In this document: piece by piece, positions 1 to 64,000 of the stretch | Layout of the letters: each line of letters starts with the position of its first letter | Position numbering within the stretch: the first letter of the stretch is position 1 | DNA from: Patescibacteria group bacterium | Lineage (GTDB): Bacteria; Patescibacteriota; UBA1384; JBBRAU01 | Assembly (NCBI GenBank): GCA_038206475.1 | Contig: JBBRAU010000002.1 | Location: forward strand, 13,892 to 77,891 | Direction of reading: 5' to 3' | Length of the DNA stretch: 64,000 bases | The notes under the pieces: generated by a model | Told to the model about the DNA's origin: nothing | The model's input: the letters and a program-made list of their open reading frames with translations, nothing else | The model's database searches: none | Program-made: the position numbers and the translations under genes

Positions 1-69
1 ACCGTCTACTTCCTGATGGCCAACACCGTACGCGCCGCTGAAGAGCAATCAGCTGACAAACTACGCTAA
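1..69 (+). CDS. 3' end of an unidentified CDS (partial at window edge)
   Basis: Frame open from position 1 to TAA at 67-69 (..TVYFLMANTVRAAEEQSADKLR*); too short to identify. Confidence 0.25.
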   Translation, partial: TVYFLMANTVRAAEEQSADKLR

Positions 70-150
70 TACTGCTACTATTACGCCTGAGTTGAGGGTT
101 GTTGTGTATATTACTCACATCTGGCAAGCGGAGCTTGCCGCCTCCGGCGG

Positions 151-180
151 TAAGAACCTCTCGCTACGCTCGAGAACCTT
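151..180 (+). repeat. Copy of recurring intergenic motif (half A: TAAGAACCTCTCGCTACGCTCGAGAACCTT) upstream of tRNA-Ala
   Basis: 26/30 identity to the sequence just 3' of the tuf stop (read on minus strand) and strong similarity to the one after the rpsN stop. Confidence 0.5.
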
Positions 181-237
181 GCAGACATGCTTCATCTCTC
201 AGTCCAGCCCCCATACTTCGCATGGTGTCTGAACTGA

Positions 238-313
238 GGGCCTGTAGCTCATCTGGTAGAGCGCAGCATTCGCATTGCTGAGGTAAGGAGTTCGAGTCTC
301 CTCAGGTCCACCA
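238..313 (+). tRNA. tRNA-Ala (anticodon CGC)
   Basis: 76-nt cloverleaf read by eye: acceptor GGGCCTG/CAGGTCC with G3:U70 Ala identity pair, D-arm GCTCATCTGGTAGAGC, anticodon loop TTCGCAT, T-arm GGAGTTCGAGTCTCC, encoded CCA. Confidence 0.85.
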
Positions 314-395
314 TTGGCTAGTCATCTGACAAGATGGCTGGCCAATGGTTTATTAAAGGCTCGAACGACCAGCGAGCTTGCGAGCTGGAGTTGGG

Positions 396-414
396 TCACG
401 AGCGAAGCGAGTGG
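396..414 (+). repeat. Copy of recurring motif half B (TCACGAGCGAAGCGAGTGG)
   Basis: Matches TCACGAG-N-GTAGCGAGTG present in the tuf/rpsJ and rpsN/rpsH spacers. Confidence 0.35.
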
Positions 415-441
415 GGATACTCGGCGAACGCAGTGAGCCAA

Positions 442-464
442 GGGCCTGTCTCCTCAGGTCCACC
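442..464 (+). repeat. Truncated tRNA-Ala-like repeat (acceptor 5' strand fused to the 3' T-arm/acceptor end)
   Basis: GGGCCTGT + CTCCTCAGGTCCACC reproduces tRNA positions 238-245 and 298-312 with the internal 52 nt missing. Confidence 0.45.
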
Positions 465-563
465 TGTTGAAAGTAATTACTGTTTAGCCACACTACATAT
501 TAGAGAAATTATTGCCAGTCGCATGCGCGAAATGGACCAGGAGCAAGCGACTTAATGGTTTGA

Positions 564-1727
564 TTACGATTCGATGCCGGACGTACCGGCAGTGCTCAGT
601 GCGCTAATGGTAATTGCTGTATCAGGGTGGACAACTTCCACCCAAATTGTGCCACGGACGAGTGGAATTTCGTTGCCACCTTGATCATAAAAACGAGTGC
701 GGCCAGTCCCCTTTCTTTTCCAGGTTCCAGCCGTAGCCTGTCCGTTCTCTATAACCACGGCTTTGTTGCTGCCGGTGGTTGTGTATTGCCAAATTTGTTT
801 ATCGCCAGCCTCGGTCAGGGATTTACGTTCGACTGTTTGCAAAATAATCGTTTTGGCCACAATCTGCTGATGCGTCTCCGCGTCGAGGTGTGGCTTGCCG
901 GCCATTGTCCGGCTGTAGCTACTCGTGGCCATGTCATATGTCCAGTTCACAGCAAAGCCTGGTGTTGAAAAATCAATTTTGACCGTTTGGCTGGCTGGAC
1001 GATCCGTCTCGGCGACGTCATCACGAAATAGCCACGGGGCAAAGTTGGCGCCGGTCGGCCAGCGATTAATAACGGTCGCCACCTTCCAAAGCTTATCGGT
1101 CGACGAATACATCGTATGCTCAAGCGCCACTTTTTTATTACTATCGCGGGCGTAAGCCGCCGCGCCAACCGTAAACTGGTTGAGGTCAAAGACATGGGTG
1201 GCGGCAATTTGAGCCAGGGCCGGCTCGCTACCACCAACATGAGCATAAAAGGCACCGAGCTCCGTCGCCCAGTCAATATAGTACGTGCGGGCGCTGCGCA
1301 CCGGCCCTACACGCTGCAGCTGGCGCGGATCGGCGTAGACAGCCATAAAGCGAGTAATGCCGCCTTCAGCGATGGCCTCGTACACTAGGTCGGCCGCGGC
1401 CAAGCCAGACTGCGGCCGGGCATCGGGGTGGTTCTCGATCATGACCGCCAGTGGGTGTAGCTTAGTGGCGTCAGATGCCACCAGTTTGCCGGTGAGGATA
1501 TCAGGCTCTAGCTGCGGCGAAACAACGGGGTTGGGCTGCAGCACCGCTGCGAACGGAGCCGTCAAACAGACCCTGTCGCAGTGCAAACGCTTGCCCCAGA
1601 CAATAACGGTGTACACCAAGGCGGCCAGAATAATACAGATGATAGCGCCGCCAATCAGGCGCCGGGCATGTGGTTTTGGCGCGGCTGTTGGCAGCTGGTC
1701 ACCCCCAGAGCTGATGAAAGACTTCAC
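564..1727 (-). CDS. DUF3048-like (YerB-like) protein with N-terminal membrane anchor
   Basis: 387-aa ORF; hydrophobic N-terminal segment; recalled DUF3048-like blocks (VMIENHPDARPQSGL, ITRFMAVY). Confidence 0.55.
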   Translation of the reverse strand: MKSFISSGGDQLPTAAPKPHARRLIGGAIICIILAALVYTVIVWGKRLHCDRVCLTAPFAAVLQPNPVVSPQLEPDILTGKLVASDATKLHPLAVMIENHPDARPQSGLAAADLVYEAIAEGGITRFMAVYADPRQLQRVGPVRSARTYYIDWATELGAFYAHVGGSEPALAQIAATHVFDLNQFTVGAAAYARDSNKKVALEHTMYSSTDKLWKVATVINRWPTGANFAPWLFRDDVAETDRPASQTVKIDFSTPGFAVNWTYDMATSSYSRTMAGKPHLDAETHQQIVAKTIILQTVERKSLTEAGDKQIWQYTTTGSNKAVVIENGQATAGTWKRKGTGRTRFYDQGGNEIPLVRGTIWVEVVHPDTAITISALSTAGTSGIES

Positions 1728-1766
1728 TCCTTCAGTATGACCGACATTGCACCCTTGGCCAACTGA

Positions 1767-1792
1767 GGAAAAACCCCGCCGGTGAAGCGGGG
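1767..1792 (-). terminator. Rho-independent terminator downstream of tRNA-Ala(GGC)
   Basis: CCCCGC/GCGGGG stem with 7-nt loop, followed on the minus strand by a U5 run. Confidence 0.5.
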
Positions 1793-1826
1793 TAGGTTAC
1801 GTGGCGGCGGCCTAGTTCTGTCAACC

Positions 1827-1850
1827 AAAAAGAGCCCGCTGGCTCTTTTG
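1827..1850. terminator. Bidirectional hairpin terminator
   Basis: AGAGCC-CGCT-GGCTCT hairpin flanked by AAAA and TTTT. Confidence 0.5.
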
Positions 1851-1869
1851 CAACATTAGTATTGATTCT

Positions 1870-1945
1870 TGGTGGACCCTACCGGATTCGAACCGGTGAC
1901 CTTCTCCATGCCATGGAGACGCTCTACCAACTGAGCCAAGGGCCC
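1870..1945 (-). tRNA. tRNA-Ala (anticodon GGC)
   Basis: Reverse complement folds as a 76-nt cloverleaf: acceptor GGGCCCT/AGGGTCC with G3:U70, anticodon loop ATGGCAT, T-arm GGTTCGAATCC, encoded CCA. Confidence 0.85.
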
Positions 1946-1949
1946 ATCG

Positions 1950-2022
1950 TATGGGACAATTGGCGAAGTTGGCAACGTTCTCAAATGAAATGAGAGGTTA
2001 CTGCCAACTGAGCCACGAACCC
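1950..2022 (-). pseudogene. Degenerate tRNA-like element (tRNA 5' half plus anticodon arm with UCA anticodon; no T-arm or acceptor 3' strand)
   Basis: Reverse complement GGGTTCGTGGCTCAGTTGGCAG..TCTCA-TTTCATT-TGAGA resembles the 5' half of the adjacent tRNA-Ala; position 37 is a pyrimidine and no T-arm is detectable. Confidence 0.3.
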
Positions 2023-2060
2023 AAAGACATGATGTAAACTACCAAAAACTGGCGGTTTTC

Positions 2061-3770
2061 TCAAGTCGCAACCGGTGCCGGCACAGTGATTGTAGTTGGT
2101 TCAGCCGCCTGAATTTCATCAGGTGCTGGCACTTGGGTCTGGTGATTGAGGTCAAATAGACTAACGCCGGTCATGTCAAAGCCCAGCGGACACTGCAACA
2201 ACTGCAACATGGTCGGCGCCACATCGGCCAAAACGCCTTGCGGCCGGAGTGGCCAAAGTTGACTCTGATCAGAAGGTATATAGAGAAATGGTACCGGGTT
2301 CATGGTGTGCTCGGTTTCGGCCTCACCACTTTTGGGGTTAAGCATTTCCTCGGCGTTGCCGTGGTCTGCCGTCAGTAGCGCCGCGCCGTGGTGGTTCCAG
2401 GTCTCTTGGACAATTTGACCAACCAGTTGATCTATCAAGGTCAAAGCAGCGACAGTCGCCGGAAAATTGCCGGTGTGGCCAACCATGTCTGGGTTGGCAA
2501 AATTCAAAATAATGACATCGTCATGGCGGCGGCGGATACGGGCGGTCACCTCAGCAGTTATGGCCCGGGCCGACATCTCCGGTGCCTGGTCGTACGTTGC
2601 AACTTTGACTGAGGGCACTAAAAAACGCTCTTCACCGGGATAGGGCTGCTCATGTCCGCCGTTGAAAAAGTAGGTCACGTGCGCATATTTCTCTGTTTCG
2701 GCAATGTGAAACTGGCGCAGACCATATTTTGCCAGCACCGCCCCGAGCGGCTCTTTCGGGTAGGCCGGATGAAACGCCGGAATAGCCGGTAGTCGGTCTT
2801 CATAGCGGACAAAGGTGACAAAGTAGAGGCCATCAAATTTATGATCTATCTGCATTTTGTGCATATCCGGCACGGTAAAGGCGGCGGTCAGTTGACGGGC
2901 GCGGTCTGGCCGGAAATTGAAAAAGATAAAGGCGTCGTTATTCTCGACTGGTGCTTTCGGTTGGCTGGCGCTGGCAATGACTGTCGGCACTAAAAATTCA
3001 TCAGTCAGGCCGCGGGCGTAGGCTGATTGTAGCACTTGCTCTGCTGTCGGCATTACCTCGCCTTCAGCTTTAGCGATGGCCCGCCAGGCTTGGCTGGTAC
3101 GCTCCCAGCGATTATCACGATCCATGGCGTAAAATCGACCGGACAGGCTGGCAATACGAACATACGAGCTAAGATCAGAGGTTTGCAAATAGCGTGTTAG
3201 CTTGGCTATTTCGGTTAAGCCGGACATCGGCGGCGCGTCGCGGCCGTCGGTGAAGAGATGCAGCAGCACCTCCGGCGGCCGACCGGGCGTGGCGCTAATG
3301 CGCCAGCGAATTAATTCCAGCAAAGCGTACAGGTGATCGGCTGAACTATGCACGGTACCTTGGCCAAACAAACCAAGCAAATGCAAACGCGTGCCGTGCT
3401 CAACAGCGTAAGTAATGGCACCATTTAAGGCCGGATTATCAAAAAAACTCTGGTTATGGATGAGTGAGGAGATGTAGCTGTAGTCTTGCTTAACAATGCG
3501 TCCAGCGCCTAAATTTAAATGGCCAGCCTCTGAGTTGCCGCGCGTTCGCGGCGGCAGGCCAACTGCCTGGCCGCTAGCATCGAGTGAAGCGTGCGGAAAA
3601 TTACGCAAATAATTGAAAAAATTTGGCATAGCGGCTGAGGCCTCGGCATTGCCGCCCCACAGCGGCGCCTCGCCAAAACCATCCAAAATTAAGAGTACGA
3701 GCGGACGCGGCACTCCAGCCACCTGTTTACGGGCATGAAAATCGTCGCTTGAAAACGGCCACATACTCAT
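2061..3770 (-). CDS. gpmI: 2,3-bisphosphoglycerate-independent phosphoglycerate mutase
   Basis: 569 aa; LILDGFG, GNSEAGHLNLGAGR, FTDGRD and TADHGN-type motifs of iPGM. Confidence 0.9.
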   Translation of the reverse strand: MSMWPFSSDDFHARKQVAGVPRPLVLLILDGFGEAPLWGGNAEASAAMPNFFNYLRNFPHASLDASGQAVGLPPRTRGNSEAGHLNLGAGRIVKQDYSYISSLIHNQSFFDNPALNGAITYAVEHGTRLHLLGLFGQGTVHSSADHLYALLELIRWRISATPGRPPEVLLHLFTDGRDAPPMSGLTEIAKLTRYLQTSDLSSYVRIASLSGRFYAMDRDNRWERTSQAWRAIAKAEGEVMPTAEQVLQSAYARGLTDEFLVPTVIASASQPKAPVENNDAFIFFNFRPDRARQLTAAFTVPDMHKMQIDHKFDGLYFVTFVRYEDRLPAIPAFHPAYPKEPLGAVLAKYGLRQFHIAETEKYAHVTYFFNGGHEQPYPGEERFLVPSVKVATYDQAPEMSARAITAEVTARIRRRHDDVIILNFANPDMVGHTGNFPATVAALTLIDQLVGQIVQETWNHHGAALLTADHGNAEEMLNPKSGEAETEHTMNPVPFLYIPSDQSQLWPLRPQGVLADVAPTMLQLLQCPLGFDMTGVSLFDLNHQTQVPAPDEIQAAEPTTITVPAPVAT

Positions 3771-3854
3771 CGCAGCAGTTGAAAATTAATCATTAACATG
3801 GTAGAAGATATAATCTCTGTCCTTTATACCCAGTCTACCAGAAGGAGACCACAA

Positions 3855-4850
3855 ATGGCCCCTGCAACCGTTCGCTTCGGCACCACGTACAGTCCTAGCC
3901 ACGCGGCCTGGACAATGGACAACCGGTTTAAAGCAATCAGCTGGCAAGAAGCACTATCGGCGGTACATGAGCTGAATCTGAAACGTCTGCGCATCGCGGT
4001 GCCTTGGCGCGATTGCGATGAGCAACTTGGCCTGGCTTGGTTGTCCGACATGCTAAAACAAGTAGATCACTCCGGTGTCAGCATCACCATCGCCTCCGGC
4101 TTAAAGACGCCGCGCTGGCCAGAAAATTACCCGCCTACTGACCTGCTGGCGGCCCATCCGCTTCCAGAGCGCAGTGAATTTACTGATGTCTACCGCCCAG
4201 CCCTTGAAGCCTGGTGGCAGCGCCTTTACACCGAGGTGCATCCGTACCTACACCTTGTCGAGGCGATCCAAGTCGAAAACGAGCCGCGTGACTTCTTTGG
4301 CGAAGGTGATCGCCGCATTAGCCTCTCGATGTTGCAGTGGGAGATGGCGCTGGTGCACAGCCTGTTCCATCACCAACAGATCGTCACAACAGTCGGCGCC
4401 CTCGGCGGCACACCGGCGATGCTGTATGGCTACAGCGGCGTCAACCGCAAATGGCGGGAGATGCTGGCATTAGCCCCCAGCAATTTCCGGCTTGGCCTTA
4501 ACCTCTATCAAAAAACTTTCTGGCATGGCTTGCGGCTCAGTGCCAGCCCGCAAGCTTGGAAAAAATTCCGTCACTACGTCCAGAGCGCCCGAGATTCGCA
4601 CCTGCAACCGTTTGTGTCTGAGCTACAAGCCGAGCCGTGGGACAGCCCTCAGCGGTTCGATTACCACGAGATCAACGGTAACCCAACCTGCCGACCCGAG
4701 CAGGTTGAAGCGATGATCCGCAGCGTGCTTGCCGCCGGTATCACTGACATTGACCTGTGGGGGCTGGAATTTTGGCTGCGCTGCCGCCAGCGCTCTAGCA
4801 GCGGCTGGATGGCTCACGTTAAACAGCTGGTTCAAAAGTACCAGCTGTAA
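3855..4850 (+). CDS. Putative glycoside hydrolase (TIM-barrel, NEP catalytic motif)
   Basis: QVENEP motif; start set at ATG 3855, preceded by AAGGAG at 7-nt spacing (ORF track begins at 3798). Confidence 0.45.
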   Translation: MAPATVRFGTTYSPSHAAWTMDNRFKAISWQEALSAVHELNLKRLRIAVPWRDCDEQLGLAWLSDMLKQVDHSGVSITIASGLKTPRWPENYPPTDLLAAHPLPERSEFTDVYRPALEAWWQRLYTEVHPYLHLVEAIQVENEPRDFFGEGDRRISLSMLQWEMALVHSLFHHQQIVTTVGALGGTPAMLYGYSGVNRKWREMLALAPSNFRLGLNLYQKTFWHGLRLSASPQAWKKFRHYVQSARDSHLQPFVSELQAEPWDSPQRFDYHEINGNPTCRPEQVEAMIRSVLAAGITDIDLWGLEFWLRCRQRSSSGWMAHVKQLVQKYQL

Positions 4851-4892
4851 CTCAATACTCACTTCCCCGCCTCAGGCGGGGATTTTTTGCGT

Positions 4893-5597
4893 TTAAAAAA
4901 CTAGCTTTGGCTCAAGGGTGACTACACGGTGAAACTCATTGGGACCGGCTTGCAGTTGGTGGTAAATCTCATTAGCCACGTCTGAGGGCTGCAGCACATC
5001 GGCCCACTGCGCCGGTGTGAGCTGAAAACCCTGGCGGGCCAGAGGCGTATCAACCAGGCCGGGCGCGACAGCCGAAACGTGAATGTCGCATGGTTTCAGC
5101 TCTTCATGTGCCGCCTCGGTTAAACCGACCACGGCGTACATCGTGGCGTTGTAAGCGCTCTCCTCCGGAAATGGCCGCAGTCCAGCCACCGAGGCCACAT
5201 TAACAATGTAGCCGCGGCCAGCCTGCTTCATAAACGGAATCACCGCTCGCATCAGCACTAGTTTGGCAAAGACGTTCACACTCCAAGCCAAGTGCAGCTT
5301 ATCAAGCGCCAGCTCTTCTATCGGCTGGCTCAAAAATATGCCGGCCGCATTAATGAGTGCGTCAATCTGGCCATGCTCTGCCTGAACGCGACCAACGGTC
5401 TCCGTGACCCACTGATCGTCGGTGATATCGCCAACTTCAGACTGTAAGCCATGGCCGTCATGCTCAGCCAAATGCTCAAGCGACTGCTCAGAGCGATCAA
5501 GCCCGATCACCTGCCAACCCTCGGCCAATAATTTAATAACCACGGCCGAACCGATGCCGCCGCCGGCCCCGCTAACCACAGCTACTTGTTTCGCCAT
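4893..5597 (-). CDS. Short-chain dehydrogenase/reductase (SDR) family oxidoreductase
   Basis: N-terminal Rossmann motif VVSGAGGGIGSAV; start at ATG 5597 with AAAGGA SD. Confidence 0.8.
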   Translation of the reverse strand: MAKQVAVVSGAGGGIGSAVVIKLLAEGWQVIGLDRSEQSLEHLAEHDGHGLQSEVGDITDDQWVTETVGRVQAEHGQIDALINAAGIFLSQPIEELALDKLHLAWSVNVFAKLVLMRAVIPFMKQAGRGYIVNVASVAGLRPFPEESAYNATMYAVVGLTEAAHEELKPCDIHVSAVAPGLVDTPLARQGFQLTPAQWADVLQPSDVANEIYHQLQAGPNEFHRVVTLEPKLVF

Positions 5598-5672
5598 GTT
5601 GTCCTTTCTCTCTTGTGCAGTCATATGTCATTTTTAGATTGCTTCGTCGGCGATAGACTTCTCGCAATGACG

Positions 5673-6236
5673 TTATTTGGTTACCCCGTTGCATGTTTTG
5701 GCATTCCAAAAGCCCAGCCCGGCGGCTTTGGCCGCCGTTTCTACCTGTCTGAAGGTGCCTTGCGCTTGATATGGCTTATCATAGGTGTACTCGTGGGCAA
5801 AGCCTTCGGCAATCAGTTTTTGATTAATGAGCGTACCGTCAGCCAAAAACACATAGCGCAGCAACCGGCCATACTTATCTTGGTCGTCTTGGCTGGTATC
5901 TGGCAACAGTTTGACGCGCTGACCGTCAAGCAGCTTATGTGCCTCCGTCGACGCCTGCGGCCCAAAGCACTGTACCGGTTTGCGTGGGTCTACCACTTCC
6001 GGCGTATCGATGCCAATCAGGCGCACCCGGTCTGTCTTCAGGCGCGAGGTTTTTACGTCAATGGTGTCGCCGTCAATTACTTTGGCCACGGGTACTAACC
6101 CGTCGTTTGGTTGGCTGCTGACATTGTCGGCGGTCGTGTGCCAATCGAAGTGGCTGATCTCACTTACGGCCACTACAACAAAGGCGACGATCGCAATAAG
6201 CAGCAGCCAACCGACAATTACTCTCCGTTCAGGCAT
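5673..6236 (-). CDS. Thermonuclease (staphylococcal-nuclease-like), membrane anchored
   Basis: DGDTIDV...RVRLIGIDTPE SNase motifs; start taken at internal ATG 6236 giving an N-terminal signal anchor (longer ORF runs to 6404). Confidence 0.75.
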   Translation of the reverse strand: MPERRVIVGWLLLIAIVAFVVVAVSEISHFDWHTTADNVSSQPNDGLVPVAKVIDGDTIDVKTSRLKTDRVRLIGIDTPEVVDPRKPVQCFGPQASTEAHKLLDGQRVKLLPDTSQDDQDKYGRLLRYVFLADGTLINQKLIAEGFAHEYTYDKPYQAQGTFRQVETAAKAAGLGFWNAKTCNGVTK

Positions 6237-6318
6237 ACGTTTAGTGTAGCCGAGCCGGCTGTACACGTCATTTTTACCAAGTTGCTCACGTTTGTCACAC
6301 TTATAATAAACACTTGAA

Positions 6319-7002
6319 ATGAAAGGGATCACGCTGCATGGCACCCCGGAGGGCTGGCGGAAAATGCCAGTCAAAACCGGGACCGTACGGCTCCACAGAA
6401 CCACGCCGGGGCGGCTGTGGTTTCAAACGCTCATCGTGGAGGAGGGCAGGGAGCATGTGTTCCTGCCCGATGGCTCCGCCGTGGTCAAGGGTCTCGGTGG
6501 GGTCACCACCCTGATACCGGGCCCTAAATACGGCGGCGGCGAAGTCACCCCCGTGACGACGCCGGCCGGGATGGTAGTGGTGAACACCACGACCACCCCG
6601 GGGTCAGCTCGGACACTTCTAAACGCCCGCGGGTGGGGCGGGTATATTCTTGACCCGCTCACCGCAACGGCAACGCCATTCGGCTGCCCCCCAATCCGGT
6701 GGGCAGCCGAACTGCGACCGGACCAGTTCATAGTTGTCGACCCAGGCGGCTACTACGCCTACCGAGTCGACGTGACCTTCCCCATCAACCCCCGCCGCGT
6801 CCAGGGTGACGTTGGCGGCAACGGCAGGTTCGACCTGTCGGATGCCCTGTTGGCGTTGTACTTGCTTCACGGGGATATCAACGCCAACCCCGGCCAGAAA
6901 CAGGCCGCGGACGTCGATGGCGACGGCTTCGTAACGCTGGAAGACGTCATCCGGATGCTGTACGCAGCAACCGGAACGCCATTCAGCTCCCCGCTCTGGT
7001 AA
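6319..7002 (+). CDS. Protein with C-terminal dockerin-like (paired EF-hand Ca-binding) domain
   Basis: DVGGNGRFDLSDALLALYLL and ADVDGDGFVTLEDVIRMLY repeats; by eye the gene is markedly more GC-rich than its neighbours, with CGG/GGG/CCG codons. Confidence 0.55.
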   Translation: MKGITLHGTPEGWRKMPVKTGTVRLHRTTPGRLWFQTLIVEEGREHVFLPDGSAVVKGLGGVTTLIPGPKYGGGEVTPVTTPAGMVVVNTTTTPGSARTLLNARGWGGYILDPLTATATPFGCPPIRWAAELRPDQFIVVDPGGYYAYRVDVTFPINPRRVQGDVGGNGRFDLSDALLALYLLHGDINANPGQKQAADVDGDGFVTLEDVIRMLYAATGTPFSSPLW

Positions 7003-7033
7003 TCGGGCGGGGAACATCAAAAAAACAAACTAC

Positions 7034-7066
7034 AGCCCTCGGCTTTACCGCCGGGGGCTTTTTTAT
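7034..7066 (+). terminator. Rho-independent terminator after the dockerin-like gene
   Basis: 10-bp stem AGCCCTCGGC/GCCGGGGGCT (one G.U) followed by T6. Confidence 0.6.
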
Positions 7067-7165
7067 GCTCTACGTTCAGATTGACTATCATTTGTGCAGT
7101 CGCGATTTTGCGCCCGCCTTCTGCAACAGCGCGTTGCACTGGCATTTATGCTAAGCTCTAGGCAA

Positions 7166-9562
7166 ATGACTGGCCCGGAACGACGCGAAATAGAGCAAAA
7201 ATGGCAACAGCGGTGGCAAGACGACCGCATTTTTGCAGTGGACTTGGCCAAGGCTGACCACAAATTCTACCATCTCAACATGTTCCCCTACCCCAGCGGC
7301 AATTTGCACGTGGGCCACTGGTACAACTTTGCTGTCTCGGACATTGCGGCTCGCGCCGTTCGCCGTCAAGACAAAACCGTCTTCAACCCGATGGGCTTTG
7401 ACGCCTTCGGCTTGCCGGCTGAAAACGCCGCCATCAAGCACGGCCTCGACCCAGCCGCTTGGACGGAGCAAAACATCAGCTCGATGCGTACGCAGCTGCA
7501 AAGTACCGGCGCCAGCTTTGATTGGTCAAAAGAAATTGCCACCTGCCGGCCGGATTATTACCGCTGGACACAGTGGATGTTCCTGTTTATGTACCAGCAC
7601 GGCCTGACCGAGAAGCGCGAGGCGCCGGTTAACTGGTGTCCGAAAGATCAAACCATTTTAGCCAATGAGCAGGTTGTCGGTGGCAAGTGTGAACGTTGCG
7701 GCAGCGAAGTAATTTTAAAGAAATTGCCGCAGTGGGTATTTAAGATTACTGACTACGCCGAGCGACTGCTTAAAGATGTTGACGCACTGGACTGGCCAGA
7801 AAAAACCAAAACCATGCAGCGCAACTGGATCGGCCGCTCTGAAGGGGCTTATGTTGAGTTCAGCTTGGCTGACACGCCTGATACGCGCTTAAAAGTTTTT
7901 ACCACACGCGTGGATACGCTCTACGGCGTGACTTACTTGGTGGTCGCTCCAGAACACAGCCTCACCCCCAAACTGACGGCTGAGGGCCACACAGAGGCAG
8001 TTGAAGCCTACGTAGAGTCGGCTAGCCATAAATCTGAGCTGGAGCGGACGGAACTGCAGAAGCAGAAAACCGGCGTTTTCTCTGGCAGTTACGCTATCCA
8101 TCCGTTGACCGCTGAGAAACTGCCTATTTGGATTGCCGACTATGTGCTGGCTACGGTTGGCACCGGCGCCGTGATGGGCGTGCCGGCCCACGATGAACGT
8201 GACTGGGAGTTCGCCAAAAAACACGATCTGCTGATTGTGGCTGTTATCCATCCTGCAACGGGCGAGGTCAATGCCAATCAAGTCGTTACCGAACCGGGAA
8301 AGTTAATTAATTCGGCTGAGTTTTCTGGCCAGACAAGCGAAGAGGCCAAACAAACGATTGTCGCTAAACTCAAAGAGCTGGGCCTAGGTCAGCCGGCCGT
8401 GACATACCGTCTACGCGATTGGGTGGTGTCACGCCAGCGCTACTGGGGCGCCCCTATCCCGATTGTTTACTGCGGCACATGCGACACGGTGCCGGTACCG
8501 GCCGCCGAGCTGCCGGTGCTGCTGCCGACCGATGTTGATTTTAAGCCAACCGGCGAATCGCCACTAGCTCGCTCCGAAAGCTTTAGCCACACCACCTGTC
8601 CGCGGTGCGGCAATGCGGCGAGGCGCGAAACCGACACGCTTGATACCTTTGTTGACTCCAGTTGGTACTTCTTCCGCTTTTTGTCGCCCGACAATACAGC
8701 GGCATTTACCGATCAGGCGTTGGCCAAAAAATGGCTGCCGGTTGACCTGTACATCGGCGGCGCTGAGCACTCGGTGCTGCACCTGCTGTACGCCCGCTTC
8801 TTCACGAAAGTGCTGTATGACCACGACTTGTCTCCCGTCAGCGAGCCGTTCCAAAAACTGCGCCACCAAGGTACAATTCTCGGGCCGGATAACCAAAAAA
8901 TGTCCAAATCAAAAGGCAATGTAGTTGATCCGGATGCGTTGGTCGCCGAGCACGGCGCCGATGTTGTGCGCAGCTACCTGGCCTTTATGGGCCCATACAA
9001 CCAAGGCGGTCCGTGGCATCAGGGTGGACTTGTGGGCGTTGAACGCTTCTTTAACCGTGTTGAACGCTTAGTCATCGAGTCGGCTGCAGCTAGCAGCGAG
9101 GTCGGTGATAGTGCTGGACGCGAGCGACATAGTGTCATCAAAAAAGTTACGGAGGAAATCGCTGAGCTGCGTTTCAATACAGCGCTGGCGGCTTTAATGG
9201 CATGGGCAAATAATTTGGAGAAGCGCGGCGCCAGCCGCGAAGATCAAGAGGCGCTTACTTCGCTACTCAACCCGTTTGCACCGCATCTGACTGAGGAGCT
9301 TTGGCAGCATTTGGGGCATGAGCCATATTTGGCACTGGCGGCCTGGCCAGAATTTGATAACAGCTTGACGGTTGAAGACCGGGTAATCGTGGTCGTGCAA
9401 ATCAATGGGCGCTTACGCGGCTCATTTGAGACCCAGCGCCAGCAATCGGAAGCCGCATTGATCCGCCAAGCCCGCCAAATAGAGGCTATTCAACACTACT
9501 TGACCGGTGAACCGAAAAAGACCATTGTCGTGCCTGACAAGCTCATCAATTTTGTGATTTAG
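7166..9562 (+). CDS. leuS: Leucyl-tRNA synthetase
   Basis: HVGH-type motif (PYPSGNLHVGHWYNF), KMSKSKGN motif; start chosen at ATG 7166 (ORF track begins at GTG 7094). Confidence 0.95.
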   Translation: MTGPERREIEQKWQQRWQDDRIFAVDLAKADHKFYHLNMFPYPSGNLHVGHWYNFAVSDIAARAVRRQDKTVFNPMGFDAFGLPAENAAIKHGLDPAAWTEQNISSMRTQLQSTGASFDWSKEIATCRPDYYRWTQWMFLFMYQHGLTEKREAPVNWCPKDQTILANEQVVGGKCERCGSEVILKKLPQWVFKITDYAERLLKDVDALDWPEKTKTMQRNWIGRSEGAYVEFSLADTPDTRLKVFTTRVDTLYGVTYLVVAPEHSLTPKLTAEGHTEAVEAYVESASHKSELERTELQKQKTGVFSGSYAIHPLTAEKLPIWIADYVLATVGTGAVMGVPAHDERDWEFAKKHDLLIVAVIHPATGEVNANQVVTEPGKLINSAEFSGQTSEEAKQTIVAKLKELGLGQPAVTYRLRDWVVSRQRYWGAPIPIVYCGTCDTVPVPAAELPVLLPTDVDFKPTGESPLARSESFSHTTCPRCGNAARRETDTLDTFVDSSWYFFRFLSPDNTAAFTDQALAKKWLPVDLYIGGAEHSVLHLLYARFFTKVLYDHDLSPVSEPFQKLRHQGTILGPDNQKMSKSKGNVVDPDALVAEHGADVVRSYLAFMGPYNQGGPWHQGGLVGVERFFNRVERLVIESAAASSEVGDSAGRERHSVIKKVTEEIAELRFNTALAALMAWANNLEKRGASREDQEALTSLLNPFAPHLTEELWQHLGHEPYLALAAWPEFDNSLTVEDRVIVVVQINGRLRGSFETQRQQSEAALIRQARQIEAIQHYLTGEPKKTIVVPDKLINFVI

Positions 9563-9600
9563 CCTCCCCGCTCTAGGCCCAGCCAAGCGCCGGGTTTTTC

Positions 9601-10047
9601 TTGACTTCCACGCCTAAAATGCGTATGGTGACGGTAATGACTGAGCCTTCCACCTTTCTCGTCTCGGTCCAAACGCTGTGGCAATATGCGGCGGATGAGC
9701 CGGTGCTCTACACATTTGACGGACCAATTACGCTCGACGAACAGCGTACCGTCCACGCCGAAGGCACTGTTAAGCTGACTAAACTGGCCGATGATGAAAT
9801 ATTGGCCGAACTGGCCCTACACGCTCTGACGCCACTGGCTTGCGCCCGCTGTCTGCGTACGTTTGAGCACGAGATGATGCTTGAAGCCAACGAAGTGTTC
9901 AACCGCTTCCCAGAGCCAGAGCAGTTCCCTATCTCGGCACGCTTACAGATTGACCTGGCCGCGCCTATACGCCAATTAATTATCTTAAACGAACCGGGCT
10001 TCCCTTTGTGCCAAGCAGATTGCCCAGGTACAATGGAATTATCCTAG
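9601..10047 (+). CDS. YceD/DUF177-family protein (start uncertain)
   Basis: C-terminal Cys motifs (CARC..., CQADCPG), typical neighbourhood upstream of rpmF. Confidence 0.55.
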   Translation: MTSTPKMRMVTVMTEPSTFLVSVQTLWQYAADEPVLYTFDGPITLDEQRTVHAEGTVKLTKLADDEILAELALHALTPLACARCLRTFEHEMMLEANEVFNRFPEPEQFPISARLQIDLAAPIRQLIILNEPGFPLCQADCPGTMELS

Positions 10048-10070
10048 AGAAACGCCAAAGGAAAGGTGAA

Positions 10071-10448
10071 ATGAAAGCGCACGCGCTAATCCGATCTATT
10101 TACCTGTATGTGGCGACTTTAATCGGCCTGATCATGATGATTATTGCGTTGTACAACTTAGTCACCCTTGGACTGAAAGTAGCCATATTCCATCAGGCCG
10201 ATCAAAGTTATCCCTATGCCATGCCAGCCTGCGCGCCGGTGCCAGCCGACCCAGAAATCAGCGCAAGCCCGATGCCGGTTAAATCACTGCCCAACTGCGT
10301 CAGCTCGGTTGACCAGACGCAGCAAGACACTCAGCGCACCGCAGATCACCAGCGTACGGCGGTGAATAGCATTGCCGGATTGATCATTGGCCTGCCGCTG
10401 TACTGGTACCACTGGCAGTTAATCAAGCGCGACCAACAGACAAGTTAA
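10071..10448 (+). CDS. Hypothetical membrane protein (two predicted TM helices)
   Basis: AGGAAAGG SD before ATG 10071; hydrophobic N- and C-terminal segments. Confidence 0.5.
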   Translation: MKAHALIRSIYLYVATLIGLIMMIIALYNLVTLGLKVAIFHQADQSYPYAMPACAPVPADPEISASPMPVKSLPNCVSSVDQTQQDTQRTADHQRTAVNSIAGLIIGLPLYWYHWQLIKRDQQTS

Positions 10449-10542
10449 GTAAATTATTTAATAAATTGAATGATGCCAGGCTTTGCCCGGTATCAAAAGC
10501 ACCTACCGGATAGGGTGACAGCGAGCAACGTGAGTACCCTTA

Positions 10543-10575
10543 GGGGAAACCACTAGCGAAGCTCGGGGTTTCCCC
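10543..10575 (+). promoter_or_regulatory. Hairpin in the rpmF leader (GGGGAAACC/GGTTTCCCC, 15-nt loop)
   Basis: Perfect 9-bp inverted repeat immediately upstream of the rpmF SD GGAGAAAG; no T-run. Confidence 0.35.
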
Positions 10576-10592
10576 TCGGAGAAAGTATTCCC

Positions 10593-10838
10593 ATGGCAAT
10601 GCCGAAAAAGAGAATGAGTCAAACGCGCACCGGTACTCGCCGGAGTCAGATTCAGGCCGTCCTGCCAACCATCGTTAAATGCGCTCAGTGCAGCTCTGCC
10701 GTTGCTCCACACACTGCCTGCGCCAATTGCGGCAGCTACCGCGGCCGCGCTGTCATTGATGTCGAAAAAAATGCTCGCAAACTGGCTGCTCGTCAGGCCG
10801 CCGAGCACGATCACGGCCACGATCACGCAACAACCTAA
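10593..10838 (+). CDS. rpmF: 50S ribosomal protein L32 with His-rich C-terminal tail
   Basis: MAMPKKRMSQTR..C..C....C..CG.YRGR pattern. Confidence 0.85.
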   Translation: MAMPKKRMSQTRTGTRRSQIQAVLPTIVKCAQCSSAVAPHTACANCGSYRGRAVIDVEKNARKLAARQAAEHDHGHDHATT

Positions 10839-10840
10839 GC

Positions 10841-11380
10841 ATGGCCGGCAACCGTCATTTAAGTCGCACTATTCTGCTGCAGACGCTGTATGAGGCTGAT
10901 CTGCGTCCGTCAGCCAATTTTGAGGAGATTTTTCAGCGCAACGCTGCCCTGTTCCCTAACGACTTAGACGTGCCGTTTATGCGCCACATCGCTGAAGGTA
11001 TCGCTAACAGCAAAGAGTCAATTGACCAACTCATTTTAACCGCCGCCCCAGAATGGCCCATTGAGCAAGTGGCGCCGATCGATAAAACTATTCTGCGTAT
11101 GTCCATTTTTGAGCTGCTGTTTTGGAATGAAGTGCCGCCAAAGGTAGCCATTAACGAAGCGGTTGAGCTGGCTAAGAGCTACGGCGGCGAAAGTACCTCC
11201 AAATTCGTCAACGGCGTCCTGGGCACGATCTACCGTCAAAGCGACAAGTACGAAGGCGATGATGCAGCGGAGGTGCCCGTCGTGCCGGCGCCCGAAGCGG
11301 TAGAAACAGTCGAAGCGCCACTAGCGGCTAAGACAGATGAAATGCCAGGAACAAAGGAACCCGATGCCAGCATCACCTGA
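10841..11380 (+). CDS. nusB: Transcription antitermination factor NusB (with C-terminal extension)
   Basis: ILRMSIFELLF...INEAVELAK...FVNGVLG conserved blocks. Confidence 0.85.
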   Translation: MAGNRHLSRTILLQTLYEADLRPSANFEEIFQRNAALFPNDLDVPFMRHIAEGIANSKESIDQLILTAAPEWPIEQVAPIDKTILRMSIFELLFWNEVPPKVAINEAVELAKSYGGESTSKFVNGVLGTIYRQSDKYEGDDAAEVPVVPAPEAVETVEAPLAAKTDEMPGTKEPDASIT

Positions 11381-12074
11381 CCTGAGCCCGCTCGAGACGG
11401 CGACCGGTATCCACTTCGAGAACCGATCACTCCTTGAACGGGTTTTTATCCACCGCTCCTACTTGAACGAACACCCAGGTGCCAACAGCGAACACAATGA
11501 GCGCCTCGAGTTTTTGGGTGACGCCGTGTTGGAGCTGATAGTAACCGAATACCTGTACAAAACACTGGAGAGCCGCGAGGGTGAGCTAACCAACCTGCGC
11601 TCAGCGCTAGTGCGAGGCCAACACCTGGCCGAGTTGGCTTTAAGCCTCGACTTTGGCACCTATTTAATGCTCTCTCGCGGTGAAGAAAAAAGCGGCGGCA
11701 AAGAGAAACATCTGCTGTTAGCCAACACTTTTGAGGCCTACGTTGGCGCTATCTACTTAGAGCATGGTTATGACGTAGCCAAAAAATTTGTGACTGATAC
11801 GGTGCTGGCCCAATTGCCGAAGATTCTCGAAGAGAACCGGCACATTGACCCGAAAGGCCGCTTCCAGGAACTAGCCCAGGAGCAAATTGGCCTGACGCCA
11901 ACCTACCGAGTGCTATCTGATACCGGTCCGGATCATGATAAAAATTTTGTCGTTGGCGCCTACATTGGCAGTGTTTTAGTAGGCCAAGGTGAAGGCTCTA
12001 GCAAACAACGTGGCCAAACCAAGGCCGCCGAAAACGCTCTGGCCAACCAAGCCACCTGGCCACCAAGTCGCTAG
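11364..12074 (+). CDS. rnc: Ribonuclease III
   Basis: ERLEFLGDAVLELIV signature and C-terminal dsRBD; start ambiguous (11337 or 11364). Confidence 0.9.
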   Translation: MPASPDLSPLETATGIHFENRSLLERVFIHRSYLNEHPGANSEHNERLEFLGDAVLELIVTEYLYKTLESREGELTNLRSALVRGQHLAELALSLDFGTYLMLSRGEEKSGGKEKHLLLANTFEAYVGAIYLEHGYDVAKKFVTDTVLAQLPKILEENRHIDPKGRFQELAQEQIGLTPTYRVLSDTGPDHDKNFVVGAYIGSVLVGQGEGSSKQRGQTKAAENALANQATWPPSR

Positions 12075-12219
12075 GCGACTAAACTTCGCTCTTTAACGCT
12101 CTCCGAGAGGAATCAACGCTTGAGTCAATCGGAGTCCCCGCTCTGGAGGAAACCATCCGGCTCAGCCAATTGCTAGGGACATAGTTACTTGCCCGCGCCA
12201 ACCGCGCAGGCTTTTTGGG

Positions 12220-13158
12220 TTATTTTAGTGGGTTTACCTTGGCGCGGATAGCCGCAGTGAGTGCCGAGACAGTATCTGCAGCGGCTTGTTTTGTATTGCC
12301 ACGAGCGTGAAGCACGACGGTGATGAGCGTCCGACCGTCAACTTCCTTGGTCATGGCGGCCAAGTTGAACCCGGCTTCATTAATATAGCCGGTTTTGCCG
12401 CCGATAAAGCCTGGCAGTGGAGATTTACTAAACAATAGGTTGGTTGAAACGAGCTTATAGCTCTTTTGGCCGCCCTGGTTATGCACCGTCAATCGCTCGG
12501 TATTCATCAGTTTTTGGACCGTCGCATTGCGGGCAACAATTTCGAGCAGCCGAGCAGTATCTTGCGCTGATCCGACAGTTGTCGGGTCAAGCCCGGCTGG
12601 ATCAGCGTAGTGCAGGCTAGTTAAGCCAAGAATCATGGCATTGCGGTTCATGGCCGCGATGAAGGCTGCGCGCTTATTTTGACCGGCTGGATTTGCGGCA
12701 GTTTGCCCAGCAGCGAGCGTCTCGGCAGCGTCGTTGGCCGACGGGATGAGCACTCCGGCCAGCAAATCTTTGACCATCAGCTGGTCGCCTGACGCGAGGC
12801 CCATTTTAGCCTCTGGCAGTGCGGTGACGGCATCGGGAACTACGAGTACATCATCCAACCGGTAGGTTTTCAGCGTCGTCAAAACCGTCATCAATTTAGT
12901 CAGCGAGGCTAGCGGTAGCGGTTGAGTGGCGTTGTTGTTGGCTAGAACAGCTCGCGCCCGGGTGTCAAAGACGAACTCAGCGTCGGCTTGAGACAACAAT
13001 GCCGGGTCCGCTGCAGCCGGATAGGGCCTGGCGGTTTCGGATTGGCCCATTGCCACCGCTTGGCGCGCCGGCAGGGCTGCCGGCAAGGTTTGAACAACCA
13101 TGCTGGTCGCCTGTGAATGCAGCCCGAGCGCAAACAGCCAAGGTGCGAGCCCAATCAC
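12220..13158 (-). CDS. D-alanyl-D-alanine carboxypeptidase (S11 family)
   Basis: SLTK (SxxK), SAND (SxN) and KTG motifs; N-terminal signal-like segment. Confidence 0.8.
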   Translation of the reverse strand: MIGLAPWLFALGLHSQATSMVVQTLPAALPARQAVAMGQSETARPYPAAADPALLSQADAEFVFDTRARAVLANNNATQPLPLASLTKLMTVLTTLKTYRLDDVLVVPDAVTALPEAKMGLASGDQLMVKDLLAGVLIPSANDAAETLAAGQTAANPAGQNKRAAFIAAMNRNAMILGLTSLHYADPAGLDPTTVGSAQDTARLLEIVARNATVQKLMNTERLTVHNQGGQKSYKLVSTNLLFSKSPLPGFIGGKTGYINEAGFNLAAMTKEVDGRTLITVVLHARGNTKQAAADTVSALTAAIRAKVNPLK

Positions 13159-13943
13159 GGTCTGACCTTTTTGGATCGGCGTGGCGGGTAAGCCGGCGGT
13201 GTCACAGTCAACAACTTAATTTGACTCACAGTCAAAATAGTCCACTGGCCAGGCTGCAAATGCAGCGCCCCGAGAGACAAGTGGCCGATGGCGATGCGAT
13301 TGACATCCAACAGCGGCGCTCCAAGCGCCCGAAAAAGACGTCTCAGCTCATGCTTGCGCCCTTGGTGCAGTTCGACTTGCAGCACCGCTGCTTCGTCCTC
13401 TCGCCGTTTGACGCTGCAGCGGTCAACCCGTAGGTGCTCTTTCGTTTCTTTGTCAGCGACACCGCTACAGGCCGCCAAGCAGAGCGCGGTTAGGTCGGGG
13501 TATGACTTGAGAAACAGTTCATACTTTTTGACAATATTGTTTTTTGGATGGGTAATTATGTTTTGCAGTTCGCCATCATTGGTTAAGATAACTAACCCGC
13601 GAGAGGCCGAGTCCAACCGGCCCGCCGGTGCTAGGTCAACAATCGTTTTCAGAGTGTCCTTATTGGCTTGGCGAGAAGCAGCAATAACCTCTAGCACCGA
13701 CTGTTGGCCTGGAAAGCTGGCGGTTGTCGAAACAACCCCGCGCGGTTTATTAAGCGCGATCGTTAGCAGCTGGCGCGCTGCTTGCCGCTTGCCGTCAAGC
13801 TCAATCCTGGCTGCTTCCGGCGTTTCGGTGGCCGGGTTAGATTGAACAACACCGTCTACCTCAACACGGCCGGCTTGGATAGCCGCATCCGCTGCTCGCC
13901 GCGATAGCCCGCTTCTATTGGCGAGCAGTTTATTGAGCCGCAT
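13155..13943 (-). CDS. Pseudouridine synthase, RsuA/RluB family
   Basis: N-terminal S4 domain (MRLNKLLANRSGLSRR) and GRLDSASRGLVILTNDGEL catalytic block. Confidence 0.8.
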   Translation of the reverse strand: MRLNKLLANRSGLSRRAADAAIQAGRVEVDGVVQSNPATETPEAARIELDGKRQAARQLLTIALNKPRGVVSTTASFPGQQSVLEVIAASRQANKDTLKTIVDLAPAGRLDSASRGLVILTNDGELQNIITHPKNNIVKKYELFLKSYPDLTALCLAACSGVADKETKEHLRVDRCSVKRREDEAAVLQVELHQGRKHELRRLFRALGAPLLDVNRIAIGHLSLGALHLQPGQWTILTVSQIKLLTVTPPAYPPRRSKKVRP

Positions 13944-15294
13944 TATCCTGATCAGCGCTCAGGCGGATGTCTACCCGTTCCATATCGCGTGGGAAGAGTG
14001 TCGCTTCACGGACATTGCCTAACTGCAGAACGTTGGCCACCAAGCGCTCAGCGCCGATGGCAAAACCGCCCTCTTTAGGCATGCCATACTGGAAGGCTTG
14101 CAGGTACATGGCAAATTTAGCCGGGTCATTGCCCCACTTTTTGATATTTTCAACCAACTGCTCATAGTTATTAATACGCTGGCCGCCGGTCACCCACTCA
14201 ACACCGAGACCAATTAGGTCAAATGACAGCGTCTCCTCTGAATTTTCTGGGTCCGGGTAGGTATACATCGGCCGCTTCTTGGTTGGGTAGTGCGTGACAA
14301 AAACCAGGTCTGAGCCGTGCTCTTTTTTGGCCCACGCCGACAGATCGCGCTCATCCTGAGGCGACAAATCTGGCTCATGGCGACTATCGCGGCCAGTTTC
14401 TTGCAACAGAATCTCCTGCGCCTGGCGCAACTTTACCCGCGGAATTGTATCGGACAGCGACGGTACGGTCACGCCGAAACGGTCTAAAATAGCTTGGCAA
14501 TCCGTCGCTAGGTCCGCAAAGATACGCCGCATCACGTGCTCAACCGTTTCCATAATCTCGGTGTAGTCGTGAATAAAGCCCATCTCAGCATCGAGCGAAA
14601 CATACTCAGACAGGTGGCGGGTGGTCACCGACGGCTCGGCTCGGTAGGCGTGTGCCACCGCAAAGACGCGTTCAAAAATACCAACCATCATCTGTTTATA
14701 AAACTGTGGCGACTGGGCAAGGTATGCATCATACTTATAGTAATCAACGTGAAATACCTCGGAGCCGCCTTCGGTGGCGGTTGGCACTAAGGTCGGCGGA
14801 AAAATCTCGGTAAAGCCGAGGTTCGACAAAGCGTCGCGGAAGCTTTTGACCACGCGGGCTTTGATAATAAAGACGTCACGCTTCTTGCTGTGGCGCAATG
14901 TTAGTGGCCGGTAGTCGAGCAGAGTTGGCAGGCTTACATCCAACTCCGGATCACTAATCGGAAACGGCAGCTCCTGGGCGTGAGCCTCGACAGCAATCTC
15001 TTCAAGCTGTAGCTCTACCTCGCCGGAGACTATTTGGCTGTTTTTCAAATGCTCAGGCCGAGCCTGGACGGTGCCACGACAAATGATAACGTCTTCCGGG
15101 TGCAGTTCTGAGGCGATGGCGTAGGCTGCAGCAGCCTGCGGCAGCGCCACCACCTGTATCAGACCGGTGCGATCACGTACGTCGAAAAAGATTAGTTTGC
15201 CATGATCACGGCGCGCCTGAACCCAACCAGCAATTGTCACCAGTTGGCCAACTAGGCCATTTACTTCACTTGCGAGTTTACGGTCAATTGGCAT
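13930..15294 (-). CDS. aspS: Aspartate--tRNA ligase, archaeal/eukaryotic type
   Basis: OB anticodon-binding N-terminus; class IIb motifs DAYLAQSPQFYKQ, YRAEPSVTTRHLSEY, GGFAIGAERL...FPRD resemble archaeal-type AspRS more than AsnRS. Confidence 0.8.
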   Translation of the reverse strand: MPIDRKLASEVNGLVGQLVTIAGWVQARRDHGKLIFFDVRDRTGLIQVVALPQAAAAYAIASELHPEDVIICRGTVQARPEHLKNSQIVSGEVELQLEEIAVEAHAQELPFPISDPELDVSLPTLLDYRPLTLRHSKKRDVFIIKARVVKSFRDALSNLGFTEIFPPTLVPTATEGGSEVFHVDYYKYDAYLAQSPQFYKQMMVGIFERVFAVAHAYRAEPSVTTRHLSEYVSLDAEMGFIHDYTEIMETVEHVMRRIFADLATDCQAILDRFGVTVPSLSDTIPRVKLRQAQEILLQETGRDSRHEPDLSPQDERDLSAWAKKEHGSDLVFVTHYPTKKRPMYTYPDPENSEETLSFDLIGLGVEWVTGGQRINNYEQLVENIKKWGNDPAKFAMYLQAFQYGMPKEGGFAIGAERLVANVLQLGNVREATLFPRDMERVDIRLSADQDNAAQ

Positions 15295-15298
15295 GTCG

Positions 15299-17677
15299 TT
15301 ATTCCTTTCTGTCTAGCCAGGTGGCGACAGTCAGCTGTTCAATTTGTTGGATGACTTGTGCGAGCTCGGAGTTGACCTCAGTATCTGTCAGCGATCGGTC
15401 GGCTGCTCGGAAGGTTAAGCGGAGCGTCATATTAGCTTTTCCATCGTTAGCCTGATACGTATCGCGCAGCTCAAACCCAGACAACAGCGGAAGGTTAGCC
15501 AAAACAGGCCGGCACGCTTCTTCGAAGTGTTTGGCCTTAGCTTGAGGCACGACAAAAGTTACGTCTCGGACAATTTTCGGGAAACGCGAGAATGGCTGAT
15601 ACGCCGCAAGCGAGTCTGGCGTTTGCAGCGGTGGCGTGGGTGCCGCCGCAGTGATTGCCTCAAGCGACAGGTTCACCCAGCACAGTGGTCGTTTTAATTT
15701 TGCTCGTTTGAGCCATGTTTGGCTAGGCACAATCAGTTTGCCGATTTGTCTCGCAGCATGCATAATCGTCAATTGGCCAATCTGGTTCGCTTCGGGGGCA
15801 ACCTCAGTCACGACGGCATTTGTCATCTTGGCCCATGTAAACAGCTCTTTCATCAGTTGCACTAGTTCGATAGGCTGATCGGTAAAGCCACCGATCGACA
15901 GCCAAATATCTTCGCTCACTCCTTCTGTCCATTGACCTTGGCCAGCTTTGGCCACGTGACCTATCTCAAATAACCACAGTGTTTCCGCTTCAAACTGGTT
16001 GCGCCGCAGCGCCTCAATTGTGCCGTATTGTAACGTCGGGCGCACCCAGGTCATTTCCGGCGAGGCGGGGTTGGTCACTTTTAAGAGACCGTCGGTTGTT
16101 TCATCAAACAGCTGCAAATCCTGGATTGGCACAAACGGTGAAGAGTAAATTTCAGTCAGGCCGTGGGTTTTCAAAAAGTCGCGCAGTGCTTCGATTTTAA
16201 GTAGTTCTGGGGGTAGCACCATTGGCCTCACTGGCAGCACGACCGGCTCTGGCTTAAGCTCAGCCAAACCAACCACGCGGGCTATCTCCTCCGTTACTTC
16301 AGCTTGCATGGTTAGATCCGGCCGCCAGCTCGGCGGTGTGATCTGCCAGGTTTCTCCAGCCGCAACGTGACAACCGCTGGCGAGCAAAATCGCTTGTTGC
16401 CGCTCGGACGCTACCGGCTCACCAATTAAAGCATCGGTGAGGGTAGGATCGTATGAGAAGGCGACTGACTGCGCGGTCTGACCAGCAACACGGTGGGACA
16501 ATAGTTTGCCGCCTAATTGCTGCAATATACGTGTCGCCAAAATTGCCGCCAACTCTGGCAGCTCTGGGTCAACAAAGCGTTCAAAACGATAACTGGCCTC
16601 AGTCGACAAACCATGCGACCGACGGTCACGGCGAACAATTTTCGGGTTCCAGTGGGCTGCCTCAAACAGAATGTGCGTCGTCTGCCCGTCGACGGCGGTG
16701 CGCTCATCACCCATCACGCCGGCCAAGGCAATCGCTCCCACCTGGTCAGCAACGACTAAATTGTTATGCAACTTATATGAACTTTTGTCCAACAGCATGA
16801 CGCTTTCATCACTTGTCATACGAGTGGTAATTGTATCGCCTTTTATTTTATCCGCATCGTAGACATGGCCCGGCTGGCCAATCAGCTGCGTTAAGTAATT
16901 GGTCACGTCAACCGGCAAGGTGTAGAGAGTACTACCGGTCAACATCAACTGACGTTTCAACCAAAAGGGCGTCTCACTACTGGCTGGCAGCTGAAACTCA
17001 GTTAGGCTAAAGCGCGAACAGGCTTGGCTATCCTGGATATCAATCTGCCAAGCCCCTGGCTTGGCTTCGGACAAGGTCAGGTTGCCAAATAACTCGTTGG
17101 GATAGGCCGTGGCAGGCAAACCAGACACCAGCTTCAGATCACGGACGACGCCCCAATGTGACAGCAAATCGCCGCGGTTGGGCGTAATCGAGGTTTCGAA
17201 AACAGTGGTCTCCGGCCATAGCTCGGCTACATTTGTGCCGAGCGGCCGATCGACACCGGACAGCAAGAAAATGACGTCTTCAGCTTTACCTAACCCAAGT
17301 TCTTCCGCAGAAGCAAGCATTCCCATCGAGTGCACACCGCGAATGTTCCTCTCTGCAATCTCTAGTCCGGAAGGCAGCACCGTGCCTGGCAATACTACTG
17401 GGACCAATTGGCTGGCGGCAATATTTTTAGCACCGCAGACAATCGTCAGCCGCTCTGACTGGCCAATATTGACCGTGGTCACCTGCAACTTATCAGCATC
17501 CGGATGCGGCATGATGGTTTCAATCCGGCCGAGCACTACCTGCCCTTGACTTATGGGCCAGACAATTTTGGTTTGGCTTTCAACTTCAACACCACCTTGA
17601 ACAAGGAGGTCAGCGACACAGTCGACCGCCGGCACATCTGGCCAAAGCTCCTGGAGAATTTCATGGACAATACGCAT
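15299..17677 (-). CDS. pheT: Phenylalanyl-tRNA synthetase beta subunit
   Basis: 792 aa, domain order consistent with PheT, immediately downstream of pheS. Confidence 0.9.
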   Translation of the reverse strand: MRIVHEILQELWPDVPAVDCVADLLVQGGVEVESQTKIVWPISQGQVVLGRIETIMPHPDADKLQVTTVNIGQSERLTIVCGAKNIAASQLVPVVLPGTVLPSGLEIAERNIRGVHSMGMLASAEELGLGKAEDVIFLLSGVDRPLGTNVAELWPETTVFETSITPNRGDLLSHWGVVRDLKLVSGLPATAYPNELFGNLTLSEAKPGAWQIDIQDSQACSRFSLTEFQLPASSETPFWLKRQLMLTGSTLYTLPVDVTNYLTQLIGQPGHVYDADKIKGDTITTRMTSDESVMLLDKSSYKLHNNLVVADQVGAIALAGVMGDERTAVDGQTTHILFEAAHWNPKIVRRDRRSHGLSTEASYRFERFVDPELPELAAILATRILQQLGGKLLSHRVAGQTAQSVAFSYDPTLTDALIGEPVASERQQAILLASGCHVAAGETWQITPPSWRPDLTMQAEVTEEIARVVGLAELKPEPVVLPVRPMVLPPELLKIEALRDFLKTHGLTEIYSSPFVPIQDLQLFDETTDGLLKVTNPASPEMTWVRPTLQYGTIEALRRNQFEAETLWLFEIGHVAKAGQGQWTEGVSEDIWLSIGGFTDQPIELVQLMKELFTWAKMTNAVVTEVAPEANQIGQLTIMHAARQIGKLIVPSQTWLKRAKLKRPLCWVNLSLEAITAAAPTPPLQTPDSLAAYQPFSRFPKIVRDVTFVVPQAKAKHFEEACRPVLANLPLLSGFELRDTYQANDGKANMTLRLTFRAADRSLTDTEVNSELAQVIQQIEQLTVATWLDRKE

Positions 17678-17685
17678 AGCTACCC

Positions 17686-18693
17686 TTAGAACTGGCTCAA
17701 GAAGCGGATGTCATTTTCGACAAGCAGACGAATATCCGGAATATCCGTCGACAGCATGAGCAAGCGATCAAAACCCATGCCAAAGGCATAGCCTACATGC
17801 TCGGCCGGATCAAGCTGCATCTCACGCAAAACGTTTGGATGGACCATGCCGGCCCCGCCAGATTCGAGCCAGCCAGTGTGGGCACAAACGCGGCATCCCT
17901 TTCCTTGGCAGAGCAAGCAGGTAATATCAACCTCAACGCTCGGCTCAGTAAATGGGAAGAAAGAGGGGCGAAAGCGTGCTTTGGCACCGCGGCCAATCAA
18001 TTGTTCGGCAAACTGGTTCAAGGTCCAGAGTAGCTGGCGCAAATTAGCGCCCGGCTCAATAACTAACGCTTCAAACTGGAAGAAAGAGGATAGGTGGCGG
18101 GCATCGGTCGCTTCGTTGCGAAAAACGCGGCCTGGGTACATTACCCGTAGTGGCGGCCGCCGATTCTCAAGTAAACGAATTTGCATATCGGTTACCTGCG
18201 TCCGCATGACTAACTCGGTTTCACCTGTCTCGTTCCGCTCGGCCGATGTGAGGTAAAAGGTGTCCTGAATGTCGCGCGCCGGGTGATCCCGCGGCACGTT
18301 CAGGCGATCAAAATTATATTCGACCGTTTCAATTTCTGGGCCACTGGCGTATTCATAGCCAAGCGATTGAAAGATACTGATGAGCCGGCGCATGAACTGC
18401 GTTTCGGGGTGCAGATGTCCGGTCATAGTCGGCCAGACTACCGATTGCTCTGACCAGCCGGCCTCAAGCGGAACTTCAGCTGTTTGCTCAGCAAACAGTG
18501 CTTCTAGCTCTGCCCGCAGCGCGTTGGCCTCAGCACCGGCTTGGCGACGTGCCGCCTCAGGCAGGTTCTTCAGCGACCGCAGCAACTCTGTCAGTTTACC
18601 GCTGCGCCCTAAGTATTGCTGCCTAAGGGAAATTTTATCGCTGCCAGCTTCAAGCGCTGCCAGCGCCTCCGAGTGGAGTTCTCCAGCCGTCAT
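17686..18693 (-). CDS. pheS: Phenylalanyl-tRNA synthetase alpha subunit
   Basis: Class II motifs (FRNE..., FFPFTEPS, GMGFDRL). Confidence 0.9.
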   Translation of the reverse strand: MTAGELHSEALAALEAGSDKISLRQQYLGRSGKLTELLRSLKNLPEAARRQAGAEANALRAELEALFAEQTAEVPLEAGWSEQSVVWPTMTGHLHPETQFMRRLISIFQSLGYEYASGPEIETVEYNFDRLNVPRDHPARDIQDTFYLTSAERNETGETELVMRTQVTDMQIRLLENRRPPLRVMYPGRVFRNEATDARHLSSFFQFEALVIEPGANLRQLLWTLNQFAEQLIGRGAKARFRPSFFPFTEPSVEVDITCLLCQGKGCRVCAHTGWLESGGAGMVHPNVLREMQLDPAEHVGYAFGMGFDRLLMLSTDIPDIRLLVENDIRFLSQF

Positions 18694-19079
18694 TTCGACC
18701 TGCCGGGCTGGAGTGAGAACGACGACTTTGCGCCAGATCGAAAGAACAGCTCCAAAAGTACCGCCGCCAACAGCAGCGGCAGTGCGTTAGCCCAACTGAG
18801 TAACCGATTGGCTTGCAACAGTAGCAAAATAACGATTGCGCCAGAGACAAGCCCCGCTAAACGCAGCCTCTGGCCAAATTGGCGAGCAGAGCCAAGACGA
18901 GCTAACCACGACAGCAGCAGACAGATCGCCGATGATAAGACGAGCCACAGCACAACGTAAAATAAACTAGCTTGCTCCGCCGTCATCTTCAGTGGATTAA
19001 CCGTGGTCAGCATCACATACAAACCAGCACCGGCAAACAGCAGCACCGTAAAGCAGACAAAGAGCAGCGATTTAACCAC
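18690..19079 (-). CDS. Hypothetical membrane protein
   Basis: Hydrophobic 129-aa ORF between rbfA and pheS, 4-nt overlap with pheS start. Confidence 0.4.
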   Translation of the reverse strand: MVKSLLFVCFTVLLFAGAGLYVMLTTVNPLKMTAEQASLFYVVLWLVLSSAICLLLSWLARLGSARQFGQRLRLAGLVSGAIVILLLLQANRLLSWANALPLLLAAVLLELFFRSGAKSSFSLQPGRSK

Positions 19080-19407
19080 GGCTCTCCCCCTCTACCTGCT
19101 CAAGCAATTCGTCGACCCGGCTAACATGCTCCGCCGAATGGTCTAAGTAAAAATGCAACTCCGGCGCATATTTAAAATCATATTTGTGAAATATTTGCGT
19201 GCTAAAGCGTGGCGCCTCGTTGTGCAGGCGAACCAGCAAATTGTCTGGTGCGGTAGCTAAACTGCGCACAAACACTTTGGCTTGGCGCAAATCAGGCGAG
19301 ACCTCAACCGCCGTTACGGTGAGCGTTGGCCCGGGCAGCACCTCAAACAGCAGCTCCGCAACCGCTCGCCGAAACAATTCGCTGACACGCTCGGTACGCC
19401 TTGACAT
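19072..19407 (-). CDS. rbfA: Ribosome-binding factor A
   Basis: RbfA pattern (R..RV...L.......TVTAVEVSPDLRQAKVFV); start at internal ATG 19407. Confidence 0.7.
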   Translation of the reverse strand: MSRRTERVSELFRRAVAELLFEVLPGPTLTVTAVEVSPDLRQAKVFVRSLATAPDNLLVRLHNEAPRFSTQIFHKYDFKYAPELHFYLDHSAEHVSRVDELLEQVEGESRG

Positions 19408-19501
19408 AGTAGGCCAACTATAGCAGCAATATGCGGGTGTGGGTAGCAGAAGAGGTTTTGGCTTCAACGCACACTGCTACTACAGTACTTTTCAGGATGC
19501 A

Positions 19502-19532
19502 CAAAAATAGCGGCCCCTCAGGACCGCTATTT
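19502..19532. terminator. Bidirectional hairpin terminator downstream of rpsI
   Basis: ATAGCGG...CCGCTAT stem flanked by AAAA and TTTT. Confidence 0.5.
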
Positions 19533-19670
19533 TATACAATAGATTGAGCGAGGTGCTGGCTTTGCCAAGCCTCGCGAACTCCTGCTGAAAGGGAGGAGGT
19601 GATTTGCCTGCAAATCACGGTCGGAAGGGAAAATTACAAGCGTAGCGCAGTAGCTGTCCCTCCGAGCCCT

Positions 19671-20141
19671 TTAGCGTTTGGCGAACTGCGGAGCGCGGCG
19701 GGCCGACTTCAGACCGTACTTCTTACGTTCACGCTCACGAGCGTCACGGGTCAAGAAGCCAGCGTGCTTCAAAGTTGGTTTAAAATCTGGGTTTAAGTCG
19801 ATTAAAGCCCGGGCTAAACCGAGGCGAATGGCCATCGGCTGACTAGCATAGCCGCCGCCGGCAACGAGAATAGAGATGTCCCACTTATTCGTTTCGCCAA
19901 CGAGCTTGAGCGGCTCAAGAACGTAGTCAGGCAGCACCTTCTCTACTTTATTGATAACAACTTTGCCACTGCCGGAGGTGATACGCACCTGGGCAACTGC
20001 CCGTTTGCGGCGGCCAGTACCGCCTTTGGCGGTTGTCGCCTTGTCCCCATGTGAGGACTTGGTTTTTGCACTTGGTACGGCCGGTGCCTGAGCAGCGCTC
20101 TGGGGCTGAGTTGAATTATCGGTTTTTAACATAGTCGGCAT
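19671..20141 (-). CDS. rpsI: 30S ribosomal protein S9
   Basis: GGGYASQ...[13 protein letters not shown]...RRAPQFAKR. Confidence 0.9.
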
Positions 20142-20143
20142 AC

Positions 20144-20659
20144 TTACTCCACGCTCTTCTCAATGGTGGCTGCACTATCACTGGCGACCATTTTGACTTC
20201 TTGCTGGGTGTGCGGATGCTCAGCACCGAGATAAACATGCAAGCGCTGAATCATTAAGTCACCCAGTTTGTTCTGCGGCAACATGCCGCGGACGGCGTGA
20301 CGGAACATTTCATCCTGTTTGCCAGCACGAATCTTATCCGCGGCAGAAAATATTTTTAAGCCGCCTGGATAACCGGAGTGCCTGGCGTACTGTTTCTGCT
20401 CAGCCTTGCGGCCGGTCAGCACCAAGTCGGCGGCGTTAACAATAATCACCTCGTCACCTTGGTCAATGTACGGGACATAGCTTGGTTTGTGCTTGCCAAT
20501 CAATAGTTTAGCGGCAGCGCTAGCCACCCGGCCAAGCGGCCGATGTTTGGCGTCAAGCTGCCACCAGGTCCGCAGATCGCCTCGGCCAACATGTTGGCGG
20601 TTGGCTTTTTGCGACAGAGTAACAGGAGGTGCAGGTGTTTTGGCAGTAGTTTCAGGCAT
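20144..20659 (-). CDS. rplM: 50S ribosomal protein L13
   Basis: WWQLDA..PLGRVAS..LIGKHK...GD.VIIVNA; start at ATG 20659. Confidence 0.9.
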
Positions 20660-21164
20660 TTTGGTCCTCAGTCTTTTTGGCGCGAGCGGCATGTGGTTTG
20701 TCGGCAGTCTTTGTTTCCTTACTGCCGCGGCGGCGGACGGTCACGTTCGTGTCAGAGGTGGCCGGTGAGGCAACCTCAGCACTGCGGGTGACTGCAAACG
20801 GAGCGGCGCCGATAATTTCCAGCTGCATGACGCTGGCACCGTCACCGAGCCGAGCCGGCAGGCGGGTTAAGCGAACGTAACCACTTGGCCGGTCAGCCAA
20901 TTTTGGCGCCCAGTACTCAACGGCTTTTTTGGCCGCCAGCGGATCAGCCACACTGGCAAACAGCGTGCGCGTGGCCGGCAGGTTATCACCAACCGCAGCC
21001 CGCTTAGCCAGACCAAGAATTTTCTCAACTTGGCCGCGGACGGCTTTGGCCTTCGCTTCAGTTGTCTCAACCCGCTCAAACAGAATCAGGCTGGTCGCCA
21101 GGTTTTTCAGCATGTGGCTGCGGTGAGCCGACTTGCGACCAAGTTTGCGGGTAGAAGCAGGCAT
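20652..21164 (-). CDS. rplQ: 50S ribosomal protein L17
   Basis: LGRKSAHRSHMLKNLATSLILFERVETTEAKAK. Confidence 0.9.
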   Translation of the reverse strand: MPASTRKLGRKSAHRSHMLKNLATSLILFERVETTEAKAKAVRGQVEKILGLAKRAAVGDNLPATRTLFASVADPLAAKKAVEYWAPKLADRPSGYVRLTRLPARLGDGASVMQLEIIGAAPFAVTRSAEVASPATSDTNVTVRRRGSKETKTADKPHAARAKKTEDQNA

Positions 21165-21165
21165 C

Positions 21166-22146
21166 TTAGCTTTCGCGATCCGCGTTGCTCACCAAACGCT
21201 TCGCGTTTGTCGGGAGCCCTTCGCGTTGGCCACGGAGTAGGCGAATTTCTTGCTTGTTGCGCTCAGTCAAGCCTTCAAGCGCCAGCACGGCCTCTTCAGC
21301 CGCATCACGGACAGCGCCAACGGTAATAAAACCGCCAGTTTCTAAAATTTTAGCAATTTTCGGCGTCAGACCAGCCTCTTGGATAACTGTCTCATCTGGC
21401 ACCATGCGGGGACCGGCAGCGGCTTCACGCAGAACCGGCGCCGAGGCTTCGCCCTTGCTCTGGGCGCGAATAGACTCAAATTGTTCGGTCAAAATATCCA
21501 TCGCTTGTTGAAAGGCCTCTTTTGGTGCGGTCGTACCGTCAGTCGTGACAATGAGTGCCAACTTGTCGTAGTTGGTCATTTGGCCGACACGAGTGTCTTC
21601 AATTTGCATTTCAACGTGCGTGACGGGTGAGTAGAGTGCATCCAGGGCAATGGTTCCGAGCGGCGTGCTGCCGCCACCAAGGCTACTGCGCTGCTCAACG
21701 GTTTGATAACCGCGGCCGCGTTCCGCTTGTACGGTCAGGCTGAGACTGCCGTCTTTATCTAGGGTGGCAATGGCCAAGTCAGGGTTTTTGATGTCAACTT
21801 GGTCGGATTTTTTAAAGTCAGCTGCGGTCACCATGCTTGGACCTTTTTTGCTCAGTGACAGCTCAACCGGGCCGTCTGAGTGCAGCTGCAAACGCAGTGC
21901 TTTTAAGTTTAAGGTCAGCTCAACAACATCCTCTTTGACGCCCGGCAAGGTCGAGAACTCATGGGTGGCACCCTCAAATTGGACCGAGACCAATGAGGCA
22001 CCCGGCAGCGAGGACAGCAAAACGCGCCGAATGGCGTTGCCGACGGTTGGTCCGTAGCCTGGGAACAATGGGGTGATCGTAAAGCGAGACTGAGTGGCGC
22101 CGAGCGTTTCCTCCGTCCAAGCTGGGGTGGTGATATCAACAATCAT
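21166..22146 (-). CDS. rpoA: DNA-directed RNA polymerase alpha subunit
   Basis: GPTVGNAIRRVLLSSLPGA block; start at ATG 22146 with AAGGAG SD. Confidence 0.95.
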   Translation of the reverse strand: MIVDITTPAWTEETLGATQSRFTITPLFPGYGPTVGNAIRRVLLSSLPGASLVSVQFEGATHEFSTLPGVKEDVVELTLNLKALRLQLHSDGPVELSLSKKGPSMVTAADFKKSDQVDIKNPDLAIATLDKDGSLSLTVQAERGRGYQTVEQRSSLGGGSTPLGTIALDALYSPVTHVEMQIEDTRVGQMTNYDKLALIVTTDGTTAPKEAFQQAMDILTEQFESIRAQSKGEASAPVLREAAAGPRMVPDETVIQEAGLTPKIAKILETGGFITVGAVRDAAEEAVLALEGLTERNKQEIRLLRGQREGLPTNAKRLVSNADRES

Positions 22147-22165
22147 GTTTGACTCCTTAACCGGC

Positions 22166-22762
22166 CTACCGGCTGTAATACTCAACAATTAATTCACGGT
22201 CGAGTTCACTGGGCATCTCTTCGGTTTCAGGCGCGTGCAGCACCTCAATGGTACGGCTTGCAGCGGTCGCTTTCAGCCAACTGGGCGTTTCTTCAAAAGT
22301 CGAGCGCGGAAAGACATCTGGGCCAACAATTTGCAGTCGGTCATTTGGGCTGGCAATAATTGAGGCAATGGTCACTTTCTTACCATTTTGCTTGATGTGG
22401 CCATGGCTAATCATTTGGCGGGCCAGGGAACGGGAGGCGGCTAAACCGGCACGGTAGAGAATGTTGTCCAGACGCAGCTCGAGCATACGCACCAGGTTTT
22501 CACCGGTGTCGCCTTGGCGGCGGACTGCCTCACCAAAGAAGCGCTTGAGCTGCTCTTCGCGCAGGCCATAAATGGCCTTAGCGCGCTGCTTCTCGTGCAG
22601 CTGGCGACCATATTCTGAAATTTTAATTCTCATGGTTGGACCATGCTCACCTGGCGGATAGGTGCGGCGGCTAACAGGGCATTTCTGAGAGAAACACTTC
22701 TCGCCCTTTAAAAACAGCTTTTTACCTTCACGACGACAACGACGACAAACCGGTTCGTGCAT
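22166..22762 (-). CDS. rpsD: 30S ribosomal protein S4 (Cys-cluster N-terminus)
   Basis: SRR..PPGEHG..YGRQLHEKQ...RLDNILYRAG. Confidence 0.9.
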   Translation of the reverse strand: MHEPVCRRCRREGKKLFLKGEKCFSQKCPVSRRTYPPGEHGPTMRIKISEYGRQLHEKQRAKAIYGLREEQLKRFFGEAVRRQGDTGENLVRMLELRLDNILYRAGLAASRSLARQMISHGHIKQNGKKVTIASIIASPNDRLQIVGPDVFPRSTFEETPSWLKATAASRTIEVLHAPETEEMPSELDRELIVEYYSR

Positions 22763-22777
22763 AACGTCCTTTCCTGC

Positions 22778-23179
22778 CTAAACCCGCCGGGCTTTTTTAG
22801 GCCGGCAACCGTTGTGAGGGATGGGGGTGCGATCTTTTAAGGCTGAGATGCTGAAACCGCCGGTTGAGAAGGCGCGCAGGGCGGCATCACGGCCAGAGCC
22901 AACACCGGTGACGGTGACGGCAATGTCGTGCAGACCAAACTGACGAGCTTTCTCAATCACGCGCTGTGTTGCCACGGTAGCAGCGTACGGAGTAGAGCGG
23001 CGGGCACCCTTAAAACCGCTGGATCCGGCCGAAGACCAAGCCAAAACCGCACCAGTCGGATCAGTGACCGAGATGATGGTGTTGTTGAACGTCGCTTGAA
23101 TATACACTCGGCCTTTAGGGACTTGGCGGAGCTGTTTCTTGCGACGAGGCGTGGCGACGGTTGGCGTGGCGGTTGGCAT
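22778..23179 (-). CDS. rpsK: 30S ribosomal protein S11
   Basis: IQATFNNTIISVTDPTG...IPHNGCRPKKARRV. Confidence 0.9.
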   Translation of the reverse strand: MPTATPTVATPRRKKQLRQVPKGRVYIQATFNNTIISVTDPTGAVLAWSSAGSSGFKGARRSTPYAATVATQRVIEKARQFGLHDIAVTVTGVGSGRDAALRAFSTGGFSISALKDRTPIPHNGCRPKKARRV

Positions 23180-23192
23180 AGGTATATTCTTT

Positions 23193-23582
23193 CTACGTCT
23201 TCTGGCCCGACGGCTTTTTACCGGAGGCGGCGGTCATGCGTTTGTTGCCGCGAACGGTGCGTGAGTTGGTTTTTGTCTGCTGACCGCGCACGGGCAGATG
23301 CTTTTTGTGACGCAGGCCTCGGTAGCTGTTGATTTCTACCAAGCGCTTAATATTTTGGCCAATCTGCATGCGCAGATCGCCCTCTACTTTGTACTGTTTT
23401 TCAATCAAATTGCGCAGGCGGTCAACTTCAGCGTCAGACAGCTCTTTCGTCCGTTTGCCGGTCTCAATTTTGGCCTGCTCCAACACGGAGCGACTGCTGG
23501 TTGGCCCAATACCATAAATATAGCGAAGGGCGATCGCAATCGGCTTGTCGGCCGGAAGGTTCACACCTGCAATACGTGCCAT
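23193..23582 (-). CDS. rpsM: 30S ribosomal protein S13
   Basis: MARIAGVNLP..K...IAL..IYGIG. Confidence 0.9.
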   Translation of the reverse strand: MARIAGVNLPADKPIAIALRYIYGIGPTSSRSVLEQAKIETGKRTKELSDAEVDRLRNLIEKQYKVEGDLRMQIGQNIKRLVEINSYRGLRHKKHLPVRGQQTKTNSRTVRGNKRMTAASGKKPSGQKT

Positions 23583-23585
23583 AAT

Positions 23586-23939
23586 TTACTTTTCCTCTAC
23601 CCTTGGCGCTGTTTGTGTTTGGGGTTGCTGCAGATTACTCGAACCACTCCCCGGCGTTTGAGGGACTGGCAGTTGAGACACATTTTTTTTACCGAAGCTC
23701 GGACCTTCATGTTGTACCTCTTCCTTCTGCAGGCGGCGGACAATCCGACCGCGCGTTAAATCGTAGGGCGACATCTCAACCGTCACCTGATCACCAGGCA
23801 ACAATTTAATGAAATGCTTGCGCATCTTTCCGCCGACGTAGGCCAAAACTTCGTGGCCAGACTCAAGGCGTACCCGAAACATTGCACTCGGCAGTGCTTC
23901 CAGCACACTTCCAGTCAAAGCGATAGTGTCACCGGCCAA
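23586..23939 (-). CDS. infA: Translation initiation factor IF-1 with ~50-codon C-terminal read-through overlapping rpmJ
   Basis: S1-like IF-1 core ([52 protein letters not shown]); TTG start; no in-frame stop until 23586. Confidence 0.75.
23597..23710 (-). CDS. rpmJ: 50S ribosomal protein L36
   Basis: Manual translation gives [37 protein letters not shown], a canonical L36 with C11, C14, C27, H32 zinc ligands; below the ORF-track length cutoff. Confidence 0.85.
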
Positions 23940-24088
23940 AGCGGTACATCCTCTCAGGGTTGTTTGAGATACTCAAGACGCTCAAAAAATCGGAGCCGAT
24001 ACGCCGAACGTAGCAATGCAACATTCGATCGGCCTGACGTGCTTTAAGGTAGCAAACTATCGTCATTTGGTCAAGCATTCGCCCACGC

Positions 24089-24835
24089 TCAGGCGGTCAG
24101 AATTCGCGGGCCGTTTTTCGTCACGGCAATGGTATGCTCAAAGTGAGCGGACGGCTGGCCGTCGGCGGTGGTCACCGTCCAATCATCCTGACCAAAACTG
24201 AGATCGGCAACGCCAACATTGACCATCGGTTCAATAGCCAAGACCATCCCCAATTCTAAGGGTATATCGCCGTCAGGAGTAACAAAATTCGGCACGTTTG
24301 GATCTTCGTGGACGGCGTAGCCGACGCCGTGACCGACAAAGTCACGCACCAGCGTAAAGCCAGCCGGCTCAACAAACTCTTGAATAGCCCGACCGATGTC
24401 ATTCAAAGTATTTCCCAGGGTCGCAGCGGCAATGCCGCGAGCCAGCGACTCCTCGGTGACGCTCAACAGACGGCGTCGCGATTCGTCAATCTCGGCAACC
24501 GGCACCGTTACTGCTGTGTCGGTGTAGAGGCCATCGTAGTAAATGCCGAGATCGAGGCCGACAATTTGGCCAGCTTTCAGTTTGACAGCAGTTGGCAAGC
24601 CGTGCACCACCTGGCTGTCGGGCGAAACACACAACGCCGCCGGAAAGCCTTGGTAGTCCAAAAAGGCCGGTTCGGCTCCAGCGGCTTTGATAAATTCACG
24701 CGCGCGCTGGTCTAGTTCAATGCCACTGACCCCAGGCTTAACCATCGAGGCCACCTGAGCCAAAATATTGGCCAACAGGTGGCCGCCCTTAGCCAAGCGG
24801 TCAATTTCAGCGTCGGTTTTTGTCTGCTTCATCAC
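24089..24835 (-). CDS. map: Methionine aminopeptidase, type I
   Basis: MetAP fold motifs including GHGVG..HE. Confidence 0.9.
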   Translation of the reverse strand: MMKQTKTDAEIDRLAKGGHLLANILAQVASMVKPGVSGIELDQRAREFIKAAGAEPAFLDYQGFPAALCVSPDSQVVHGLPTAVKLKAGQIVGLDLGIYYDGLYTDTAVTVPVAEIDESRRRLLSVTEESLARGIAAATLGNTLNDIGRAIQEFVEPAGFTLVRDFVGHGVGYAVHEDPNVPNFVTPDGDIPLELGMVLAIEPMVNVGVADLSFGQDDWTVTTADGQPSAHFEHTIAVTKNGPRILTA

Positions 24836-25478
24836 TTTCCTTTATAGCTTGCTTAATTCGTTTGCTGACGGCCGGAACTGTGCCGTGGCCAGAAACGGTC
24901 AACAAGCGGCCGCGAGATTGAAAATAACGGCGCAGCGGTCGGCTCGTGCGTGCAAATAGGCGCAACCTAGCGCGGGCAACTTCCGGGGCATCATCGGCTC
25001 GGCGAATCAGTATTGCTTGGTCGTGCTGGCAGCGGCCTGTTTTAAACGACTGTTGGCGCGGATAGTAACTGCGGTGACAGGTCGGACAAATAAGCCTTTT
25101 CTGCAGCCGCTTCAGTGCTTCGGCTTGGGTAATTTTGATGTAAATAGCTGTGGGCAACGGCCGACCAAGTTTGATCAGCAGGTGATCAAGCCACTTGGCC
25201 TGGCTGACTGTGCGCGGCGTGCCGTCAAAAATTAATTTGCGTTTGCGGCCAGCAGCCTCGATGTTGTGCTCCAATGTCGGCAATAGCAGCTCATCGGGAA
25301 TCAGTTTACCCTGAAGCATGGCGTTTGCCGCTTCGTGGCCGGCTTTTGTCGGACTGTTAGCCAATGCCCGCGTTACATCACCGCTGGAAATGACCGCTGC
25401 GCGCCAAGAGCGGCGCAAACGTTCGGCCTGTGTACCCTTACCGCTGCCCTGTGGCCCAAGAAAGATTGTACTCTGCAC
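24807..25478 (-). CDS. adk: Adenylate kinase
   Basis: P-loop LGPQGSGKGTQ; Cys4 lid (CPTC...C..H); GTG start. Confidence 0.9.
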   Translation of the reverse strand: MQSTIFLGPQGSGKGTQAERLRRSWRAAVISSGDVTRALANSPTKAGHEAANAMLQGKLIPDELLLPTLEHNIEAAGRKRKLIFDGTPRTVSQAKWLDHLLIKLGRPLPTAIYIKITQAEALKRLQKRLICPTCHRSYYPRQQSFKTGRCQHDQAILIRRADDAPEVARARLRLFARTSRPLRRYFQSRGRLLTVSGHGTVPAVSKRIKQAIKESDEADKNRR

Positions 25479-25624
25479 AGCCCGAGCCTAGCTTATAGAC
25501 AGCAAAATTGCCACCTCTCCTTGCTTTTTGTCGCTTATATGCTATGCAAAGTGATTCACACCTGGGCAATCATGCCCATTTTTCTCTCAAGTAGAGCGAG
25601 AGAGAAGTTTGCCGTCAGCAAAAC

Positions 25625-26935
25625 TTAGTCCAGTTCGTAAGTAGAGGTAACTATCTGAGCTCGGACGGCCAGCATCGTTTCAATAACAACGGAGACAACA
25701 ATTAATAAGCCGGTGCCGCCGAGCGAGAAGGTGTTGTTGCCGAGCAGACGCTGAACCACCGTCGGCAAAATAGCCACGATACCGAGGAAAACGGCGCCAA
25801 ACAGCGTCAGGCGCATCAGCACCAAACTAATGTAGCGCTCAGTCTCACCGCCCGGCCGGACGCCCGGAATATAGCCGGACTGCTTTTGCAGGTTCTCAGC
25901 GATATTTTTCGGTTGGAAGATGACAAAGGTGTAGAAGAAGGTGAAAACGACCACCAAAATGAAGTATAGGAGCGGGTAGTAGGTGGCGGTCGGCCGCGTG
26001 AAGTTAATGACCGCCTGAGCGCCATCCCGGAGCCAAGCTGAGCGGGCATGCAGGAAGAACTGGGCCATGAAGCTCGGTGTAATCAACAATGAAATGGCAA
26101 AGATAATTGGAATGACGCCGGCCGAGTTGACCCGCAGCGGCAAATTCGACGGAACCTGCGATTGCACTCCTTGGCGCACACCGCGGGCATAGACGACCGG
26201 AATGTTACGGATGGCTTGGGTGACGGCTACAACTAGGGCCAAAATGACCACCGCGACAATGGCCACAATGCCGTACTGAATAAGCATGGCAGTGTCCATT
26301 TGCGACAAATCAAGTCCAGACAGCGAAACGGAAATACCGGCCAGCGCCAATGAACGGCCAATTAAACTCGGTAGGCCAGATAGAATGCCAAGGATAATAA
26401 TTAACGAGATACCATTACCGATGCCTCGCTCAGAGATAACCTCTCCGAGCCACATCAAGAGCACCGTACCAGCGGCGGTAGCGGTTAGCATCAGAAACAG
26501 CGATGGTGCCGACAATGTCTGCAACAAACCTTGGCTTTTGAGCAATGCAACGGTGCCGTAACCCTGCAAATAAGCTAGTGGTACAGCGAGATAGCGCGTG
26601 TATTGCTGAATTTTCTGCTGACCGTACTGGCCCTCTTTTTGTAACGCTTCTAATGACGGCACGACGTAGGCAAGCAACTGAAAAACAATCGAGGCGGTAA
26701 TATAAGGGCCGACACCAAGCATAGCCAGTGACAGCCGGCTAATTGAGCCACCCGAAAACAGCTCGAGCAAACCGAGGAATTGGTTGCCAGACAATAATTG
26801 GCCTAGCTCGGCCTTAGGTACACCAGGCGCCGGAATGTGCGCCAGTGCCCGGGCGGCCAAAAGCAACCCGAAGGTCGTCAGCACTCGTCCCCTTACGTCA
26901 CTAAGTGCCCAGAGCGAACGCAAACGGGCAAACAT
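25625..26935 (-). CDS. secY: Preprotein translocase subunit SecY
   Basis: 436 aa, about ten hydrophobic helices, conserved position after rplO. Confidence 0.95.
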   Translation of the reverse strand: MFARLRSLWALSDVRGRVLTTFGLLLAARALAHIPAPGVPKAELGQLLSGNQFLGLLELFSGGSISRLSLAMLGVGPYITASIVFQLLAYVVPSLEALQKEGQYGQQKIQQYTRYLAVPLAYLQGYGTVALLKSQGLLQTLSAPSLFLMLTATAAGTVLLMWLGEVISERGIGNGISLIIILGILSGLPSLIGRSLALAGISVSLSGLDLSQMDTAMLIQYGIVAIVAVVILALVVAVTQAIRNIPVVYARGVRQGVQSQVPSNLPLRVNSAGVIPIIFAISLLITPSFMAQFFLHARSAWLRDGAQAVINFTRPTATYYPLLYFILVVVFTFFYTFVIFQPKNIAENLQKQSGYIPGVRPGGETERYISLVLMRLTLFGAVFLGIVAILPTVVQRLLGNNTFSLGGTGLLIVVSVVIETMLAVRAQIVTSTYELD

Positions 26936-26936
26936 A

Positions 26937-27383
26937 CTAGGCTGCTTTAGTTGAAGTTTGGGTAGTCAAAATGCCCAAGTGAGCGGCGACGCTCTTGGTC
27001 GTGGCAATGCCAGACAGGCTGAAGCGTTTGCTCATGTTCGGCGTGGCGACAATTTTGACAGTACCAGGGCGCGTGCGGAGCAGGCCAACCTGTTTTAAGC
27101 GCTGCGGCGTAATAACTGCTCCCTCGTCAAAGCTCGCTTCAAGCGCCGAAAAACGGACGGTGGCCGATTTTGGCGTCAGTGAGCGGAAACCGTTCAGTTT
27201 TGGCAGGCGTTGCACCAGCGGTGTTTGCCCACCTTCAAAGCGCCGCGGGATGTTGTGGCCCGTGCGCGAGTTTTGACCCTTCGTACCGCGGCCAGCGGTT
27301 TTACCCTGGCCAGCGGCAATACCGCGCCCGACACGGCGGCGGCTCTGCTTCGGCATTGAGACGCGAATATCATGCAGTTGCAT
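26937..27383 (-). CDS. rplO: 50S ribosomal protein L15
   Basis: MQLHDIR...GRGIAAGQGKTAGRGTKGQ; start at internal ATG 27383. Confidence 0.85.
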   Translation of the reverse strand: MQLHDIRVSMPKQSRRRVGRGIAAGQGKTAGRGTKGQNSRTGHNIPRRFEGGQTPLVQRLPKLNGFRSLTPKSATVRFSALEASFDEGAVITPQRLKQVGLLRTRPGTVKIVATPNMSKRFSLSGIATTKSVAAHLGILTTQTSTKAA

Positions 27384-28116
27384 TCGTCTCCTCTGTAGCC
27401 AACACCTCGGCCTTTTTAGTCCGTGGCTTGACGGTTTTCTTGACCGGCGTCGCTTCAACTAGTGCGACTTCCTCAACCATTTCGGCTGTTTTGTGGCTGT
27501 CGGCTTGAACGCGGCGCGGACGGTCTGTTTTGAAAGAGGATAGCGCCAAGAGCGTCGCTTTGGTCATGTTAATTTTATTTGAGCTGCCCAAACTCTTGGA
27601 CAGTACGTTTTTGATTCCCGCCAACTCAATGACCGCCCGAACGGCGCCGCCAGCGACAATCGAAGTGCCAGGAGAGGCAGGCTTGAGCAATAAACGCACG
27701 CCAGAGTAACGGACAGTGCTCTCATGCGGGATCGTGTCATTGATAATAGTGACGGTTTGCATATGGCGTTCGGCCTGCGTTTTGGCTTTTTGTACGGCAC
27801 CCGCCACATCGCCGGATTTAGCCACACCCATACCGACCTTGCCAGCACGGTTGCCCATAACCACCAGCGCTCGGAAGCGGATACGGCGACCACCTTTAAC
27901 GACCCGGGAGACACGGTCAACTGAGACTACACGGTCGTCATACTCACTGGTTGAGCGGCTCCGTTGACCGTCGGTCCGGCCGCCGCCTTGGCGACCGCGG
28001 CGCTGACCGTCTGATCCGCCAGCACGTCCGCCCCCCATTGACCGCGAATAATTCGCTGGAGAGGTGGTTGGCCGTGTTTGAGCTGCGCTCGAGGTGGTTG
28101 GTTGTTCTTCAGGCAT
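27370..28116 (-). CDS. rpsE: 30S ribosomal protein S5 (N- and C-terminal extensions)
   Basis: VVKGGRRIRFRALVVMGNRAGKVGMGVAK core; no rpmD (L30) between rpsE and rplO. Confidence 0.9.
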   Translation of the reverse strand: MPEEQPTTSSAAQTRPTTSPANYSRSMGGGRAGGSDGQRRGRQGGGRTDGQRSRSTSEYDDRVVSVDRVSRVVKGGRRIRFRALVVMGNRAGKVGMGVAKSGDVAGAVQKAKTQAERHMQTVTIINDTIPHESTVRYSGVRLLLKPASPGTSIVAGGAVRAVIELAGIKNVLSKSLGSSNKINMTKATLLALSSFKTDRPRRVQADSHKTAEMVEEVALVEATPVKKTVKPRTKKAEVLATEETNATA

Positions 28117-28123
28117 ATCTCTC

Positions 28124-28540
28124 CTAATTCAGTAACTTAGCCGTACGCAGCGCCTCAGCCAACGCCTTGACCCGACCGTGGTAAGCATAACCGGCCCGGT
28201 CAAATACCACGCTCGACACACCGGCTGCTTTGAGCGAGGCAGCCAGCGCTTGGCCAACCTGCTCAGCTTGAGCAGTTTTAGCATTGCTGTCAGCAGAGCT
28301 TGCGACCTGACGGTCTGAAACAGAGCTTTTGGCTGCGCCATAAGCAGAGCTTTTGGCTGCGCCATAGTCTGAAGCGGCGGCAATTGTTTTCATGGCTGTG
28401 TCATCAATAGCTTGGGCGGCAATATGCTTGCCGGAACGGAAAACCGCTACGCGAGGACACTCGGCCGAACCAGCCAAGCGAGTCCGAATCCGCGCTGCGC
28501 GCGTAGCTCGTTTCTGTTTTCGTGGATAGATGGAAATCAT
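28124..28540 (-). CDS. rplR: 50S ribosomal protein L18 (contains in-frame 24-nt tandem duplication)
   Basis: L18 N-terminal RKQKRATRAARIR and C-terminal FDRAGYAYHGRVKALAEALR. Confidence 0.85.
   Translation of the reverse strand: MISIYPRKQKRATRAARIRTRLAGSAECPRVAVFRSGKHIAAQAIDDTAMKTIAAASDYGAAKSSAYGAAKSSVSDRQVASSADSNAKTAQAEQVGQALAASLKAAGVSSVVFDRAGYAYHGRVKALAEALRTAKLLN
28321..28366. repeat. 24-nt in-frame tandem duplication inside rplR
   Basis: CAGAGCTTTTGGCTGCGCCATA twice, encoding YGAAKSSA / YGAAKSSV. Confidence 0.7.
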
Positions 28541-28560
28541 AATAAACTCTTATTTCTTAG

Positions 28561-29103
28561 TTATTTGGCGGCTTTACCGGCTTTACCGGCCTTGCGACGA
28601 ATGTGTTCGCCAGTATAGCGAATGCCTTTGCCTTTGTATGGCTCTGGCGGACGCAGGCTGCGAATGTTAGCGGCCACTTGACCCACCAGCGCGCGATCTA
28701 AACCGGTCACAGTGACAGTATTCTTCTGAACACCGAGGGTGATGCCCTCTGGTGGCGACACATCAATCGGGTGCGAATAGCCAAGGTTGAAAACTAAGTT
28801 TTGACCCTGCTGGCTAACGCGGTAACCAACGCCAATCACCTCTAACTGTTTGCTGAAGCCTTCGGTTGCTCCTGTAACCATATTTTGCAGCAGCTGGCGG
28901 TATAAGCCCCAGTCAGCCATGGCTTGGTTGCCGGTTTTGGCCGGTGTAACGCGCAGAAGGTCAGATTCTTGCGCGATTGTTACGCGAGGAGAGACGACCA
29001 GTTCAGCCGTACCCTTTGGACCACTAACGGTCACTTCAAGACCGCTGACGGTAACAGTAACGCCGGATGGCAGCTGGATCGGTTTTTTACCAATGCGGGA
29101 CAT
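28561..29103 (-). CDS. rplF: 50S ribosomal protein L6
   Basis: MSRIGKKPIQLPSGVTV; start at internal ATG 29103. Confidence 0.9.
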   Translation of the reverse strand: MSRIGKKPIQLPSGVTVTVSGLEVTVSGPKGTAELVVSPRVTIAQESDLLRVTPAKTGNQAMADWGLYRQLLQNMVTGATEGFSKQLEVIGVGYRVSQQGQNLVFNLGYSHPIDVSPPEGITLGVQKNTVTVTGLDRALVGQVAANIRSLRPPEPYKGKGIRYTGEHIRRKAGKAGKAAK

Positions 29104-29114
29104 CTCAGTACTCC

Positions 29115-29504
29115 TTACGCAACCAGGCAAATAACTTCGCCGCCGAGCTTCTCACGCCGAGCCTCACGGTCGGTCAAAAAGCCTTTAGGTGTTGAGACAA
29201 CGGCAATACCATAGCCGGACAGCGGACGCATCAGGTCGCGGTAACCGCGATAAACACGCTGACCTGGCGTCGAGACACGACGCAGCAACCGGAAAGGTTG
29301 CGGACGATTATCGGCAAAACGAACCCGAATCGTATCTTGCGGCGTCGCCTCTTCTTTCGTCAAGCCCGCCACATAGCCTTCACGCTGCAGCAGCTGTAGC
29401 AGTGCCATTGACTGGTTGGTGTGAGGCACCACAAATTCGGTCCGTCCAGCACCTTGGGCGTTCTTCAGACGGACAACGAGATCAGATAGGGTGTCGTTTG
29501 TCAT
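29115..29504 (-). CDS. rpsH: 30S ribosomal protein S8
   Basis: MTNDTLSDLVVRLKNAQ...; AAGGA SD. Confidence 0.9.
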   Translation of the reverse strand: MTNDTLSDLVVRLKNAQGAGRTEFVVPHTNQSMALLQLLQREGYVAGLTKEEATPQDTIRVRFADNRPQPFRLLRRVSTPGQRVYRGYRDLMRPLSGYGIAVVSTPKGFLTDREARREKLGGEVICLVA

Positions 29505-29523
29505 GGTATTCCTTAATTATTTA

Positions 29524-29574
29524 TCACGAGTGTAGCGAGTGAAGAGTCTCTGGAGCGTAGCGACATGGTACTTA
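29524..29574 (-). repeat. Recurring bipartite intergenic motif (copy between rpsN stop and rpsH start)
   Basis: Minus-sense TAAGTACCATGTCGCTACGCTCCAGAGACTCTTCACTCGCTACACTCGTGA; about 82% identical over ~50 nt to the tuf/rpsJ copy. Confidence 0.6.
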
Positions 29575-29763
29575 CCAAGAGGCTTTGCGGACACCCGGCA
29601 ACATGCCGGCTGAAGCAAATTCGCGAAAATGGATGCGGCAAACGCCAAATTTACGCATGTACCCGTGCGGACGACCGCACTTTGGCACTAAGCAGCGATT
29701 TTTCTGGCGCACGCTAAACTTGGGTTTCCTTTGACTTTTAACAATATGAGCAACGGTCGCCAT
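29572..29763 (-). CDS. rpsN: 30S ribosomal protein S14 (Zn-binding type Z)
   Basis: 61-aa CxxC...CxxC form ending ...[11 protein letters not shown]. Confidence 0.9.
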
Positions 29764-30344
29764 TATGCCTCCGACTTTTCTGCAGTTTCATTAGTTAAGC
29801 GCTCGGCTCCCGCCAGCGGGAAACCCAGCTGGCGCAGCAGTTCCGTTGCTTGCTCAGCGTTCTGGCTGGTCGTAACCAGCGAGACCTGCAAACCGTGGAC
29901 GGCGCCAATGTTCTCGTAGCTGATCTCTGGGAAAATGGTCTGGTCTTTAATACCTAAGTGGAAGTTACCGTGGCGATCAACCAGCGAGCTTGGCAAACCA
30001 CGAAAGTCGCGGATGCGCGGCAGCGCTACGTTGATTAACCGGTCAAGAAAACTCCACATCTTTTCACCACGCAGGGTGACCATCATACCAATCGGCTGGC
30101 CTTGACGGATTTTGAACGAGGCAATGGCCCGCTTGGCTTTGGTGATCACCGGTTTCTGGCCGGTGATGGTGGTTAACGTTTTTTCTACTTCGTTCATCAA
30201 TGCTGTCTGCTCTTTGGCGTGTCCAGCCCCCACATTAACAACCACCTTCATTAAGCGCGGCATCTCCATAGTGTTGGCATAGGAAAACTGCTTGGCCATG
30301 GCTGGTCGGGTGACTTCGGTATATTGCTCGTGCATTGTACGCAT
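29763..30344 (-). CDS. rplE: 50S ribosomal protein L5
   Basis: [30 protein letters not shown]. Confidence 0.9.
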
Positions 30345-30352
30345 GATTTCCT

Positions 30353-30703
30353 TTAGCCAATGACACTGTCACACTTTTGGCAAGTGCGCAGTTTACGGTC
30401 GCCTTCTAGGCGCGAGCCCAGGCGGGTTGGTTTTTTACAAGCTGGGCAGATGAGTTGCACGTTTGAGGCGTCAATTGGCATTGCTACTTCGCTAATGCCG
30501 CCCGGCTGACCGGCTGAGGCCTTTTTGTGCCGTTTGACAACATGAACGCCAGGAATAACTACTTGGCCAGTGCGACGCAACACGCGCTCAATAGCGCCGG
30601 TTTTGCCAACCGAGCCGCCAGAAGTCACCTTGACCGTATCGCCCGCTTTAAGACGCAGTGAAACATTGAGGTTGCGGGCTGAGCCCTGATTACCACGAGC
30701 CAT
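30353..30703 (-). CDS. rplX: 50S ribosomal protein L24 (with C-terminal CxxC...CxxC tail)
   Basis: KAGDTVKVTSGGSVGKTG KOW motif; tail ICPACKK...CQKCDSV. Confidence 0.85.
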   Translation of the reverse strand: MARGNQGSARNLNVSLRLKAGDTVKVTSGGSVGKTGAIERVLRRTGQVVIPGVHVVKRHKKASAGQPGGISEVAMPIDASNVQLICPACKKPTRLGSRLEGDRKLRTCQKCDSVIG

Positions 30704-31071
30704 TACAGCACCTCCGGCGCCAGTGAGACGATTTTCTGAAAACCGCGGTCTCGCAATTCACGAGAGATTGGGCCAAAAATACGGGTACCTCGCGGCAAGT
30801 TGTCTTTACTGATAATAACGGCGGCGTTGTCGTCAAAGCGAATGTAGCTGCCGTCGGTTCGGCGCAATGGCTTAACCTGGCGGACAATAACCGCCCGGAC
30901 TACCTCTTTGCGTTTAACGGTAGCGTTCGGCGTGGCCGTCTTAACGGAGGCAGTGATAATATCGCCAATTTGAGCATTAGCATCAGCCACATTGCCAAGT
31001 GCGGTAATCATTTCAACCTCTTTCGCGCCACTGTTATCAGCGACGAGCAAGCGGGATCCGGCCTGAATCAT
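30703..31071 (-). CDS. rplN: 50S ribosomal protein L14
   Basis: [18 protein letters not shown]... Confidence 0.9.
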
Positions 31072-31376
31072 ACTGTTTCCTTGGTGGGTGTCATTACTTC
31101 CGGCTCAACGATATTCAGGTCGCCGTCAGCCAGACCATGCTCGCCAGCCACCACACGCCAGCTTTTGTGCTTGGACATCGGCCGCATCTCTTCAATCACG
31201 ACCGCGTCGCCCTCATGCCACTGGTTATTTGGGTTGTCGGCTAAAATACGGCTCGAGGATTTAACAATTTTTTGATAAATCGGGTGGCGGTGATTTTGCT
31301 CCACAGCAACCACGACGGTTTGCTCCATCTTGTCAGAGACTACGACACCAATTTTGCGTTTCTTCGACTCAGACAT
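31068..31376 (-). CDS. rpsQ: 30S ribosomal protein S17
   Basis: [17 protein letters not shown]...[23 protein letters not shown]. Confidence 0.9.
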
Positions 31377-31590
31377 GTTTCTCCTCAGACAGAATTTCCA
31401 ACTGGCGCATACGAGTTAAAATGCGGGCAACCTGACGGCGCTTCTCGGCCAACAGATGGTGTTGCTTCGACTGGTTGGTTGTTAAGCGAAAGCGTAGGTC
31501 CAGCAGCTCATGCCGTGCGGTCTTTTCGAGCTCTTTAAGCTCTGCCGCTGGCTTTTCCATCACCGCTTGGGCAGCGTTGCGGCGTTTCAT
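31369..31590 (-). CDS. rpmC: 50S ribosomal protein L29
   Basis: Small helical protein in the conserved position between rplP and rpsQ. Confidence 0.85.
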
Positions 31591-32021
31591 GCGCGCTCCT
31601 CAACTTGGGCCAAACCAGGCTTGCTAATAAACTTGGTTTCCACGGAAATTTTATGCCTAGCCAAACGCATGGCCTCTTTGGCCACCGTCTCAGACACTCC
31701 AGCCATCTCAAACAGCACGCTGCCCGGCTTAACGACGGCCACAAAGTGGTCAACGGCGCCTTTACCGGAGCCCATCGGCGTCTCGGCCGAGGTTAAGGTG
31801 ACAGGCTTATCTGGGAAAATACGAATCCAAACTTCGCCGCCGCGCTTGATGTAGCGGGTCATCGCCCGGCGGGCGGCTTCAATTTCCCGGCTGGAAATCC
31901 AACCGCGGCTAAGCGACTTAATACCAAAGGTACCAAAACTGAGCTCGGTGCCACGGGTAGCATAACCACCGCGTTTGCCGCGCTGCTGTTTTCGGAATTT
32001 CATCCTTTTGGGTATTAGCAT
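31587..32021 (-). CDS. rplP: 50S ribosomal protein L16
   Basis: [16 protein letters not shown]... Confidence 0.9.
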
Positions 32022-32052
32022 TGCTTATCTTTCCAATATATTCAGTTAATGC

Positions 32053-32100
32053 TTTTCACTCGCTTCGCCTGTTTATCGACAGACAGACTCGTGATGAACA
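32053..32100. repeat. Partial, inverted and interrupted copy of motif half B in the rpsC-rplP spacer
   Basis: Plus-strand TTTTCACTCGCT ...(27 nt)... CTCGTGAT. Confidence 0.3.
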
Positions 32101-32168
32101 TGAGAATAACCTTTGGTCTGTTTTGATCTTGTTTACTTTACTTGATTTTTGACTTTTCTTCAATGAGC

Positions 32169-32861
32169 TTACGAAGAGATGCGCCGAGCGGCTGGACGCT
32201 CAAGATTGAGCTTGGCTTCATCACCACGGTAAACCCAAACTTTGATGCCGATTGTGCCGTAGGTGGTCTTAGCTTCGGCAAAGCCGTAGTCAATCAAGCC
32301 ACGCAGAGTCGACAGCGGGACACTGCCTTGAACTAACTTCTCAGAGCGGGCAATTTCTGCCCCGCCGAGACGGCCAGCCATAATAATACGAATGCCCTGA
32401 ACGTGCTGGGCCATGGCTTTTTCTACCGCTTGCTTCATTGCTCGTTTAAACATAACGCGCTTTTCGATCTGGTACTGAATATTCTCGGCCACCAACTGGG
32501 CGTTTGCTTCAGGTTGGCGCACTTCAACGATGTCAATCTTGATACGCGGCAGATCAGTTTTTTTACCTCGGCTAATAATCAGCTTCTCGAGGTGTTTTTT
32601 CAGCTCCGTCGTGCCAGCACCGCCGCGGCCAATGATAACTCCGGGGCGTGCAGTATGGATTAAGATGGTCAGGTCACCCGGACCGCGCTCAATTTCGATC
32701 AGAGAGACGCCAGCGTTTTGTAAACGCTGCTTGAGTAGTGCCCGAATGGCCAAATCTTCCTGCAGTGAATGGGTATAGTTGCGACCGGCGGCAAACCAAC
32801 GGCTTCGCCAGTTAGTGTTAATGCCTAAACGGAGGCTGATCGGATTAATTTTTTGACCCAT
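32169..32861 (-). CDS. rpsC: 30S ribosomal protein S3
   Basis: MGQKINPISLRLGINTNWRSRWF. Confidence 0.9.
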   Translation of the reverse strand: MGQKINPISLRLGINTNWRSRWFAAGRNYTHSLQEDLAIRALLKQRLQNAGVSLIEIERGPGDLTILIHTARPGVIIGRGGAGTTELKKHLEKLIISRGKKTDLPRIKIDIVEVRQPEANAQLVAENIQYQIEKRVMFKRAMKQAVEKAMAQHVQGIRIIMAGRLGGAEIARSEKLVQGSVPLSTLRGLIDYGFAEAKTTYGTIGIKVWVYRGDEAKLNLERPAARRISS

Positions 32862-33363
32862 CGCGGCCTCCTTTCTCGGTTGCTACGATTTCTTCTGGCT
32901 CAACTGTTTCAGTCTTGGCGGTTTCGGTGATTTCTGGGTCTGGCGCTACAAGTGGCTCAGCTGACGCGACCTGCTCGGTTTTGGCTGTCCGCTTCAGCGG
33001 TCTGGCGGCAAGTGCCGCTACAGCCCGCTGCGGGCCAATCTGTACCAGCAAATGGCTTTTTTGCTTTTTGACAAGAGCGGCGCGGCCGCGACTGCCGTAG
33101 ATGCGGTTTTTCGTCGCCGAGGCGCCGTCAACGCGAATCATCTGAACGGCCAACGATTCTGGTGCAACTCGGGCCTCTTCAGCGGCCGCTTTGGCGGCGC
33201 GAATGACCTTCCAGGCCAACTTTGCCCCACGCTTCGGCATGAACTGCAGCGTAGTTAGAGCGCGCTCGAGTGGCATACCACGGACACCATCAATCACAAT
33301 ACGTAACTTACGCGGCGCAATGTCCAGCGATTTACCAGAGACACGAATAACTTGTTCAGCCAT
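32845..33363 (-). CDS. rplV: 50S ribosomal protein L22 (C-terminal extension)
   Basis: SPRKLRIVIDGVRGMPLERALTTLQFMPKRGAK. Confidence 0.9.
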   Translation of the reverse strand: MAEQVIRVSGKSLDIAPRKLRIVIDGVRGMPLERALTTLQFMPKRGAKLAWKVIRAAKAAAEEARVAPESLAVQMIRVDGASATKNRIYGSRGRAALVKKQKSHLLVQIGPQRAVAALAARPLKRTAKTEQVASAEPLVAPDPEITETAKTETVEPEEIVATEKGGRDGSKN

Positions 33364-33365
33364 AA

Positions 33366-33641
33366 TTACCCCTGATCTTTGGCTAATTTACCACCGTGGC
33401 GGACAAATTTACGCGTTGGCGCAAATTCACCCAAACGGTGGCCAACCATATCTTCAGTGATGAAAACCGGAATGTGAATGCGGCCATTGTGCACTTCTAG
33501 GGTGTGGCCAACCATAACCGGGAAAATTTGCGAGCGACGCGACCAGGTTTTAATTTTTAATTGGACACCGGCGGCGGCTTTCTCAAATTTAGCCAACAGT
33601 TTTGGCTCACAGTACGGACCTTTCGAGCTTGATCGTGACAT
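33366..33641 (-). CDS. rpsS: 30S ribosomal protein S19
   Basis: SRSSSKGPY...[29 protein letters not shown]. Confidence 0.9.
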
Positions 33642-33643
33642 GA

Positions 33644-34471
33644 CTACCTCGTCTTTCTTCGACGAATGATTTGCGATTCAGATGATTTGTGGCGACCGCG
33701 GGTTTTAACACCTAAGGCGTGGGCGCCCCATGGCGTTTTTGGATACTTCATACCCACTGAGGTGTTGCCTTCACCGCCGCCGTGCGGGTGGTCAACTGGG
33801 TTCATTGCTTTACCGCGAACGGTTGGCCGCCAACCAAAGTGACGATTGCGGCCGGCTTTGCCGATGCGCACGTGCTGCCAGTCACTGTTTGAGACAACCC
33901 CAAGCGTGGCTTGGCAGTTGTTGTCCAGCCGACGCACTTCGCCGGAGGGTAATTTCACATGAGCGGTCGTCTCTTCGAGGGATAAGAGTGAAGCCGCTTC
34001 TCCAGCGCTACGTACGGTTGTTGCCGGACGCTCGGGTGCCAATGAGACGTTATGAATAAGGGAACCAACCGGAATGCGCTTCAATGGTAAGTGGTTGCCT
34101 GGGCGAATCGGTGCCGCCGCACCAGACATAACCTGGTCGCCAACATTCAAACCGGCAGGAGCTAATATGTAGCGGCGCTCACCGTCTTCATACTGGAGTA
34201 AGGCCACGTTGGCGGTACGGCCCGGATCGTACTGCAGTTCCTGCACCGTGGCTTGCAGCTGCTTGTCGCGCTTCCAATCAATCAAGCGCAGGAAGCGCTT
34301 TTCACCGCCGCCGCGGTGGCGAATAGTGATTTTACCCTGATTATTGCGGCCAGCCTGTTGTTTGGTGGCCAATCTGAGAGCCTTCGGCAAAGTCCGGCCG
34401 AAAACCGGGTTCTTTAAATGGGACAGCTTGCGCTGGCCGGAGGTGGTCGGTTTGGCAACGATAACTGGCAT
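33644..34471 (-). CDS. rplB: 50S ribosomal protein L2
   Basis: [17 protein letters not shown]...[13 protein letters not shown]. Confidence 0.95.
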
Positions 34472-34473
34472 GA

Positions 34474-34863
34474 TTATTCCTTGTCGCCGTTAGGCTGGCG
34501 CTTTGTTTCAGTCTTAGCTGCTGTCTTTGTATTTTGGGCGGGTTTTGTTTTTGGCTCAGCAACCGCACCCTCTTCAACACCGCCGTAAACATCCAGCCGT
34601 TGGCCGGCTGCCAAGCGAACAATCGCCTTTTTGCGGTTACCGCGGGTCGTCAAGCGGCGCGGGGCGCCTTTGCCGCGCATGCGCATTCGCTTACCTTTGA
34701 GCGTTTCCATCGTCACAGCCGTTACTTTGACTTTAAAGTGAGCTTCCACAGCATCAGCCACAGCCTGTTTACTGGCGTTTGGCGTAACCAGAAAAGCGTA
34801 CTGGCCAAGATCAGCTAATCGGACAGATTTTTCGGTTAACCAGGGAGCGAGCAAAATGGGCAT
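34474..34863 (-). CDS. rplW: 50S ribosomal protein L23
   Basis: LTEKSVRLADLGQYAFLV; start at internal ATG 34863. Confidence 0.85.
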   Translation of the reverse strand: MPILLAPWLTEKSVRLADLGQYAFLVTPNASKQAVADAVEAHFKVKVTAVTMETLKGKRMRMRGKGAPRRLTTRGNRKKAIVRLAAGQRLDVYGGVEEGAVAEPKTKPAQNTKTAAKTETKRQPNGDKE

Positions 34864-34864
34864 C

Positions 34865-35605
34865 TTATTCCTCACCCGCTGGCGAAACGTCAACGCTGTC
34901 CGCCGGCGCTTCAGCAACCGCGGTGGTCTTTTTGACTGTGGTTTTAGCAGCTGGAGCAGCGGTCAGGCGTTTGGTGGCAATTTTCGGCCCCCAGGTAACC
35001 TGAATACGCTCAGCGGCGCCAGGCATGAGCACAATTTGCTTAGCGGTAATAACGTCGTGCAAATTAAGCAGGTAGCCGGGTGTGACTTGAACACCAGGCA
35101 CGTTCCGTGTCGTCAATAACAGCGCTTCCGACACATCACCGGCAATCAGTAAGCGCTTTTTAGCCACCGGTAAGCTGGCCAGCGCCTTCGCCACCTGATT
35201 TGTTTTGGTTAATTCAGCCGGCATCGCCTGGATGGCAATCATCTCACCATCAGCCGCTTTGGCTGATAGAGCTGAAACTAAAGCCAGCTGGCGCATTTTT
35301 TTATTTAACCGAGTAGCCCAGTTACGCTCCGGAGTCGGCCCAAAGGCCACACCGCCACCGACCCACTGCGGCGAACGCGTTGAGCCCTGGCGAGCCCGGC
35401 CTGTGCCTTTTTGCCGCCATGGCTTTTTACCGGTACCGGCCACTTCGCCGCGTTTTTTGGTGTTAGCGATAGATTCACGCGCCGAATTACTGATAAAACG
35501 CAGGGCGCGGGCAATCACATCGTCGTGGCGAGCAACCGAAAATACGGCCGGAAGCGTAATATCGCCAGTTTTTGTGCCCTGCCAACTGTATTCAGGAATG
35601 GTCAT
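34865..35605 (-). CDS. rplD: 50S ribosomal protein L4
   Basis: KKPWRQKGTGRARQGSTRSPQWVGGGVAFGP. Confidence 0.9.
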   Translation of the reverse strand: MTIPEYSWQGTKTGDITLPAVFSVARHDDVIARALRFISNSARESIANTKKRGEVAGTGKKPWRQKGTGRARQGSTRSPQWVGGGVAFGPTPERNWATRLNKKMRQLALVSALSAKAADGEMIAIQAMPAELTKTNQVAKALASLPVAKKRLLIAGDVSEALLLTTRNVPGVQVTPGYLLNLHDVITAKQIVLMPGAAERIQVTWGPKIATKRLTAAPAAKTTVKKTTAVAEAPADSVDVSPAGEE

Positions 35606-36225
35606 GCGCTAACCTTTCGAATTTCCAGCATGCTGCCGCGCGGACCAGGCAAAGCACCTTTGATCAGCACTGTCTCAGTATCAGCGTCAACAGCAACTAC
35701 TTCGGCGTTCTTGACCGTCACCTGGACATTACCCATATGACCCGGCAATTTGCGCCCTTTCATGACGTGCTGCGGGAACATCGAACCAATTGAGCCCGGG
35801 GCACGGTGATGGTCTGAGCCATGCGTCTCCGGACCGCGACTAAAGCCGTGGCGCTTGATAACACCGGAGAAGCCCTTGCCTTTGCTGGTGCCGGTCACTT
35901 TGACTTTGTCGCCCGCGGTAAATACAGAACAAGAGAGGGCGTCACCAGGCGTGGGTACGTCCTCTGTTTCAGCGTCAATGATGGTTTCGCGAATAAACGC
36001 CAGATTGTCACGACCAGCGGCAGCCAAGTGGCCGCGCATTGGTTTGGTCTGACTCTTCTTGCTGCCAGCGCCAATTTGGACGGCAGCATAGCCGTCTTTC
36101 TCAACCGTTTTGATCTGAGTAACCACATTGGGCCGCACCAAAACTACCGTGACAGGAATGTCGCGGCCGTCTTCATCAAAGATGCGGGTCATGCCGACCT
36201 TTTGGCCAAGCACGAATGAAATCAT
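35602..36225 (-). CDS. rplC: 50S ribosomal protein L3
   Basis: LGQKVGMTRIFDEDGRDIPVTVV...; start at ATG 36225 with GGAG SD. Confidence 0.9.
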   Translation of the reverse strand: MISFVLGQKVGMTRIFDEDGRDIPVTVVLVRPNVVTQIKTVEKDGYAAVQIGAGSKKSQTKPMRGHLAAAGRDNLAFIRETIIDAETEDVPTPGDALSCSVFTAGDKVKVTGTSKGKGFSGVIKRHGFSRGPETHGSDHHRAPGSIGSMFPQHVMKGRKLPGHMGNVQVTVKNAEVVAVDADTETVLIKGALPGPRGSMLEIRKVSA

Positions 36226-36422
36226 GTGGTCTCCGGTTTCGGTTGCTCTCGGGTCTTCATCTTCAACCAATATTTGGTTGAAATGCAACTCATGCCTGCG
36301 CACGAGAAGTCAAGAACCGCACTCTTGCGGTTCCGTCCGTCTAGCTCAGCTGCCAAACGCTAAATAAGCGAGAGGCTCAGGCGCCTGGGCAGACACCATC
36401 GGCCTTGCTATCTCTACAGCTG

Positions 36423-36451
36423 ACCTTACCGAAAATATAGTCACACGTCAA
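36423..36451 (-). promoter_or_regulatory. Candidate sigma70-like promoter for the rplC operon
   Basis: Minus strand TTGACG - 17 nt - TAAGGT, about 190 nt upstream of the rplC start. Confidence 0.3.
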
Positions 36452-36525
36452 CTATCCTGCCATCACCGACCCGTCCGCTATTGATAATTATTTCGTCCCC
36501 GCTCTTGAACAAGGAGGCGTCGTCC

Positions 36526-36666
36526 ATGGCTGATCGAGTATGCATTAATGTTGGGAAGGGATACGCTCTTGAGCCAAACCAACTAACAGAGTACCGTGGC
36601 AAGAAAGCAGGACTTCCAACAGCAGAGCCGCTGAGACTCGCTGTGCTACTCTCTATTAATCAATAG
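36526..36666 (+). CDS. Small ORF (46 aa) antisense to the r-protein operon, unknown function
   Basis: AAGGAGG SD 8 nt before ATG 36526; followed by two hairpins; CTA/AGA/GGA codons atypical of neighbours. Confidence 0.3.
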   Translation: MADRVCINVGKGYALEPNQLTEYRGKKAGLPTAEPLRLAVLLSINQ

Positions 36667-36720
36667 AGCTGCCTCAAAGAGGAGATGCTGGCGCATCTCA
36701 TCACTCTGCCTCGTCCGACT

Positions 36721-36755
36721 AAAAGAGCCCCGACCACATGGCCGGGGCTCTTTTT
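36721..36755. terminator. Hairpin terminator between rpsJ and the antisense small ORF
   Basis: 8-bp stem GAGCCCCG/CGGGGCTC, T5 run on plus strand, U4 on minus. Confidence 0.6.
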
Positions 36756-36776
36756 ATGTCCTATTGAGAAGAAGAA

Positions 36777-37106
36777 CTAGCCTTTGATTTCAACGTCGAC
36801 GCCGGCTGGCAGGTCCAGCGACATCAATGCGTCAATAGTCTTTGGCGTTGGCTCAAGCACGTCAATCAAGCGCTTGTGAACCCGAATTTCAAACTGCTCA
36901 CGAGCATCTTTATACTTGTTGGTGGCCCGGTTGACCGTGGTCATAGTGCGGTCGGTCGGCAGCGGAATGGGGCCGGCCACTTGGGCGCCGGTCCTCTCGG
37001 CCGTCTCAATAATCTGCAGGGCAGACTTATCGATGATGCGATAGTCGTAAGCCTTTAGCTTGATGCGGATTTTTTGTACGTCCTTCTTGTTAGTTGCGGC
37101 GGTCAC
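36777..37106 (-). CDS. rpsJ: 30S ribosomal protein S10
   Basis: [18 protein letters not shown]...; start set at GTG 37106 with AAGGAG SD 5 nt upstream. Confidence 0.9.
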
Positions 37107-37152
37107 GTGGTCTCCTTGGTACAAATCTCGTTGCTGATATTTGCTTTGACTG

Positions 37153-37202
37153 TCACGAACGTAGTGAGTGAAAAGGTTCTGGCGCGTAGCGACAGGTTCT
37201 TA
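37153..37202 (-). repeat. Recurring bipartite intergenic motif (copy between tuf stop and rpsJ start)
   Basis: Minus-sense TAAGAACCTGTCGCTACGCGCCAGAACCTTTTCACTCACTACGTTCGTGA; the TAA is the tuf stop codon. Confidence 0.6.
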
Positions 37203-38384
37203 TTTGACGATTTTGGTGACAGCACCAGCACCGACGGTGCGGCCGCCTTCTCGGATAGCGAAGCGCATGCCATCTTCCATGGCAATTGGAGCAATCAGCT
37301 TAACAGTGATATGCACGGTGTCACCTGGCATGGCCATTTCAGTGTCGGCCGGCAGGAAGACTTCACCAGTGACGTCGGTGGTGCGGATGTAAAACTGCGG
37401 TTTGTAACCTTTAAAGAACGGCGTGTGGCGGCCACCCTCTTCTTTGGTCAAGACGTAAATCTCGGCCTCAAATTCGGTGTGGGGCGTAATGGAGCCGGGC
37501 TTGGCTAACACCTGGCCGCGCTCAATCTCTTCACGCTCAATTCCGCGCAGCAAGGCGCCGATGTTATCGCCAGCCTGACCTTGGTCAAGCAGTTTCTTGA
37601 ACATTTCCACACCAGTGACAACCACTTTGCGAGTTGGCTTGACACCGACAATCTCAACCTCTTCGTTGATTTTGACGATGCCGCGCTCAACGCGACCAGT
37701 AGCCACCGTACCGCGGCCTTTAATAGAGAAGACATCTTCAACTGGCATCAGGAACGGCTTGTCGACGTCGCGAACTGGGTCTGGGATGAAATCATCCAAG
37801 GCCTTGACCAGCTCCATAATGTTCTCTTCGTACTTGGCGTCACCCTCAAGCGCCTTCAGGGCGCTGCCACGGATGATCGGCGTGTCGTCGCCTGGGTACT
37901 CATATTTGGACAAGAGCTCGCGGACTTCCATTTCAACCAGATCCAAAAGCTCTGGGTCGTCTACCATGTCAACTTTGTTCAAGAAAACGACAACGGCTGG
38001 CACACCAACTTGGCGCGCCAACAGAATGTGCTCGCGGGTTTGCGGCATCGGGCCGTCGGCGGCGGAAACCACCAAGATGGCGCCATCCATTTGGGCGGCA
38101 CCGGTGATCATGTTTTTGACGTAGTCAGCGTGGCCTGGGCAGTCAACGTGAGCGTAGTGACGCTTCTCTGACTCATACTCCTGGTGGGAGGTAGCGATGG
38201 TAATGCCGCGCTCGCGCTCTTCTGGTGCGTTGTCGATTTCATCGAACTTCTTGGCGGTAGCCATACCCTTTTTGGCCAACACGTGGGTGATGGCAGCGGT
38301 TAAGGTCGTTTTACCGTGATCAACGTGACCAATTGTGCCGACATTGACGTGCGGCTTGTTGCGCTGGAAGGTCTCCTGAGCCAT
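37200..38384 (-). CDS. tuf: Elongation factor Tu
   Basis: [16 protein letters not shown]1 motif, DCPGHADY; start at ATG 38384 with AAGGAG SD. Confidence 0.95.
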
Positions 38385-38493
38385 ACATACTCCTTCTGAC
38401 TTACCCATTGGTGCTTAGACACGACCAATGAGGACCCGCATGCGACCCCAAAAGGCCGCTTTGCGTAGAACTTTGATTTATTTACTCATAAGC

Positions 38494-38522
38494 AGACTAA
38501 CTGATTTTATTGCCTTGGTCAA
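38494..38522 (-). promoter_or_regulatory. Candidate promoter for tuf
   Basis: Minus strand TTGACC - 17 nt - TAGTCT, about 110 nt upstream of the tuf start. Confidence 0.35.
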
Positions 38523-38552
38523 TATTTTGCCACCGGGCCGCTGAGGACGATG

Positions 38553-38586
38553 TAAAAAATCCCCACCGCAGTGTTGCGCGGTGGGG
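38553..38586 (-). terminator. Rho-independent terminator after the small secreted-protein gene
   Basis: 9-bp stem CCCCACCGC/GCGGTGGGG followed on the minus strand by AUUUUUU. Confidence 0.65.
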
Positions 38587-38605
38587 ATGAGGATGCTTGC
38601 CGGCC

Positions 38606-38902
38606 TCAGGGGCCGGCGGTGTCCCACGCGGACTCGGGCAGGAGCTCACTCTCCCTGCGGGCACTGTATATCCCCAGCAGGGCCAGATCCTTCTCGTTTT
38701 CCTCGCCGCGGGCCCCCCTGTACAGGGGCAGGAACTCCTTGCACCAGTCCTGCACGTCCGCATCCTCGGACGTGCAGTCACCGGCGATGGCCAGCCTTTC
38801 GCCATCGTCTTGCTGGTACCTTTCTGTGCCGTCGGTGATGTCGAAGAAGCAGAACATCACCACGAGCACCACGCAGGCGAACACTTCAACGATTTTTTTC
38901 AT
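38606..38902 (-). CDS. Small secreted or membrane-anchored acidic Cys-containing protein, unknown function
   Basis: GGAGG SD 7 nt before ATG; N-terminal hydrophobic segment MKKIVEVFACVVLVVMFCFF; own terminator; AGG/CTG/GTG/GAC codon usage. Confidence 0.5.
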   Translation of the reverse strand: MKKIVEVFACVVLVVMFCFFDITDGTERYQQDDGERLAIAGDCTSEDADVQDWCKEFLPLYRGARGEENEKDLALLGIYSARRESELLPESAWDTAGP

Positions 38903-38982
38903 TGCAGGCCTCCTTGGCCGCGAAATAAAAGGAACAGAGAGTGACTATTTAATTTATGCATTATTTAGTATACTTTGTCAAT

Positions 38983-39783
38983 ATGAAGTATCTCTGGCCG
39001 GCCGCTATCACCCTATGCCTACTGAGCCTATTTTTGTGGCTCCACACGTGGCAACGACCGGCAAACAGCATTGCAGCCTCACCGCAAGCCTCCAGCACTG
39101 CCTATTCGGCTCCACCGAACCCGCTGGCCAGCCTTTCAGCCTCCCCCGCTCTAGTAGACAGTCACACGCCTACGCGTATACCTAAGACGCGTCCAGCCAG
39201 CGTCAATATCAGCGTGCCATTTACTGTCCAGGCGCCAACTGGCCGTTGGGATGCCTTTCATGAGGAAACCTGTGAAGAAGCGGCGGCGCTGATGGCTGCC
39301 TATTGGCGCGACGCCAAATTGCACCGCAGCCTGGGTGACCCAGCCAAAATCCCCAACGATACGACCGAGACCGCTCTGCGCGCAATTGCCGATTGGGAGA
39401 CGCAAACGTTCGGCTATTGGCAAGATACGACGGCCACCGAAACAGCCGAAATTATAACCGATTATTTTCACCTGCAGGCGTCAGTAGAAACCATTGTCAG
39501 CACTGACACAATTGAACAGGCGCTGGCCGACGGCCATTTGGTACTGCTGCCGACCGCCGGCCGTCTACTAAATAGCCCCTACTACACGGCGCCGGGGCCG
39601 GCTTACCACTTTTTGCTCATCCGCGGTTATACCAACACCGACTTCATTACCAACGACGCCGGCACGAAGTACGGCGCAGGCTACCAATTTCGGAAAAAAA
39701 CCGTTCTGCAGGCCATTCACGACTGGACAGGAGACGCGGAAACCATTACAACTGGTCGTAGCGTCATGATTGTCGTGCAGTAG
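38983..39783 (+). CDS. Peptidase C39-like (YvpB-like) domain protein, N-terminal signal anchor
   Basis: Hydrophobic N-terminus, Ser/Pro/Ala linker, VPFTVQAPTGRWDAFHEETCEEAAALMAAYW resembling C39_2 catalytic Cys region; start ambiguous (38956 or 38983). Confidence 0.55.
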   Translation: MKYLWPAAITLCLLSLFLWLHTWQRPANSIAASPQASSTAYSAPPNPLASLSASPALVDSHTPTRIPKTRPASVNISVPFTVQAPTGRWDAFHEETCEEAAALMAAYWRDAKLHRSLGDPAKIPNDTTETALRAIADWETQTFGYWQDTTATETAEIITDYFHLQASVETIVSTDTIEQALADGHLVLLPTAGRLLNSPYYTAPGPAYHFLLIRGYTNTDFITNDAGTKYGAGYQFRKKTVLQAIHDWTGDAETITTGRSVMIVVQ

Positions 39784-39804
39784 CTTTGGAGCTCGAAAAG
39801 GGGA

Positions 39805-40206
39805 ATGATGATTGATCTTCAACATATTGATGCGCGTGCTGAACCGCTAACAGAAGAAAAAGTGCAGGCCATCCTGCTTGGATGCCGGATACGGACAGGA
39901 AAAGCAGCCAGAAAACTGTCGGCCGAATGGTATGAACTGAAATATTACCCAAAGTGGAAGGAGGGCTGGCTGCAGCTCAAAATACTGCGTGAAACCCCCT
40001 ATCCCGAGCGAACAGCCATGCTCTATCACTTCCTCGTCACCTTGCACCTTCACCACTGCTTATCCCACACGCACCAACGTCTTGTCGGGCCGATCACGCT
40101 CTGCGACGCCATGGATGAACAAGTGGCGCTGCTCTGCCAAAATGTCAGCCGTAACCCACCGTGGCGGGAGTGGTGGCTGTTGCAGCATATTCCTGGATAC
40201 CGCTAA
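39805..40206 (+). CDS. Hypothetical protein (His/Cys-rich segment LHLHHCLSHTH)
   Basis: 133-aa ORF with upstream AAAGGGG; ends at a hairpin terminator. Confidence 0.45.
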   Translation: MMIDLQHIDARAEPLTEEKVQAILLGCRIRTGKAARKLSAEWYELKYYPKWKEGWLQLKILRETPYPERTAMLYHFLVTLHLHHCLSHTHQRLVGPITLCDAMDEQVALLCQNVSRNPPWREWWLLQHIPGYR

Positions 40207-40208
40207 CC

Positions 40209-40236
40209 AAAACCCCGCTCTCCGGCGGGGCTTTTT
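40209..40236. terminator. Bidirectional terminator shared by the plus-strand insert and fusA
   Basis: CCCCGC/GCGGGG stem flanked by AAAA and TTTTT. Confidence 0.6.
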
Positions 40237-40295
40237 ATAACATAAGCAAATTATCGAGAAGCGTTCAGTTTGGCTGGATGTTTTTAAGCTCCGCG

Positions 40296-42368
40296 CTACC
40301 TGACTTTACCGGCCTTAATCTCTTCGGCGATATTGTTAGGCACTGGATCGTAGTGATCAAACTCCATGGCGTAGCTGGCCCGGCCTTGCGACAACGAACG
40401 CAGGCTGGTGGCGTAACCAAACATCGAGGCCAAGGGCACCATCGCCCGAATAACTTTAATACCAGCCCGCTCAGTCATTTCCTGAATTTGGCCGCGCTTG
40501 GCATTTAAGTCGCCCATGGCGTCACCCATAAACTCTTCTGGAGTAGTCACCTCAACGTGCATGATCGGTTCAAGAATGACCGGCTTAGCCTTGCGCACCC
40601 CTTCTTGGAAGGCCATTGAGCCGGCGATTTGGAAGGCCATTTCAGAGGAGTCAACTTCATGGAAGCTACCGTCATACAGAACGGCCTTAACGTCTACCAC
40701 TGGATAGCCAGCCACAACACCCTTGTGCGTCGCCTCTTCAATGCCTTTAGCCACCGGATTGATGTACTCCTTGGGAATAGTACCGCCGACAATTTTAGAT
40801 TCAAAGGTGAAACCACTGCCTGGCTCGCCGGGCGACAGCTCGAGCCAAACATGGCCGTACTGACCGCGTCCACCAGACTGGCGAATAAACTTGCCCTCTT
40901 GCTTGACCGTTTCGGTAATCGCTTCGCGGAAGGCGACCTGCGGTTTTCCGACGTTCGCTTCAACTTTGAACTCTCGCTTCATGCGGTCAACGATAATCTC
41001 GAGGTGTAGTTCACCCATACCGGCAATGATGGTCTGGCCAGAATCCTCGTCTGTCCGCACTTGGAACGTCGGGTCCTCTTCGGCGAGGCGCTGCAGAGCC
41101 ACACCCATCTTCTCTTGGTCAGCCTTAGTTTTCGGCTCAATCGCGACGTCAATAACCGGCTCTGGGAAGGTTATGGACTCCAGTTGCACCGGGTGCTCCG
41201 GGTCGCAGAGGGTGTTTCCAGTACGAGTGTTTTTAAGGCCGACGGCAGCCGCAATGTCTCCAGAGTACACTTCACTAACATCCTCGCGGTGATTAGCATG
41301 CAGCTGAACAATGCGACCGATACGCTCTTTATCGCCGGTAGCGGTGTTTAAAATGTAGCTGCCGGCCCGCAGGACTCCACGATAAACGCGGAAGAAGATG
41401 AGTTTACCGACAAACGGATCAGCTGCCACCTTGAAGGCCAGGGCGGCAAACGGCGCCTCGTCATCGGCGGCAATGCCAATATCCTCTTTGGTTTTTAAGT
41501 CAACGCCATGGGCTGGTGGCACGTCCAGCGGCGATGGCAAGTAGGCGACAATAGCGTCGAGCAGCGTTTCAACAACGACGCCACGGCCGTCTCCACCAAG
41601 AATCAGGAAGAAGTCGCCTTTAATGACCGCCTTGCGGATGGCTGTCCGAAAATCAGCGTCAGAAATTTCGTCGCCATTTAAGTATTTTTCAAGCAGCGCG
41701 TCATCAGCCTCAACCGCTTTCTCCAGCAATTCCGTACGGTACTGTTCAATTTGAGCGGCCATGTCGGCTGGCGGCTCACCTTCAACCAGCTCGTGGTCAG
41801 TGTAATCTTTATAGGTGTAAGCTTTGCGCGAAACCAGATCAACCACGCCATTCATTGACTGTTCAAAGCCAATCGGCAGCTGCAGGGGGAAGGCATTCGG
41901 CGACAGGCGCTCGCGGATAGAGGCCAGTGAATTAAAGAAATCGCCGCCGGTTTGGTTAATTTTATTAATAAAGCAGATGCGCGGCACTTGATACTTGTCA
42001 GCCTGGCGCCAGACTGTTTCTGACTGCGGCTCAACACCCATTTTGCCGTCAAAGATAACGACGGCGCCATCCAGCACACGCAGCGAGCGCTCAACTTCAA
42101 CTGTAAAGTCAACGTGTCCAGGCGTGTCGATAATATTAATGCGGTGACCCTTCCAAAAGGCGGAGGTGGCGGCTGAAGTAATGGTAATGCCGCGCTCGCG
42201 CTCTTGCTCCATCCAGTCCATGGTGGCTTCGCCCTCATGGACCTCACCGATTTTGTGGGTTTTGCCGGTGCGGTACAAAATGCCTTCGGTCACTGTCGTT
42301 TTGCCTGCATCAATGTGGGCAATCGTGCCAAAGTTGCGCGTGTGGTCTAGAGAGTACTCTCGGGGCAT
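40296..42368 (-). CDS. fusA: Elongation factor G
   Basis: [10 protein letters not shown]1 motif, 690 aa. Confidence 0.95.
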
Positions 42369-42430
42369 GGGGTATTTCGTCTTTCTTCACTTGTGGCAAC
42401 ACAAAATTTGCCGTGTTGTCATCTCTGGCC

Positions 42431-42459
42431 AGACTAGCACAAAAAGGCTGTTTCGCCAA
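42431..42459 (-). promoter_or_regulatory. Candidate promoter for fusA
   Basis: Minus strand TTGGCG - 17 nt - TAGTCT (same -10 hexamer as the tuf candidate). Confidence 0.35.
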
Positions 42460-42480
42460 TCTGGTATGCTCTGCAGATGC

Positions 42481-42891
42481 TCAAAGAAGGCCGAGGTTTT
42501 GCTTATGACGAATAGAGGCTTTGGTACTGTCGCCGGATTTTCTCGGTCGGAGCGACCGGTATTGTAGGTTTGGCGGCCAATATAGCCTCCACGGGTTTAA
42601 CCTGACAAAAAAACGGAGGCGCATGGCGCCTCCGAAGAGTCGTTTTTGAGATTTACATGACTCGACGATGCACACATCATCGGCATGGTCGAACATCGAC
42701 ACAATGACGAACAAGAGCAGCAGCGGATACGGCTCAACATTCTCGATCAGGCCAGGAGCGCTTGGTAGCGTTATGCTGAAGTTGCCCGCCTGAGTATTGC
42801 CAGTTGACGGCGTTTTGCGCACGATGGGGCCGCTATTTCCTACAGGCAGCACGTCTGAATCAATGTGGATGACGGAGCGATTTTCAGGCAT
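42481..42891 (-). CDS. ORF of doubtful coding status downstream of the STAS gene
   Basis: Only open frame in the region; N-terminal two-thirds has plausible codon usage, but the frame runs through a strong terminator hairpin and a rare-codon W/R/P-rich tail. Confidence 0.2.
   Translation of the reverse strand: MPENRSVIHIDSDVLPVGNSGPIVRKTPSTGNTQAGNFSITLPSAPGLIENVEPYPLLLLFVIVSMFDHADDVCIVESCKSQKRLFGGAMRLRFFVRLNPWRLYWPPNLQYRSLRPRKSGDSTKASIRHKQNLGLL
42607..42634 (-). terminator. Strong rho-independent terminator
   Basis: 9-bp stem CGGAGGCGC/GCGCCTCCG with 3-nt loop, followed on the minus strand by U7. Confidence 0.65.
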
Positions 42892-43276
42892 TGGCTTTCT
42901 CCTGTTGCACGAAGGGAGCGAGAAACTGGACGGCTTCTTGCTCGGTTGCAAAAATAGTGAAGGTTTTCGTCAAGCCGGCGGCGTCTAGTACCCGTTGCGG
43001 TTGATCCGTGATCTGCAGCAACACGAGCTGACCCCCGTACCCGCGAATGCATCTGAGGGACCAGACAAGCCCTCCCAGCCCCGCCACGTCCATGTACGTA
43101 ACTAAGTGCATATTGAGGCCAATATAACGCCGGCCCAACAACTTCATTTTGACAACCATCTCGAGAAGACCAGGCGAGCTGTATGTGTCGAGTTCACCCT
43201 GAAGATCCAAAATGGTTACGCCGTCTACTTCTCGCTGCTCAATATCAAACTCCACCGACCTTCTCCTTATTGTCAC
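42884..43276 (-). CDS. STAS-domain protein (anti-sigma-factor antagonist-like)
   Basis: ILDLQGELD...LVTYMDVAGLGGLV...GGQLVLLQITDQPQRVLDAAGLTKTFTIFATEQEAVQFL; GTG start. Confidence 0.7.
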   Translation of the reverse strand: MTIRRRSVEFDIEQREVDGVTILDLQGELDTYSSPGLLEMVVKMKLLGRRYIGLNMHLVTYMDVAGLGGLVWSLRCIRGYGGQLVLLQITDQPQRVLDAAGLTKTFTIFATEQEAVQFLAPFVQQEKANA

Positions 43277-43320
43277 GGTGTTGCAAGATAGCTATTAGCC
43301 AACCACAACCATGGCTTAAA

Positions 43321-43348
43321 AGCAACAAAATCCGGCCTGAAGCCGGAT
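43321..43348 (-). terminator. Hairpin terminator after rpsG
   Basis: ATCCGGC/GCCGGAT stem followed by a U-rich tract on the minus strand. Confidence 0.5.
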
Positions 43349-43371
43349 GTTATCTTGAGACCAGCTAGTTT

Positions 43372-43845
43372 TTAGTAGCGAGCGAAATGAGCGAAAGCGC
43401 GGTTGGCCTCAGCCATTTTATGCATGTCTTCGCGTTTCTTCATGGCAGCGCCGGTGCCGGCAAAACCGTCCGAGATTTCATCAGCTAGGAAACGCCACAT
43501 TGGTTTGCCTTGGCGGTCACGGGCGGCATTAATAATCCAGCGCATGGCCAAAGCTGTGCGACGCTCGGTGCGCACCTCCATTGGTACTTGATAGTTGGCA
43601 CCGCCGACACGACGGCTGCGTACCTCAACCACTGGGCTAACATTTTTAATAACTTGTTCCAACAGTTCGGAAGGCTCTTGCTTGGTGCACTTAGCAGCCT
43701 CTTCCAGCGCCTGATAGACAATCTTTTTGGCCACAGTTTTTTTGCCATTCAACATAACCATATTAATTAATTTGGTTACGGTAATTGAGCCAAATTGCTC
43801 ATCTGGCGGCAGCAGTCTTTTTTTGAGATGGGTCTTCCCACGCAT
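43372..43845 (-). CDS. rpsG: 30S ribosomal protein S7
   Basis: 157 aa, conserved S7 N-terminal pattern and operon position. Confidence 0.9.
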   Translation of the reverse strand: MRGKTHLKKRLLPPDEQFGSITVTKLINMVMLNGKKTVAKKIVYQALEEAAKCTKQEPSELLEQVIKNVSPVVEVRSRRVGGANYQVPMEVRTERRTALAMRWIINAARDRQGKPMWRFLADEISDGFAGTGAAMKKREDMHKMAEANRAFAHFARY

Positions 43846-43847
43846 AA

Positions 43848-44267
43848 TTACTCTTTCGCTCGTTTGGCGCCGTACAGGCTACGACCCTGCTTGCGGTCTT
43901 TCACGCCCTGCAAATCAAGTTTGCCGCGAACAATACGATAGCGCATGCCTGGTAAATCCTTAACCCGGCCGCCTTGAATCATGACCACGGAGTGCTCTTG
44001 CAACGAGTGGCCTTCCCCCCGAATATAGGCGTTAACTTCCATCCCATTAGTCAGGCGAACGCGAGCAAATTTACGCAGCGCCGAGTTTGGCTTTTTTGGT
44101 GTGACGGTACCAACTTTAATGCAAACACCACGCTTTTGCGGCGCACCACCGTCCAGCTTAACTGGCCGATTTTTTAAGAAGTTAAAGGAGCGCTTGAGGG
44201 CAAGCGTTTTGTGACGTTCAATTTTGGGTGTGCGCGGTTTGCGCAGCAGCTGGTTAATAGTTGGCAT
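43848..44267 (-). CDS. rpsL: 30S ribosomal protein S12
   Basis: [12 protein letters not shown]...[10 protein letters not shown]; start at internal ATG 44267. Confidence 0.9.
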
Positions 44268-44356
44268 AGTTCTACCGAAGAATAGCATAAATGAGTGACT
44301 TGAGCAAGCGTCGATATAAAGCCAATGCTCCCCTGAGAAGCGCCACTCTTGGGTAG

Positions 44357-44385
44357 CAAAAAGCCCCGCCAAGCGGGGCTTTTTG
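44357..44385. terminator. Bidirectional terminator after rpoC
   Basis: 8-bp stem AGCCCCGC/GCGGGGCT with 3-nt loop, flanked by AAAAA and TTTTT. Confidence 0.65.
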
Positions 44386-44471
44386 TGATTCAGCTTTGCC
44401 TACCGCGAGTGCCGGAAGCAATAAACTTCTGCCGCCGGTAAGTTTTTTAGACCGCAGGTCGCAAGCTCCGC

Positions 44472-47400
44472 CTAACGAGGCTGATTTACGCGGGTGCTAA
44501 AGCCAGTACCGGCCGGAATCAATTTACCAATAATGACATTCTCTTTCAGGCCGCGCAGCTTATCAACTTTACCTTCGATAGCCGCTTCCAGAAGCACATT
44601 GGTCGTTTCCTGGAACGATGCGGCCGACAGGAAGGAGTCGGTCTTTAAGGAGACCCTGGAGATACCGAGCACAATCGGCTCAGCGGTGGCCACCTTGCCT
44701 TTATTGCGCTTAGACTCAGTGTTAGCCGTCTGAAAGGCCTGCTTGGAGACCGTGTCACCAGGCGTCAGCGTGGTGTCGTTCGGCTCTAAAATACGCACCT
44801 TTGACAGCATTTGACGAATGATTACCTCGACGTGTTTGTGGTTAATGTTTTGACCTTGGGTGGCGTAAATGGCCTTAACTTCACGGATAATGTATGCGGC
44901 TAATTTCTCCGGTCCGAGCAAACGCAAGCCCTGGGCTAGGTCCCATTGACCATCGGTCAACTGCTGACCAACCGTGACGGCGTCGCCGTCTTTGACGAGT
45001 AGGTCAAGCTCCAGCGGTACTTCATACTCACGGGCAGCCTTTTCCAGCGAGCGGACAACCACAACGTTGCCGGTGATCTCGACCGTGCCTTCCATTTGAG
45101 CGCGGATGTTTTTGCCGTCAACTTTCTGGGCCAAAATCTGTTTTGGTTTAACACGTTCACCGTCAGTCACCGAAACGGTGGCTCCCTCTGGCAATTCGTG
45201 CAATTCACGTTCAAAATCTTTGGCCGTTACGCGGATGCGACGTAAATCTTTCTCGGTAGTAATATTGACTTTGCCGGAAAGCTCAGTCAGACGGGCAACG
45301 ACACGTGGCATGCGAGCTTCAAACAGCTCTTCAACGCGCGGCAGACCGGTAGTAATGTCGGCTGAAGCGGCGGAACCCCCCATGTGGAAGGTTTTCATCG
45401 TCAGCTGTGTGCCCGGCTCGCCAATTGCCTGGGCAGCCACAATACCAACCACGGCGCCAAGTTCAACGGTTGTACCAGTAGCTAAATCGTCACCGTAGCA
45501 ACGCTGGCAAACACCGAATTCAGCTTGGCAAGCCAAGAGCGAGCGAATTTTAGCTGAGGTCACGCCAGAAGCGGCAATGGCGTCAGCAATTTCAGCGCTC
45601 ACCTTGGTACCCGCTTTATGGCCGGCCGTCTCCTCCGCCAGGTAGCGGCCGAGGAGAGCACTTTGCAGTGTCTCACCAACCAACTCAACGTCGGCGGTGT
45701 GAATAATCGTGCCCTCTTTGGTGCCACAATCTGGCTCATCAACAATAGTGTCCTGAGAGACATCGACCAAACGGCGGGTTAAGTAGCCAGCTTCTGAAGT
45801 ACGCAAGGCAGTGTCGGCCCGGCCTTTACGCGAACCGTGGGTGGAGATGAAATATTCAAACTCATCGAGGCCGGTTTTGAAGTTTGATTTAATTGGCAGC
45901 TCAATAATTTCACCTGAAGGATTAACCATCAAACCTTGCATGCCGGCCATCTGGGTTAACTGGTTAACTGAACCGCGTGCGCCGGACATAACCATCCAGT
46001 AAATAGGTGAATTTTGGTCATACTGCGCCACCATATCGTCACCGATTTGGCTCATGGTGCTCATCCAAAGCTGAATGGTTTTTTGGCTGCGTTCTTGATC
46101 CGTCATTAAACCGAGCGTGAATTGCTCATCAACCTGTTCCAACTTATGCTCAACTTTTTGCAAAATGGCATCTTTGGTGTCTGGTACATGCAAGTCAGAA
46201 ATAGCAAAAGTCGTGCCAGAGCGCTCAGCATAACCAAAGCCAAGTTTTTTTACCTCATCGACAATGCGGGCGGTTTCAGCCACGCCGCACTTTTCGAAGA
46301 CTTCGGCGATCACCTTTTTAACACTGTTTTTCTTATCGAGCACGACATTTTTGAAGGAGATACCTTTTGGCAGGTGACGATTGAAAATAACTCGACCGGT
46401 GGTTGTCTCTATCACATCGGATGCGGTATCAGCCATACCGTGGCCACTAATTTTGACTTTGACCTTGGCCTGTAGATCGATCAAGCCGTTCTCATAGGCC
46501 ATGATAGCCTCCTCACCGGAGGAAAAGCTTTTACCTTCGCCCAAAGCACCTGGTTTGTCGTTGGTTAAGTAGTAACAACCGAGCACCATATCCAAGCGCG
46601 GTGAGACCACTGGTTCGCCGGAGGCCGGCTTGAGTAAGTTGTGCGAGCTGCGCATAATTACGCTGGCCTCATGGCGAGCCTGTTTAGACAACGGCACATG
46701 GACAGCCATCATGTCGCCATCAAAGTCGGCGTTGAAGGCTTCGCAGACCAACGGGTGAATTTGAATGGCCTTGCCTTCAATCAAGATTGGCCGGAAAGCC
46801 TGAATACCGAGACGGTGCAGGGTGGGGGCCCGGTTGAGGAGCACGTAGTGTTCGCTGGTAATATCTTCCAGGATGTCCCAAACGACGTTGTCGCTGTGCT
46901 CAATCATTTTGGTAGCGTTTTTAACGTTGAAAACGTAGCCATCCGAGATAAGGCGACCGATGACAAACGGCTTGAACAGCTCAAGTGCCATCACTTTTGG
47001 CAGACCGCACTCGCCCATAGCCAACTGTGGGCCAACGACAATAACCGAACGGCCAGAGTAGTCGACGCGCTTACCGAGCAAGTTTTGGCGGAATCGGCCC
47101 TGTTTGCCGCGCAGCATATCAGACAGAGAGCGCAATTTACGCCGGTTACCGACGGTTTGAGCGGCGCTGCGGCCACGGCGGGTTTCGTTGTCAATCAAGG
47201 CGTCAACAGCCTCTTGCAACATGCGTTTTTCGTTGCGGGTAATAACCTCCGGCGCGCCTTGGTTGAGCAGTCGCTTCAGGCGATTGTTGCGGTTGATGAC
47301 GCGGCGATAAAGGTCGTTTAGGTCAGACGCGGCAAAACGGCCGCCGTCCAGCTGCACCATCGGACGCAGGTCTGGTGGAATGACCGGCAGTCGGGTTAAA

Positions 47401-48485
47401 ATTAACCACTCTGGCTGAATGGCGGCCCGTTCAAAGTTTTGGAAAATTTTCAGCCGGCGCAAGGTTTTGCGCTTGTTTTGGCCAACAGCATGAATGGCCT
47501 CTTCTTTCAGCTCAGTGATGGTGGCCGGCACGTCAATGCGGTGCAGCAGCTCTAGAATAGCTTCGGCACCAATGCCAACGCGCAGGAGGTTGCCATACTT
47601 AACGGATAGATCAAAGTAACGTGACTCAGACAGAATTTGCAGCGACTTAATACCCTGCAGCTCTGATTTAGACTGCTTGAAAGCAGCTTCTAACTGCTCT
47701 GTAGACAGGTCCTCCTGGCCACTGGCCACCGCCGCTTTCAGCTCGGCATACTCACGCTCTAAGTCCAAAAGCATCTCTTCGCGCATTGTTTCGTTAATAG
47801 AAAGTACGATGAAGCCGGCAAAGTAGATAACCTTTTCCAAGTCCGAGACAGAGATGTCTAATATTAAAGATAAAACCGACGGAATGCCGCGAACGTACCA
47901 AGTGTGGGCGGTTGGCACGGCCAAATCGATGTGGCCCATGCGCTCACGACGCACGGCACTTTTGGTTACTTCAACGCCACATTTGTCGCAGATGACACCG
48001 CGATAGCGCACTTTTTTGTACTTGCCACAGTAGCATTCAAAGTCACGGACGGGGCCAAAGATTTTTTCGCAAAACAGACCGTCACGCTCCGGCTTTTGCG
48101 TACGATAGTTAATCGTTTCCGGCTTCAAGACTTCACCATACGACCAGGTCAGAATTTCCTCTGGCGAGGCCACCGCGATGCGCACCGCATCAAAACGATC
48201 CGTTTGGTTCTTGTTCTCAACCTCTTCGCGTTCACGCTCTCGGCGGGGCAGCGCCTCTTCCAACGCTGAGACCTCAATCGGGTCAGCCGCCGCCTTTAAA
48301 ATATCGTCTGAGACAAGCTGCGGCAGAGGTACGCCATCTAACAGCGCCTCATCCTGCAGCACGTCGCGCTCAACCGCTTCCGCGACCTCGTCCGCACCAA
48401 TGTCATCCGACAAAGCCATCGTCGGCAGCTCAAGCATTGGCTCAGCAGCCAGTGGCTCGTCGTTCATCTCAGCTTGTTTCGCCAT
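44472..48485 (-). CDS. rpoC: DNA-directed RNA polymerase beta' subunit
   Basis: 1337 aa; NADFDGD catalytic motif; AAGGGAGA SD. Confidence 0.95.
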
Positions 48486-48540
48486 ATATCTCCCTTTCGC
48501 TTAGCGAAAGCTTGCTTCATCGCGCAGCGAAAAGCTTTGC

Positions 48541-51500
48541 TTATTCCTTAGCCGAAACAACGGCCTTGTTACTTTTAGCTGGGGCTTCGTCATCAACCGG
48601 CTTCTCAGAACCTGGTTCGATATCCTCGGCCATGTCGTCAATTTCAGTGGTTAACTCATCAATAGTCTCTTCGGCTACATCATCTTCGTCCAACACACTC
48701 GGCTCGGCTTGCTGCGTCTCGGCCACAACCGCTCGGATCTTCTCAGCATGATGAACAGTTACGTCTGGAATTTCTTCCAGCTGCTCGCCCTTAGCCTCCA
48801 GGAGGTCAACCGACAGACCGAGTGATTGCAGCTCTTTGACTAACACATGGAACGACTCAGGGATGCTTGGCTTCTGAATTGGCTCGTCTTTAATAATTGA
48901 TTCGTAGGCACGAGAACGACCGACCACGTCATCAGACTTGATGGTTAACATCTCCTGAAGCATGTGGGCAGCACCGTAGGCCTCAAGCGCCCAGACCTCC
49001 ATTTCGCCCAAGCGCTGACCACCGAATTGAGCTTTGCCGCCGAGCGGTTGCTGGGTGATCATTGAGTACGGTCCAACCGAGCGGGCATGCACTTTGTCAT
49101 CAACCAAGTGATTAAGCTTCAACATGTAAATGATGCCGACCGTGACGTCGTGCTCATATGGTTGACCAGTTTTGCCGTCGTAGAGCACCGTCTTACCGGT
49201 TTCCGGCAAGTTTGCCTTCTTGAGCTCGGCGTAAATATCTTCAATTTTGGCGCCTTCAAACACAGGTGCCGCTACTTTGTAACCAAGCTTTTGGGCGGCC
49301 CAGCCAAGGTGCGTTTCAAAAATCTGGCCGAGGTTCATGCGCGAAACCACACCATGCGGGTTGAGCACAACGTCCAGGGGCCGGCCGTCGGGCAAGAACG
49401 GCATATCCTCCTCCGGCAAAATGGCAGCGATAACGCCTTTGTTACCGTGGCGGCCAGCCAACTTATCGCCGACTGAGACTTTGCGCAGTTGAGCCACCGA
49501 CACTTCAACCATCTGGAAAACGCCGGTTGGAAGTTCATCACCCTTTGATTTTTCGAACAATTTAATTTCGACAATTTTACCACGTTCACCGTGCGGCAAA
49601 CGAAGCGAGGAGTCACGAACGTCCTTAGCTTTCTCACCAAAGATGGCGCGCAGCAGGCGCTCTTCAGCCGAAGGCTCCGTCTCACCTTTTGGCGAGATTT
49701 TGCCAACCAGGATATCGCCCGGGCCAACTTCAGCGCCAATTTGGACGACGCCCTCTTCATCTAAATTCGACAACGCTTCTTCACCGACGTTCGGAATATC
49801 GCGCGTAATCTGCTCTGGGCCAAGTTTGGTGTCGCGCACTTCCATGGAATATTTTTCAATATGGATCGAGGTAAAGCGGTCTTCTTTCACCAAACGCTCA
49901 GACAGAATAACACCGTCTTCGTAGTTGTAGCCGCCCCAAGACAAGAAGCCGCACAGCAGATTTTGACCCAGCGCCAGCTCGCCCTCTTCGGTAGCGTTTG
50001 AGTCAACGATAACCTGACCGGCTTTGACAGACTGGCCGACACTAACAATTGGTCGCTGGTTTAAGGAGGTGGCCTGATTAGAGCGGACGAATTTATCTAA
50101 TTGATAGGTGTACTCTTTTTTATCACTGCCAAGCAGAGTAATGCTGTCGCCGCCGACTTTGCTGATTGTACCGTCAATCTCAGCGGTTATCAGCTGACCA
50201 GAGTCCAAGGCGGCCGGGCCTTCAATGCCGGTGCCAACTACCGGCGATTGCGGCCGAATAACCGGCACCGCCTGGCGCATCATTGACGAGCCCATCGAGG
50301 AGCGGGCAGCGGCATCGTGCTCGATAAACGGAATTAGCGCCGTGGTGATGGCCACAGTTTGCATCGGCGAAACGTCCATGTACTGAACATGTTTGCGGTC
50401 TGCCATCCCTGGCTCGCCATAACGGCGGACGACCAAGCGGCGGTCAGTCAGAAAACCTTGAGCGTCAACCGGCGCGGAAGCCGGGGCAATGATAGCCCGT
50501 TCTTCGTCGGCGGCGTCCAGGTAAATCATTTCATCAATTACTTTAACTTTTCCATTCTCTTGGATGACTTTGCGGTACGGCGTTTCAATGAAACCATAGT
50601 CATTGATGCGACCATAGCTCGCCAAATAACCAACCAAACCGATGTTTGGGCCTTCTGGCGTTTCAATTGGGCATATGCGGCCGTAGTGACTGGCATGTAC
50701 ATCACGGACTTCGAAGCCGGCACGTTCACGGGTTAAGCCGCCCGGGCCGGTGGCTGACAGGGTGCGCTTGTGCTCAAGCTCAGCGATGGGGTTAATTTGG
50801 TTCATAAACTGCGACAACTGTGAGGAGGCGAAGAACTCTTGCAGCACAGCCACAATTGGCCGTGAGTTAATCAGTTGTTGCGGCGCCACCGTCGCCAGGT
50901 CGCAGACGGCCATGCGGTCACGGGCGATCCTCTCCAAGCGCAGCAAACCGACCCGCACTTTGTTTTGCACCAGCTCTCCAACGGTACGGATGCGGCGATT
51001 CTTCAGCGAGTCCATGTCGTCGGCTTTGGCGTTTGGATTGTTGTTCAGGCGGATAATTTCTTTAATAATCTCGATCAAATCTTCGCGGCGCAGAACGCGG
51101 TGTTCCGGCATGTTTGGCACGTCCAGCAGCAGGCGCTGGTTGAGTTTGTAGCGGCCAACACGGCCAATGTCGTAGCGTTTCGGGTTGAAAAACAGCGCAT
51201 CCAAAAAGACTTTGGCCGACTCCGGGGTGGCCAAATCGCCCGGTCGAATGCGCTTGTAGACCTCCACTAAAGCTTCGCGCTCGTCTTTGGCCGGGTCTTT
51301 GGCTAGAGTGGCCTTTAGGTACTGGTGGTCTGGGTTATTGTCGACGTCAGCAAACAGCCCGATGATCTCTTCGTCAGTGCTGTAGCCAAACGCCCTGAGC
51401 AGCGTACTAATAGTGACACGACGTTTGCGGTCAACTTTGACCGAGATGATGTCCTTGGAAGAAGTTTCGATTTCCAGCCACGCTCCACGGGAAGGAATGA

Positions 51501-52083
51501 TTTTAGCGCCAAACAGCTTACGACTAGATGAAGAGGAGTCGTCGAGCAAGAAAAGCACGCCGTAGGAGCGGACAATCTGTGAGACGACAATACGTTCGAT
51601 ACCGTTAATAATAAACGTGCCGCGCTCAGTCATAACCGGAAAGTCACCGAGATAGACGTCGCCTTCTTTAATTTCACCGGTTTCCTGGTTTGTCAGGGCG
51701 GTGCGTACTCTCACGCTTGCTTTATAGGTTAAATTTTTAGCTTTGGCGGTAGCTTCATCAATCGTCGGCTCTTCCATAACGTAATCGCCAAGCGACAGCG
51801 TCAGGTTTTTGCCGGTAAAGTCGGCAATCGGCGAAATCTCGTCCAGCAGTTCGCGCAAGCCTTCATTGAAAAACCAACGATAGGAGTTGGTTTGCAGTTC
51901 AATCAGGTTTGGCAACGGTGCCGGCTCAGAAACCGTGCCGAAACGACGGCGCTTGAGAGCTGTGTCGGTTAGTAGCTTCTGATAGCTAGTCCGCTCACGG
52001 ACGGCTGCCTGCGCGGGCACAGCCGCATCTTTAGTTGCGCCGGCGCCGGCAGTCTTCTTGGACGTGGATGCTGTAGCCACCAT
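48541..52083 (-). CDS. rpoB: DNA-directed RNA polymerase beta subunit
   Basis: Approx. 1180 aa from ATG 52083 (GGAAGGAG SD); ORF track extends to TTG 52197. Confidence 0.95.
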   Translation of the reverse strand: MVATASTSKKTAGAGATKDAAVPAQAAVRERTSYQKLLTDTALKRRRFGTVSEPAPLPNLIELQTNSYRWFFNEGLRELLDEISPIADFTGKNLTLSLGDYVMEEPTIDEATAKAKNLTYKASVRVRTALTNQETGEIKEGDVYLGDFPVMTERGTFIINGIERIVVSQIVRSYGVLFLLDDSSSSSRKLFGAKIIPSRGAWLEIETSSKDIISVKVDRKRRVTISTLLRAFGYSTDEEIIGLFADVDNNPDHQYLKATLAKDPAKDEREALVEVYKRIRPGDLATPESAKVFLDALFFNPKRYDIGRVGRYKLNQRLLLDVPNMPEHRVLRREDLIEIIKEIIRLNNNPNAKADDMDSLKNRRIRTVGELVQNKVRVGLLRLERIARDRMAVCDLATVAPQQLINSRPIVAVLQEFFASSQLSQFMNQINPIAELEHKRTLSATGPGGLTRERAGFEVRDVHASHYGRICPIETPEGPNIGLVGYLASYGRINDYGFIETPYRKVIQENGKVKVIDEMIYLDAADEERAIIAPASAPVDAQGFLTDRRLVVRRYGEPGMADRKHVQYMDVSPMQTVAITTALIPFIEHDAAARSSMGSSMMRQAVPVIRPQSPVVGTGIEGPAALDSGQLITAEIDGTISKVGGDSITLLGSDKKEYTYQLDKFVRSNQATSLNQRPIVSVGQSVKAGQVIVDSNATEEGELALGQNLLCGFLSWGGYNYEDGVILSERLVKEDRFTSIHIEKYSMEVRDTKLGPEQITRDIPNVGEEALSNLDEEGVVQIGAEVGPGDILVGKISPKGETEPSAEERLLRAIFGEKAKDVRDSSLRLPHGERGKIVEIKLFEKSKGDELPTGVFQMVEVSVAQLRKVSVGDKLAGRHGNKGVIAAILPEEDMPFLPDGRPLDVVLNPHGVVSRMNLGQIFETHLGWAAQKLGYKVAAPVFEGAKIEDIYAELKKANLPETGKTVLYDGKTGQPYEHDVTVGIIYMLKLNHLVDDKVHARSVGPYSMITQQPLGGKAQFGGQRLGEMEVWALEAYGAAHMLQEMLTIKSDDVVGRSRAYESIIKDEPIQKPSIPESFHVLVKELQSLGLSVDLLEAKGEQLEEIPDVTVHHAEKIRAVVAETQQAEPSVLDEDDVAEETIDELTTEIDDMAEDIEPGSEKPVDDEAPAKSNKAVVSAKE

Positions 52084-52364
52084 GGGCTCCTTCCTCATTC
52101 TCTCTGCTGGCCACCTGCTGCTGGTGACTGCTGAGAAATACCGCTTTCCTGCCCAAACTGCTCTATTTGGGCGATCATCATCTGTCCCCCATGTCAAGAC
52201 AAAATTTTGCCATGGCTCCCGCTGCTGACTGAATCACTCGCTTAGGCGCAAAAACGACCCACATTTTATGCGGCTACAGTAAAGTAGTCGCCTATGCAGG
52301 CTTATACTCAGCGGAAAACTAGGCTAGGGGTGCTACCACGCTGAAAATGTTACTTATGCTTTTA

Positions 52365-52393
52365 TGTATACGCTCCAGTCGTTTGATTGTCAA
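52365..52393 (-). promoter_or_regulatory. Candidate promoter for rpoBC
   Basis: Minus strand TTGACA - 17 nt - TATACA, right after the obg stop; implies a leader of about 280 nt. Confidence 0.3.
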
Positions 52394-52416
52394 GCGTATG
52401 AAGGAAGTGGAAAGTG

Positions 52417-53403
52417 CTACAGATGACTCACAATTTGGCGGACGAGCTCTGGTATTCCAGCGTGAGTAGCGGCGGAGATGACCGCTGGCGGCTGACCGGC
52501 GGTTTGCGCGATCGCCGCCGTCTTTTCGACTAATTCTACCGGCGCAACCAACTCACTCTTGGTTACCACGGCAATCTCTGGCCGGTCCGCCAGAGCCTGA
52601 TCAAAAGCAGCCAGCTCTTGACGGATGGTTCGGTAGGCCTCAGCCATATCTTCGTTCTCAACCGAGATTAAATGAATAAGTAGGCCGGTCCGCCGAACAT
52701 GTTTCAAGAAAGCGTCGCCTAGCCCTTTGCCTTCGGAGGCACCGGCGATCAAGCCCGGGATATCGGCGACGACAAAGGTTTTGTCATCAATCTCAACTAC
52801 GCCGAGCTCAGGCTCAAGCGTCGTAAAGGGGTAGGCGGCAATTTTTGGTTTGGCTCGGCTGATAACCGACAGCAGGGTGGATTTGCCGGCGTTCGGCAGA
52901 CCGATCAAACCGACATCAGCAATCAGCTGCCACTCCAGCTCTAGTTTGCGTTGCTCACCCGGTTGACCTGGCTTGGCCCAATCTGGCGCCTGTTTAATAG
53001 AAGTGGCAAAATGTTGGTTGCCCCAACCACCGTTACCGCCACGGGCCACACGCACAGTTTGGCCGACCGTTTGTAAGTCGGCCAGTTGTTGTTTGCGACC
53101 ATCCGGCAACAGTTCGCGCACAACGGTGCCGACTGGTACAGCCAGCACTAAATCTTCGCCACGTTTACCGCTTTTTTGTTGGCGACCACCCTGCTCGCCC
53201 TCAGGAGCGGCGAAGTCATGTTTGCGGCGAAAGAGGTCTAAACCGTGCGGTCCAGCCTCAGCGCGGACCAAAACATCACCGCCGCGGCCACCGTCACCGC
53301 CGTCTGGTCCGCCGTTTGGCACATACTTTTCACGCCGAAAAGAGACGTGCCCGTCACCGCCGCGGCCGCCTTGAACGTGGATTGTCGCTTCATCAATCAG
53401 CAT
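52417..53403 (-). CDS. obg: GTPase Obg
   Basis: Gly-rich Obg fold N-terminus, GLPNAGKST G1 motif; start at internal ATG 53403. Confidence 0.9.
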   Translation of the reverse strand: MLIDEATIHVQGGRGGDGHVSFRREKYVPNGGPDGGDGGRGGDVLVRAEAGPHGLDLFRRKHDFAAPEGEQGGRQQKSGKRGEDLVLAVPVGTVVRELLPDGRKQQLADLQTVGQTVRVARGGNGGWGNQHFATSIKQAPDWAKPGQPGEQRKLELEWQLIADVGLIGLPNAGKSTLLSVISRAKPKIAAYPFTTLEPELGVVEIDDKTFVVADIPGLIAGASEGKGLGDAFLKHVRRTGLLIHLISVENEDMAEAYRTIRQELAAFDQALADRPEIAVVTKSELVAPVELVEKTAAIAQTAGQPPAVISAATHAGIPELVRQIVSHL

Positions 53404-53827
53404 GCGGACGAGTATACACCAGACGGAGCGGGATATGAAGGGTGCGCCGGCGTTTTGCCTGCAACAAGCCAAGCGGTACAACGACCGTACCGTGGTCGAC
53501 GCTAGCACGAACCACATGGTGGCCGGCCACCTCAATACGGTCCAGCTCAACCTCAAAACCGGCCGGCTGCGGCAGTCTCAGCTGGATATTTTCAAGCACC
53601 AGCGGCAAGTGATTAGTAACAGTAATTTTCGCCACACCAACTTCACCGACAGCAAGCGGCTCGGGCGGCAGAACTTGTTCAATTTGCAGCAAGCGTGATG
53701 AAATTTGGTAGCCCACCGGGTTTTGGGCCGTCTCGGCTGGCAGGGCGGTTCGCCGTTGCCAGCACCAAAATGAGACTGCTGTTGCGCCGAGCTCCAGCAG
53801 CAGGGCGATAGCTACAAGCCCGGTCAT
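53393..53827 (-). CDS. Hypothetical membrane-anchored protein
   Basis: N-terminal TM segment; overlaps downstream obg start by 11 nt and the upstream gene by 4 nt. Confidence 0.4.
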   Translation of the reverse strand: MTGLVAIALLLELGATAVSFWCWQRRTALPAETAQNPVGYQISSRLLQIEQVLPPEPLAVGEVGVAKITVTNHLPLVLENIQLRLPQPAGFEVELDRIEVAGHHVVRASVDHGTVVVPLGLLQAKRRRTLHIPLRLVYTRPHAD

Positions 53828-54414
53828 GGCTGGGTTGAGCTGGCCTGAGGCGGCGCGGGTGTTGTCACCGTCAACGATGCTGGCTGGTCAATCTTCGAGA
53901 CCACGCCGTCCTGTTTGGTCAGCACTAGACTGTCGACTGGAATTGTCAAGTTAACTGCCGCAGACAGCGGCAGTGTACCAAGTGTCATCTGACCCTCGGG
54001 CAGCAAACTATCCGGCAGCATGACAGTCAACTTACGACTGGCCGCATCATAGTGCAGACCGGGTGTGTCTTCGGCTGCCGAAAAACCGGCAAATGCCGGG
54101 TCGACCGGCAGCGTCAGCTCAACTGACTGCAGTGAGCTGTCTGGTACATCGAGAATGAGCGTGGCGGCATCAGTATGATCTTCGGCTAATGTTAATTTTT
54201 CCGGCAAAAAGAATAGGCTTGGCGTTGAGCTAGCCGTCACAATCGCCGTTGGCTGGTCGGCGTAACTGGCGGCGCCGCGTCCTAGCCACTCGCTGCCGCT
54301 GACACCGAGTACCAAGAGAACCGCAATCAAAAAACCGTAGCGGTGGAACGTCTGACGCAGCCACTGCCAAAAGAGCCCGAGCGGGTGCGCGCGGTGAGGA
54401 TGGCGCTTCTGCAT
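53824..54414 (-). CDS. Hypothetical membrane-anchored protein
   Basis: Basic N-terminus then TM (GFLIAVLLVLGV) then soluble domain. Confidence 0.45.
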   Translation of the reverse strand: MQKRHPHRAHPLGLFWQWLRQTFHRYGFLIAVLLVLGVSGSEWLGRGAASYADQPTAIVTASSTPSLFFLPEKLTLAEDHTDAATLILDVPDSSLQSVELTLPVDPAFAGFSAAEDTPGLHYDAASRKLTVMLPDSLLPEGQMTLGTLPLSAAVNLTIPVDSLVLTKQDGVVSKIDQPASLTVTTPAPPQASSTQP

Positions 54415-54476
54415 GATGGCTTGAGTATATCAAAAAAATGGCATCATGAGACGCCATTTTTGACTATATATAGACG

Positions 54477-55685
54477 CTAACGAATACCGGGGTCAAACGG
54501 CACGCCACCCCGCTCAACTTGAAGGTGTAGGTGCGGGCCGGTTGAATTGCCGGTTGAGCCAACCGAGCCAATACGCTCACCTTGACCAATGGCACCGCCG
54601 CTGGCCGCCTCGGCCGCATAAGCCGAAAGATGAGCGTAGCGCATGGTAATACCGCCGCCGCAGTTGACGAGAATGTAGTTACCGAAGCCACCGTTCCAAG
54701 CGCCAAAGTGGCCAGCATCAATGACTGTACCAGAGCACGAGGAGTAGACCGGCGTACCGGTGGGCGCGTCGTAATCAACACCCATATGGCCGGTGCCGAC
54801 ACCGCGGGCGATCCGCGTGTAGTGCAAGGGCAAAATCCAACCACTGGCGGCGGCGCTGATGCGGTCGCTAGAGGTTAAAAGAACTTTGCCTCTGGAGGTG
54901 GCTTTTTTGCTGGCGGTCGCTAATTTAGCTTGCTCAGTGGCGGCAAATTTGGCTAGCTCGGTGTCTGAATAGTCATCGCTCGGGATAACAAGGTTTTGAC
55001 CCACCTGCATGTTGTCGACGTTCGTAAGGTGGTTAGCGTACTTTAGGGTGGCGGTTTTTACACCGAACATGGTGGCCACGGTCGACAGTGTGTCGCCGTC
55101 AGTAACGATATAATTGGTCGGCCGCACCACTGGTCGGCTGGCCCGGTCAATTGGGTCTGGCTCAATTGCCACTGGACTAGGTTGCGCAATTGGTCCCCCT
55201 TGGGCTGGTCCTTGCAGCACATTCGCCACGGTTAACGTTTGACTTAAATGAGACTGCAGCACCTGTATGTTCTCGTTAGAAGCTGGTGGCAGAGGGTCAA
55301 TTGAAGTCACAAATAAATTGCCAACTACCGCAAAGGCAGCCAACAGAATAAGCGGCAGCAAGGGAGAACGAACCGCTTGCAGGCGTCGCGCAATCGCCAT
55401 TAAAATAACCGGCGCAGCCGAAACAGCAGAAAATGGCTCAAAAGTAGTACGGAACGCTCCTATGCGCTGACGCAAGCCAGATCCCGAGAAAAGACGATTA
55501 GCCTTTTGAGAGTTCTGCTGATGCATTAGCCAGAGGAGCAGCGGTTCATGCGGGCCGTCGCTGTCGACAGTGGCGTCGATAGACGAGCTATCCATCACGT
55601 GACAAGCATGTGATGGCAGCCCTCGACGGCGGCCCGGACGAGAAGTCGGAGTAACCTTCGACTGGGCGCCCAAGTTTAGTAGCAA
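54477..55685 (-). CDS. LysM-domain M23 family metallopeptidase
   Basis: LysM (YIVTDGDTLSTVATMFGV...VGQNLVIP) and M23 (GHMGVDYDAP...GSTGNSTGPHLHLQV); TTG start with AAGGAG 4 nt upstream. Confidence 0.8.
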   Translation of the reverse strand: MLLNLGAQSKVTPTSRPGRRRGLPSHACHVMDSSSIDATVDSDGPHEPLLLWLMHQQNSQKANRLFSGSGLRQRIGAFRTTFEPFSAVSAAPVILMAIARRLQAVRSPLLPLILLAAFAVVGNLFVTSIDPLPPASNENIQVLQSHLSQTLTVANVLQGPAQGGPIAQPSPVAIEPDPIDRASRPVVRPTNYIVTDGDTLSTVATMFGVKTATLKYANHLTNVDNMQVGQNLVIPSDDYSDTELAKFAATEQAKLATASKKATSRGKVLLTSSDRISAAASGWILPLHYTRIARGVGTGHMGVDYDAPTGTPVYSSCSGTVIDAGHFGAWNGGFGNYILVNCGGGITMRYAHLSAYAAEAASGGAIGQGERIGSVGSTGNSTGPHLHLQVERGGVPFDPGIR

Positions 55686-55765
55686 ATGGCTCCTTCGTCC
55701 GCTGATTCGTGAAAAAACGGCGGAACTGTGTTGGTGACGGCAAACGCCATGACCACACGATTGTC

Positions 55766-55794
55766 ATCTTACCGAGGCCGCTGAGCCCTGTCAA
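55766..55794 (-). promoter_or_regulatory. Candidate promoter for the LysM/M23 gene
   Basis: Minus strand TTGACA - 17 nt - TAAGAT. Confidence 0.4.
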
Positions 55795-55851
55795 CTATTT
55801 TTGCTGATAAAACAGCTTCTTTGGGCCTATTTTAGGCGTTTCTAGGCGTGA

Positions 55852-57057
55852 TTAGCGGGCTGCGGTCAGCAGTTGGACTGAAGACGGCAATAAGGAAATA
55901 ACACTGACACCGGTCGGCACGACCACCTGCGTTTTGGCCAAATCCAAAACGAGTGTGCCGAGCGGTTTCTGGCTGGCGTCGATACTGACAACAACTGAGT
56001 TAGGACTCAATGAATTAATGAAACTAGCTGGGCCAGAGAGCACCACTTTGACGCTTGAGGGCGTCGTGCTGACCAACTTAGCGTTGGGCGGCAGTTTGAC
56101 GTCAAAGCCAACCGTTAATTCACGTTCGGTCTGGGGCTGACTGAGTGTGGCTTTAACCTGAACCGTAGCGGCTCCGCCGACCAGATTAACACCCTTCGGC
56201 AACACCAAACTAACCACTTTGCTTAGGTCGCCGGCACCGACGCCATCAAGCGGCAGTGGTGCCGTATCAATCGTCTGCAGACCGCTGATCAGACTGGCCT
56301 CACTACTAATGCTGATTGTGGCCGGATTGACCACAATGGCTGACAGGATGCTGCCGTCGGACGTGTGGCCACTGGTGACAACATGGACCCCGACATTTTT
56401 AACCGGCCCGGCCTTACTGAGCTGAATAACGACGTGGGCCGTCTGCGGCTCAAAGCGCACATGCGTCAGTGCTTTGCCAGAGGCATCTTCGGCCAGCCAG
56501 CCGACGTCGCGCTCAAAGCCATCGGTTTCACCATTTAATTTTACCTCAGCCGAAACTTGGGCTAAGGCATTCAGTTCACTTTGCGGACCGCGAACAGTCA
56601 CATGATCCGGCGTCAACGCCGTCGTACCGAGGACACTGCCAGCGGCTGCTTGACCACTGGTCTTAATTGCGGCCTTCACTTGCTTGGCCTTCTCCGGCTC
56701 CAGGCGGACAATAACGTGGTCTGGGATAACCTGAGCTATCTCTACGCCAGGCACCAGACTGGTTACCGTCACCGGCACACTGACGGTGCCCTCTTTAAGC
56801 GCCGCCAGCTCCAATTTGGCCTGAAAAGAATCGCTCTTTAAGGCCTGCCAGACCGCCCCGGGCGCTGAGACAATAATACGGACCGAGGCTGTGTCATACA
56901 CAGGCACCAGGCCGGCTGGCACGCTTGAGACGGTCAATGGCACGTCGCCTGGCACACTGTCTTGGCGCGCCTGATTAGCCGATACGTACAACCATAAGCT
57001 CGCCGCAATCAGCACGGCCAAAGCCTTGGTGGCAAAATGTTCAAATAGCCCCTTCAC
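55852..57057 (-). CDS. cdaR: YbbR-domain protein (CdaR-like regulator of diadenylate cyclase)
   Basis: N-terminal TM, repeated beta-rich YbbR-like segments, immediately downstream of and overlapping cdaA. Confidence 0.6.
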   Translation of the reverse strand: MKGLFEHFATKALAVLIAASLWLYVSANQARQDSVPGDVPLTVSSVPAGLVPVYDTASVRIIVSAPGAVWQALKSDSFQAKLELAALKEGTVSVPVTVTSLVPGVEIAQVIPDHVIVRLEPEKAKQVKAAIKTSGQAAAGSVLGTTALTPDHVTVRGPQSELNALAQVSAEVKLNGETDGFERDVGWLAEDASGKALTHVRFEPQTAHVVIQLSKAGPVKNVGVHVVTSGHTSDGSILSAIVVNPATISISSEASLISGLQTIDTAPLPLDGVGAGDLSKVVSLVLPKGVNLVGGAATVQVKATLSQPQTERELTVGFDVKLPPNAKLVSTTPSSVKVVLSGPASFINSLSPNSVVVSIDASQKPLGTLVLDLAKTQVVVPTGVSVISLLPSSVQLLTAAR

Positions 57058-57848
57058 TTGCGCTCCTTAAGCATGCGCAGTAGCGCTCGCCGCAGCTCAT
57101 CGGCGGTCAGATCAAAGCGAATTTTGCGATCATAGGCCAGTGAAATGGTCCCCTTTTCTTCAGATATCACCACGCTGACGGCATCCGTTTGCTGCGCCAG
57201 TGCCAAAGCTGCCTTATGTCGGGTGCCCAACTGATATTCCAGGGATCCCTGGAATACGGGCAGTGTCGTGCTGGCCGCGGTAATGGTATTACCTTGGATA
57301 ATGACCGCGCCGTCATGCAGTGGTGTCCGCGGCTGGAAAATAGTTAACAGCAACTCAAACGACAGCTTAGCGTTCAAACGCGTGCCGGTCTGGATTGTTT
57401 CTTCCAGTGAATCTTGGCGTTCGATAACCAGCAAGGCGCCAACATGCTGATTGGCGAGCGTCTCGGCGGACAACACAATGTCGTCAATGGCCTGCAGAAT
57501 TTCTGGGTGCTTCAACACGCCAAAGCGACCAACAAACTGTGTCCGGCCAAGACGCTCCAGGGCGGCGCGTAACTCCGGCTGAAAGATAATCGGAATGGCG
57601 ATAAGCAAGCCGGCCAAAATATGGTCCAGCACCCAGTTTAAGAGTTCAAGCTGCAACAACCGACCAAGTAGAAACAATACAAATAGTAGGGCGATGCCGC
57701 CGACCATACGGGCTGCTCGCGTCTCGCGGATGAGCGTTAACGCCCAGTAGCAGAGAATGGCGACGATACCGATATCTATCAGTGTCAATGGCAGTGTACG
57801 CAGGGTCATGTGCTGCCAAGTCGAACCAGCCCGCGACAGCTGACTCAT
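57054..57848 (-). CDS. cdaA: Diadenylate cyclase (c-di-AMP synthase), membrane form
   Basis: Three N-terminal TM helices and DAC blocks (GALLVIER, TPLHDGAVII, LGTRHKAALAL...ISLA); start chosen at ATG 57848 because the TTG at 57941 abuts a terminator. Confidence 0.8.
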   Translation of the reverse strand: MSQLSRAGSTWQHMTLRTLPLTLIDIGIVAILCYWALTLIRETRAARMVGGIALLFVLFLLGRLLQLELLNWVLDHILAGLLIAIPIIFQPELRAALERLGRTQFVGRFGVLKHPEILQAIDDIVLSAETLANQHVGALLVIERQDSLEETIQTGTRLNAKLSFELLLTIFQPRTPLHDGAVIIQGNTITAASTTLPVFQGSLEYQLGTRHKAALALAQQTDAVSVVISEEKGTISLAYDRKIRFDLTADELRRALLRMLKERK

Positions 57849-57960
57849 CAATGTCTGCAAGAATGTAGTGATAATGCCCACCGGTGCTGCCCCAGACTTA
57901 GCGGCGCGACTACCGCTTTGTTTTAGTGTAGCAAGGGGCAAGATCAGAAGCTACTAACAC

Positions 57961-57990
57961 AAAAGAGGCCGTCTGGCCTCTTTTGTGTTC
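57961..57990. terminator. Bidirectional terminator
   Basis: GAGGCC-GTCT-GGCCTC hairpin flanked by AAAA and TTTT. Confidence 0.65.
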
Positions 57991-58001
57991 GGAACCTAAA
58001 T

Positions 58002-58160
58002 TTATTTTATAAGTTGCACAGCAGCGTGAGCGTGCATTGCTGCCTGGAAAAAGAAGAGGCCGCCTCCGATGAGCAGCGCCACGGCGAAGGTGGCAAGCCG
58101 GTTCATTAGATGATGATCAGACGTATCTTGACTCTGTTCCGGACTGTGGTAGTAGGCCAT
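58002..58160 (-). CDS. Small membrane protein (52 aa), unknown function
   Basis: AAGGAG SD 9 nt before ATG 58160; single hydrophobic helix; followed by terminator. Confidence 0.4.
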   Translation of the reverse strand: MAYYHSPEQSQDTSDHHLMNRLATFAVALLIGGGLFFFQAAMHAHAAVQLIK

Positions 58161-58257
58161 GCGGCTATCTCCTTTTTGTTGCTCCCCTTGCAGGGCTAAT
58201 GAATGGATTGCTCCGATGAGCGTAGCACTCACCTCGCCTATAGCCGCAAGCACACAA

Positions 58258-58298
58258 GCGACAAAACAATCGGCTATTGCTAGCCGATTGTTTGTCGC
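58258..58298. repeat. 17-18 bp near-perfect inverted repeat immediately downstream of the infB stop
   Basis: GCGACAAAACAATCGGCT - attgct - AGCCGATTGTTTGTCGC (single A bulge). Confidence 0.6.
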
Positions 58299-58308
58299 AC
58301 TTCAGCAA

Positions 58309-60201
58309 TTACAGTTCGCGCTTTAGTTCTTCGGTACGGAACAGCTCCAAGACGTCACCTTCGGCGACTTCAACGTGGCCGGGCAGGCCAACGCCGGCTT
58401 CAACTCCAGCGGAAATTTCTGGCACTTCAGTCTTCTCACGGCGGAGCGATTCAACTGTCCCTTCACCGACAATTTCTTTACCGCGAAAAACATGGACCGG
58501 CTGGCCTTTGACCAGTTTGCCCTCTTCCACCCGCACACCAAGAATTTTCTCACGCTTATCGGCCCGGAAGACGCGCAGCACTTTGGCCCGGCCAACAACA
58601 ACCTCGACGGTTTCGGTTGGCAGCAAGCCCGACAGCGCCCGGCGCAGATCATCCTGCAGTTCATAAATAACGTCGTAGAGTGAAACAGGCACCTGGCTTT
58701 GCTCCGCCAGGCGGCGCACCGGTGCCGGCAGCGCCACGCGGAAGCCAATCAGAAGGCTGCCAGTGGTTTGGGCCAGCAGAATATCAGATTCCGTGATGTC
58801 ACCAACGCCGGAACGGACGGTTTTGATGGCTACTTCACTGGTGCCAATATCTTCAAGCAGCTGGGCAATGGCGTCAATTGAGCCCTGCACATCAGCTTTT
58901 AAAACAATCGACAGCTCGCGTAGTCGGCCCAGGCCAACCCGCTCGGCCAAGGCTGACATGCCTTTGGTTTTCAGTTGGGCAACCGATTTGACCACGTCTT
59001 GCTGTTTGGCAAAACTGGCAGCCGCCTCACGGGCCTCTTTCTCGCTGGAGAAGACAGCCACCGACTGGCCGGCCTTCGGCACACCAGACAGACCAGCTAC
59101 GATTACCGGTGTGCCCGGCGAGGCGGCTTCAAGCCGCTCACCGCGTTCATTCTCTAGGAAGCGTACGCGGCCCCAGAATGAGCCAATGGAGATCGATTCA
59201 CCCGGATGCATGGTGCCATTTTGAATCAAGATGGTCGCCACCGCGCCACGGCCAGACTGCTTGTTGGCCTCAATAACGACTCCGACGGCGGTAGCCGCCG
59301 GATCAGCTCGCAGATTTTTCATATCAGCCACAACCATGACGGTGTCGAGCAGCGTCTCGATGCCTTCTCGACTGATTGATGAAATTGGCACAATCGGCGT
59401 CTCACCGCCCCAACCTTCGACCAATACGCCGGCTTCAGCCAGGCCGGCCTTGACCATGTCCGGATTAGCCTCTGGTTTGTCCATCTTGGTGATCGCCACA
59501 ACCAGCGGCACGTTGGCCGCTTTGGCGTGGTCAATGACCTCTTTGGTTTGCGGCTTGACACCGTCGTCGGCCGCGACAACCAAAATAATAATGTCGGTAA
59601 TGGTCGCGCCGTGGGCGCGCATGGTGGCAAAGGCGGCGTGACCCGGTGTATCAAGGAAGGTGATTTTGCGCTGATCGCCGTTTGGGCTCTGCCAGTCAAC
59701 TTGGTAGGCGCCGATGTGTTGGGTAATACCGCCAGACTCGCCAGCCACCACATTGGTTTGGCGCACTGCGTCGAGCAGAGTAGTTTTGCCATGATCAACA
59801 TGGCCCATAACAGCGACAACCGGCGGCCGCGGCCGGAGGTCAGCTTCATTAACCAGCTCAGCGGTATGCTCAGCGGCTTTGGCGGCGGTCGGCATTACCT
59901 CCGCCCCTAAGTCGTCAGCTACAATAGCGGCGGTTTCAAAATCGATCGCTTGGTTGATAGTGGCTAGTACACCGTAGCGCATGAGCGCGCCAATAACTGC
60001 GGTTGGCGGTTGGTCTAATTTGTCGGCATAGTCCCGGACACTAACCACAGGCGGCAACTCGACGCGCTTTTTAACAACCACAGCCGCCACCTGCACCGGC
60101 TGGTTGGCCAAAAAAGCCGCCCGCTCAACTGACTGGCGTACTTCGGCTTTGGCCTCCTTTTTAGAAGGCTTGCGTTTTTTAGAGCGACTATGTTGTGCCA
60201 T
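58309..60201 (-). CDS. infB: Translation initiation factor IF-2
   Basis: [13 protein letters not shown]1 motif and IF-2 C-terminal domains; start at ATG 60201 (track starts TTG 60207). Confidence 0.95.
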   Translation of the reverse strand: MAQHSRSKKRKPSKKEAKAEVRQSVERAAFLANQPVQVAAVVVKKRVELPPVVSVRDYADKLDQPPTAVIGALMRYGVLATINQAIDFETAAIVADDLGAEVMPTAAKAAEHTAELVNEADLRPRPPVVAVMGHVDHGKTTLLDAVRQTNVVAGESGGITQHIGAYQVDWQSPNGDQRKITFLDTPGHAAFATMRAHGATITDIIILVVAADDGVKPQTKEVIDHAKAANVPLVVAITKMDKPEANPDMVKAGLAEAGVLVEGWGGETPIVPISSISREGIETLLDTVMVVADMKNLRADPAATAVGVVIEANKQSGRGAVATILIQNGTMHPGESISIGSFWGRVRFLENERGERLEAASPGTPVIVAGLSGVPKAGQSVAVFSSEKEAREAAASFAKQQDVVKSVAQLKTKGMSALAERVGLGRLRELSIVLKADVQGSIDAIAQLLEDIGTSEVAIKTVRSGVGDITESDILLAQTTGSLLIGFRVALPAPVRRLAEQSQVPVSLYDVIYELQDDLRRALSGLLPTETVEVVVGRAKVLRVFRADKREKILGVRVEEGKLVKGQPVHVFRGKEIVGEGTVESLRREKTEVPEISAGVEAGVGLPGHVEVAEGDVLELFRTEELKREL

Positions 60202-60393
60202 ATGCAATTACACTACTACAAATACGCTTCTTTTTCAATTGACTGACCGCGTAAAGTTGGGCAGATTCGCAAACGAGGTAGATTAAGTGCTGTCTTGACA
60301 AACCTGCCGACCTGGTAAAATAATGGCCTAAATGGGGTAGGGTGGTTTTGTACTTTCTGTGACACTCTCCCCGGCTCGTGCACGAGGAGGTGC

Positions 60394-60714
60394 ATGATGA
60401 CCCGCTACAGACTGCACTTCGACAAGCCAGACCAGATGCATGCGACTAGGCAACTCGTAGAAAAACGGTTCGGTCCGGAGGCAGCCACCGTATTCTATGA
60501 GGCCAGCGACAACCTAGAGCACGTGCCTGGGCATATCGGTCAGCTGCTCCTTGGTAAAGAGTGTTTCGTGGTCATAAGCAACTCTCAGCTCGCAAGCGAG
60601 CAGTCCTCGAAGCCAGAAGGGTCAGGCGGATATGGGCTGCTTATAATCAGAGCTCTGGGCGGGATCATCGGCTACGACCAACACGGTACCGCCGTCGCGT
60701 GGGCAAACACCTAA
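60394..60714 (+). CDS. Hypothetical protein (106 aa), divergent from infB
   Basis: GAGGAGG SD before ATG 60394; followed by hairpin terminator. Confidence 0.45.
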   Translation: MMTRYRLHFDKPDQMHATRQLVEKRFGPEAATVFYEASDNLEHVPGHIGQLLLGKECFVVISNSQLASEQSSKPEGSGGYGLLIIRALGGIIGYDQHGTAVAWANT

Positions 60715-60716
60715 CA

Positions 60717-60750
60717 AAGAGCCGGGAATTACTCCCGGCACTTTATTTGT
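60717..60750. terminator. Bidirectional terminator between the hypothetical gene and gyrA
   Basis: GCCGGGA/TCCCGGC stem with 5-nt loop followed by a T-rich tract. Confidence 0.55.
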
Positions 60751-60766
60751 TGCCGTGTCCGGCCAA

Positions 60767-63430
60767 CTACTCTTCAGAGACGTTTTGTTTATACTTGTGA
60801 ACCGTAATGGCCGGGGTTGCTTTAGCGGCTTCTGCAGCTGGTTTTTTGGTTGCCAGAGCAGCCTTTTTACCTGCTGGCGCTTTAACAGTAGAAATAGCCG
60901 GTTTGGTAGCAGAGGCTTTGGTCGACTCAACCGGTATAGGTGTTTCGATTATTTCCTCTTCAATGAGAGCAACTGAGGCCACTTTATCACCGCTCTTCAA
61001 GCGCATAATGGTCACGCCTTGCGTGTCACGGCCCAGCCGCTTAATCGATTTCAGCGGAATGCGCAGCATTTGGCCGCCGTCAGAGATGAGTAGCAAATCG
61101 GACGTTTCGTTGTGCACCAGCTCCATACCAATAATTTGACCGGTTTTAGCTGTCACATTGGCCACTTTAATACCGATGCCGCCGCGGCCTTGCTCGCTAA
61201 AGTGGTCAAGTTTGGTCCGCTTGCCAAAGCCGTTTTCCAGCACAATCAAAGCATCGGTTTGCGCTTTTTCTTCCGTGCCCACCACGTCCATACTCATGAC
61301 GCGGTCAGTTGGGCGCAACTTCATGCCTCGCACGCCGGCGGCTGAGCGGCCAAGCGGACGGGCGTCTTGCTCGTTGAACAAAATGGCCTGGCCGCGGGCG
61401 GAAACCATAAAAACTTGATCTTTGCCGTGCGAGGTTTTAACCCACTTCAGTTCGTCACCGGTTTGCAGCCGAATGGCAATAATGCCGGACTTGCGCACGT
61501 TCTTATAGGCTTCAATCTCGGTTTTTTTAATGACGCCCTGCTCGGTGGCCATAATAAAGTACTTGAGCTTATCGCGACTACCCTTTTTGAGGGTAATCAT
61601 GGCAGTCACCTTTTCATCTGGGGCAATTTGGACAATGTTGACCAACGCTTGACCTTTTGCCTGGCGTGAGGCCATCGGCAGCTCGTACACCTTGGTTTGG
61701 AACAATCGACCGCGGTTGGTAAAGAACAAAACATCGTCATGGGTGCGGGCGGTCAGCAGCTCGCTCACCATGTCTTCCTCTTTGGTCTGCATGCCGACAA
61801 TGCCTTTACCACCGCGGCCCTGCGCCCGAAAGGTGTCAACCGGCAAACGCTTAATGTAGTTCGATTTAGTCAGAGTGATAAGCGTCTCTTCATCCGGAAT
61901 TAAATCTTCAGCCGAGAATTTACCCAGGCCTTCCTGATGAATTTCGGTTCTACGCGCGTCGCCAAATTTGGCTTTGATGGCCAAAAACTCCTCTTTCATG
62001 ATGGCGTGAATGCGACCTGGGTCAGCCAAAATAGCTTTGTACTCCGCAATGCTTACCAGCATTTCGGCCAATTCATCCTCAATCCGCTGCCGTTCAAGAG
62101 CGGCCAAGGCGGCCAGGCGCATTTCCAAGATAGCGCTGGCCTGAATTTCGGACAGTTTAAACTGAGTAATTAAGTTAGTACGGGCGACTTCACGGTTGGC
62201 GGAGGCACGGATGGTCGAGATGACGGCGTCAATATGGTCAAGAGCAATCTTTAAGCCCTGCAAAACATGGGCGCGTTCTTCAGCTTTTTTGAGCAGATAC
62301 TCGGTGCGCCGACGGACCACTTCAAAGCGGAATTCGAGGAACAGCCGCATCAACTCTTTGAGATTCAAAATCCGCGGCTCTAAGTCCTTGGTCAAGGCCA
62401 GCATGTTGACGTAAAAAGCGCTCTGCAGCTGCGTCAGCTCATACAGCTGGTTCAGTATTTTGGTTGGGTAGGCCGTAGCTTTCAACTCAACGACCACCCG
62501 AATGCCTTTGCGGTCAGATTCGTCTCGCAGGTCAGCAATGCCTTCAATTCGTTTCTCTTTGACCAGATCAGCAATTTTTTCAACCAGCGTCGCTTTATTA
62601 ACCGCAAACGGAATTTCGCTAATGATAATATGCGAACCACGCTTACCTTCTTCGATAATTGCGCGTCCGCGGACAACAATCTTTCCGCGTCCAGTGGCAT
62701 AAGCGGTGCGAATATCTTCGGTATTATATATCAGGCCAGCCGTCGGGAAATCCGGCCCCTTCACAAATTGGAGAAGCTCATCAACGTCAGCTTCCGGGTT
62801 ATCGACTAAGTGGTTGAGGCCGTCACACAACTCCGTTAAATTGTGGGGCGGAATGTTGGTGGCCATGCCAACCGCAATGCCAACTGAGCCGTTCATTAAC
62901 AGCTGCGGTACTTTGGAGGGCAGTACTCGCGGCTCTTGGCGCGTGGAGTCATAGTTAGGAATCCAGTCGACCGTCTCTTTCTCTAAATCTTCAAGCATCT
63001 CCTCGGCAATCGCCGTTAAGCGTGCTTCGGTGTACCGCATGGCTGCCGCTTCATCGCCATCGATGCTGCCGAAATTGCCTTGGCCGTCTACCAGCGGGTA
63101 GCGCATGGCGAACGGTTGGGCCATGTGCACCAGGGTTGGGTAGATAACTTGTTCACCGTGTGGGTGGTAATTACCCGATGTGTCGCCGGCAATTTTAGCG
63201 CATTTTCGGTGCTTGGATCGATGGCTTAAATTGAGGTCACGCATGGCAACTAAAATACGGCGCTGTGATGGCTTTAAACCATCACGTAAATCGGGCAGCG
63301 CCCGGGCAACAATAACCGACATGGCGTAGTCCAGATAGGAGCGCGACAATTCCTCGGTAACACTCATGACCTCAACTTGGCCGATATCAAGGCCTGGGTC
63401 AGTCTCGTGGCGCGAAGGTTTTTTTGGCAT
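60767..63430 (-). CDS. gyrA: DNA gyrase subunit A
   Basis: SYLDYAMSVIVARALPDLRDGLKP, active-site region, GyrA-box-like QGRGGKG in the C-terminal domain. Confidence 0.9.
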   Translation of the reverse strand: MPKKPSRHETDPGLDIGQVEVMSVTEELSRSYLDYAMSVIVARALPDLRDGLKPSQRRILVAMRDLNLSHRSKHRKCAKIAGDTSGNYHPHGEQVIYPTLVHMAQPFAMRYPLVDGQGNFGSIDGDEAAAMRYTEARLTAIAEEMLEDLEKETVDWIPNYDSTRQEPRVLPSKVPQLLMNGSVGIAVGMATNIPPHNLTELCDGLNHLVDNPEADVDELLQFVKGPDFPTAGLIYNTEDIRTAYATGRGKIVVRGRAIIEEGKRGSHIIISEIPFAVNKATLVEKIADLVKEKRIEGIADLRDESDRKGIRVVVELKATAYPTKILNQLYELTQLQSAFYVNMLALTKDLEPRILNLKELMRLFLEFRFEVVRRRTEYLLKKAEERAHVLQGLKIALDHIDAVISTIRASANREVARTNLITQFKLSEIQASAILEMRLAALAALERQRIEDELAEMLVSIAEYKAILADPGRIHAIMKEEFLAIKAKFGDARRTEIHQEGLGKFSAEDLIPDEETLITLTKSNYIKRLPVDTFRAQGRGGKGIVGMQTKEEDMVSELLTARTHDDVLFFTNRGRLFQTKVYELPMASRQAKGQALVNIVQIAPDEKVTAMITLKKGSRDKLKYFIMATEQGVIKKTEIEAYKNVRKSGIIAIRLQTGDELKWVKTSHGKDQVFMVSARGQAILFNEQDARPLGRSAAGVRGMKLRPTDRVMSMDVVGTEEKAQTDALIVLENGFGKRTKLDHFSEQGRGGIGIKVANVTAKTGQIIGMELVHNETSDLLLISDGGQMLRIPLKSIKRLGRDTQGVTIMRLKSGDKVASVALIEEEIIETPIPVESTKASATKPAISTVKAPAGKKAALATKKPAAEAAKATPAITVHKYKQNVSEE

Positions 63431-63436
63431 AGACCT

Positions 63437-63465
63437 ATTCTAGCACAGCCCGCGCTCAGAGCCAA
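63437..63465 (-). promoter_or_regulatory. Candidate gyrA promoter positioned for a leaderless transcript
   Basis: Minus strand TTGGCT - 17 nt - TAGAAT, with only 6 nt between the -10 hexamer and the gyrA ATG. Confidence 0.4.
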
Positions 63466-63633
63466 TTGACAGAGTACGTCTTTTGGCTCACTTTAGGCAC
63501 TTCTTCGCTGCTCTGCCTGCAGAAGGGACTGCTTAACCATGCACTTGCACCTAAGCATCTGCAAGACAATCGTCCTTGGTCTCTTCATCTGGACTATTGT
63601 CTGATTCTCGGCCTACAACAAGTCAGCTCTGCC

Positions 63634-63837
63634 ATGAATCACTTCCTAGATTTACCGGAGGTACTAATCCTCGCTGCTATCCTCTGGGGCGCTATGCTCT
63701 TTTTGCTCGCTTGGTGTGTTTGGGAGCGAGCTATTGCATCGCGTTCAATCCTCCGCGGCGCTAGGAGCTGGTCTCTCATGCTGCTCCCTTCGGCCGGACT
63801 CGCTTACGGCGGCTGGGTTGGCCTCCTTTACCATTGA
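63634..63837 (+). CDS. Small hydrophobic ORF (67 aa), doubtful
   Basis: Membrane-like composition; no convincing SD; a 23-codon ORF (63859-63930) and a terminator follow. Confidence 0.2.
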   Translation: MNHFLDLPEVLILAAILWGAMLFLLAWCVWERAIASRSILRGARSWSLMLLPSAGLAYGGWVGLLYH

Positions 63838-63932
63838 GGAGTGAGCTGGACGATCGTCATGACGATTGTGATGGCGATCGGGCTCTTCCTGCCTATCTCG
63901 CTTCGCGCCTACCGTTTCGAACAGTTCTAATC

Positions 63933-63962
63933 AAAAACCCGCCGAACCTGGCGGGTTTTTTA
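63933..63962. terminator. Bidirectional hairpin terminator
   Basis: CCCGCC-GAACCT-GGCGGG flanked by AAAAA and TTTTT. Confidence 0.55.
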
Positions 63963-64000
63963 TGGTTTCGGTTGAGCTAAAAATGGAGACTCAATATTTC

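Follow-up and report, generated by a model that had tools for sequence, protein, structure and literature searches.

The rpsG-fusA interval

Within the window (the whole stretch of 64,000 nucleotides that was analysed), a gene for a protein that consists of a single STAS domain lies between rpsG and fusA. The order on the minus strand is rpsG, a hairpin terminator, the STAS gene, ~ 250 nt, a very strong terminator, a candidate promoter and fusA, and every element that the first-pass annotation had listed for this interval is present on that strand, although some need correction. The features are as follows (positions in the window):

43372..43845, minus strand: rpsG (ribosomal protein S7), the upstream neighbour (Pfam Ribosomal_S7, E = 6.4e-57)
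43317..43348, minus strand: hairpin t1, weak and intrinsic-terminator-like, after rpsG (terminator scan)
43263..43268, minus strand: Shine-Dalgarno AAGGAG, 7 nt upstream of GTG 43255 (read from the sequence)
42884..43255, minus strand: gene for a STAS-domain-only protein of 123 aa, SpoIIAA/RsbV type (PF01740, TIGR00377, AlphaFold, Foldseek)
42481..42891, minus strand: ORF136, an ORFan of 136 codons (called by gene callers)
42607..42634, minus strand: strong intrinsic terminator T2 (9-bp stem, 8 G-C pairs, loop of 3, T7)
42579..42608, minus strand: promoter-like site TTGTCA-18-TATATT, alternative fusA promoter (consensus scan, 10/12 matches)
42431..42459, minus strand: preferred fusA promoter candidate TTGGCG-N14-TGCTAGTCT, extended -10 (genome-specific pattern)
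40296..42368, minus strand: fusA (EF-G), the downstream neighbour (Pfam GTP_EFTU, EFG_III, EFG_IV, EFG_C)

In an independent Logan assembly, 4586 bp of the locus (contig L001) are identical to the window and, the identity being 100%, this contig contributes assembly support only. Sequencing run SRR19962014 contains the locus.

The maximal STAS ORF spans 42884-43276, with the GTG at 43276 as its earliest possible start, from which the 130 aa that were originally annotated would be obtained. The likeliest start appears to be the second GTG (43255), which is preceded by the AAGGAG, is the position at which the 123-aa database protein (P0001) starts, and yields an N-terminus that matches those of homologues residue for residue. 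The assignment to the STAS family and the use of a GTG start are retained, but the length is most likely 123 aa.

The stem-loop of t1 (43348-43330; 8 bp, 5 G-C pairs, -11.6 kcal/mol) is followed by TTTTGTTGCTTTT, which fails the strict terminator test (a T-run with 6 or more T among 8 nt), making t1 the weaker of the two terminators; what had been called a terminator after rpsG is a terminator-like hairpin that misses the strict criterion. The stem-loop of T2 (42634-42614) has a free energy of -17.3 kcal/mol. By the strict criterion ~ 9 distinct sites are found on both strands of the window versus 0.1 per shuffle, which places T2 far beyond chance, while a loose scan does not discriminate (8 found versus 7.0 expected). 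Elsewhere in the window, a terminator separates rpoC from rpsL, and fusA and tuf are also separated, by an insertion on the opposite strand.

The candidate fusA promoter noted earlier is present, in fact in the form of two candidates, of which the one at 42459-42431 (63 nt ahead of the ATG of fusA) is the better. Its type of pattern occurs five times in the window, each time on the minus strand (versus 1.45 +/- 1.17 in shuffles) and always ahead of a minus-strand unit, the others being gyrA, rpsL, a tRNA and a unit at ~ 23.9 kb. The consensus promoter scan as a whole gave no enrichment over shuffles. Between rpsG and the STAS start, simple pattern searches revealed no recognisable promoter.

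The possibility that the spacer between the STAS gene and fusA contains a riboswitch or other structured RNA was also considered and rejected: at the gathering threshold, Rfam returned only two tRNAs in the window, and an E-value search of 42300-43420 gave chance-level matches only (best E = 0.19 and 0.44), far under the gathering scores. Folding of the stretch between the STAS stop codon and T2 gives a z-score of -0.68; for the stretch that begins 26 nt upstream of T2 and reaches the fusA start it is -2.3, mostly because of T2 itself.

A STAS protein with valine at the phosphorylation site

The STAS gene is genuine and intact, and its STAS assignment, within the sequence family of SpoIIAA and RsbV (anti-sigma-factor antagonists), is solid. 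Its product matches PF01740 with E = 7.5e-17 and 61.5 bits (cut-off 22.6) and the anti-sigma-factor antagonist family TIGR00377 with 64.3 bits (cut-off 53.45), and a sequence search of the PDB retrieves SpoIIAA chains at E = 4e-13. The AlphaFold model (pLDDT 94.4) has the order beta-beta-alpha-beta-alpha-beta-alpha, and is most similar in structure to SpoIIAA, TM1442 and RsbV (TM 0.74-0.83; 0.82 for the SpoIIAA chain 1TID_B in Foldseek); there are 63 PDB structure matches at E <= 0.001, and nearly all of the best 50 of these 63 are STAS proteins. With the SpoIIAA equivalog TIGR02886 the score is only 46.5, under the cut-off of 114.75, and the protein is therefore not a SpoIIAA orthologue. The codon score of the gene (0.276) falls inside the range of the true genes of the window (mean 0.365), and such host-like codon usage implies a long residence without disruption.

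At the start of helix 2, Val57 (in a DVAG loop) occupies the position at which the DS[ST]G loop has its phosphorylatable serine, as is apparent from the pairwise alignment with SpoIIAA, which places 'tymdVaglg' over 'tfmdSsglg'. Val57 aligns with the serine of Geobacillus SpoIIAA, B. subtilis SpoIIAA and TM1442, and all 14 nearest homologues (alignment A2) have serine in this column. The other core STAS motifs (D56, G59 and G61) are present. Following the replacement of serine by valine, the protein cannot be switched at the canonical RsbW/SpoIIAB-type kinase site, so that a kinase/phosphatase pair is not to be expected, and the 'orphan' state of the gene agrees with its sequence, without missing data having to be invoked.

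Conservation of the cassette and its downstream reading frame

Among the matches listed, 146 loci were compared, in which the rpsG-fusA spacer has a median length of 88 nt and exceeds 300 nt in 13; none of the other 145 loci holds a STAS gene in this spacer, and the CPR loci hold assorted inserts. The STAS protein found no match in a metagenome scan. In the genome and metagenome scans with EF-G and S7, the best of the matches listed are 73% (EF-G) and 59% (S7) identical, with no close relative among them. A protein search with S7 yielded relatives at 73, 68 and 65% identity, all lacking the STAS gene, with rpsG being followed in the nearest ones by a hypothetical gene (68%) or a BrnT/BrnA toxin-antitoxin pair (65%). 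The synteny comparison that had been proposed thus finds the STAS gene in none of the relatives compared and other genes in its place, and since the closest genomes carry different genes after rpsG, the spot is variable in this clade. Not being conserved at its position, the STAS gene does not qualify as a core gene of the str operon (rpsL-rpsG-fusA-tuf). The closest STAS homologue is 44% identical, none of 5.8 billion proteins being closer except the window's own, and the closest homologues are found in contexts that are not CPR-like, i.e. beside a peroxiredoxin or an RsbW-like kinase.

An intrinsic terminator directly after rpsG is also found in two of the relatives (at 73 and 68% S7 identity), with a hairpin plus T-run at this place in relatives L165 and L167. 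Because the nearest relatives have this terminator as well, and unrelated genes after it, the STAS gene is not the cause of the break between rpsL-rpsG and fusA, contrary to the earlier proposal. From the sequence, the transcriptional separation itself remains plausible: terminator-like hairpins bound the cassette and fusA has a candidate promoter. The str operon in this clade can then be seen as a series of separately terminated and promoted units, namely rpoBC, rpsL-rpsG, an insert, fusA, an insert and tuf, with the rpsG-fusA spacer receiving different accessory genes in different genomes. Insertion by a mobile element with flanking repeats found no support, since only short matches at chance level, no PHROG or PADLOC match and an unremarkable base composition were found.

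Judging by sequence comparison, the cassette does not amount to a new kind of system; it is an accessory insertion, if an unusual one, because related genomes carry unrelated accessory genes at this spot. It seems fairly probable that it represents a lineage-specific accessory STAS-only gene that has lost its serine, in a terminator-bounded rpsG-fusA cassette of a poorly sampled Patescibacteria/CPR lineage. The gene would have been acquired as an accessory of this lineage at a clade-variable spot, instead of belonging to the conserved set of str operon genes. Read-through from the rpsL-rpsG unit probably accounts for the transcription of the cassette, as there is no recognisable promoter between rpsG and the STAS gene and the rpsG hairpin is weak; transcription would then stop at T2, after which fusA would be re-initiated from its own extended -10 promoter. 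The protein itself would most likely be a constitutively binding-competent module for a partner encoded elsewhere, or possibly for the co-encoded ORFan (ORF136), with its activity depending on the amount made. If functional, it would be a STAS-only protein that does without phospho-regulation, in a bacterium whose regulators are very few, and would help to identify the binding targets of such proteins in CPR bacteria, although its single, unconserved occurrence limits the wider significance.

The ~ 275 nt of 'unclear' sequence described downstream of the STAS gene do end in a strong terminator, but they are not simply non-coding, as they hold ORF136. This frame reads through T2 without an in-frame stop ahead of it, and T2 is the only strict-criterion terminator of the window that is not intergenic. 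The coding-like part is restricted to the first 85 codons (42891-42637): the codon log-likelihood score is 0.147 on the 5' side and falls to -0.305 on the 3' side, where 40 codons score as non-coding. Among 1.84 billion representatives, ORF136 has no homologue but itself.

These features raise the possibility, which is nevertheless considered unlikely, that the cassette is a decaying relic, i.e. a horizontally acquired two-gene module (STAS plus partner) that is degenerating and of which both products are functionless; the downstream gene could have diverged past recognition and lost its stop, and so now read into the terminator. Such decay would be consistent with the valine in place of an otherwise invariant serine, with an ORF136 that is without homologues, crosses a terminator and ends in 40 codons that score as non-coding, and with the cassette being a singleton that is unconserved among relatives. 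Yet the STAS ORF is intact and has a strong Shine-Dalgarno sequence, its codon usage is host-like, and its product retains D56, G59 and G61 and folds in silico with very high confidence, all of which argue against a relic.

Partners and comparison with known systems

No partner kinase or phosphatase had been seen nearby, and this was borne out for the kinase in the 64-kb window and for the phosphatase in the ORFs scanned. Pfam scans of ~ 46 ORFs of the window revealed no kinase, no PP2C/SpoIIE phosphatase and no Sigma70 domain, nor any ABC transporter or SulP genes near the STAS gene. Six-frame searches of the window likewise gave no kinase (best E = 1.6 with an RsbW-kinase profile) and no second STAS domain (HMM search), with which the presence of Val57 fits.

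Still less likely than decay is a canonical partner-switching antagonist with its kinase, phosphatase and sigma factor elsewhere in the genome, which would be regulated via another residue (e.g. Thr53) or by stoichiometry alone. The protein is nearest to SpoIIAA, RsbV and TM1442 in both sequence and fold, homologues such as P0010 adjoin an RsbW-type kinase gene, and the partner search covered only 64 kb of the genome, so that there is some room for this explanation. Against it stand the missing phospho-acceptor and the negative outcome of the searches (kinase and second STAS in six frames, PP2C and sigma factor in the scanned ORFs), as well as the general character of CPR genomes, which are small and have few regulators.

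It is a little more doubtful again that the cassette encodes a novel two-protein module. In this case the STAS protein would have a genuine partner, its translation coupled to that of the STAS gene, in ORF136 (or in the first ~ 85 residues of it), which would have one hydrophobic helix and might be membrane-anchored by analogy with a single-pass anti-sigma factor. Translational coupling to the STAS gene may occur, given that the start of ORF136 overlaps the STAS stop by 8 nt and that an AGGAG lies 7 nt upstream of its ATG. Moreover, the frame is called by gene callers, its codon score of 0.147 is frame-specific (the other frames score -0.6) and exceeds the 95th percentile of spurious ORFs, and one hydrophobic helix (residues 55-77) is predicted in a single-sequence AlphaFold model. 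The pLDDT of that model is, however, 47 (uninformative), and further points against a real partner are the lack of homologues, the lack of an in-frame stop ahead of the strong terminator, and the absence of matches in Pfam, NCBIfam, PADLOC and PHROG. By eye, an 'xLPSxP...HA' stretch of ORF136 resembles the N-terminus of RsbW/SpoIIAB kinases, from which the idea of a degenerate kinase arose; this idea was rejected, as hhalign against a 22-sequence RsbW profile gave a probability of 0.1%. The least probable proposal is that in this reduced CPR genome the Val57 protein, locked in the unphosphorylated state, is produced at a level proportional to rpsL-rpsG transcription via a leaky terminator and, with or without the co-translated ORFan, is a kinase- and phosphatase-free minimal partner-switch that ties ribosome and translation status to a downstream target, or, in a variant, that translation of ORF136 across T2 may decide how much upstream transcription enters fusA.

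Returning to the accessory STAS-only gene, the closest known systems are SpoIIAA and RsbV (TIGR00377; PF01740; PDB 1TH8, 1TID, 6M36), which likewise are single-domain STAS proteins (~ 115-125 aa) and agree in their beta-alpha order. Geobacillus SpoIIAA is 33-34% identical to the protein described here (TM 0.82, rmsd 1.9 A). The D-x-x-G-L-G loop is retained where helix 2 begins, but the phospho-acceptor (Ser58 in SpoIIAA, Ser56 in RsbV) is valine here. SpoIIAA and RsbV are furthermore encoded in a sigma-factor operon, whereas the present gene lies between rpsG and fusA with no gene for a kinase (SpoIIAB/RsbW), phosphatase or sigma factor adjacent to it. TM1442 of Thermotoga maritima (PDB 1SBO, 1VC1) is also a stand-alone STAS protein (30% identity, TM 0.80) and has the same D-x-A-G-L-G variant of the loop, but keeps its serine (DSAGLG versus DVAGLG).

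A stressosome role of the RsbS/RsbR type, for which co-encoded RsbR, RsbT kinase and RsbX phosphatase would be required, is not indicated, with no second STAS domain or kinase in the window, valine at the equivalent position and RsbS being 16% identical. MlaB and the STAS domains of SulP/SLC26 bind proteins or act as regulators constitutively and have no phospho-switch, but they are far more distant: MlaB, which is encoded with mlaF/mlaE, ranks 49th (TM 0.56) and the window contains no ABC transporter genes, while SLC26 is 15-23% identical.

The non-canonical STAS-only proteins SypA, RbaV, HmpV and BtrV act unphosphorylated on unknown targets, and their output is thought to be the binding of a partner, not necessarily an anti-sigma factor, by the unphosphorylated STAS protein (PMC8256260). 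Kinase and phosphatase functions are co-encoded with them (SypE, RbaW/RbaY, HmpW/HmpU and BtrW/BtrU, respectively), whereas no such pair adjoins the STAS gene here, and they keep the serine that is missing in the present protein. Compared to these four, the Val57 protein would remain permanently in the unphosphorylated state.

Layout of the rpsG-fusA spacer

The first-pass annotation placed an orphan STAS gene between rpsG and fusA; this observation was confirmed on the sequence, and the interpretation attached to it is supported in part. The spacer is laid out as follows (all minus strand).

43372: end of rpsG
43348-43330: rpsG hairpin, 8 bp, -11.6 kcal/mol, followed by TTTTGTTGCTTTT
43276: GTG, earliest possible start of the STAS ORF, as first proposed
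43255: GTG, preferred STAS start, with AAGGAG at 7-nt spacing
42884-42886: STAS stop, overlapped by the ATG of ORF136
42891 (ATG) to 42481 (stop): ORF136, 136 codons, AGGAG 7 nt upstream, reading through T2
42634-42614: T2, a textbook terminator, 9 bp with 8 G-C pairs, -17.3 kcal/mol, then T7
42368: fusA start

The GTG start codon of the STAS gene stands, but the GTG at 43255 is preferred over that at 43276 because of its AAGGAG spacing, because the database protein (P0001) begins there, and because from there the N-terminus (MEFDIEQREVDGVTILDL) aligns with homologues (MALDIEQREREGITILDL) starting at residue 1. The terminator claimed after rpsG is found as a hairpin, but it is weaker than T2, the strong terminator that had also been noted downstream of the STAS gene.

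Loose scans of the window showed no enrichment of terminators (8 sites vs 7.0 expected) or promoters (4 vs 3.4). When terminators were required to have a perfect stem of 7 bp or more, 5 or more G-C pairs and 6 or more T among the 8 nt that follow, ~9 distinct sites remained in the window, compared to 0.1 per shuffle, all at gene ends or in spacers with the sole exception of T2, which lies inside ORF136. Among them are sites that follow gyrA, infB and the gene at 3798-4850 (a 350-aa plus-strand ORF that no Pfam model matches at E<=0.001), one in the rpoC-rpsL spacer, and one upstream of tuf. Inspection of upstream regions furthermore brought out a genome-specific pattern that resembles a promoter (a -35 with an extended -10), TTGnnn-N14-TGnTAnnnT, which has 5 matches in the window versus 1.45 +/- 1.17 in shuffles, all on the minus strand and each directly preceding a unit.

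63465-63437, minus: gyrA
44307-44279, minus: rpsL
42459-42431, minus: fusA
24074-24046, minus: the ~23.9 kb unit
2064-2036, minus: a tRNA

Promoters in this lineage could be modelled on this pattern. The candidate fusA promoter reported earlier is present, with 42459-42431 as the preferred putative site over TTGTCA-18-TATATT at 42608-42579; from the rpsG hairpin to the STAS start, no site comparable to the pattern was found. The STAS gene sits in a variable spacer, in a cassette with a weak hairpin upstream and a strong terminator downstream, and fusA has its own putative promoter. The cassette is probably expressed by read-through from rpsL-rpsG.

What had been described as unclear sequence after the STAS gene does contain the strong terminator, but it is open as ORF136, the 5' part of which is coding-like. 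Codons were scored with a log-likelihood model fitted to 27 confident window genes: the 85 codons upstream of T2 reached 0.147 in frame, with -0.62 and -0.69 for the two alternative frames, and the 40 codons after T2 scored -0.305. True genes averaged 0.365 (5th percentile 0.056) and spurious ORFs -0.18 (95th percentile 0.110), so that the 5' part seems coding or recently coding, and the tail not. ORF136 had no match in Pfam, NCBIfam, PADLOC or PHROGs, an exhaustive phmmer search of 1.84 billion representatives returned only itself, and a single-sequence AlphaFold model was uninformative (pLDDT 47), with one predicted hydrophobic helix at residues 55-77. When tested, the idea of a decayed RsbW kinase was rejected, and a structured RNA in this stretch was likewise ruled out. 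ORF136 may be a genuine small protein, a gene whose stop has been lost, or a 3' UTR open by chance. The main rival reading is that the cassette may be a relic on its way out. The STAS gene is real, intact and host-adapted, encoding a STAS-only protein of the SpoIIAA/RsbV family.

Variable cargo in a divided str operon

Among the matches listed, 146 loci carried both rpsG and fusA, with a median spacer of 88 nt (13 exceeding 300 nt); the longer spacers occurred mostly in CPR genomes and held unrelated genes. Synteny comparison placed a STAS gene in the spacer at this genome's locus and at none of the others surveyed. What follows rpsG in other CPR genomes differs, as in these examples.

L010, 3431-3853: 140-aa hypothetical protein
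L011, 2450-3868: 472-aa ORF, glycoside hydrolase-like by eye only
L052, 3450-3887, opposite strand: transposase-like ORF by eye only
L165 (S7 68%): terminator after rpsG, then at 3450-4406 a hypothetical gene of at least 319 aa, not fusA
L166 (S7 65%), 5166-5725, opposite strand: BrnT/BrnA toxin-antitoxin pair
L167 (S7 73%): hairpin and T-run right after rpsG, then contig end

Given the nearest S7 relatives (L165-L167), termination after rpsG and variable downstream cargo are characteristic of the clade, and the STAS cassette is one example of such cargo. Across everything searched, only this genome has the STAS gene. In Patescibacteria, the rpsG-fusA spacer appears to have served repeatedly as a landing site.

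In the window, fusA and tuf are also split (38409-40295), by two plus-strand genes.

38956-39783, plus: Peptidase_C39_2-like protein
39805-40206, plus: 133-aa ORFan
38587-38560, minus: very strong hairpin terminator ahead of tuf, -21.4 kcal/mol, then T6
38522-38494, minus: promoter-like TTGACC-17-TAGTCT ahead of tuf

With plus-strand genes, a terminator and a promoter-like site in this gap, the str operon is divided into at least three pieces, each with its own punctuation. A terminator also splits rpoC from rpsL: their spacer holds a symmetrical G-C-rich hairpin (44363-44379) with T-runs on both strands, resembling a bidirectional terminator, and rpsL-rpsG therefore appears to be a unit apart from rpoBC.

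The window as a whole consists of housekeeping genes, nearly all on the minus strand, including gyrA, infB, cdaA-ybbR, obg, rpoB, rpoC, rpsL, rpsG, fusA, tuf, the S10-spc-alpha ribosomal block, several aminoacyl-tRNA synthetases, and DUF5671 and DUF3048 proteins. Directly upstream of rpoB lie obg (52417-53556) and two ORFs without Pfam match (53393-53827 and 53824-54414), and the usual rplJ-rplL (L10, L7/L12) was not seen there (52198-54414). Within the ribosomal block, a 173-aa ORF between secY and rpsE (26937-27458) has no Pfam match at E<=0.001. Among the matches listed from 185,579 species representatives, EF-G was closest to an unclassified MAG (73%), followed at 63-68% by Saccharibacteria, Falkowbacteria, Moraniibacteria and 'Patescibacteria group' MAGs; S7 gave 73, 68 and 65%, then many named Patescibacteria (5.8-billion-protein set). 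On these matches, the genome belongs to a poorly sampled CPR/Patescibacteria lineage.

The STAS protein and its relatives

As the first-pass annotation had it, no partner is visible nearby: ~46 ORFs (nearly all substantial window genes) contained no HATPase_c, HATPase_c_2, SpoIIE/PP2C or sigma-70 domain, and an HMM from 22 RsbW-type kinases gave no match across the 572 six-frame segments of the 64-kb window (best E=1.6). A STAS HMM run on the six-frame segments found only the STAS gene itself.

Among 5.8 billion proteins, the closest homologue besides the window's own protein is 44% identical and encoded next to a peroxiredoxin; others, 33-37% identical, include one adjoining an RsbW-type kinase gene, on contigs whose kinase has homologues with the label Acidobacteriota. 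Scanning metagenomes for the STAS protein gave no match. The closest homologues (P0002; JGI 3300043331 and 3300056388; 43-44%, 138 aa) share a C-terminal 'FV.Q' extension, and on their short contigs the P0002-type genes are followed after 2 nt by an AhpC/TSA peroxiredoxin gene, and they lie near a 4Fe-4S ferredoxin and not beside a kinase.

Sequence and fold place the protein in the STAS/anti-sigma-antagonist family. Pfam STAS (E=7.5e-17), STAS_2 and the NCBIfam anti-sigma-factor-antagonist superfamily model all match it, though the SpoIIAA equivalog model does not, and among solved structures it has matches to chains of SpoIIAA, TM1442 and RsbV (E=4e-13 to 7e-9). AlphaFold with a 15-sequence alignment gave a confident model (pLDDT 94.4, pTM 0.88), for which SpoIIAA in complex with SpoIIAB (TM 0.82, rmsd 1.9 A, 34% identity) is among the best structural neighbours, together with TM1442 and RsbV; RsbS, SLC26 STAS domains and MlaB are clearly more distant.

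The serine at the N-terminus of helix 2 is the residue phosphorylated by the anti-sigma factor/kinase, which inactivates the antagonist, and several non-canonical STAS-only proteins act unphosphorylated on unknown targets (PMC8256260). The STAS protein lacks this phospho-serine, which defines a canonical partner-switching antagonist: all 14 retrievable homologues carry Ser where it has Val57, and with valine there it cannot be switched by phosphorylation at this site. The key difference is visible at the helix-2 N-terminus, which reads ...FMD-S-SGLG in SpoIIAA, ...YMD-S-AGLG in TM1442 and ...YMD-V-AGLG here. The protein most likely acts as a binder whose activity follows its abundance. It adds an aberrant member to a well-known family, and the location of its gene is unusual but not conserved.

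Follow-up and report, generated by a model that had tools for sequence, protein, structure and literature searches.

We found that the long inverted repeat following infB, the gene for translation initiation factor IF-2, is probably an ordinary Rho-independent terminator, possibly a leaky one, that ends the infB unit in the symmetric long-palindrome style of this genome. The analysis covered one continuous stretch of 64,000 nt (64 kb; the window), and all coordinates refer to it unless a contig is named. We show the structure of the hairpin, its place, its statistical significance and its equivalence to other gene-end hairpins, and we infer that RNA 3′ ends are produced at the site. In this uncultured, Patescibacteria-like genome the infB transcription unit likely ends at the hairpin, a point of little import beyond annotation. 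It is a further instance of a well-known kind of element, and a reading other than termination is unneeded.

On the plus strand the repeat consists of GCGACAAAACAATCGGCTA (58258-58276), TTGC (58277-58280) and TAGCCGATTGTTTGTCGC (58281-58298). As infB and the small membrane-protein gene downstream are both minus-strand genes, the RNA to consider is complementary to this sequence and reads UAA-uugcugaagu-GCGACAAACAAUCGGCUA-GCAA-UAGCCGAUUGUUUUGUCGC-uugugugcuu (the sequence 3′ of UAGCCGAUUGUUUUGUCGC is also given as uugugugcuugcgg). A first-pass annotation of this DNA had described a stem of 17-18 bp with a 6-nt loop. The stem and its arms stand, with 18 pairs and a single bulged A/U, but A58276 pairs with T58281, so that the loop is 4 nt long. 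The same annotation had correctly placed the hairpin 10 nt after the infB stop codon (spacer 58299-58308, stop 58309-58311) and about 100 nt from the small gene; the exact distance from the stem to the ATG at 58160 is 97 nt. The innermost 13 bp are without mismatch. In the 5′ to 3′ direction the sense strand carries a clamp (GCGAC), an A-rich segment (AAACAA), a core (UCGGCUA), the loop, the second core arm (UAGCCGA), a U-rich segment (UUGUUUU) and the second clamp arm (GUCGC). Counted from the loop outwards, the core is therefore followed by the ACAAACAA:UUGUUUUGU segment, the GCGAC/GUCGC clamp and then the U/G-rich UUGUGUGCUU.

The inverted repeat is real and far beyond chance. The 41-mer folds with −27.3 kcal/mol, compared with −7.25±2.46 kcal/mol for dinucleotide shuffles (z=−8.15), and none of 200 shuffles was as good. 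When folds were slid along both strands of the 64 kb, the infB hairpin ranked third among the non-coding 46-nt folds. Only three loci of the window have a perfect inverted repeat of 13 bp or more around a loop of 3-8 nt, versus 0.005 per window in dinucleotide shuffles; all three lie directly after stop codons, and the two others are canonical terminators. A larger structured RNA around the hairpin was rejected, since a 96-nt fold gained few flanking pairs and its z of −4.2 comes from the infB hairpin itself. Rfam 15 gave no family at gathering score for the element, the matches in the window being two tRNAs only, and a sensitive Rfam scan of 57900-58450 returned one chance-level match (proV, 13 bits versus a gathering score of 88.5).

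Table 1. Features at the infB 3′ end and comparable gene-end hairpins, in window coordinates (energies in kcal/mol)
Feature	Position	Strand	Description
infB (translation initiation factor IF-2)	58309-60201	−	630 aa from ATG; Pfam IF-2, IF2_N, GTP_EFTU, EF-G_D2; stop TAA 58311-58309
Spacer UUGCUGAAGU	58299-58308	−	10 nt, infB stop codon to base of full stem; from the sequence
Full hairpin	58258-58298	−	18 bp, one bulged U in 3′ arm, GCAA tetraloop; folds and inverted-repeat search
Putative inner terminator hairpin CAAUCGGCUA-GCAA-UAGCCGAUUG	58267-58290	−	10 bp, 5 G-C, GNRA loop, −14.6; terminator-style scan
U-rich tract UUUUGUCGCUUGUGUGCUUGCG	58245-58266	−	11 U in 22 nt, directly 3′ of inner stem; tail score 3.63
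Spacer before small gene	58161-58257	−	97 nt; GGAG ribosome-binding site; from the sequence
Single-pass membrane-protein gene (MAYYHSPEQ...)	58002-58160	−	52 aa; no Pfam family; also called on contig L081
Canonical terminator of the small gene, AACACAAAAGAGGCC-AGAC-GGCCUCUUUUGUGUU	57956-57989	−	15-bp perfect palindrome (A-tract/core/U-tract/extra pairs); closing pairs beyond U-tract: AACAC-AAAAG...CUUUU-GUGUU
cdaA (diadenylate cyclase)	57054-57941	−	Pfam DAC, CdaA_N; synteny in L081-L084
Terminator candidate	43331-43347		ΔG −10.5; tail score 4.12
Terminator candidate	44363-44379		ΔG −13.7; tail score 3.88
Terminator candidate	54439-54456		ΔG −10.0; tail score 4.96
Terminator candidate	57965-57980		ΔG −10.4; tail score 3.87
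Terminator candidate	63937-63956		ΔG −13.7; tail score 4.28
Same-design gene-end hairpin	4864-4882		
Same-design gene-end hairpin	19504-19533		
Same-design gene-end hairpin	36717-36760		Closing pairs beyond U-tract: GAC-AUAAAAAGAG...CUCUUUUA-GUC
Same-design gene-end hairpin	40202-40241		
Same-design gene-end hairpin	44357-44385		
Same-design gene-end hairpin	54429-54464		Closing pairs beyond U-tract: GUC-AAAAAUGG...CCAUUUUUUU-GAU
Same-design gene-end hairpin	57949-57996		
Same-design gene-end hairpin	60707-60753		
Same-design gene-end hairpin	63930-63963		

The hairpin has the parts of an intrinsic terminator, for which we looked for a stem of about 5-15 bp containing G-C pairs, a loop of 3-8 nt and, straight after the stem, a U-rich stretch of some 7-9 nt. 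Its stem is stable both over the inner 10 bp (−14.6 kcal/mol) and over the full 18 bp, and it lies in non-coding DNA, on the infB sense strand, just past the TAA. On the infB mRNA UUUUGUCGCUUGUGU is directly 3′ of the inner 10-bp stem, which gives a U-tract of UUUUGUCGC after that stem, or of UUGUUUUGU after an 8-bp stem; the tract is interrupted and a moderate match. The statement in the first-pass annotation that no clean U-run follows the stem thus holds for the full-length stem only. For the inner stem the run is present as UUGUUUUGU within the 3′ arm, and it was overlooked because the maximal stem had been taken.

We scored the tails for U, weighted by position, in a way that approximates the d'Aubenton-Carafa/TransTermHP type of score. 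The inner stem (−14.6 kcal/mol, tail 3.63) then ranks with the other candidate terminators between genes of the window, whose ΔG runs from −10 to −23 and whose tails score 3.3-5.0 (examples in Table 1). With thresholds placed just under the values of the infB site (ΔG≤−14, tail≥3.6, hairpins of at most 30 nt), nine loci passed. Non-coding DNA, 5,968 bases in all, contributed eight of them, and the 58,032 bases given to ORFs or tRNAs contributed one. This roughly 78-fold enrichment indicates that a hairpin with a U-tail is a specific gene-end signal in this genome. The sole ORF-assigned match at these thresholds, 42614-42634 (minus strand), is a strong, canonical terminator-like CGGAGGCGCC-AUG-CGCCUCCG followed by UUUUUUUG and lies within ORF 42481-42951, suggesting that this ORF is over-extended or that it contains an internal attenuator.

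The infB hairpin is equivalent to hairpins at other gene ends. Palindromes of the order A-tract, core, loop, core, U-tract occur at at least eight other gene ends in the window, including the terminator 270 nt downstream, and are mostly situated between co-directional genes; some of them also continue into closing pairs beyond the U-tract (Table 1). Compared with this house style the infB site differs only in degree, by a core with less G-C, an interrupted U-tract and a clamp of 5 bp. The first-pass annotation had set a terminator aside on account of a long, AT-containing stem without a U-run. We find, however, that the AT part is the pairing of A-tract with U-tract, which is normal for the terminators of this window. 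A consensus terminator scan likewise listed neither the infB hairpin nor the terminator at 57956-57989, because it takes both stems on through the U-tract. Some caution is thus due in genomes with long A-tract/U-tract palindromic terminators, where the maximal stem conceals the U-run and both a reader and a simple scanner miss real terminators.

Published surveys contain comparable elements. In Term-seq data the median loop is 4 nt and stem nucleotides total 20-33, and A-rich tracts are often found upstream of terminator hairpins, which is put down either to bidirectional terminators or, where termination is unidirectional, to further pairing with the U-tract (PMC12207403). The infB hairpin resembles the symmetric, bidirectional type of intrinsic terminator (with an upstream A-tract, common in Firmicutes) in its 4-nt loop, in a U-tract directly 3′ of the nucleating stem, in a 5′ A-tract complementary to that U-tract, in its position a few nucleotides past a stop codon and in the recurrence of the design at other gene ends. 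It departs from that type in its core, which is 50% G-C, in a U-tract broken by G and C, in the 5-bp G-C-rich clamp, and in lacking a convergent gene that would need activity on the reverse strand. [quoted passage not shown] Both have a stem far above the 7-9 bp average, flanking A- and U-tracts, an A-U-rich middle of the stem and G-C-richer ends (PMC10325885). Unlike at TerR, no antitermination system was detectable at infB, and long palindromic stems are here a genome-wide style.

Pairing alone cannot tell an RNA function from a DNA function, or one strand from the other, because all pairs are Watson-Crick. Small asymmetries between the strands nevertheless favour the infB-sense RNA. The loop is GNRA (GCAA) on the sense strand versus UUGC opposite, and the bulge adds a U to the sense U-run (UUUU versus UUU). 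The tail score is 3.63 in sense and 2.89 in antisense (UUUGUCGCACUUCAG), the 22 nt past the inner stem contain 11 versus 8 U, and the fold energies are −27.3 and −26.4 kcal/mol. The A-tract of a bidirectional terminator is present, since ACAAACAA pairs with UUGUUUUGU, but the antisense tail is the weaker one. Convergent placement was not found: the minus strand encodes infB, the small gene and cdaA alike, and the 2 kb to the left contain no gene of the plus strand.

In the mechanism that we propose, RNA polymerase would transcribe the A-rich 5′ arm, then the core and then the GCAA loop. Once the 3′ arm begins to leave the enzyme, 7-10 inner bp (UCGGCUA/UAGCCGA together with A-U pairs) would form within the exit channel at the time when the active site contains the weak rU:dA hybrid of UUGUUUUGU, with release around UUUUGU. 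Pairing of the A-tract with the U-tract, and the GCGAC/GUCGC clamp, would lengthen the helix, and slightly read-through RNA, as well as the DNA palindrome itself, would give a very stable 18-bp hairpin that could shield the infB 3′ end against exonucleases. The first-pass suggestion of an RNA stability element is therefore partly compatible with a terminator, because any terminator hairpin also shields a 3′ end. For the release point we infer a position around UUUUGU (58261-58266). By eye, GA-UUGUUUU-GU can be set against GC(U)7RU, a strong release-site motif in the HUB model of a 2026 preprint (bioRxiv 10.64898/2026.05.29.728758); the G at −11, six of the seven U and the GU at −2/−1 fit, whereas position −10 is A, not C. 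This alignment would put release at the end of UUUUGU. Some features fit a terminator less well. The core stem, with 5 G-C among 10 pairs, is weaker than most other terminators here, which have G+C-rich cores, and the U-tract UUUUGUCGC is interrupted by G and C. The 5-bp clamp beyond the U-tract is unneeded for termination and absent from a transcript released at UUUUGU, and its presence is only loosely explained by a terminator.

In this lineage infB (58309-60207, minus strand) lies between gyrA and cdaA-ybbR and not in its classical setting, the nusA-infB-rbfA operon. An identical IF-2 product was called on Logan contig L081, which is 7.6 kb long and identical to the window. Informative relatives of this IF-2 in a collection of 5.8 billion proteins are only P0002 (75% identity, from a groundwater assembly) and P0003 (64%); the next ones, with Patescibacteria, Berkelbacteria and Saccharimonadales entries among them, have some 50% identity, and a scan of GTDB species representatives found no IF-2 above 46% identity. 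Among relatives the gene order gyrA-infB-(variable)-cdaA-ybbR-LysM/M23 is kept, and the spacer after infB is not. In L082 and L083 a 156-aa ORF starts 8 nt past the infB stop codon; next come a PemK toxin-antitoxin pair and, behind it, the small protein's 44-aa homologue, indicating that the infB-cdaA spacer is a variable insertion spot. The inserted stretches (L082 3881-5077, L083 3967-5163) hold the unannotated 156-aa ORF, an 84-aa ORF and a PemK-family toxin. In L084 only 95 nt separate infB from cdaA, with a weak 6-bp hairpin and, by eye, a promoter-like TTGGCA-17-TACAAT; in L085 a hairpin without a U-tract follows infB and overlaps TTGACA-18-TACAAT (by eye).

The conservation that had been thought informative for the hairpin was not seen, since no related sequence follows infB in the loci of the nearest relatives (L082-L085). 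The element therefore appears specific to this lineage, and because the rearranged loci of the relatives hold no related sequence, covariation gives no evidence for or against the structure. Terminators are often lineage-specific.

The small protein has its 44-aa homologue directly upstream of cdaA in L082 (5164-5298), a relative of 75% identity, and the two share the motif LL.GGGLFF.QAA; the 52-aa protein may thus be a small CdaA-associated membrane protein. The longest cdaA ORF opens with TTG 15 nt past the 57956-57989 terminator and encodes 295 aa, versus 250-256 aa in relatives. Translation probably begins some 45 codons further on (MTLRTLPL...), which would leave room for a promoter. On the other side of infB, the interval that separates it from gyrA contains, on the opposite strand to both, a 106-aa ORF without a Pfam match (60394-60714, plus strand). 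L081-L083 have this ORF (104-105 aa) in the corresponding position, and in the window TTGACA-18-AATAAT lies ahead of it at 60295-60324. One palindromic terminator, at 60707-60753, is common to gyrA and this ORF. In L085 gyrA and infB overlap by one base.

Termination at the infB hairpin is probably incomplete, because a mere 10 nt (outer stem) or 18 nt (inner stem) separate it from the stop codon and only half of the core pairs are G-C. It may thus attenuate transcription that runs from infB into the small membrane-protein gene. In E. coli, a ribosome terminating at a stop codon partly represses terminators that lie less than about 20-27 nt away (PMC4824070). A promoter scan gave no match in the 97-nt spacer (58161-58257), where by eye we noted a weak promoter-like TTGTCG-16-TATAGG and an extended −10-like TGcTACGCT. 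With no convincing promoter in the spacer, the small gene may depend on read-through.

The strongest rival of a terminator, though an unlikely one, is an intercistronic RNA element in a read-through transcript, where the 18-bp hairpin either blocks 3′-to-5′ exonucleases after cleavage downstream or is itself cut by RNase III, and so sets different levels of infB and downstream RNA. Such elements are known: intercistronic stabilising hairpins and internal attenuators include the REP-stabilised malE and the internal terminator of rpsU-dnaG-rpoD. The infB site is like these in being a stable hairpin between co-directional genes, which could lower distal expression and protect the proximal mRNA; unlike REP, it is single-copy in the window. 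RNA processing would give a use to the five G-C-rich pairs past the U-tract, which matter only if the whole 3′ arm is transcribed. The 18-bp length of the stem, the missing promoter-scan match in the spacer (the small gene being perhaps expressed through read-through) and the strong terminator of the small gene, which could close a bicistronic unit, would suit it as well. However, hairpins of the window that are clearly terminal have the same design, in some cases with extra closing pairs too, and the inner stem is followed by a usable U-tail. The processing stems of RNase III comprise about 20 bp or more of near-continuous double-stranded RNA, so that a bulged stem of 18 bp is borderline in length for its substrates, and the hairpin is not kept in relatives. 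The functions also overlap, in that a leaky terminator stabilises a 3′ end as well.

A translation-sensitive long-stem attenuator, whose read-through would be set by the proximity of the ribosome to RNA polymerase on infB, is more doubtful still. A ribosome terminating on infB would cover the GCGAC and A-tract in the 5′ arm and might reach into the inner stem. Read-through would then extend to the small membrane-protein gene and possibly cdaA, and the complete 18-bp helix, once formed, would make the stop unusually robust, like the antitermination-resistant TerR. If true, c-di-AMP and envelope genes would be tied to translational status in a reduced-genome bacterium.

We give little credence to the protein-binding palindrome that the first-pass annotation had considered, that is, a DNA site for a dimeric protein such as a repressor of a promoter for the small gene and cdaA with its −35 element overlapping the right arm. 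The inner 13-bp dyad is perfect and, all pairs being Watson-Crick, its symmetry in DNA equals the pairing in RNA; the weak TTGTCG-16-TATAGG noted by eye overlaps the arm nearest the small gene, and L084 and L085 have sigma-70-like promoters directly after infB (by eye). That candidate promoter is poor, though, and is not in the scan. The search for further copies of the palindrome (arm and full dyad, up to 3 mismatches) yielded none in the 64-kb window and none in 85 fetched loci, and matches to the half-site (9 observed versus 4.9 expected, with 9 reached in 6 of 100 shuffles) are not above chance. The one-base bulge breaks the dyad and shifts the outer half-sites against each other, operators are not usually as long as 41 bp, no gene for a recognisable DNA-binding protein lies nearby and the strand asymmetries indicate RNA. 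The element does not resemble the operator consensuses of parS, LexA, CIRCE, Fur, cre and NrdR. A replication origin or dif-like site was rejected, gene orientation being the same on both sides and there being no skew switch.

Least probable of all is that the hairpin belongs to a family of dispersed palindromic repeats (REP- or MITE-like), or was left by recombination in a variable spacer, without an infB-specific function: the infB-cdaA spacer does vary among relatives and the hairpin has no homologue there, but it is single-copy within the 64-kb window, has no exact match in JGI metagenome contigs or IMG/VR viral contigs (from which the infB locus itself is likewise absent, so that they bear little on the rest of this genome), has neither direct repeats at its flanks nor the terminal inverted repeats that would mark a larger element, and shares the architecture of the local terminators.

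Two further sets of hairpins in the window deserve mention. At 311-348 (plus strand) a 17-bp hairpin, CCATTGGCTAGTCATCT-GACA-AGATGGCTGGCCAATGG (−29 kcal/mol), is followed by TTTATTAAAGG, a weak U-tail, and overlaps the 3′ end of tRNA-Ala(CGC) (238-313); it may be a terminator or a processing signal of the tRNA gene. The two most stable 46-nt folds (−33 and −32 kcal/mol), at 6673-6718 (both strands) and 38741-38786 (minus strand), lie inside ORFs 6619-7020 and 38597-38944, which were assigned by length; either these ORFs are miscalled or the folds are structured elements in coding sequence.

Follow-up and report, generated by a model that had tools for sequence, protein, structure and literature searches.

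The gyrA gene of the 64-kb stretch of Patescibacteria DNA analysed here (the window) is likely transcribed as a leaderless mRNA from an extended −10 promoter placed against its start codon, and it likely belongs to a genome-wide pattern at the first genes of transcription units; the transcription start site (TSS) and the mode of ribosome recruitment are both inferred. The promoter, TTGGCT-17-TGcTAGAAT, would set the start of transcription on, or one to two bases from, the A of the ATG. The resulting gyrA mRNA would have neither a 5′ leader nor a Shine-Dalgarno (SD) sequence, and its translation would begin by direct recognition of the 5′-terminal AUG, through the 70S/fMet-tRNA leaderless pathway described in other bacteria. 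About 40% of the first-in-unit genes carry a −10 box 6–11 nt before their start and no SD, and they would give rise to leaderless or near-leaderless messages. This reading is built on direct observations of the sequence geometry, of six start codons, of the enrichment of the box, of the conservation of the rpsL promoter and of the same positional peak in other Patescibacteria.

A sequence-only reading of the window had placed TTGGCT-17-TAGAAT 6 nt ahead of the gyrA ATG, and these positions were confirmed on the minus strand (63465–63460 for the −35 element, 63442–63437 for the −10 hexamer and 63430–63428 for the ATG). The −35 element TTGGCT (63460..63465) matches TTGACA at four of six positions, the −10 hexamer TAGAAT (63437–63442) is a 5/6 match and the spacer between them is 17 nt. 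Because TGc stands directly ahead of TAGAAT, the −10 is of the extended type (TGcTAGAAT, 63437..63445, minus strand). The site thus has the features asked of an extended −10 sigma-70 promoter, namely TG at −15/−14, A2 and T6 in the −10 and a −35 element at 16–18 nt. The −10 and the ATG are separated by the 6-nt discriminator AGGTCT (63431..63436, minus strand), so that the A of the ATG is the seventh base past the −10, which is the canonical +1 position. Leaderless genes of the genomes called group C, which are discussed below, have a TANNNT box ending about 6–8 nt ahead of the start, and gyrA has such a box. It should be noted that the sigma-70-like match, taken alone, is not beyond chance (one in positions 62800–64000, where 0.7 is expected per 1.2 kb); its placement at the start codon is.

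No functional SD was found at gyrA, where the sole AGG lies 3 nt from the ATG. When the upstream 20 nt were paired with the anti-SD CACCUCCUUU, the best duplex reached −3.9 kcal/mol, compared with a median of −5.9 kcal/mol for operon-internal genes. The gene is the first of its transcription unit, with a divergent upstream neighbour and an intergenic region of about 200 nt. That gyrA transcription would begin at or next to the ATG, as the sequence-only reading had proposed, is therefore supported as a prediction by the validated M1 (see below), the A at the seventh base, the lack of a usable SD and the position of the gene in its unit. If the mRNA indeed has no leader, regulation of gyrA must act at the promoter, for instance if the −10 and discriminator respond to supercoiling, and not in a 5′ UTR.

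The divergent neighbour of gyrA is a set of small hydrophobic plus-strand ORFs that ends at a terminator (63933–63960). A perfect TTGACA on the plus strand (63466–63471) abuts the gyrA −35 element, so that two −35 boxes stand back to back and point in divergent directions; 17 nt past this TTGACA there is a weak CACTTT, followed by the small hydrophobic ORFs and their terminator. An Rfam scan of the window returned two tRNA genes only, with no leader or riboswitch near gyrA. Both encode tRNA-Ala (anticodons CGC and GGC); one is on the plus strand (238–313) and the other on the minus strand (1870–1945), with a DUF3048 gene between them.

The placement seen at gyrA recurs across the window. Seventy gene starts were curated in the 64 kb, 25 of them first-in-unit and 45 operon-internal, and profile alignments fixed the N-terminus where possible. 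A TANNNT box ends 5–11 nt ahead of the start in 11/25 first-in-unit genes, compared with one of the 45 internal genes (Fisher p=1.9e-5). When the set is restricted to starts validated by homology, the box is found in 6/11 first genes and in 1/32 internal genes (p=4.7e-4). Under an earlier classification of the genes, 15 boxes were counted at distances d=5–11, compared with 2.0 expected from d=14–54 of the same upstream regions (Poisson p=5e-9), and shuffling the proximal 30 nt 2000 times never gave as many. The dinucleotide TG precedes the box (TGn) in five of the 11 box genes, against a dinucleotide frequency of 0.069 (p=0.002). Strict sigma-70-like matches number 50 in the window; four of them end 5–11 nt ahead of a curated start, where 0.19 would be expected (p=4.8e-5). 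Spacings in the window range over 6–11 nt with no peak at 6–7, so that several of these genes would have leaders of 1–6 nt. Some starts were picked with the box position known, and those of the C39-like, dockerin-like and yceD-like genes, of infB and of the gene starting at 54414 have no independent validation.

Two further window-wide measurements accompany these counts. Window-only scans with loose criteria for a start-like ATG or GTG, or with any candidate start, were noisy and were replaced by a scan for the 5′-most start; on the window alone, the TANNNT version of that scan gave p=0.06. Folding energies over the first 40 nt showed no difference between the candidate leaderless mRNAs and other genes (p=0.55).

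The most serious competing explanation is that gyrA is expressed from an unrecognised promoter further upstream, either weak or served by another sigma factor, and carries an SD-less leader, TGcTAGAAT being there by chance or in another role. A single sigma-70-like match in 1.2 kb is close to what chance provides (0.7), the two nearest relatives lack the gyrA arrangement, and the window does contain genes with neither an SD nor a nearby −10, such as fusA, whose candidate promoter lies 62 nt upstream. It should, however, be noted that a match has a probability of about 1e-3 of ending exactly where a leaderless message from a given start requires it, and that this coincidence recurs at many first genes. 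Moreover, TGn co-occurs with the box, and no other plausible sigma-70-like −35/−10 pair is seen in the intergenic region of about 200 nt upstream of gyrA. A long leader devoid of an SD would itself require an unusual mode of initiation. We consider an upstream promoter unlikely, and initiation at or beside the 5′-terminal AUG is the reading retained for gyrA.

The organism is not SD-independent, as SDs are usual inside operons and also precede tuf, rpoB, rpsJ and infA. Almost all operon-internal genes have GGAG, AGGA or GAGG 5–9 nt upstream of their start, and 33/45 have a canonical SD, pairing at −5 kcal/mol or below. These motifs indicate that the ribosomes of the organism clearly use SD pairing. 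The first-in-unit genes fall into two classes, having either a strong SD without a nearby −10 or a TANNNT at 5–11 nt with little or no SD. Strong SDs precede tuf, rpoB, rpsJ, infA, a STAS gene and several unknown genes, and the SDs of box-bearing genes are weaker than those of internal genes (Mann-Whitney p=2e-4). A comparison of SD presence with the distance of the −10 hexamer, which the sequence-only reading had put forward as a check, thus gave a clear outcome over the 64-kb window: the box stands at first genes and is anticorrelated with SD strength. The suggestion that frequent leaderless initiation may be a trait of the organism draws support, at the scale of this window, from the difference between first and internal genes (11/25 vs 1/45) and from the conservation of the rpsL promoter.

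The same distribution bears on the proposal that the TANNNT boxes are translation signals, that is, non-SD ribosome binding sites or S1-binding motifs within a leader, of the sort found in Bacteroidota and other group B genomes. The boxes are A/T-rich and are placed where a ribosome binding site would be. In addition, Tsurumaki et al. 2022 (PMC9297842) report less frequent detection of the anti-SD motif in a Parcubacteria subgroup and a shorter bS1 in CPR bacteria. However, a translation signal should precede internal genes as well, and the motif is seen at one of the 45, where canonical SDs are found at 33. As it is missing before 44/45 internal genes, the window genome is not of group B. Furthermore, the boxes are accompanied by TGn and by −35-like hexamers at a 17-nt spacing, and the 6–7 nt peak described below for related loci equals the distance from a −10 to the TSS. 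A role in translation is accordingly very improbable, and the boxes are best regarded as candidate −10 elements.

Two promoters of the window serve as leadered contrasts. The tuf promoter TTGACC-17-TAGTCT (38494..38522, minus strand) lies 109 nt upstream of the ATG at 38384, and the gene has the SD AAGGAG. The fusA promoter TTGGCG-17-TGcTAGTCT (42431..42459, minus strand) lies 62 nt upstream of the ATG at 42368, and fusA has neither an SD nor a nearby −10. The use of TAGTCT as −10 by both genes had been singled out in the sequence-only reading. The hexamers are indeed present, but their sharing is a coincidence between two leadered promoters, since TAGTCT occurs no more often across the window than expected (11 vs 12.1). 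The str operon (rpsL-rpsG-fusA-tuf) is interrupted here, fusA and tuf each having a promoter of their own. rpsG and fusA are separated by a STAS-domain-like gene and an unknown ORF (42481–43276, minus strand), and fusA and tuf by three plus-strand ORFs, one of them for a C39-like peptidase (38956–40206).

Among the candidate leaderless genes, adk shows the exact leaderless geometry with a GTG start (GTGGCA-18-TAGGCT-6-GTG, start 25478; 25476..25514, minus strand); the promoter has no TGn, and residues 1–128 of the protein align with profile positions 1–128, which validates the start. The thermonuclease-like gene (ATGACG-17-TACACT-6-ATG, start 6236; 6234..6271, minus strand) likewise has no TGn, its start being validated by the alignment of residue 12 with position 8 of the NucI profile. 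Three TGn boxes stand before validated starts: leuS (TGcTAAGCT-8-ATG, start 7166; 7149..7168, plus strand), whose residue 7 is profile position 4 and for which ATG 7148 may be an alternative start; rbfA (TGcTATAGT-9-ATG, start 19407; 19405..19425, minus strand), whose residue 1 is profile position 1; and rpsL (TTGCTC-17-TGcTATTCT-11-ATG, start 44267; 44265..44307, minus strand), where residue 1 is again profile position 1. The gyrA box, TGcTAGAAT-6-ATG (start 63430, minus strand), also has TGn, and its start is validated by homologues. A gene for a 196-aa protein with no family match has TGaTATACT-9-ATG (start 54414; 54412..54432, minus strand), again with TGn.

The remaining boxes have no TGn and stand before starts without homology validation. 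The yceD-like gene has TTGACT-17-TATGGT-7-ATG (start 9637; 9601..9639, plus strand), and infB, for which the variable N-terminus of IF-2 leaves the start without validation, has TTGAAA-17-TAGTGT-8-ATG (start 60201; 60199..60238, minus strand). The C39-like gene (Pfam Peptidase_C39_2) has TATACT-8-ATG at the second ATG of its ORF (start 38983; 38969..38985, plus strand), and the dockerin-like gene (Pfam Dockerin_1) has TATAAT-11-ATG (start 6319; 6302..6321, plus strand), with an alternative start at 6364 preceded by GGAGGG 10 nt upstream. Both of these genes probably belong to the leaderless-type set. The hexamers first read close to the starts of rpsL (TATTCT) and infB (TAGTGT) were recovered, at 11 and 8 nt, respectively, and so was the 8-nt spacing of the C39-like TATACT. 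That of 11 nt for the dockerin-like TATAAT also holds, but a fully leaderless message does not follow from it; for this gene, as for rpsL, 11 nt imply a predicted leader of 3–6 nt rather than of zero.

Further cases lie at the margin of the set. The DUF3048 gene is an additional candidate, with TTGGCC-17-CATACT-6-GTG (start 1727; 1725..1762, minus strand), in which the −10 is not TANNNT. At obg, TTCATA-17-TATACT-7-ATG (start 53403; 53401..53439, minus strand) lies inside an upstream ORF of 144 aa (53393–53827, minus strand) that overlaps the obg start by 11 nt. Because of this overlap obg was rejected as a candidate first gene; the sequence is possibly an internal promoter of the leaderless type. 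Two other genes were dropped as SD-less first genes: for gpmI, which had a box at 12 nt, the probable start is GTG 3713 behind AGGTGG, and nusB starts 2 nt after rpmF. The latter gene (L32, MAMPKKRMSQTR...; 10593–10838, plus strand) is small and absent from the list of ORFs of 100 aa, and the unit reads yceD-like / membrane protein / rpmF / nusB / rnc.

The start codon of gyrA itself deserves attention, as the argument depends on it. The CDS (887 aa; 60767..63430, minus strand; NCBIfam GyrA equivalog) is opened by M1 at 63430. The frame is closed four codons upstream of the ATG by the TAG of the −10, which is in frame with gyrA. This leaves M1 and M22 as the two possible starts, since no GTG or TTG occurs in frame between them. 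A search of 5.8 billion proteins provided the relatives for comparison, namely P0001, an identical protein of 887 aa (NCBI set), and P0002 and P0003, with 72% and 68% identity, respectively. P0002 and P0003 begin MPRKRVEQDENPGLEIGKVEVR and MPRKKPQSGENLDYSRIGNVEVR, compared with MPKKPSRHETDPGLDIGQVEVM for the GyrA of the window. Both start with MPRK, share IG.VEV ahead of position 22 and carry R at position 22, the N-terminus common to them and to the window protein being MP(K/R)K..IG.VEV. In the nearest homologues the conserved stretches are MP[KR]K and NPGLEIG.VEV, so that M1-P2 and residues 13–21 are conserved and M22 is not; an alignment of six sequences shows no variation at M1, I16 and G17, and the relatives have R or Q at position 22. 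Residues 1–21 are thus conserved as protein, and with R or Q at position 22 of the relatives it follows that they are coding and that M1 is the gyrA start. A mis-called start, with M22 (ATG 63367) translated behind a GAGG from a 63-nt leader, can hardly be entertained: the GAGG lies just upstream of this ATG and alignments to the NCBIfam GyrA profiles start at residues 19–22, but the GAGG is only 2 nt from the ATG, residues 1–21 are conserved in the nearest homologues (I16 and G17 in all six sequences) and these have R or Q where M22 would be.

The relatives of the window GyrA and RpoC found in genome and metagenome collections are Patescibacteria/CPR (Saccharibacteria, Paceibacterota, Berkelbacteria and others), with identities of at most 53–63%. 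The G+C content of the window is 52–57%. The start of rplO 14 nt before the end of rpsE (27370–27383) leaves no room for a uL30 gene, and the window fits in this respect the absence of uL30 reported as a signature of CPR/Patescibacteria ribosomes (Tsurumaki et al. 2022, PMC9297842).

At gyrA, the two nearest relatives (loci L081 and L082) do not share the arrangement of a promoter beside the ATG. The upstream region of gyrA in L082, the 72% relative, reads ...ttttaaaggaattATG, with a possible AAGGA and no −10. In L081, the 68% relative, gyrA is operon-internal and starts 2 nt after gyrB, which is the first gene of its operon and has TGgTAATAT-8-ATG. Upstream of gyrA in 35 more distant loci, mostly from Patescibacteria, no conserved box was found at a fixed distance; these regions are AT-rich, with hexamers at 0–17 nt. 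Consequently, gyrA itself gives no comparative support. As regards other features of these loci, inteins are present in the GyrB of L081 (L081 1396–7259) and in P0002, the GyrA of L082 (PF14890), and there is none in the GyrA of the window. Repeated TTATTAGTC/TTATAAGTC units stand just upstream of gyrA in two Patescibacteria loci (L022, ~2950–2997; L058, ~2945–2991). A metallo-beta-lactamase-like gene (MVINYFGNGCFRLQSG...) is conserved upstream of gyrA in L004, L006, L008, L014, L040 and L073 (~2050–2130; at 262 in L040), and in these six Patescibacteria genomes TGnTAAAAT lies 7–10 nt before its ATG.

Comparative support comes from rpsL, whose start is fixed by the N-terminus MPT(I/V)NQL. The promoter beside the ATG is kept in three loci related by S12 and RpoC, which represent two distinct sequences: TTGCTC-17-TGcTAATAT-9-ATG in L084 and L128, and TTGCTA-17-TGcTAGGAT-9-ATG in L083. 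The strict −35/−10 criterion misses such rpsL promoters (−35 TTGCTC, 3/6), which were judged by eye and by TGn instead. In L105, L110, L111 and L101, −35/−10 pairs end 6–9 nt from the rpsL ATG, and in a third group of loci the promoter lies about 40–49 nt upstream.

A scan that makes no use of annotation extended the comparison to whole loci, the taxonomy of the JGI loci being assigned from RpoC similarity only. It looks for TGNTANNNT and then, at a distance d, for the 5′-most in-frame ATG or GTG of an ORF of at least 80 codons. Over 80 RpoC-related loci, 15 and 13 occurrences were obtained at d=6 and d=7, compared with 2.1 per offset (p=6e-11). The peak is also present in the 29 loci titled Patescibacteria (p=4.6e-6), and 37 control loci of Desulfobacterota and Clostridia, taken from the search that had supplied the related loci, gave no peak (p=0.82). 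Judged by their N-termini, the genes behind the peak at d=6–7 include rpsP (six loci), mreB, obg, uppP, a UvrD-type helicase gene and a phosphomannomutase gene. An rpsP example is TTGATT-N14-TGgTAGAAT-6-ATG, followed by MLKIRLQR; in the metagenome contigs L132, L135, L148, L149, L150 and L151, a near-consensus TTGAy-N14-TGnTAnnAT ends 6–7 nt before the ATG of this gene (S16, MLKIRLQR...). The obg gene of L098 has TGgTATATT-7-ATG.

These data raise the question of how far the pattern extends. We put at about even the chances that leaderless or near-leaderless initiation is widespread, and possibly ancestral, in Patescibacteria/CPR, where it would serve core genes (gyrA/gyrB, rpsL, rpsP, obg, mreB, adk, infB) beside the SD-led translation of operon-internal genes. 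Our literature search found no report linking leaderless mRNAs to Patescibacteria/CPR; closest to it came the work on reduced ribosomes, with its less frequent anti-SD motif in a Parcubacteria subgroup (PMC9297842), and a compilation of TSSs that includes TM7x (PMC12641261). If this view is correct, a major bacterial radiation with reduced ribosomes joins the leaderless-rich clades, with a bearing on the annotation of gene starts and on the design of expression tools for Patescibacteria/CPR. Gene-start calling in metagenome-assembled genomes would then need a leaderless model, failing which the N-termini of the thermonuclease gene, rbfA, rpsL and leuS are easily extended or misplaced. Cassettes of the form TTGnnn-17-TGnTAnnnT-6/7-ATG could be used as promoters in genetic tools for cultivable Saccharibacteria, and gyrA, adk, rpsL, rpsP and obg would provide a gene set on which to test SD-less initiation by reduced ribosomes.

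Several known systems may be compared with this pattern. Extended −10 (TGn) sigma-70 promoters are common in Firmicutes and known in E. coli, where the TG compensates for a weak −35. The architecture of the TGn promoters of the window (gyrA, rpsL, rbfA, leuS, fusA and the 54414 gene) is as known from these cases, and only their closeness to the start codon is distinctive. Leaderless mRNAs of E. coli and its phages, such as those of lambda cI and Tn1721 tetR, are rare exceptions in an SD-dominated genome. They resemble the messages predicted here in beginning with the A of the AUG and in relying on this 5′-terminal AUG, not on an SD, for translation. In contrast with these exceptions, the pattern of the window covers a large share of the units, including those of the housekeeping genes gyrA, adk, rpsL, infB and leuS. 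In archaeal genomes of group D (Haloferax, Sulfolobus), many first genes also have no 5′ UTR and internal genes keep an SD, but the promoter there is a TATA/BRE about 26 nt upstream, whereas a bacterial −10 at about 6–11 nt and a −35 at a 17-nt spacing are found here (PMC6028130).

The closest parallel is with group C. In these genomes, a Pribnow box lies 6–8 nt from the first gene in 25–50% of the operons and SDs are used elsewhere (Lomsadze et al., PMC6028130); the group is typical of Actinobacteria and Deinococcus-Thermus (PMC6028130). In one of its members, Deinococcus deserti, leaderless mRNAs are defined by a UTR under 6 nt, and the leaders of 3–6 nt predicted for rpsL and the dockerin-like gene still fall within that definition (PMC4007540). 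With Mycobacterium tuberculosis, Streptomyces, Corynebacterium and D. deserti, the window shares TANNNT boxes 6–8 or about 10 nt before the starts of first genes, the lack of an SD at the box genes, the presence of SDs at internal and remaining first genes, and the use of both ATG and GTG starts. It differs from them in its host, a member of the Patescibacteria/CPR with a small genome and without uL30, in the many boxes that have TGn, in a broader spacing (6–11 nt) and in being a prediction from sequence. In its sequence features, the pattern of the window is that of GeneMarkS-2 group C, i.e., a known kind of leaderless initiation predicted in another lineage.
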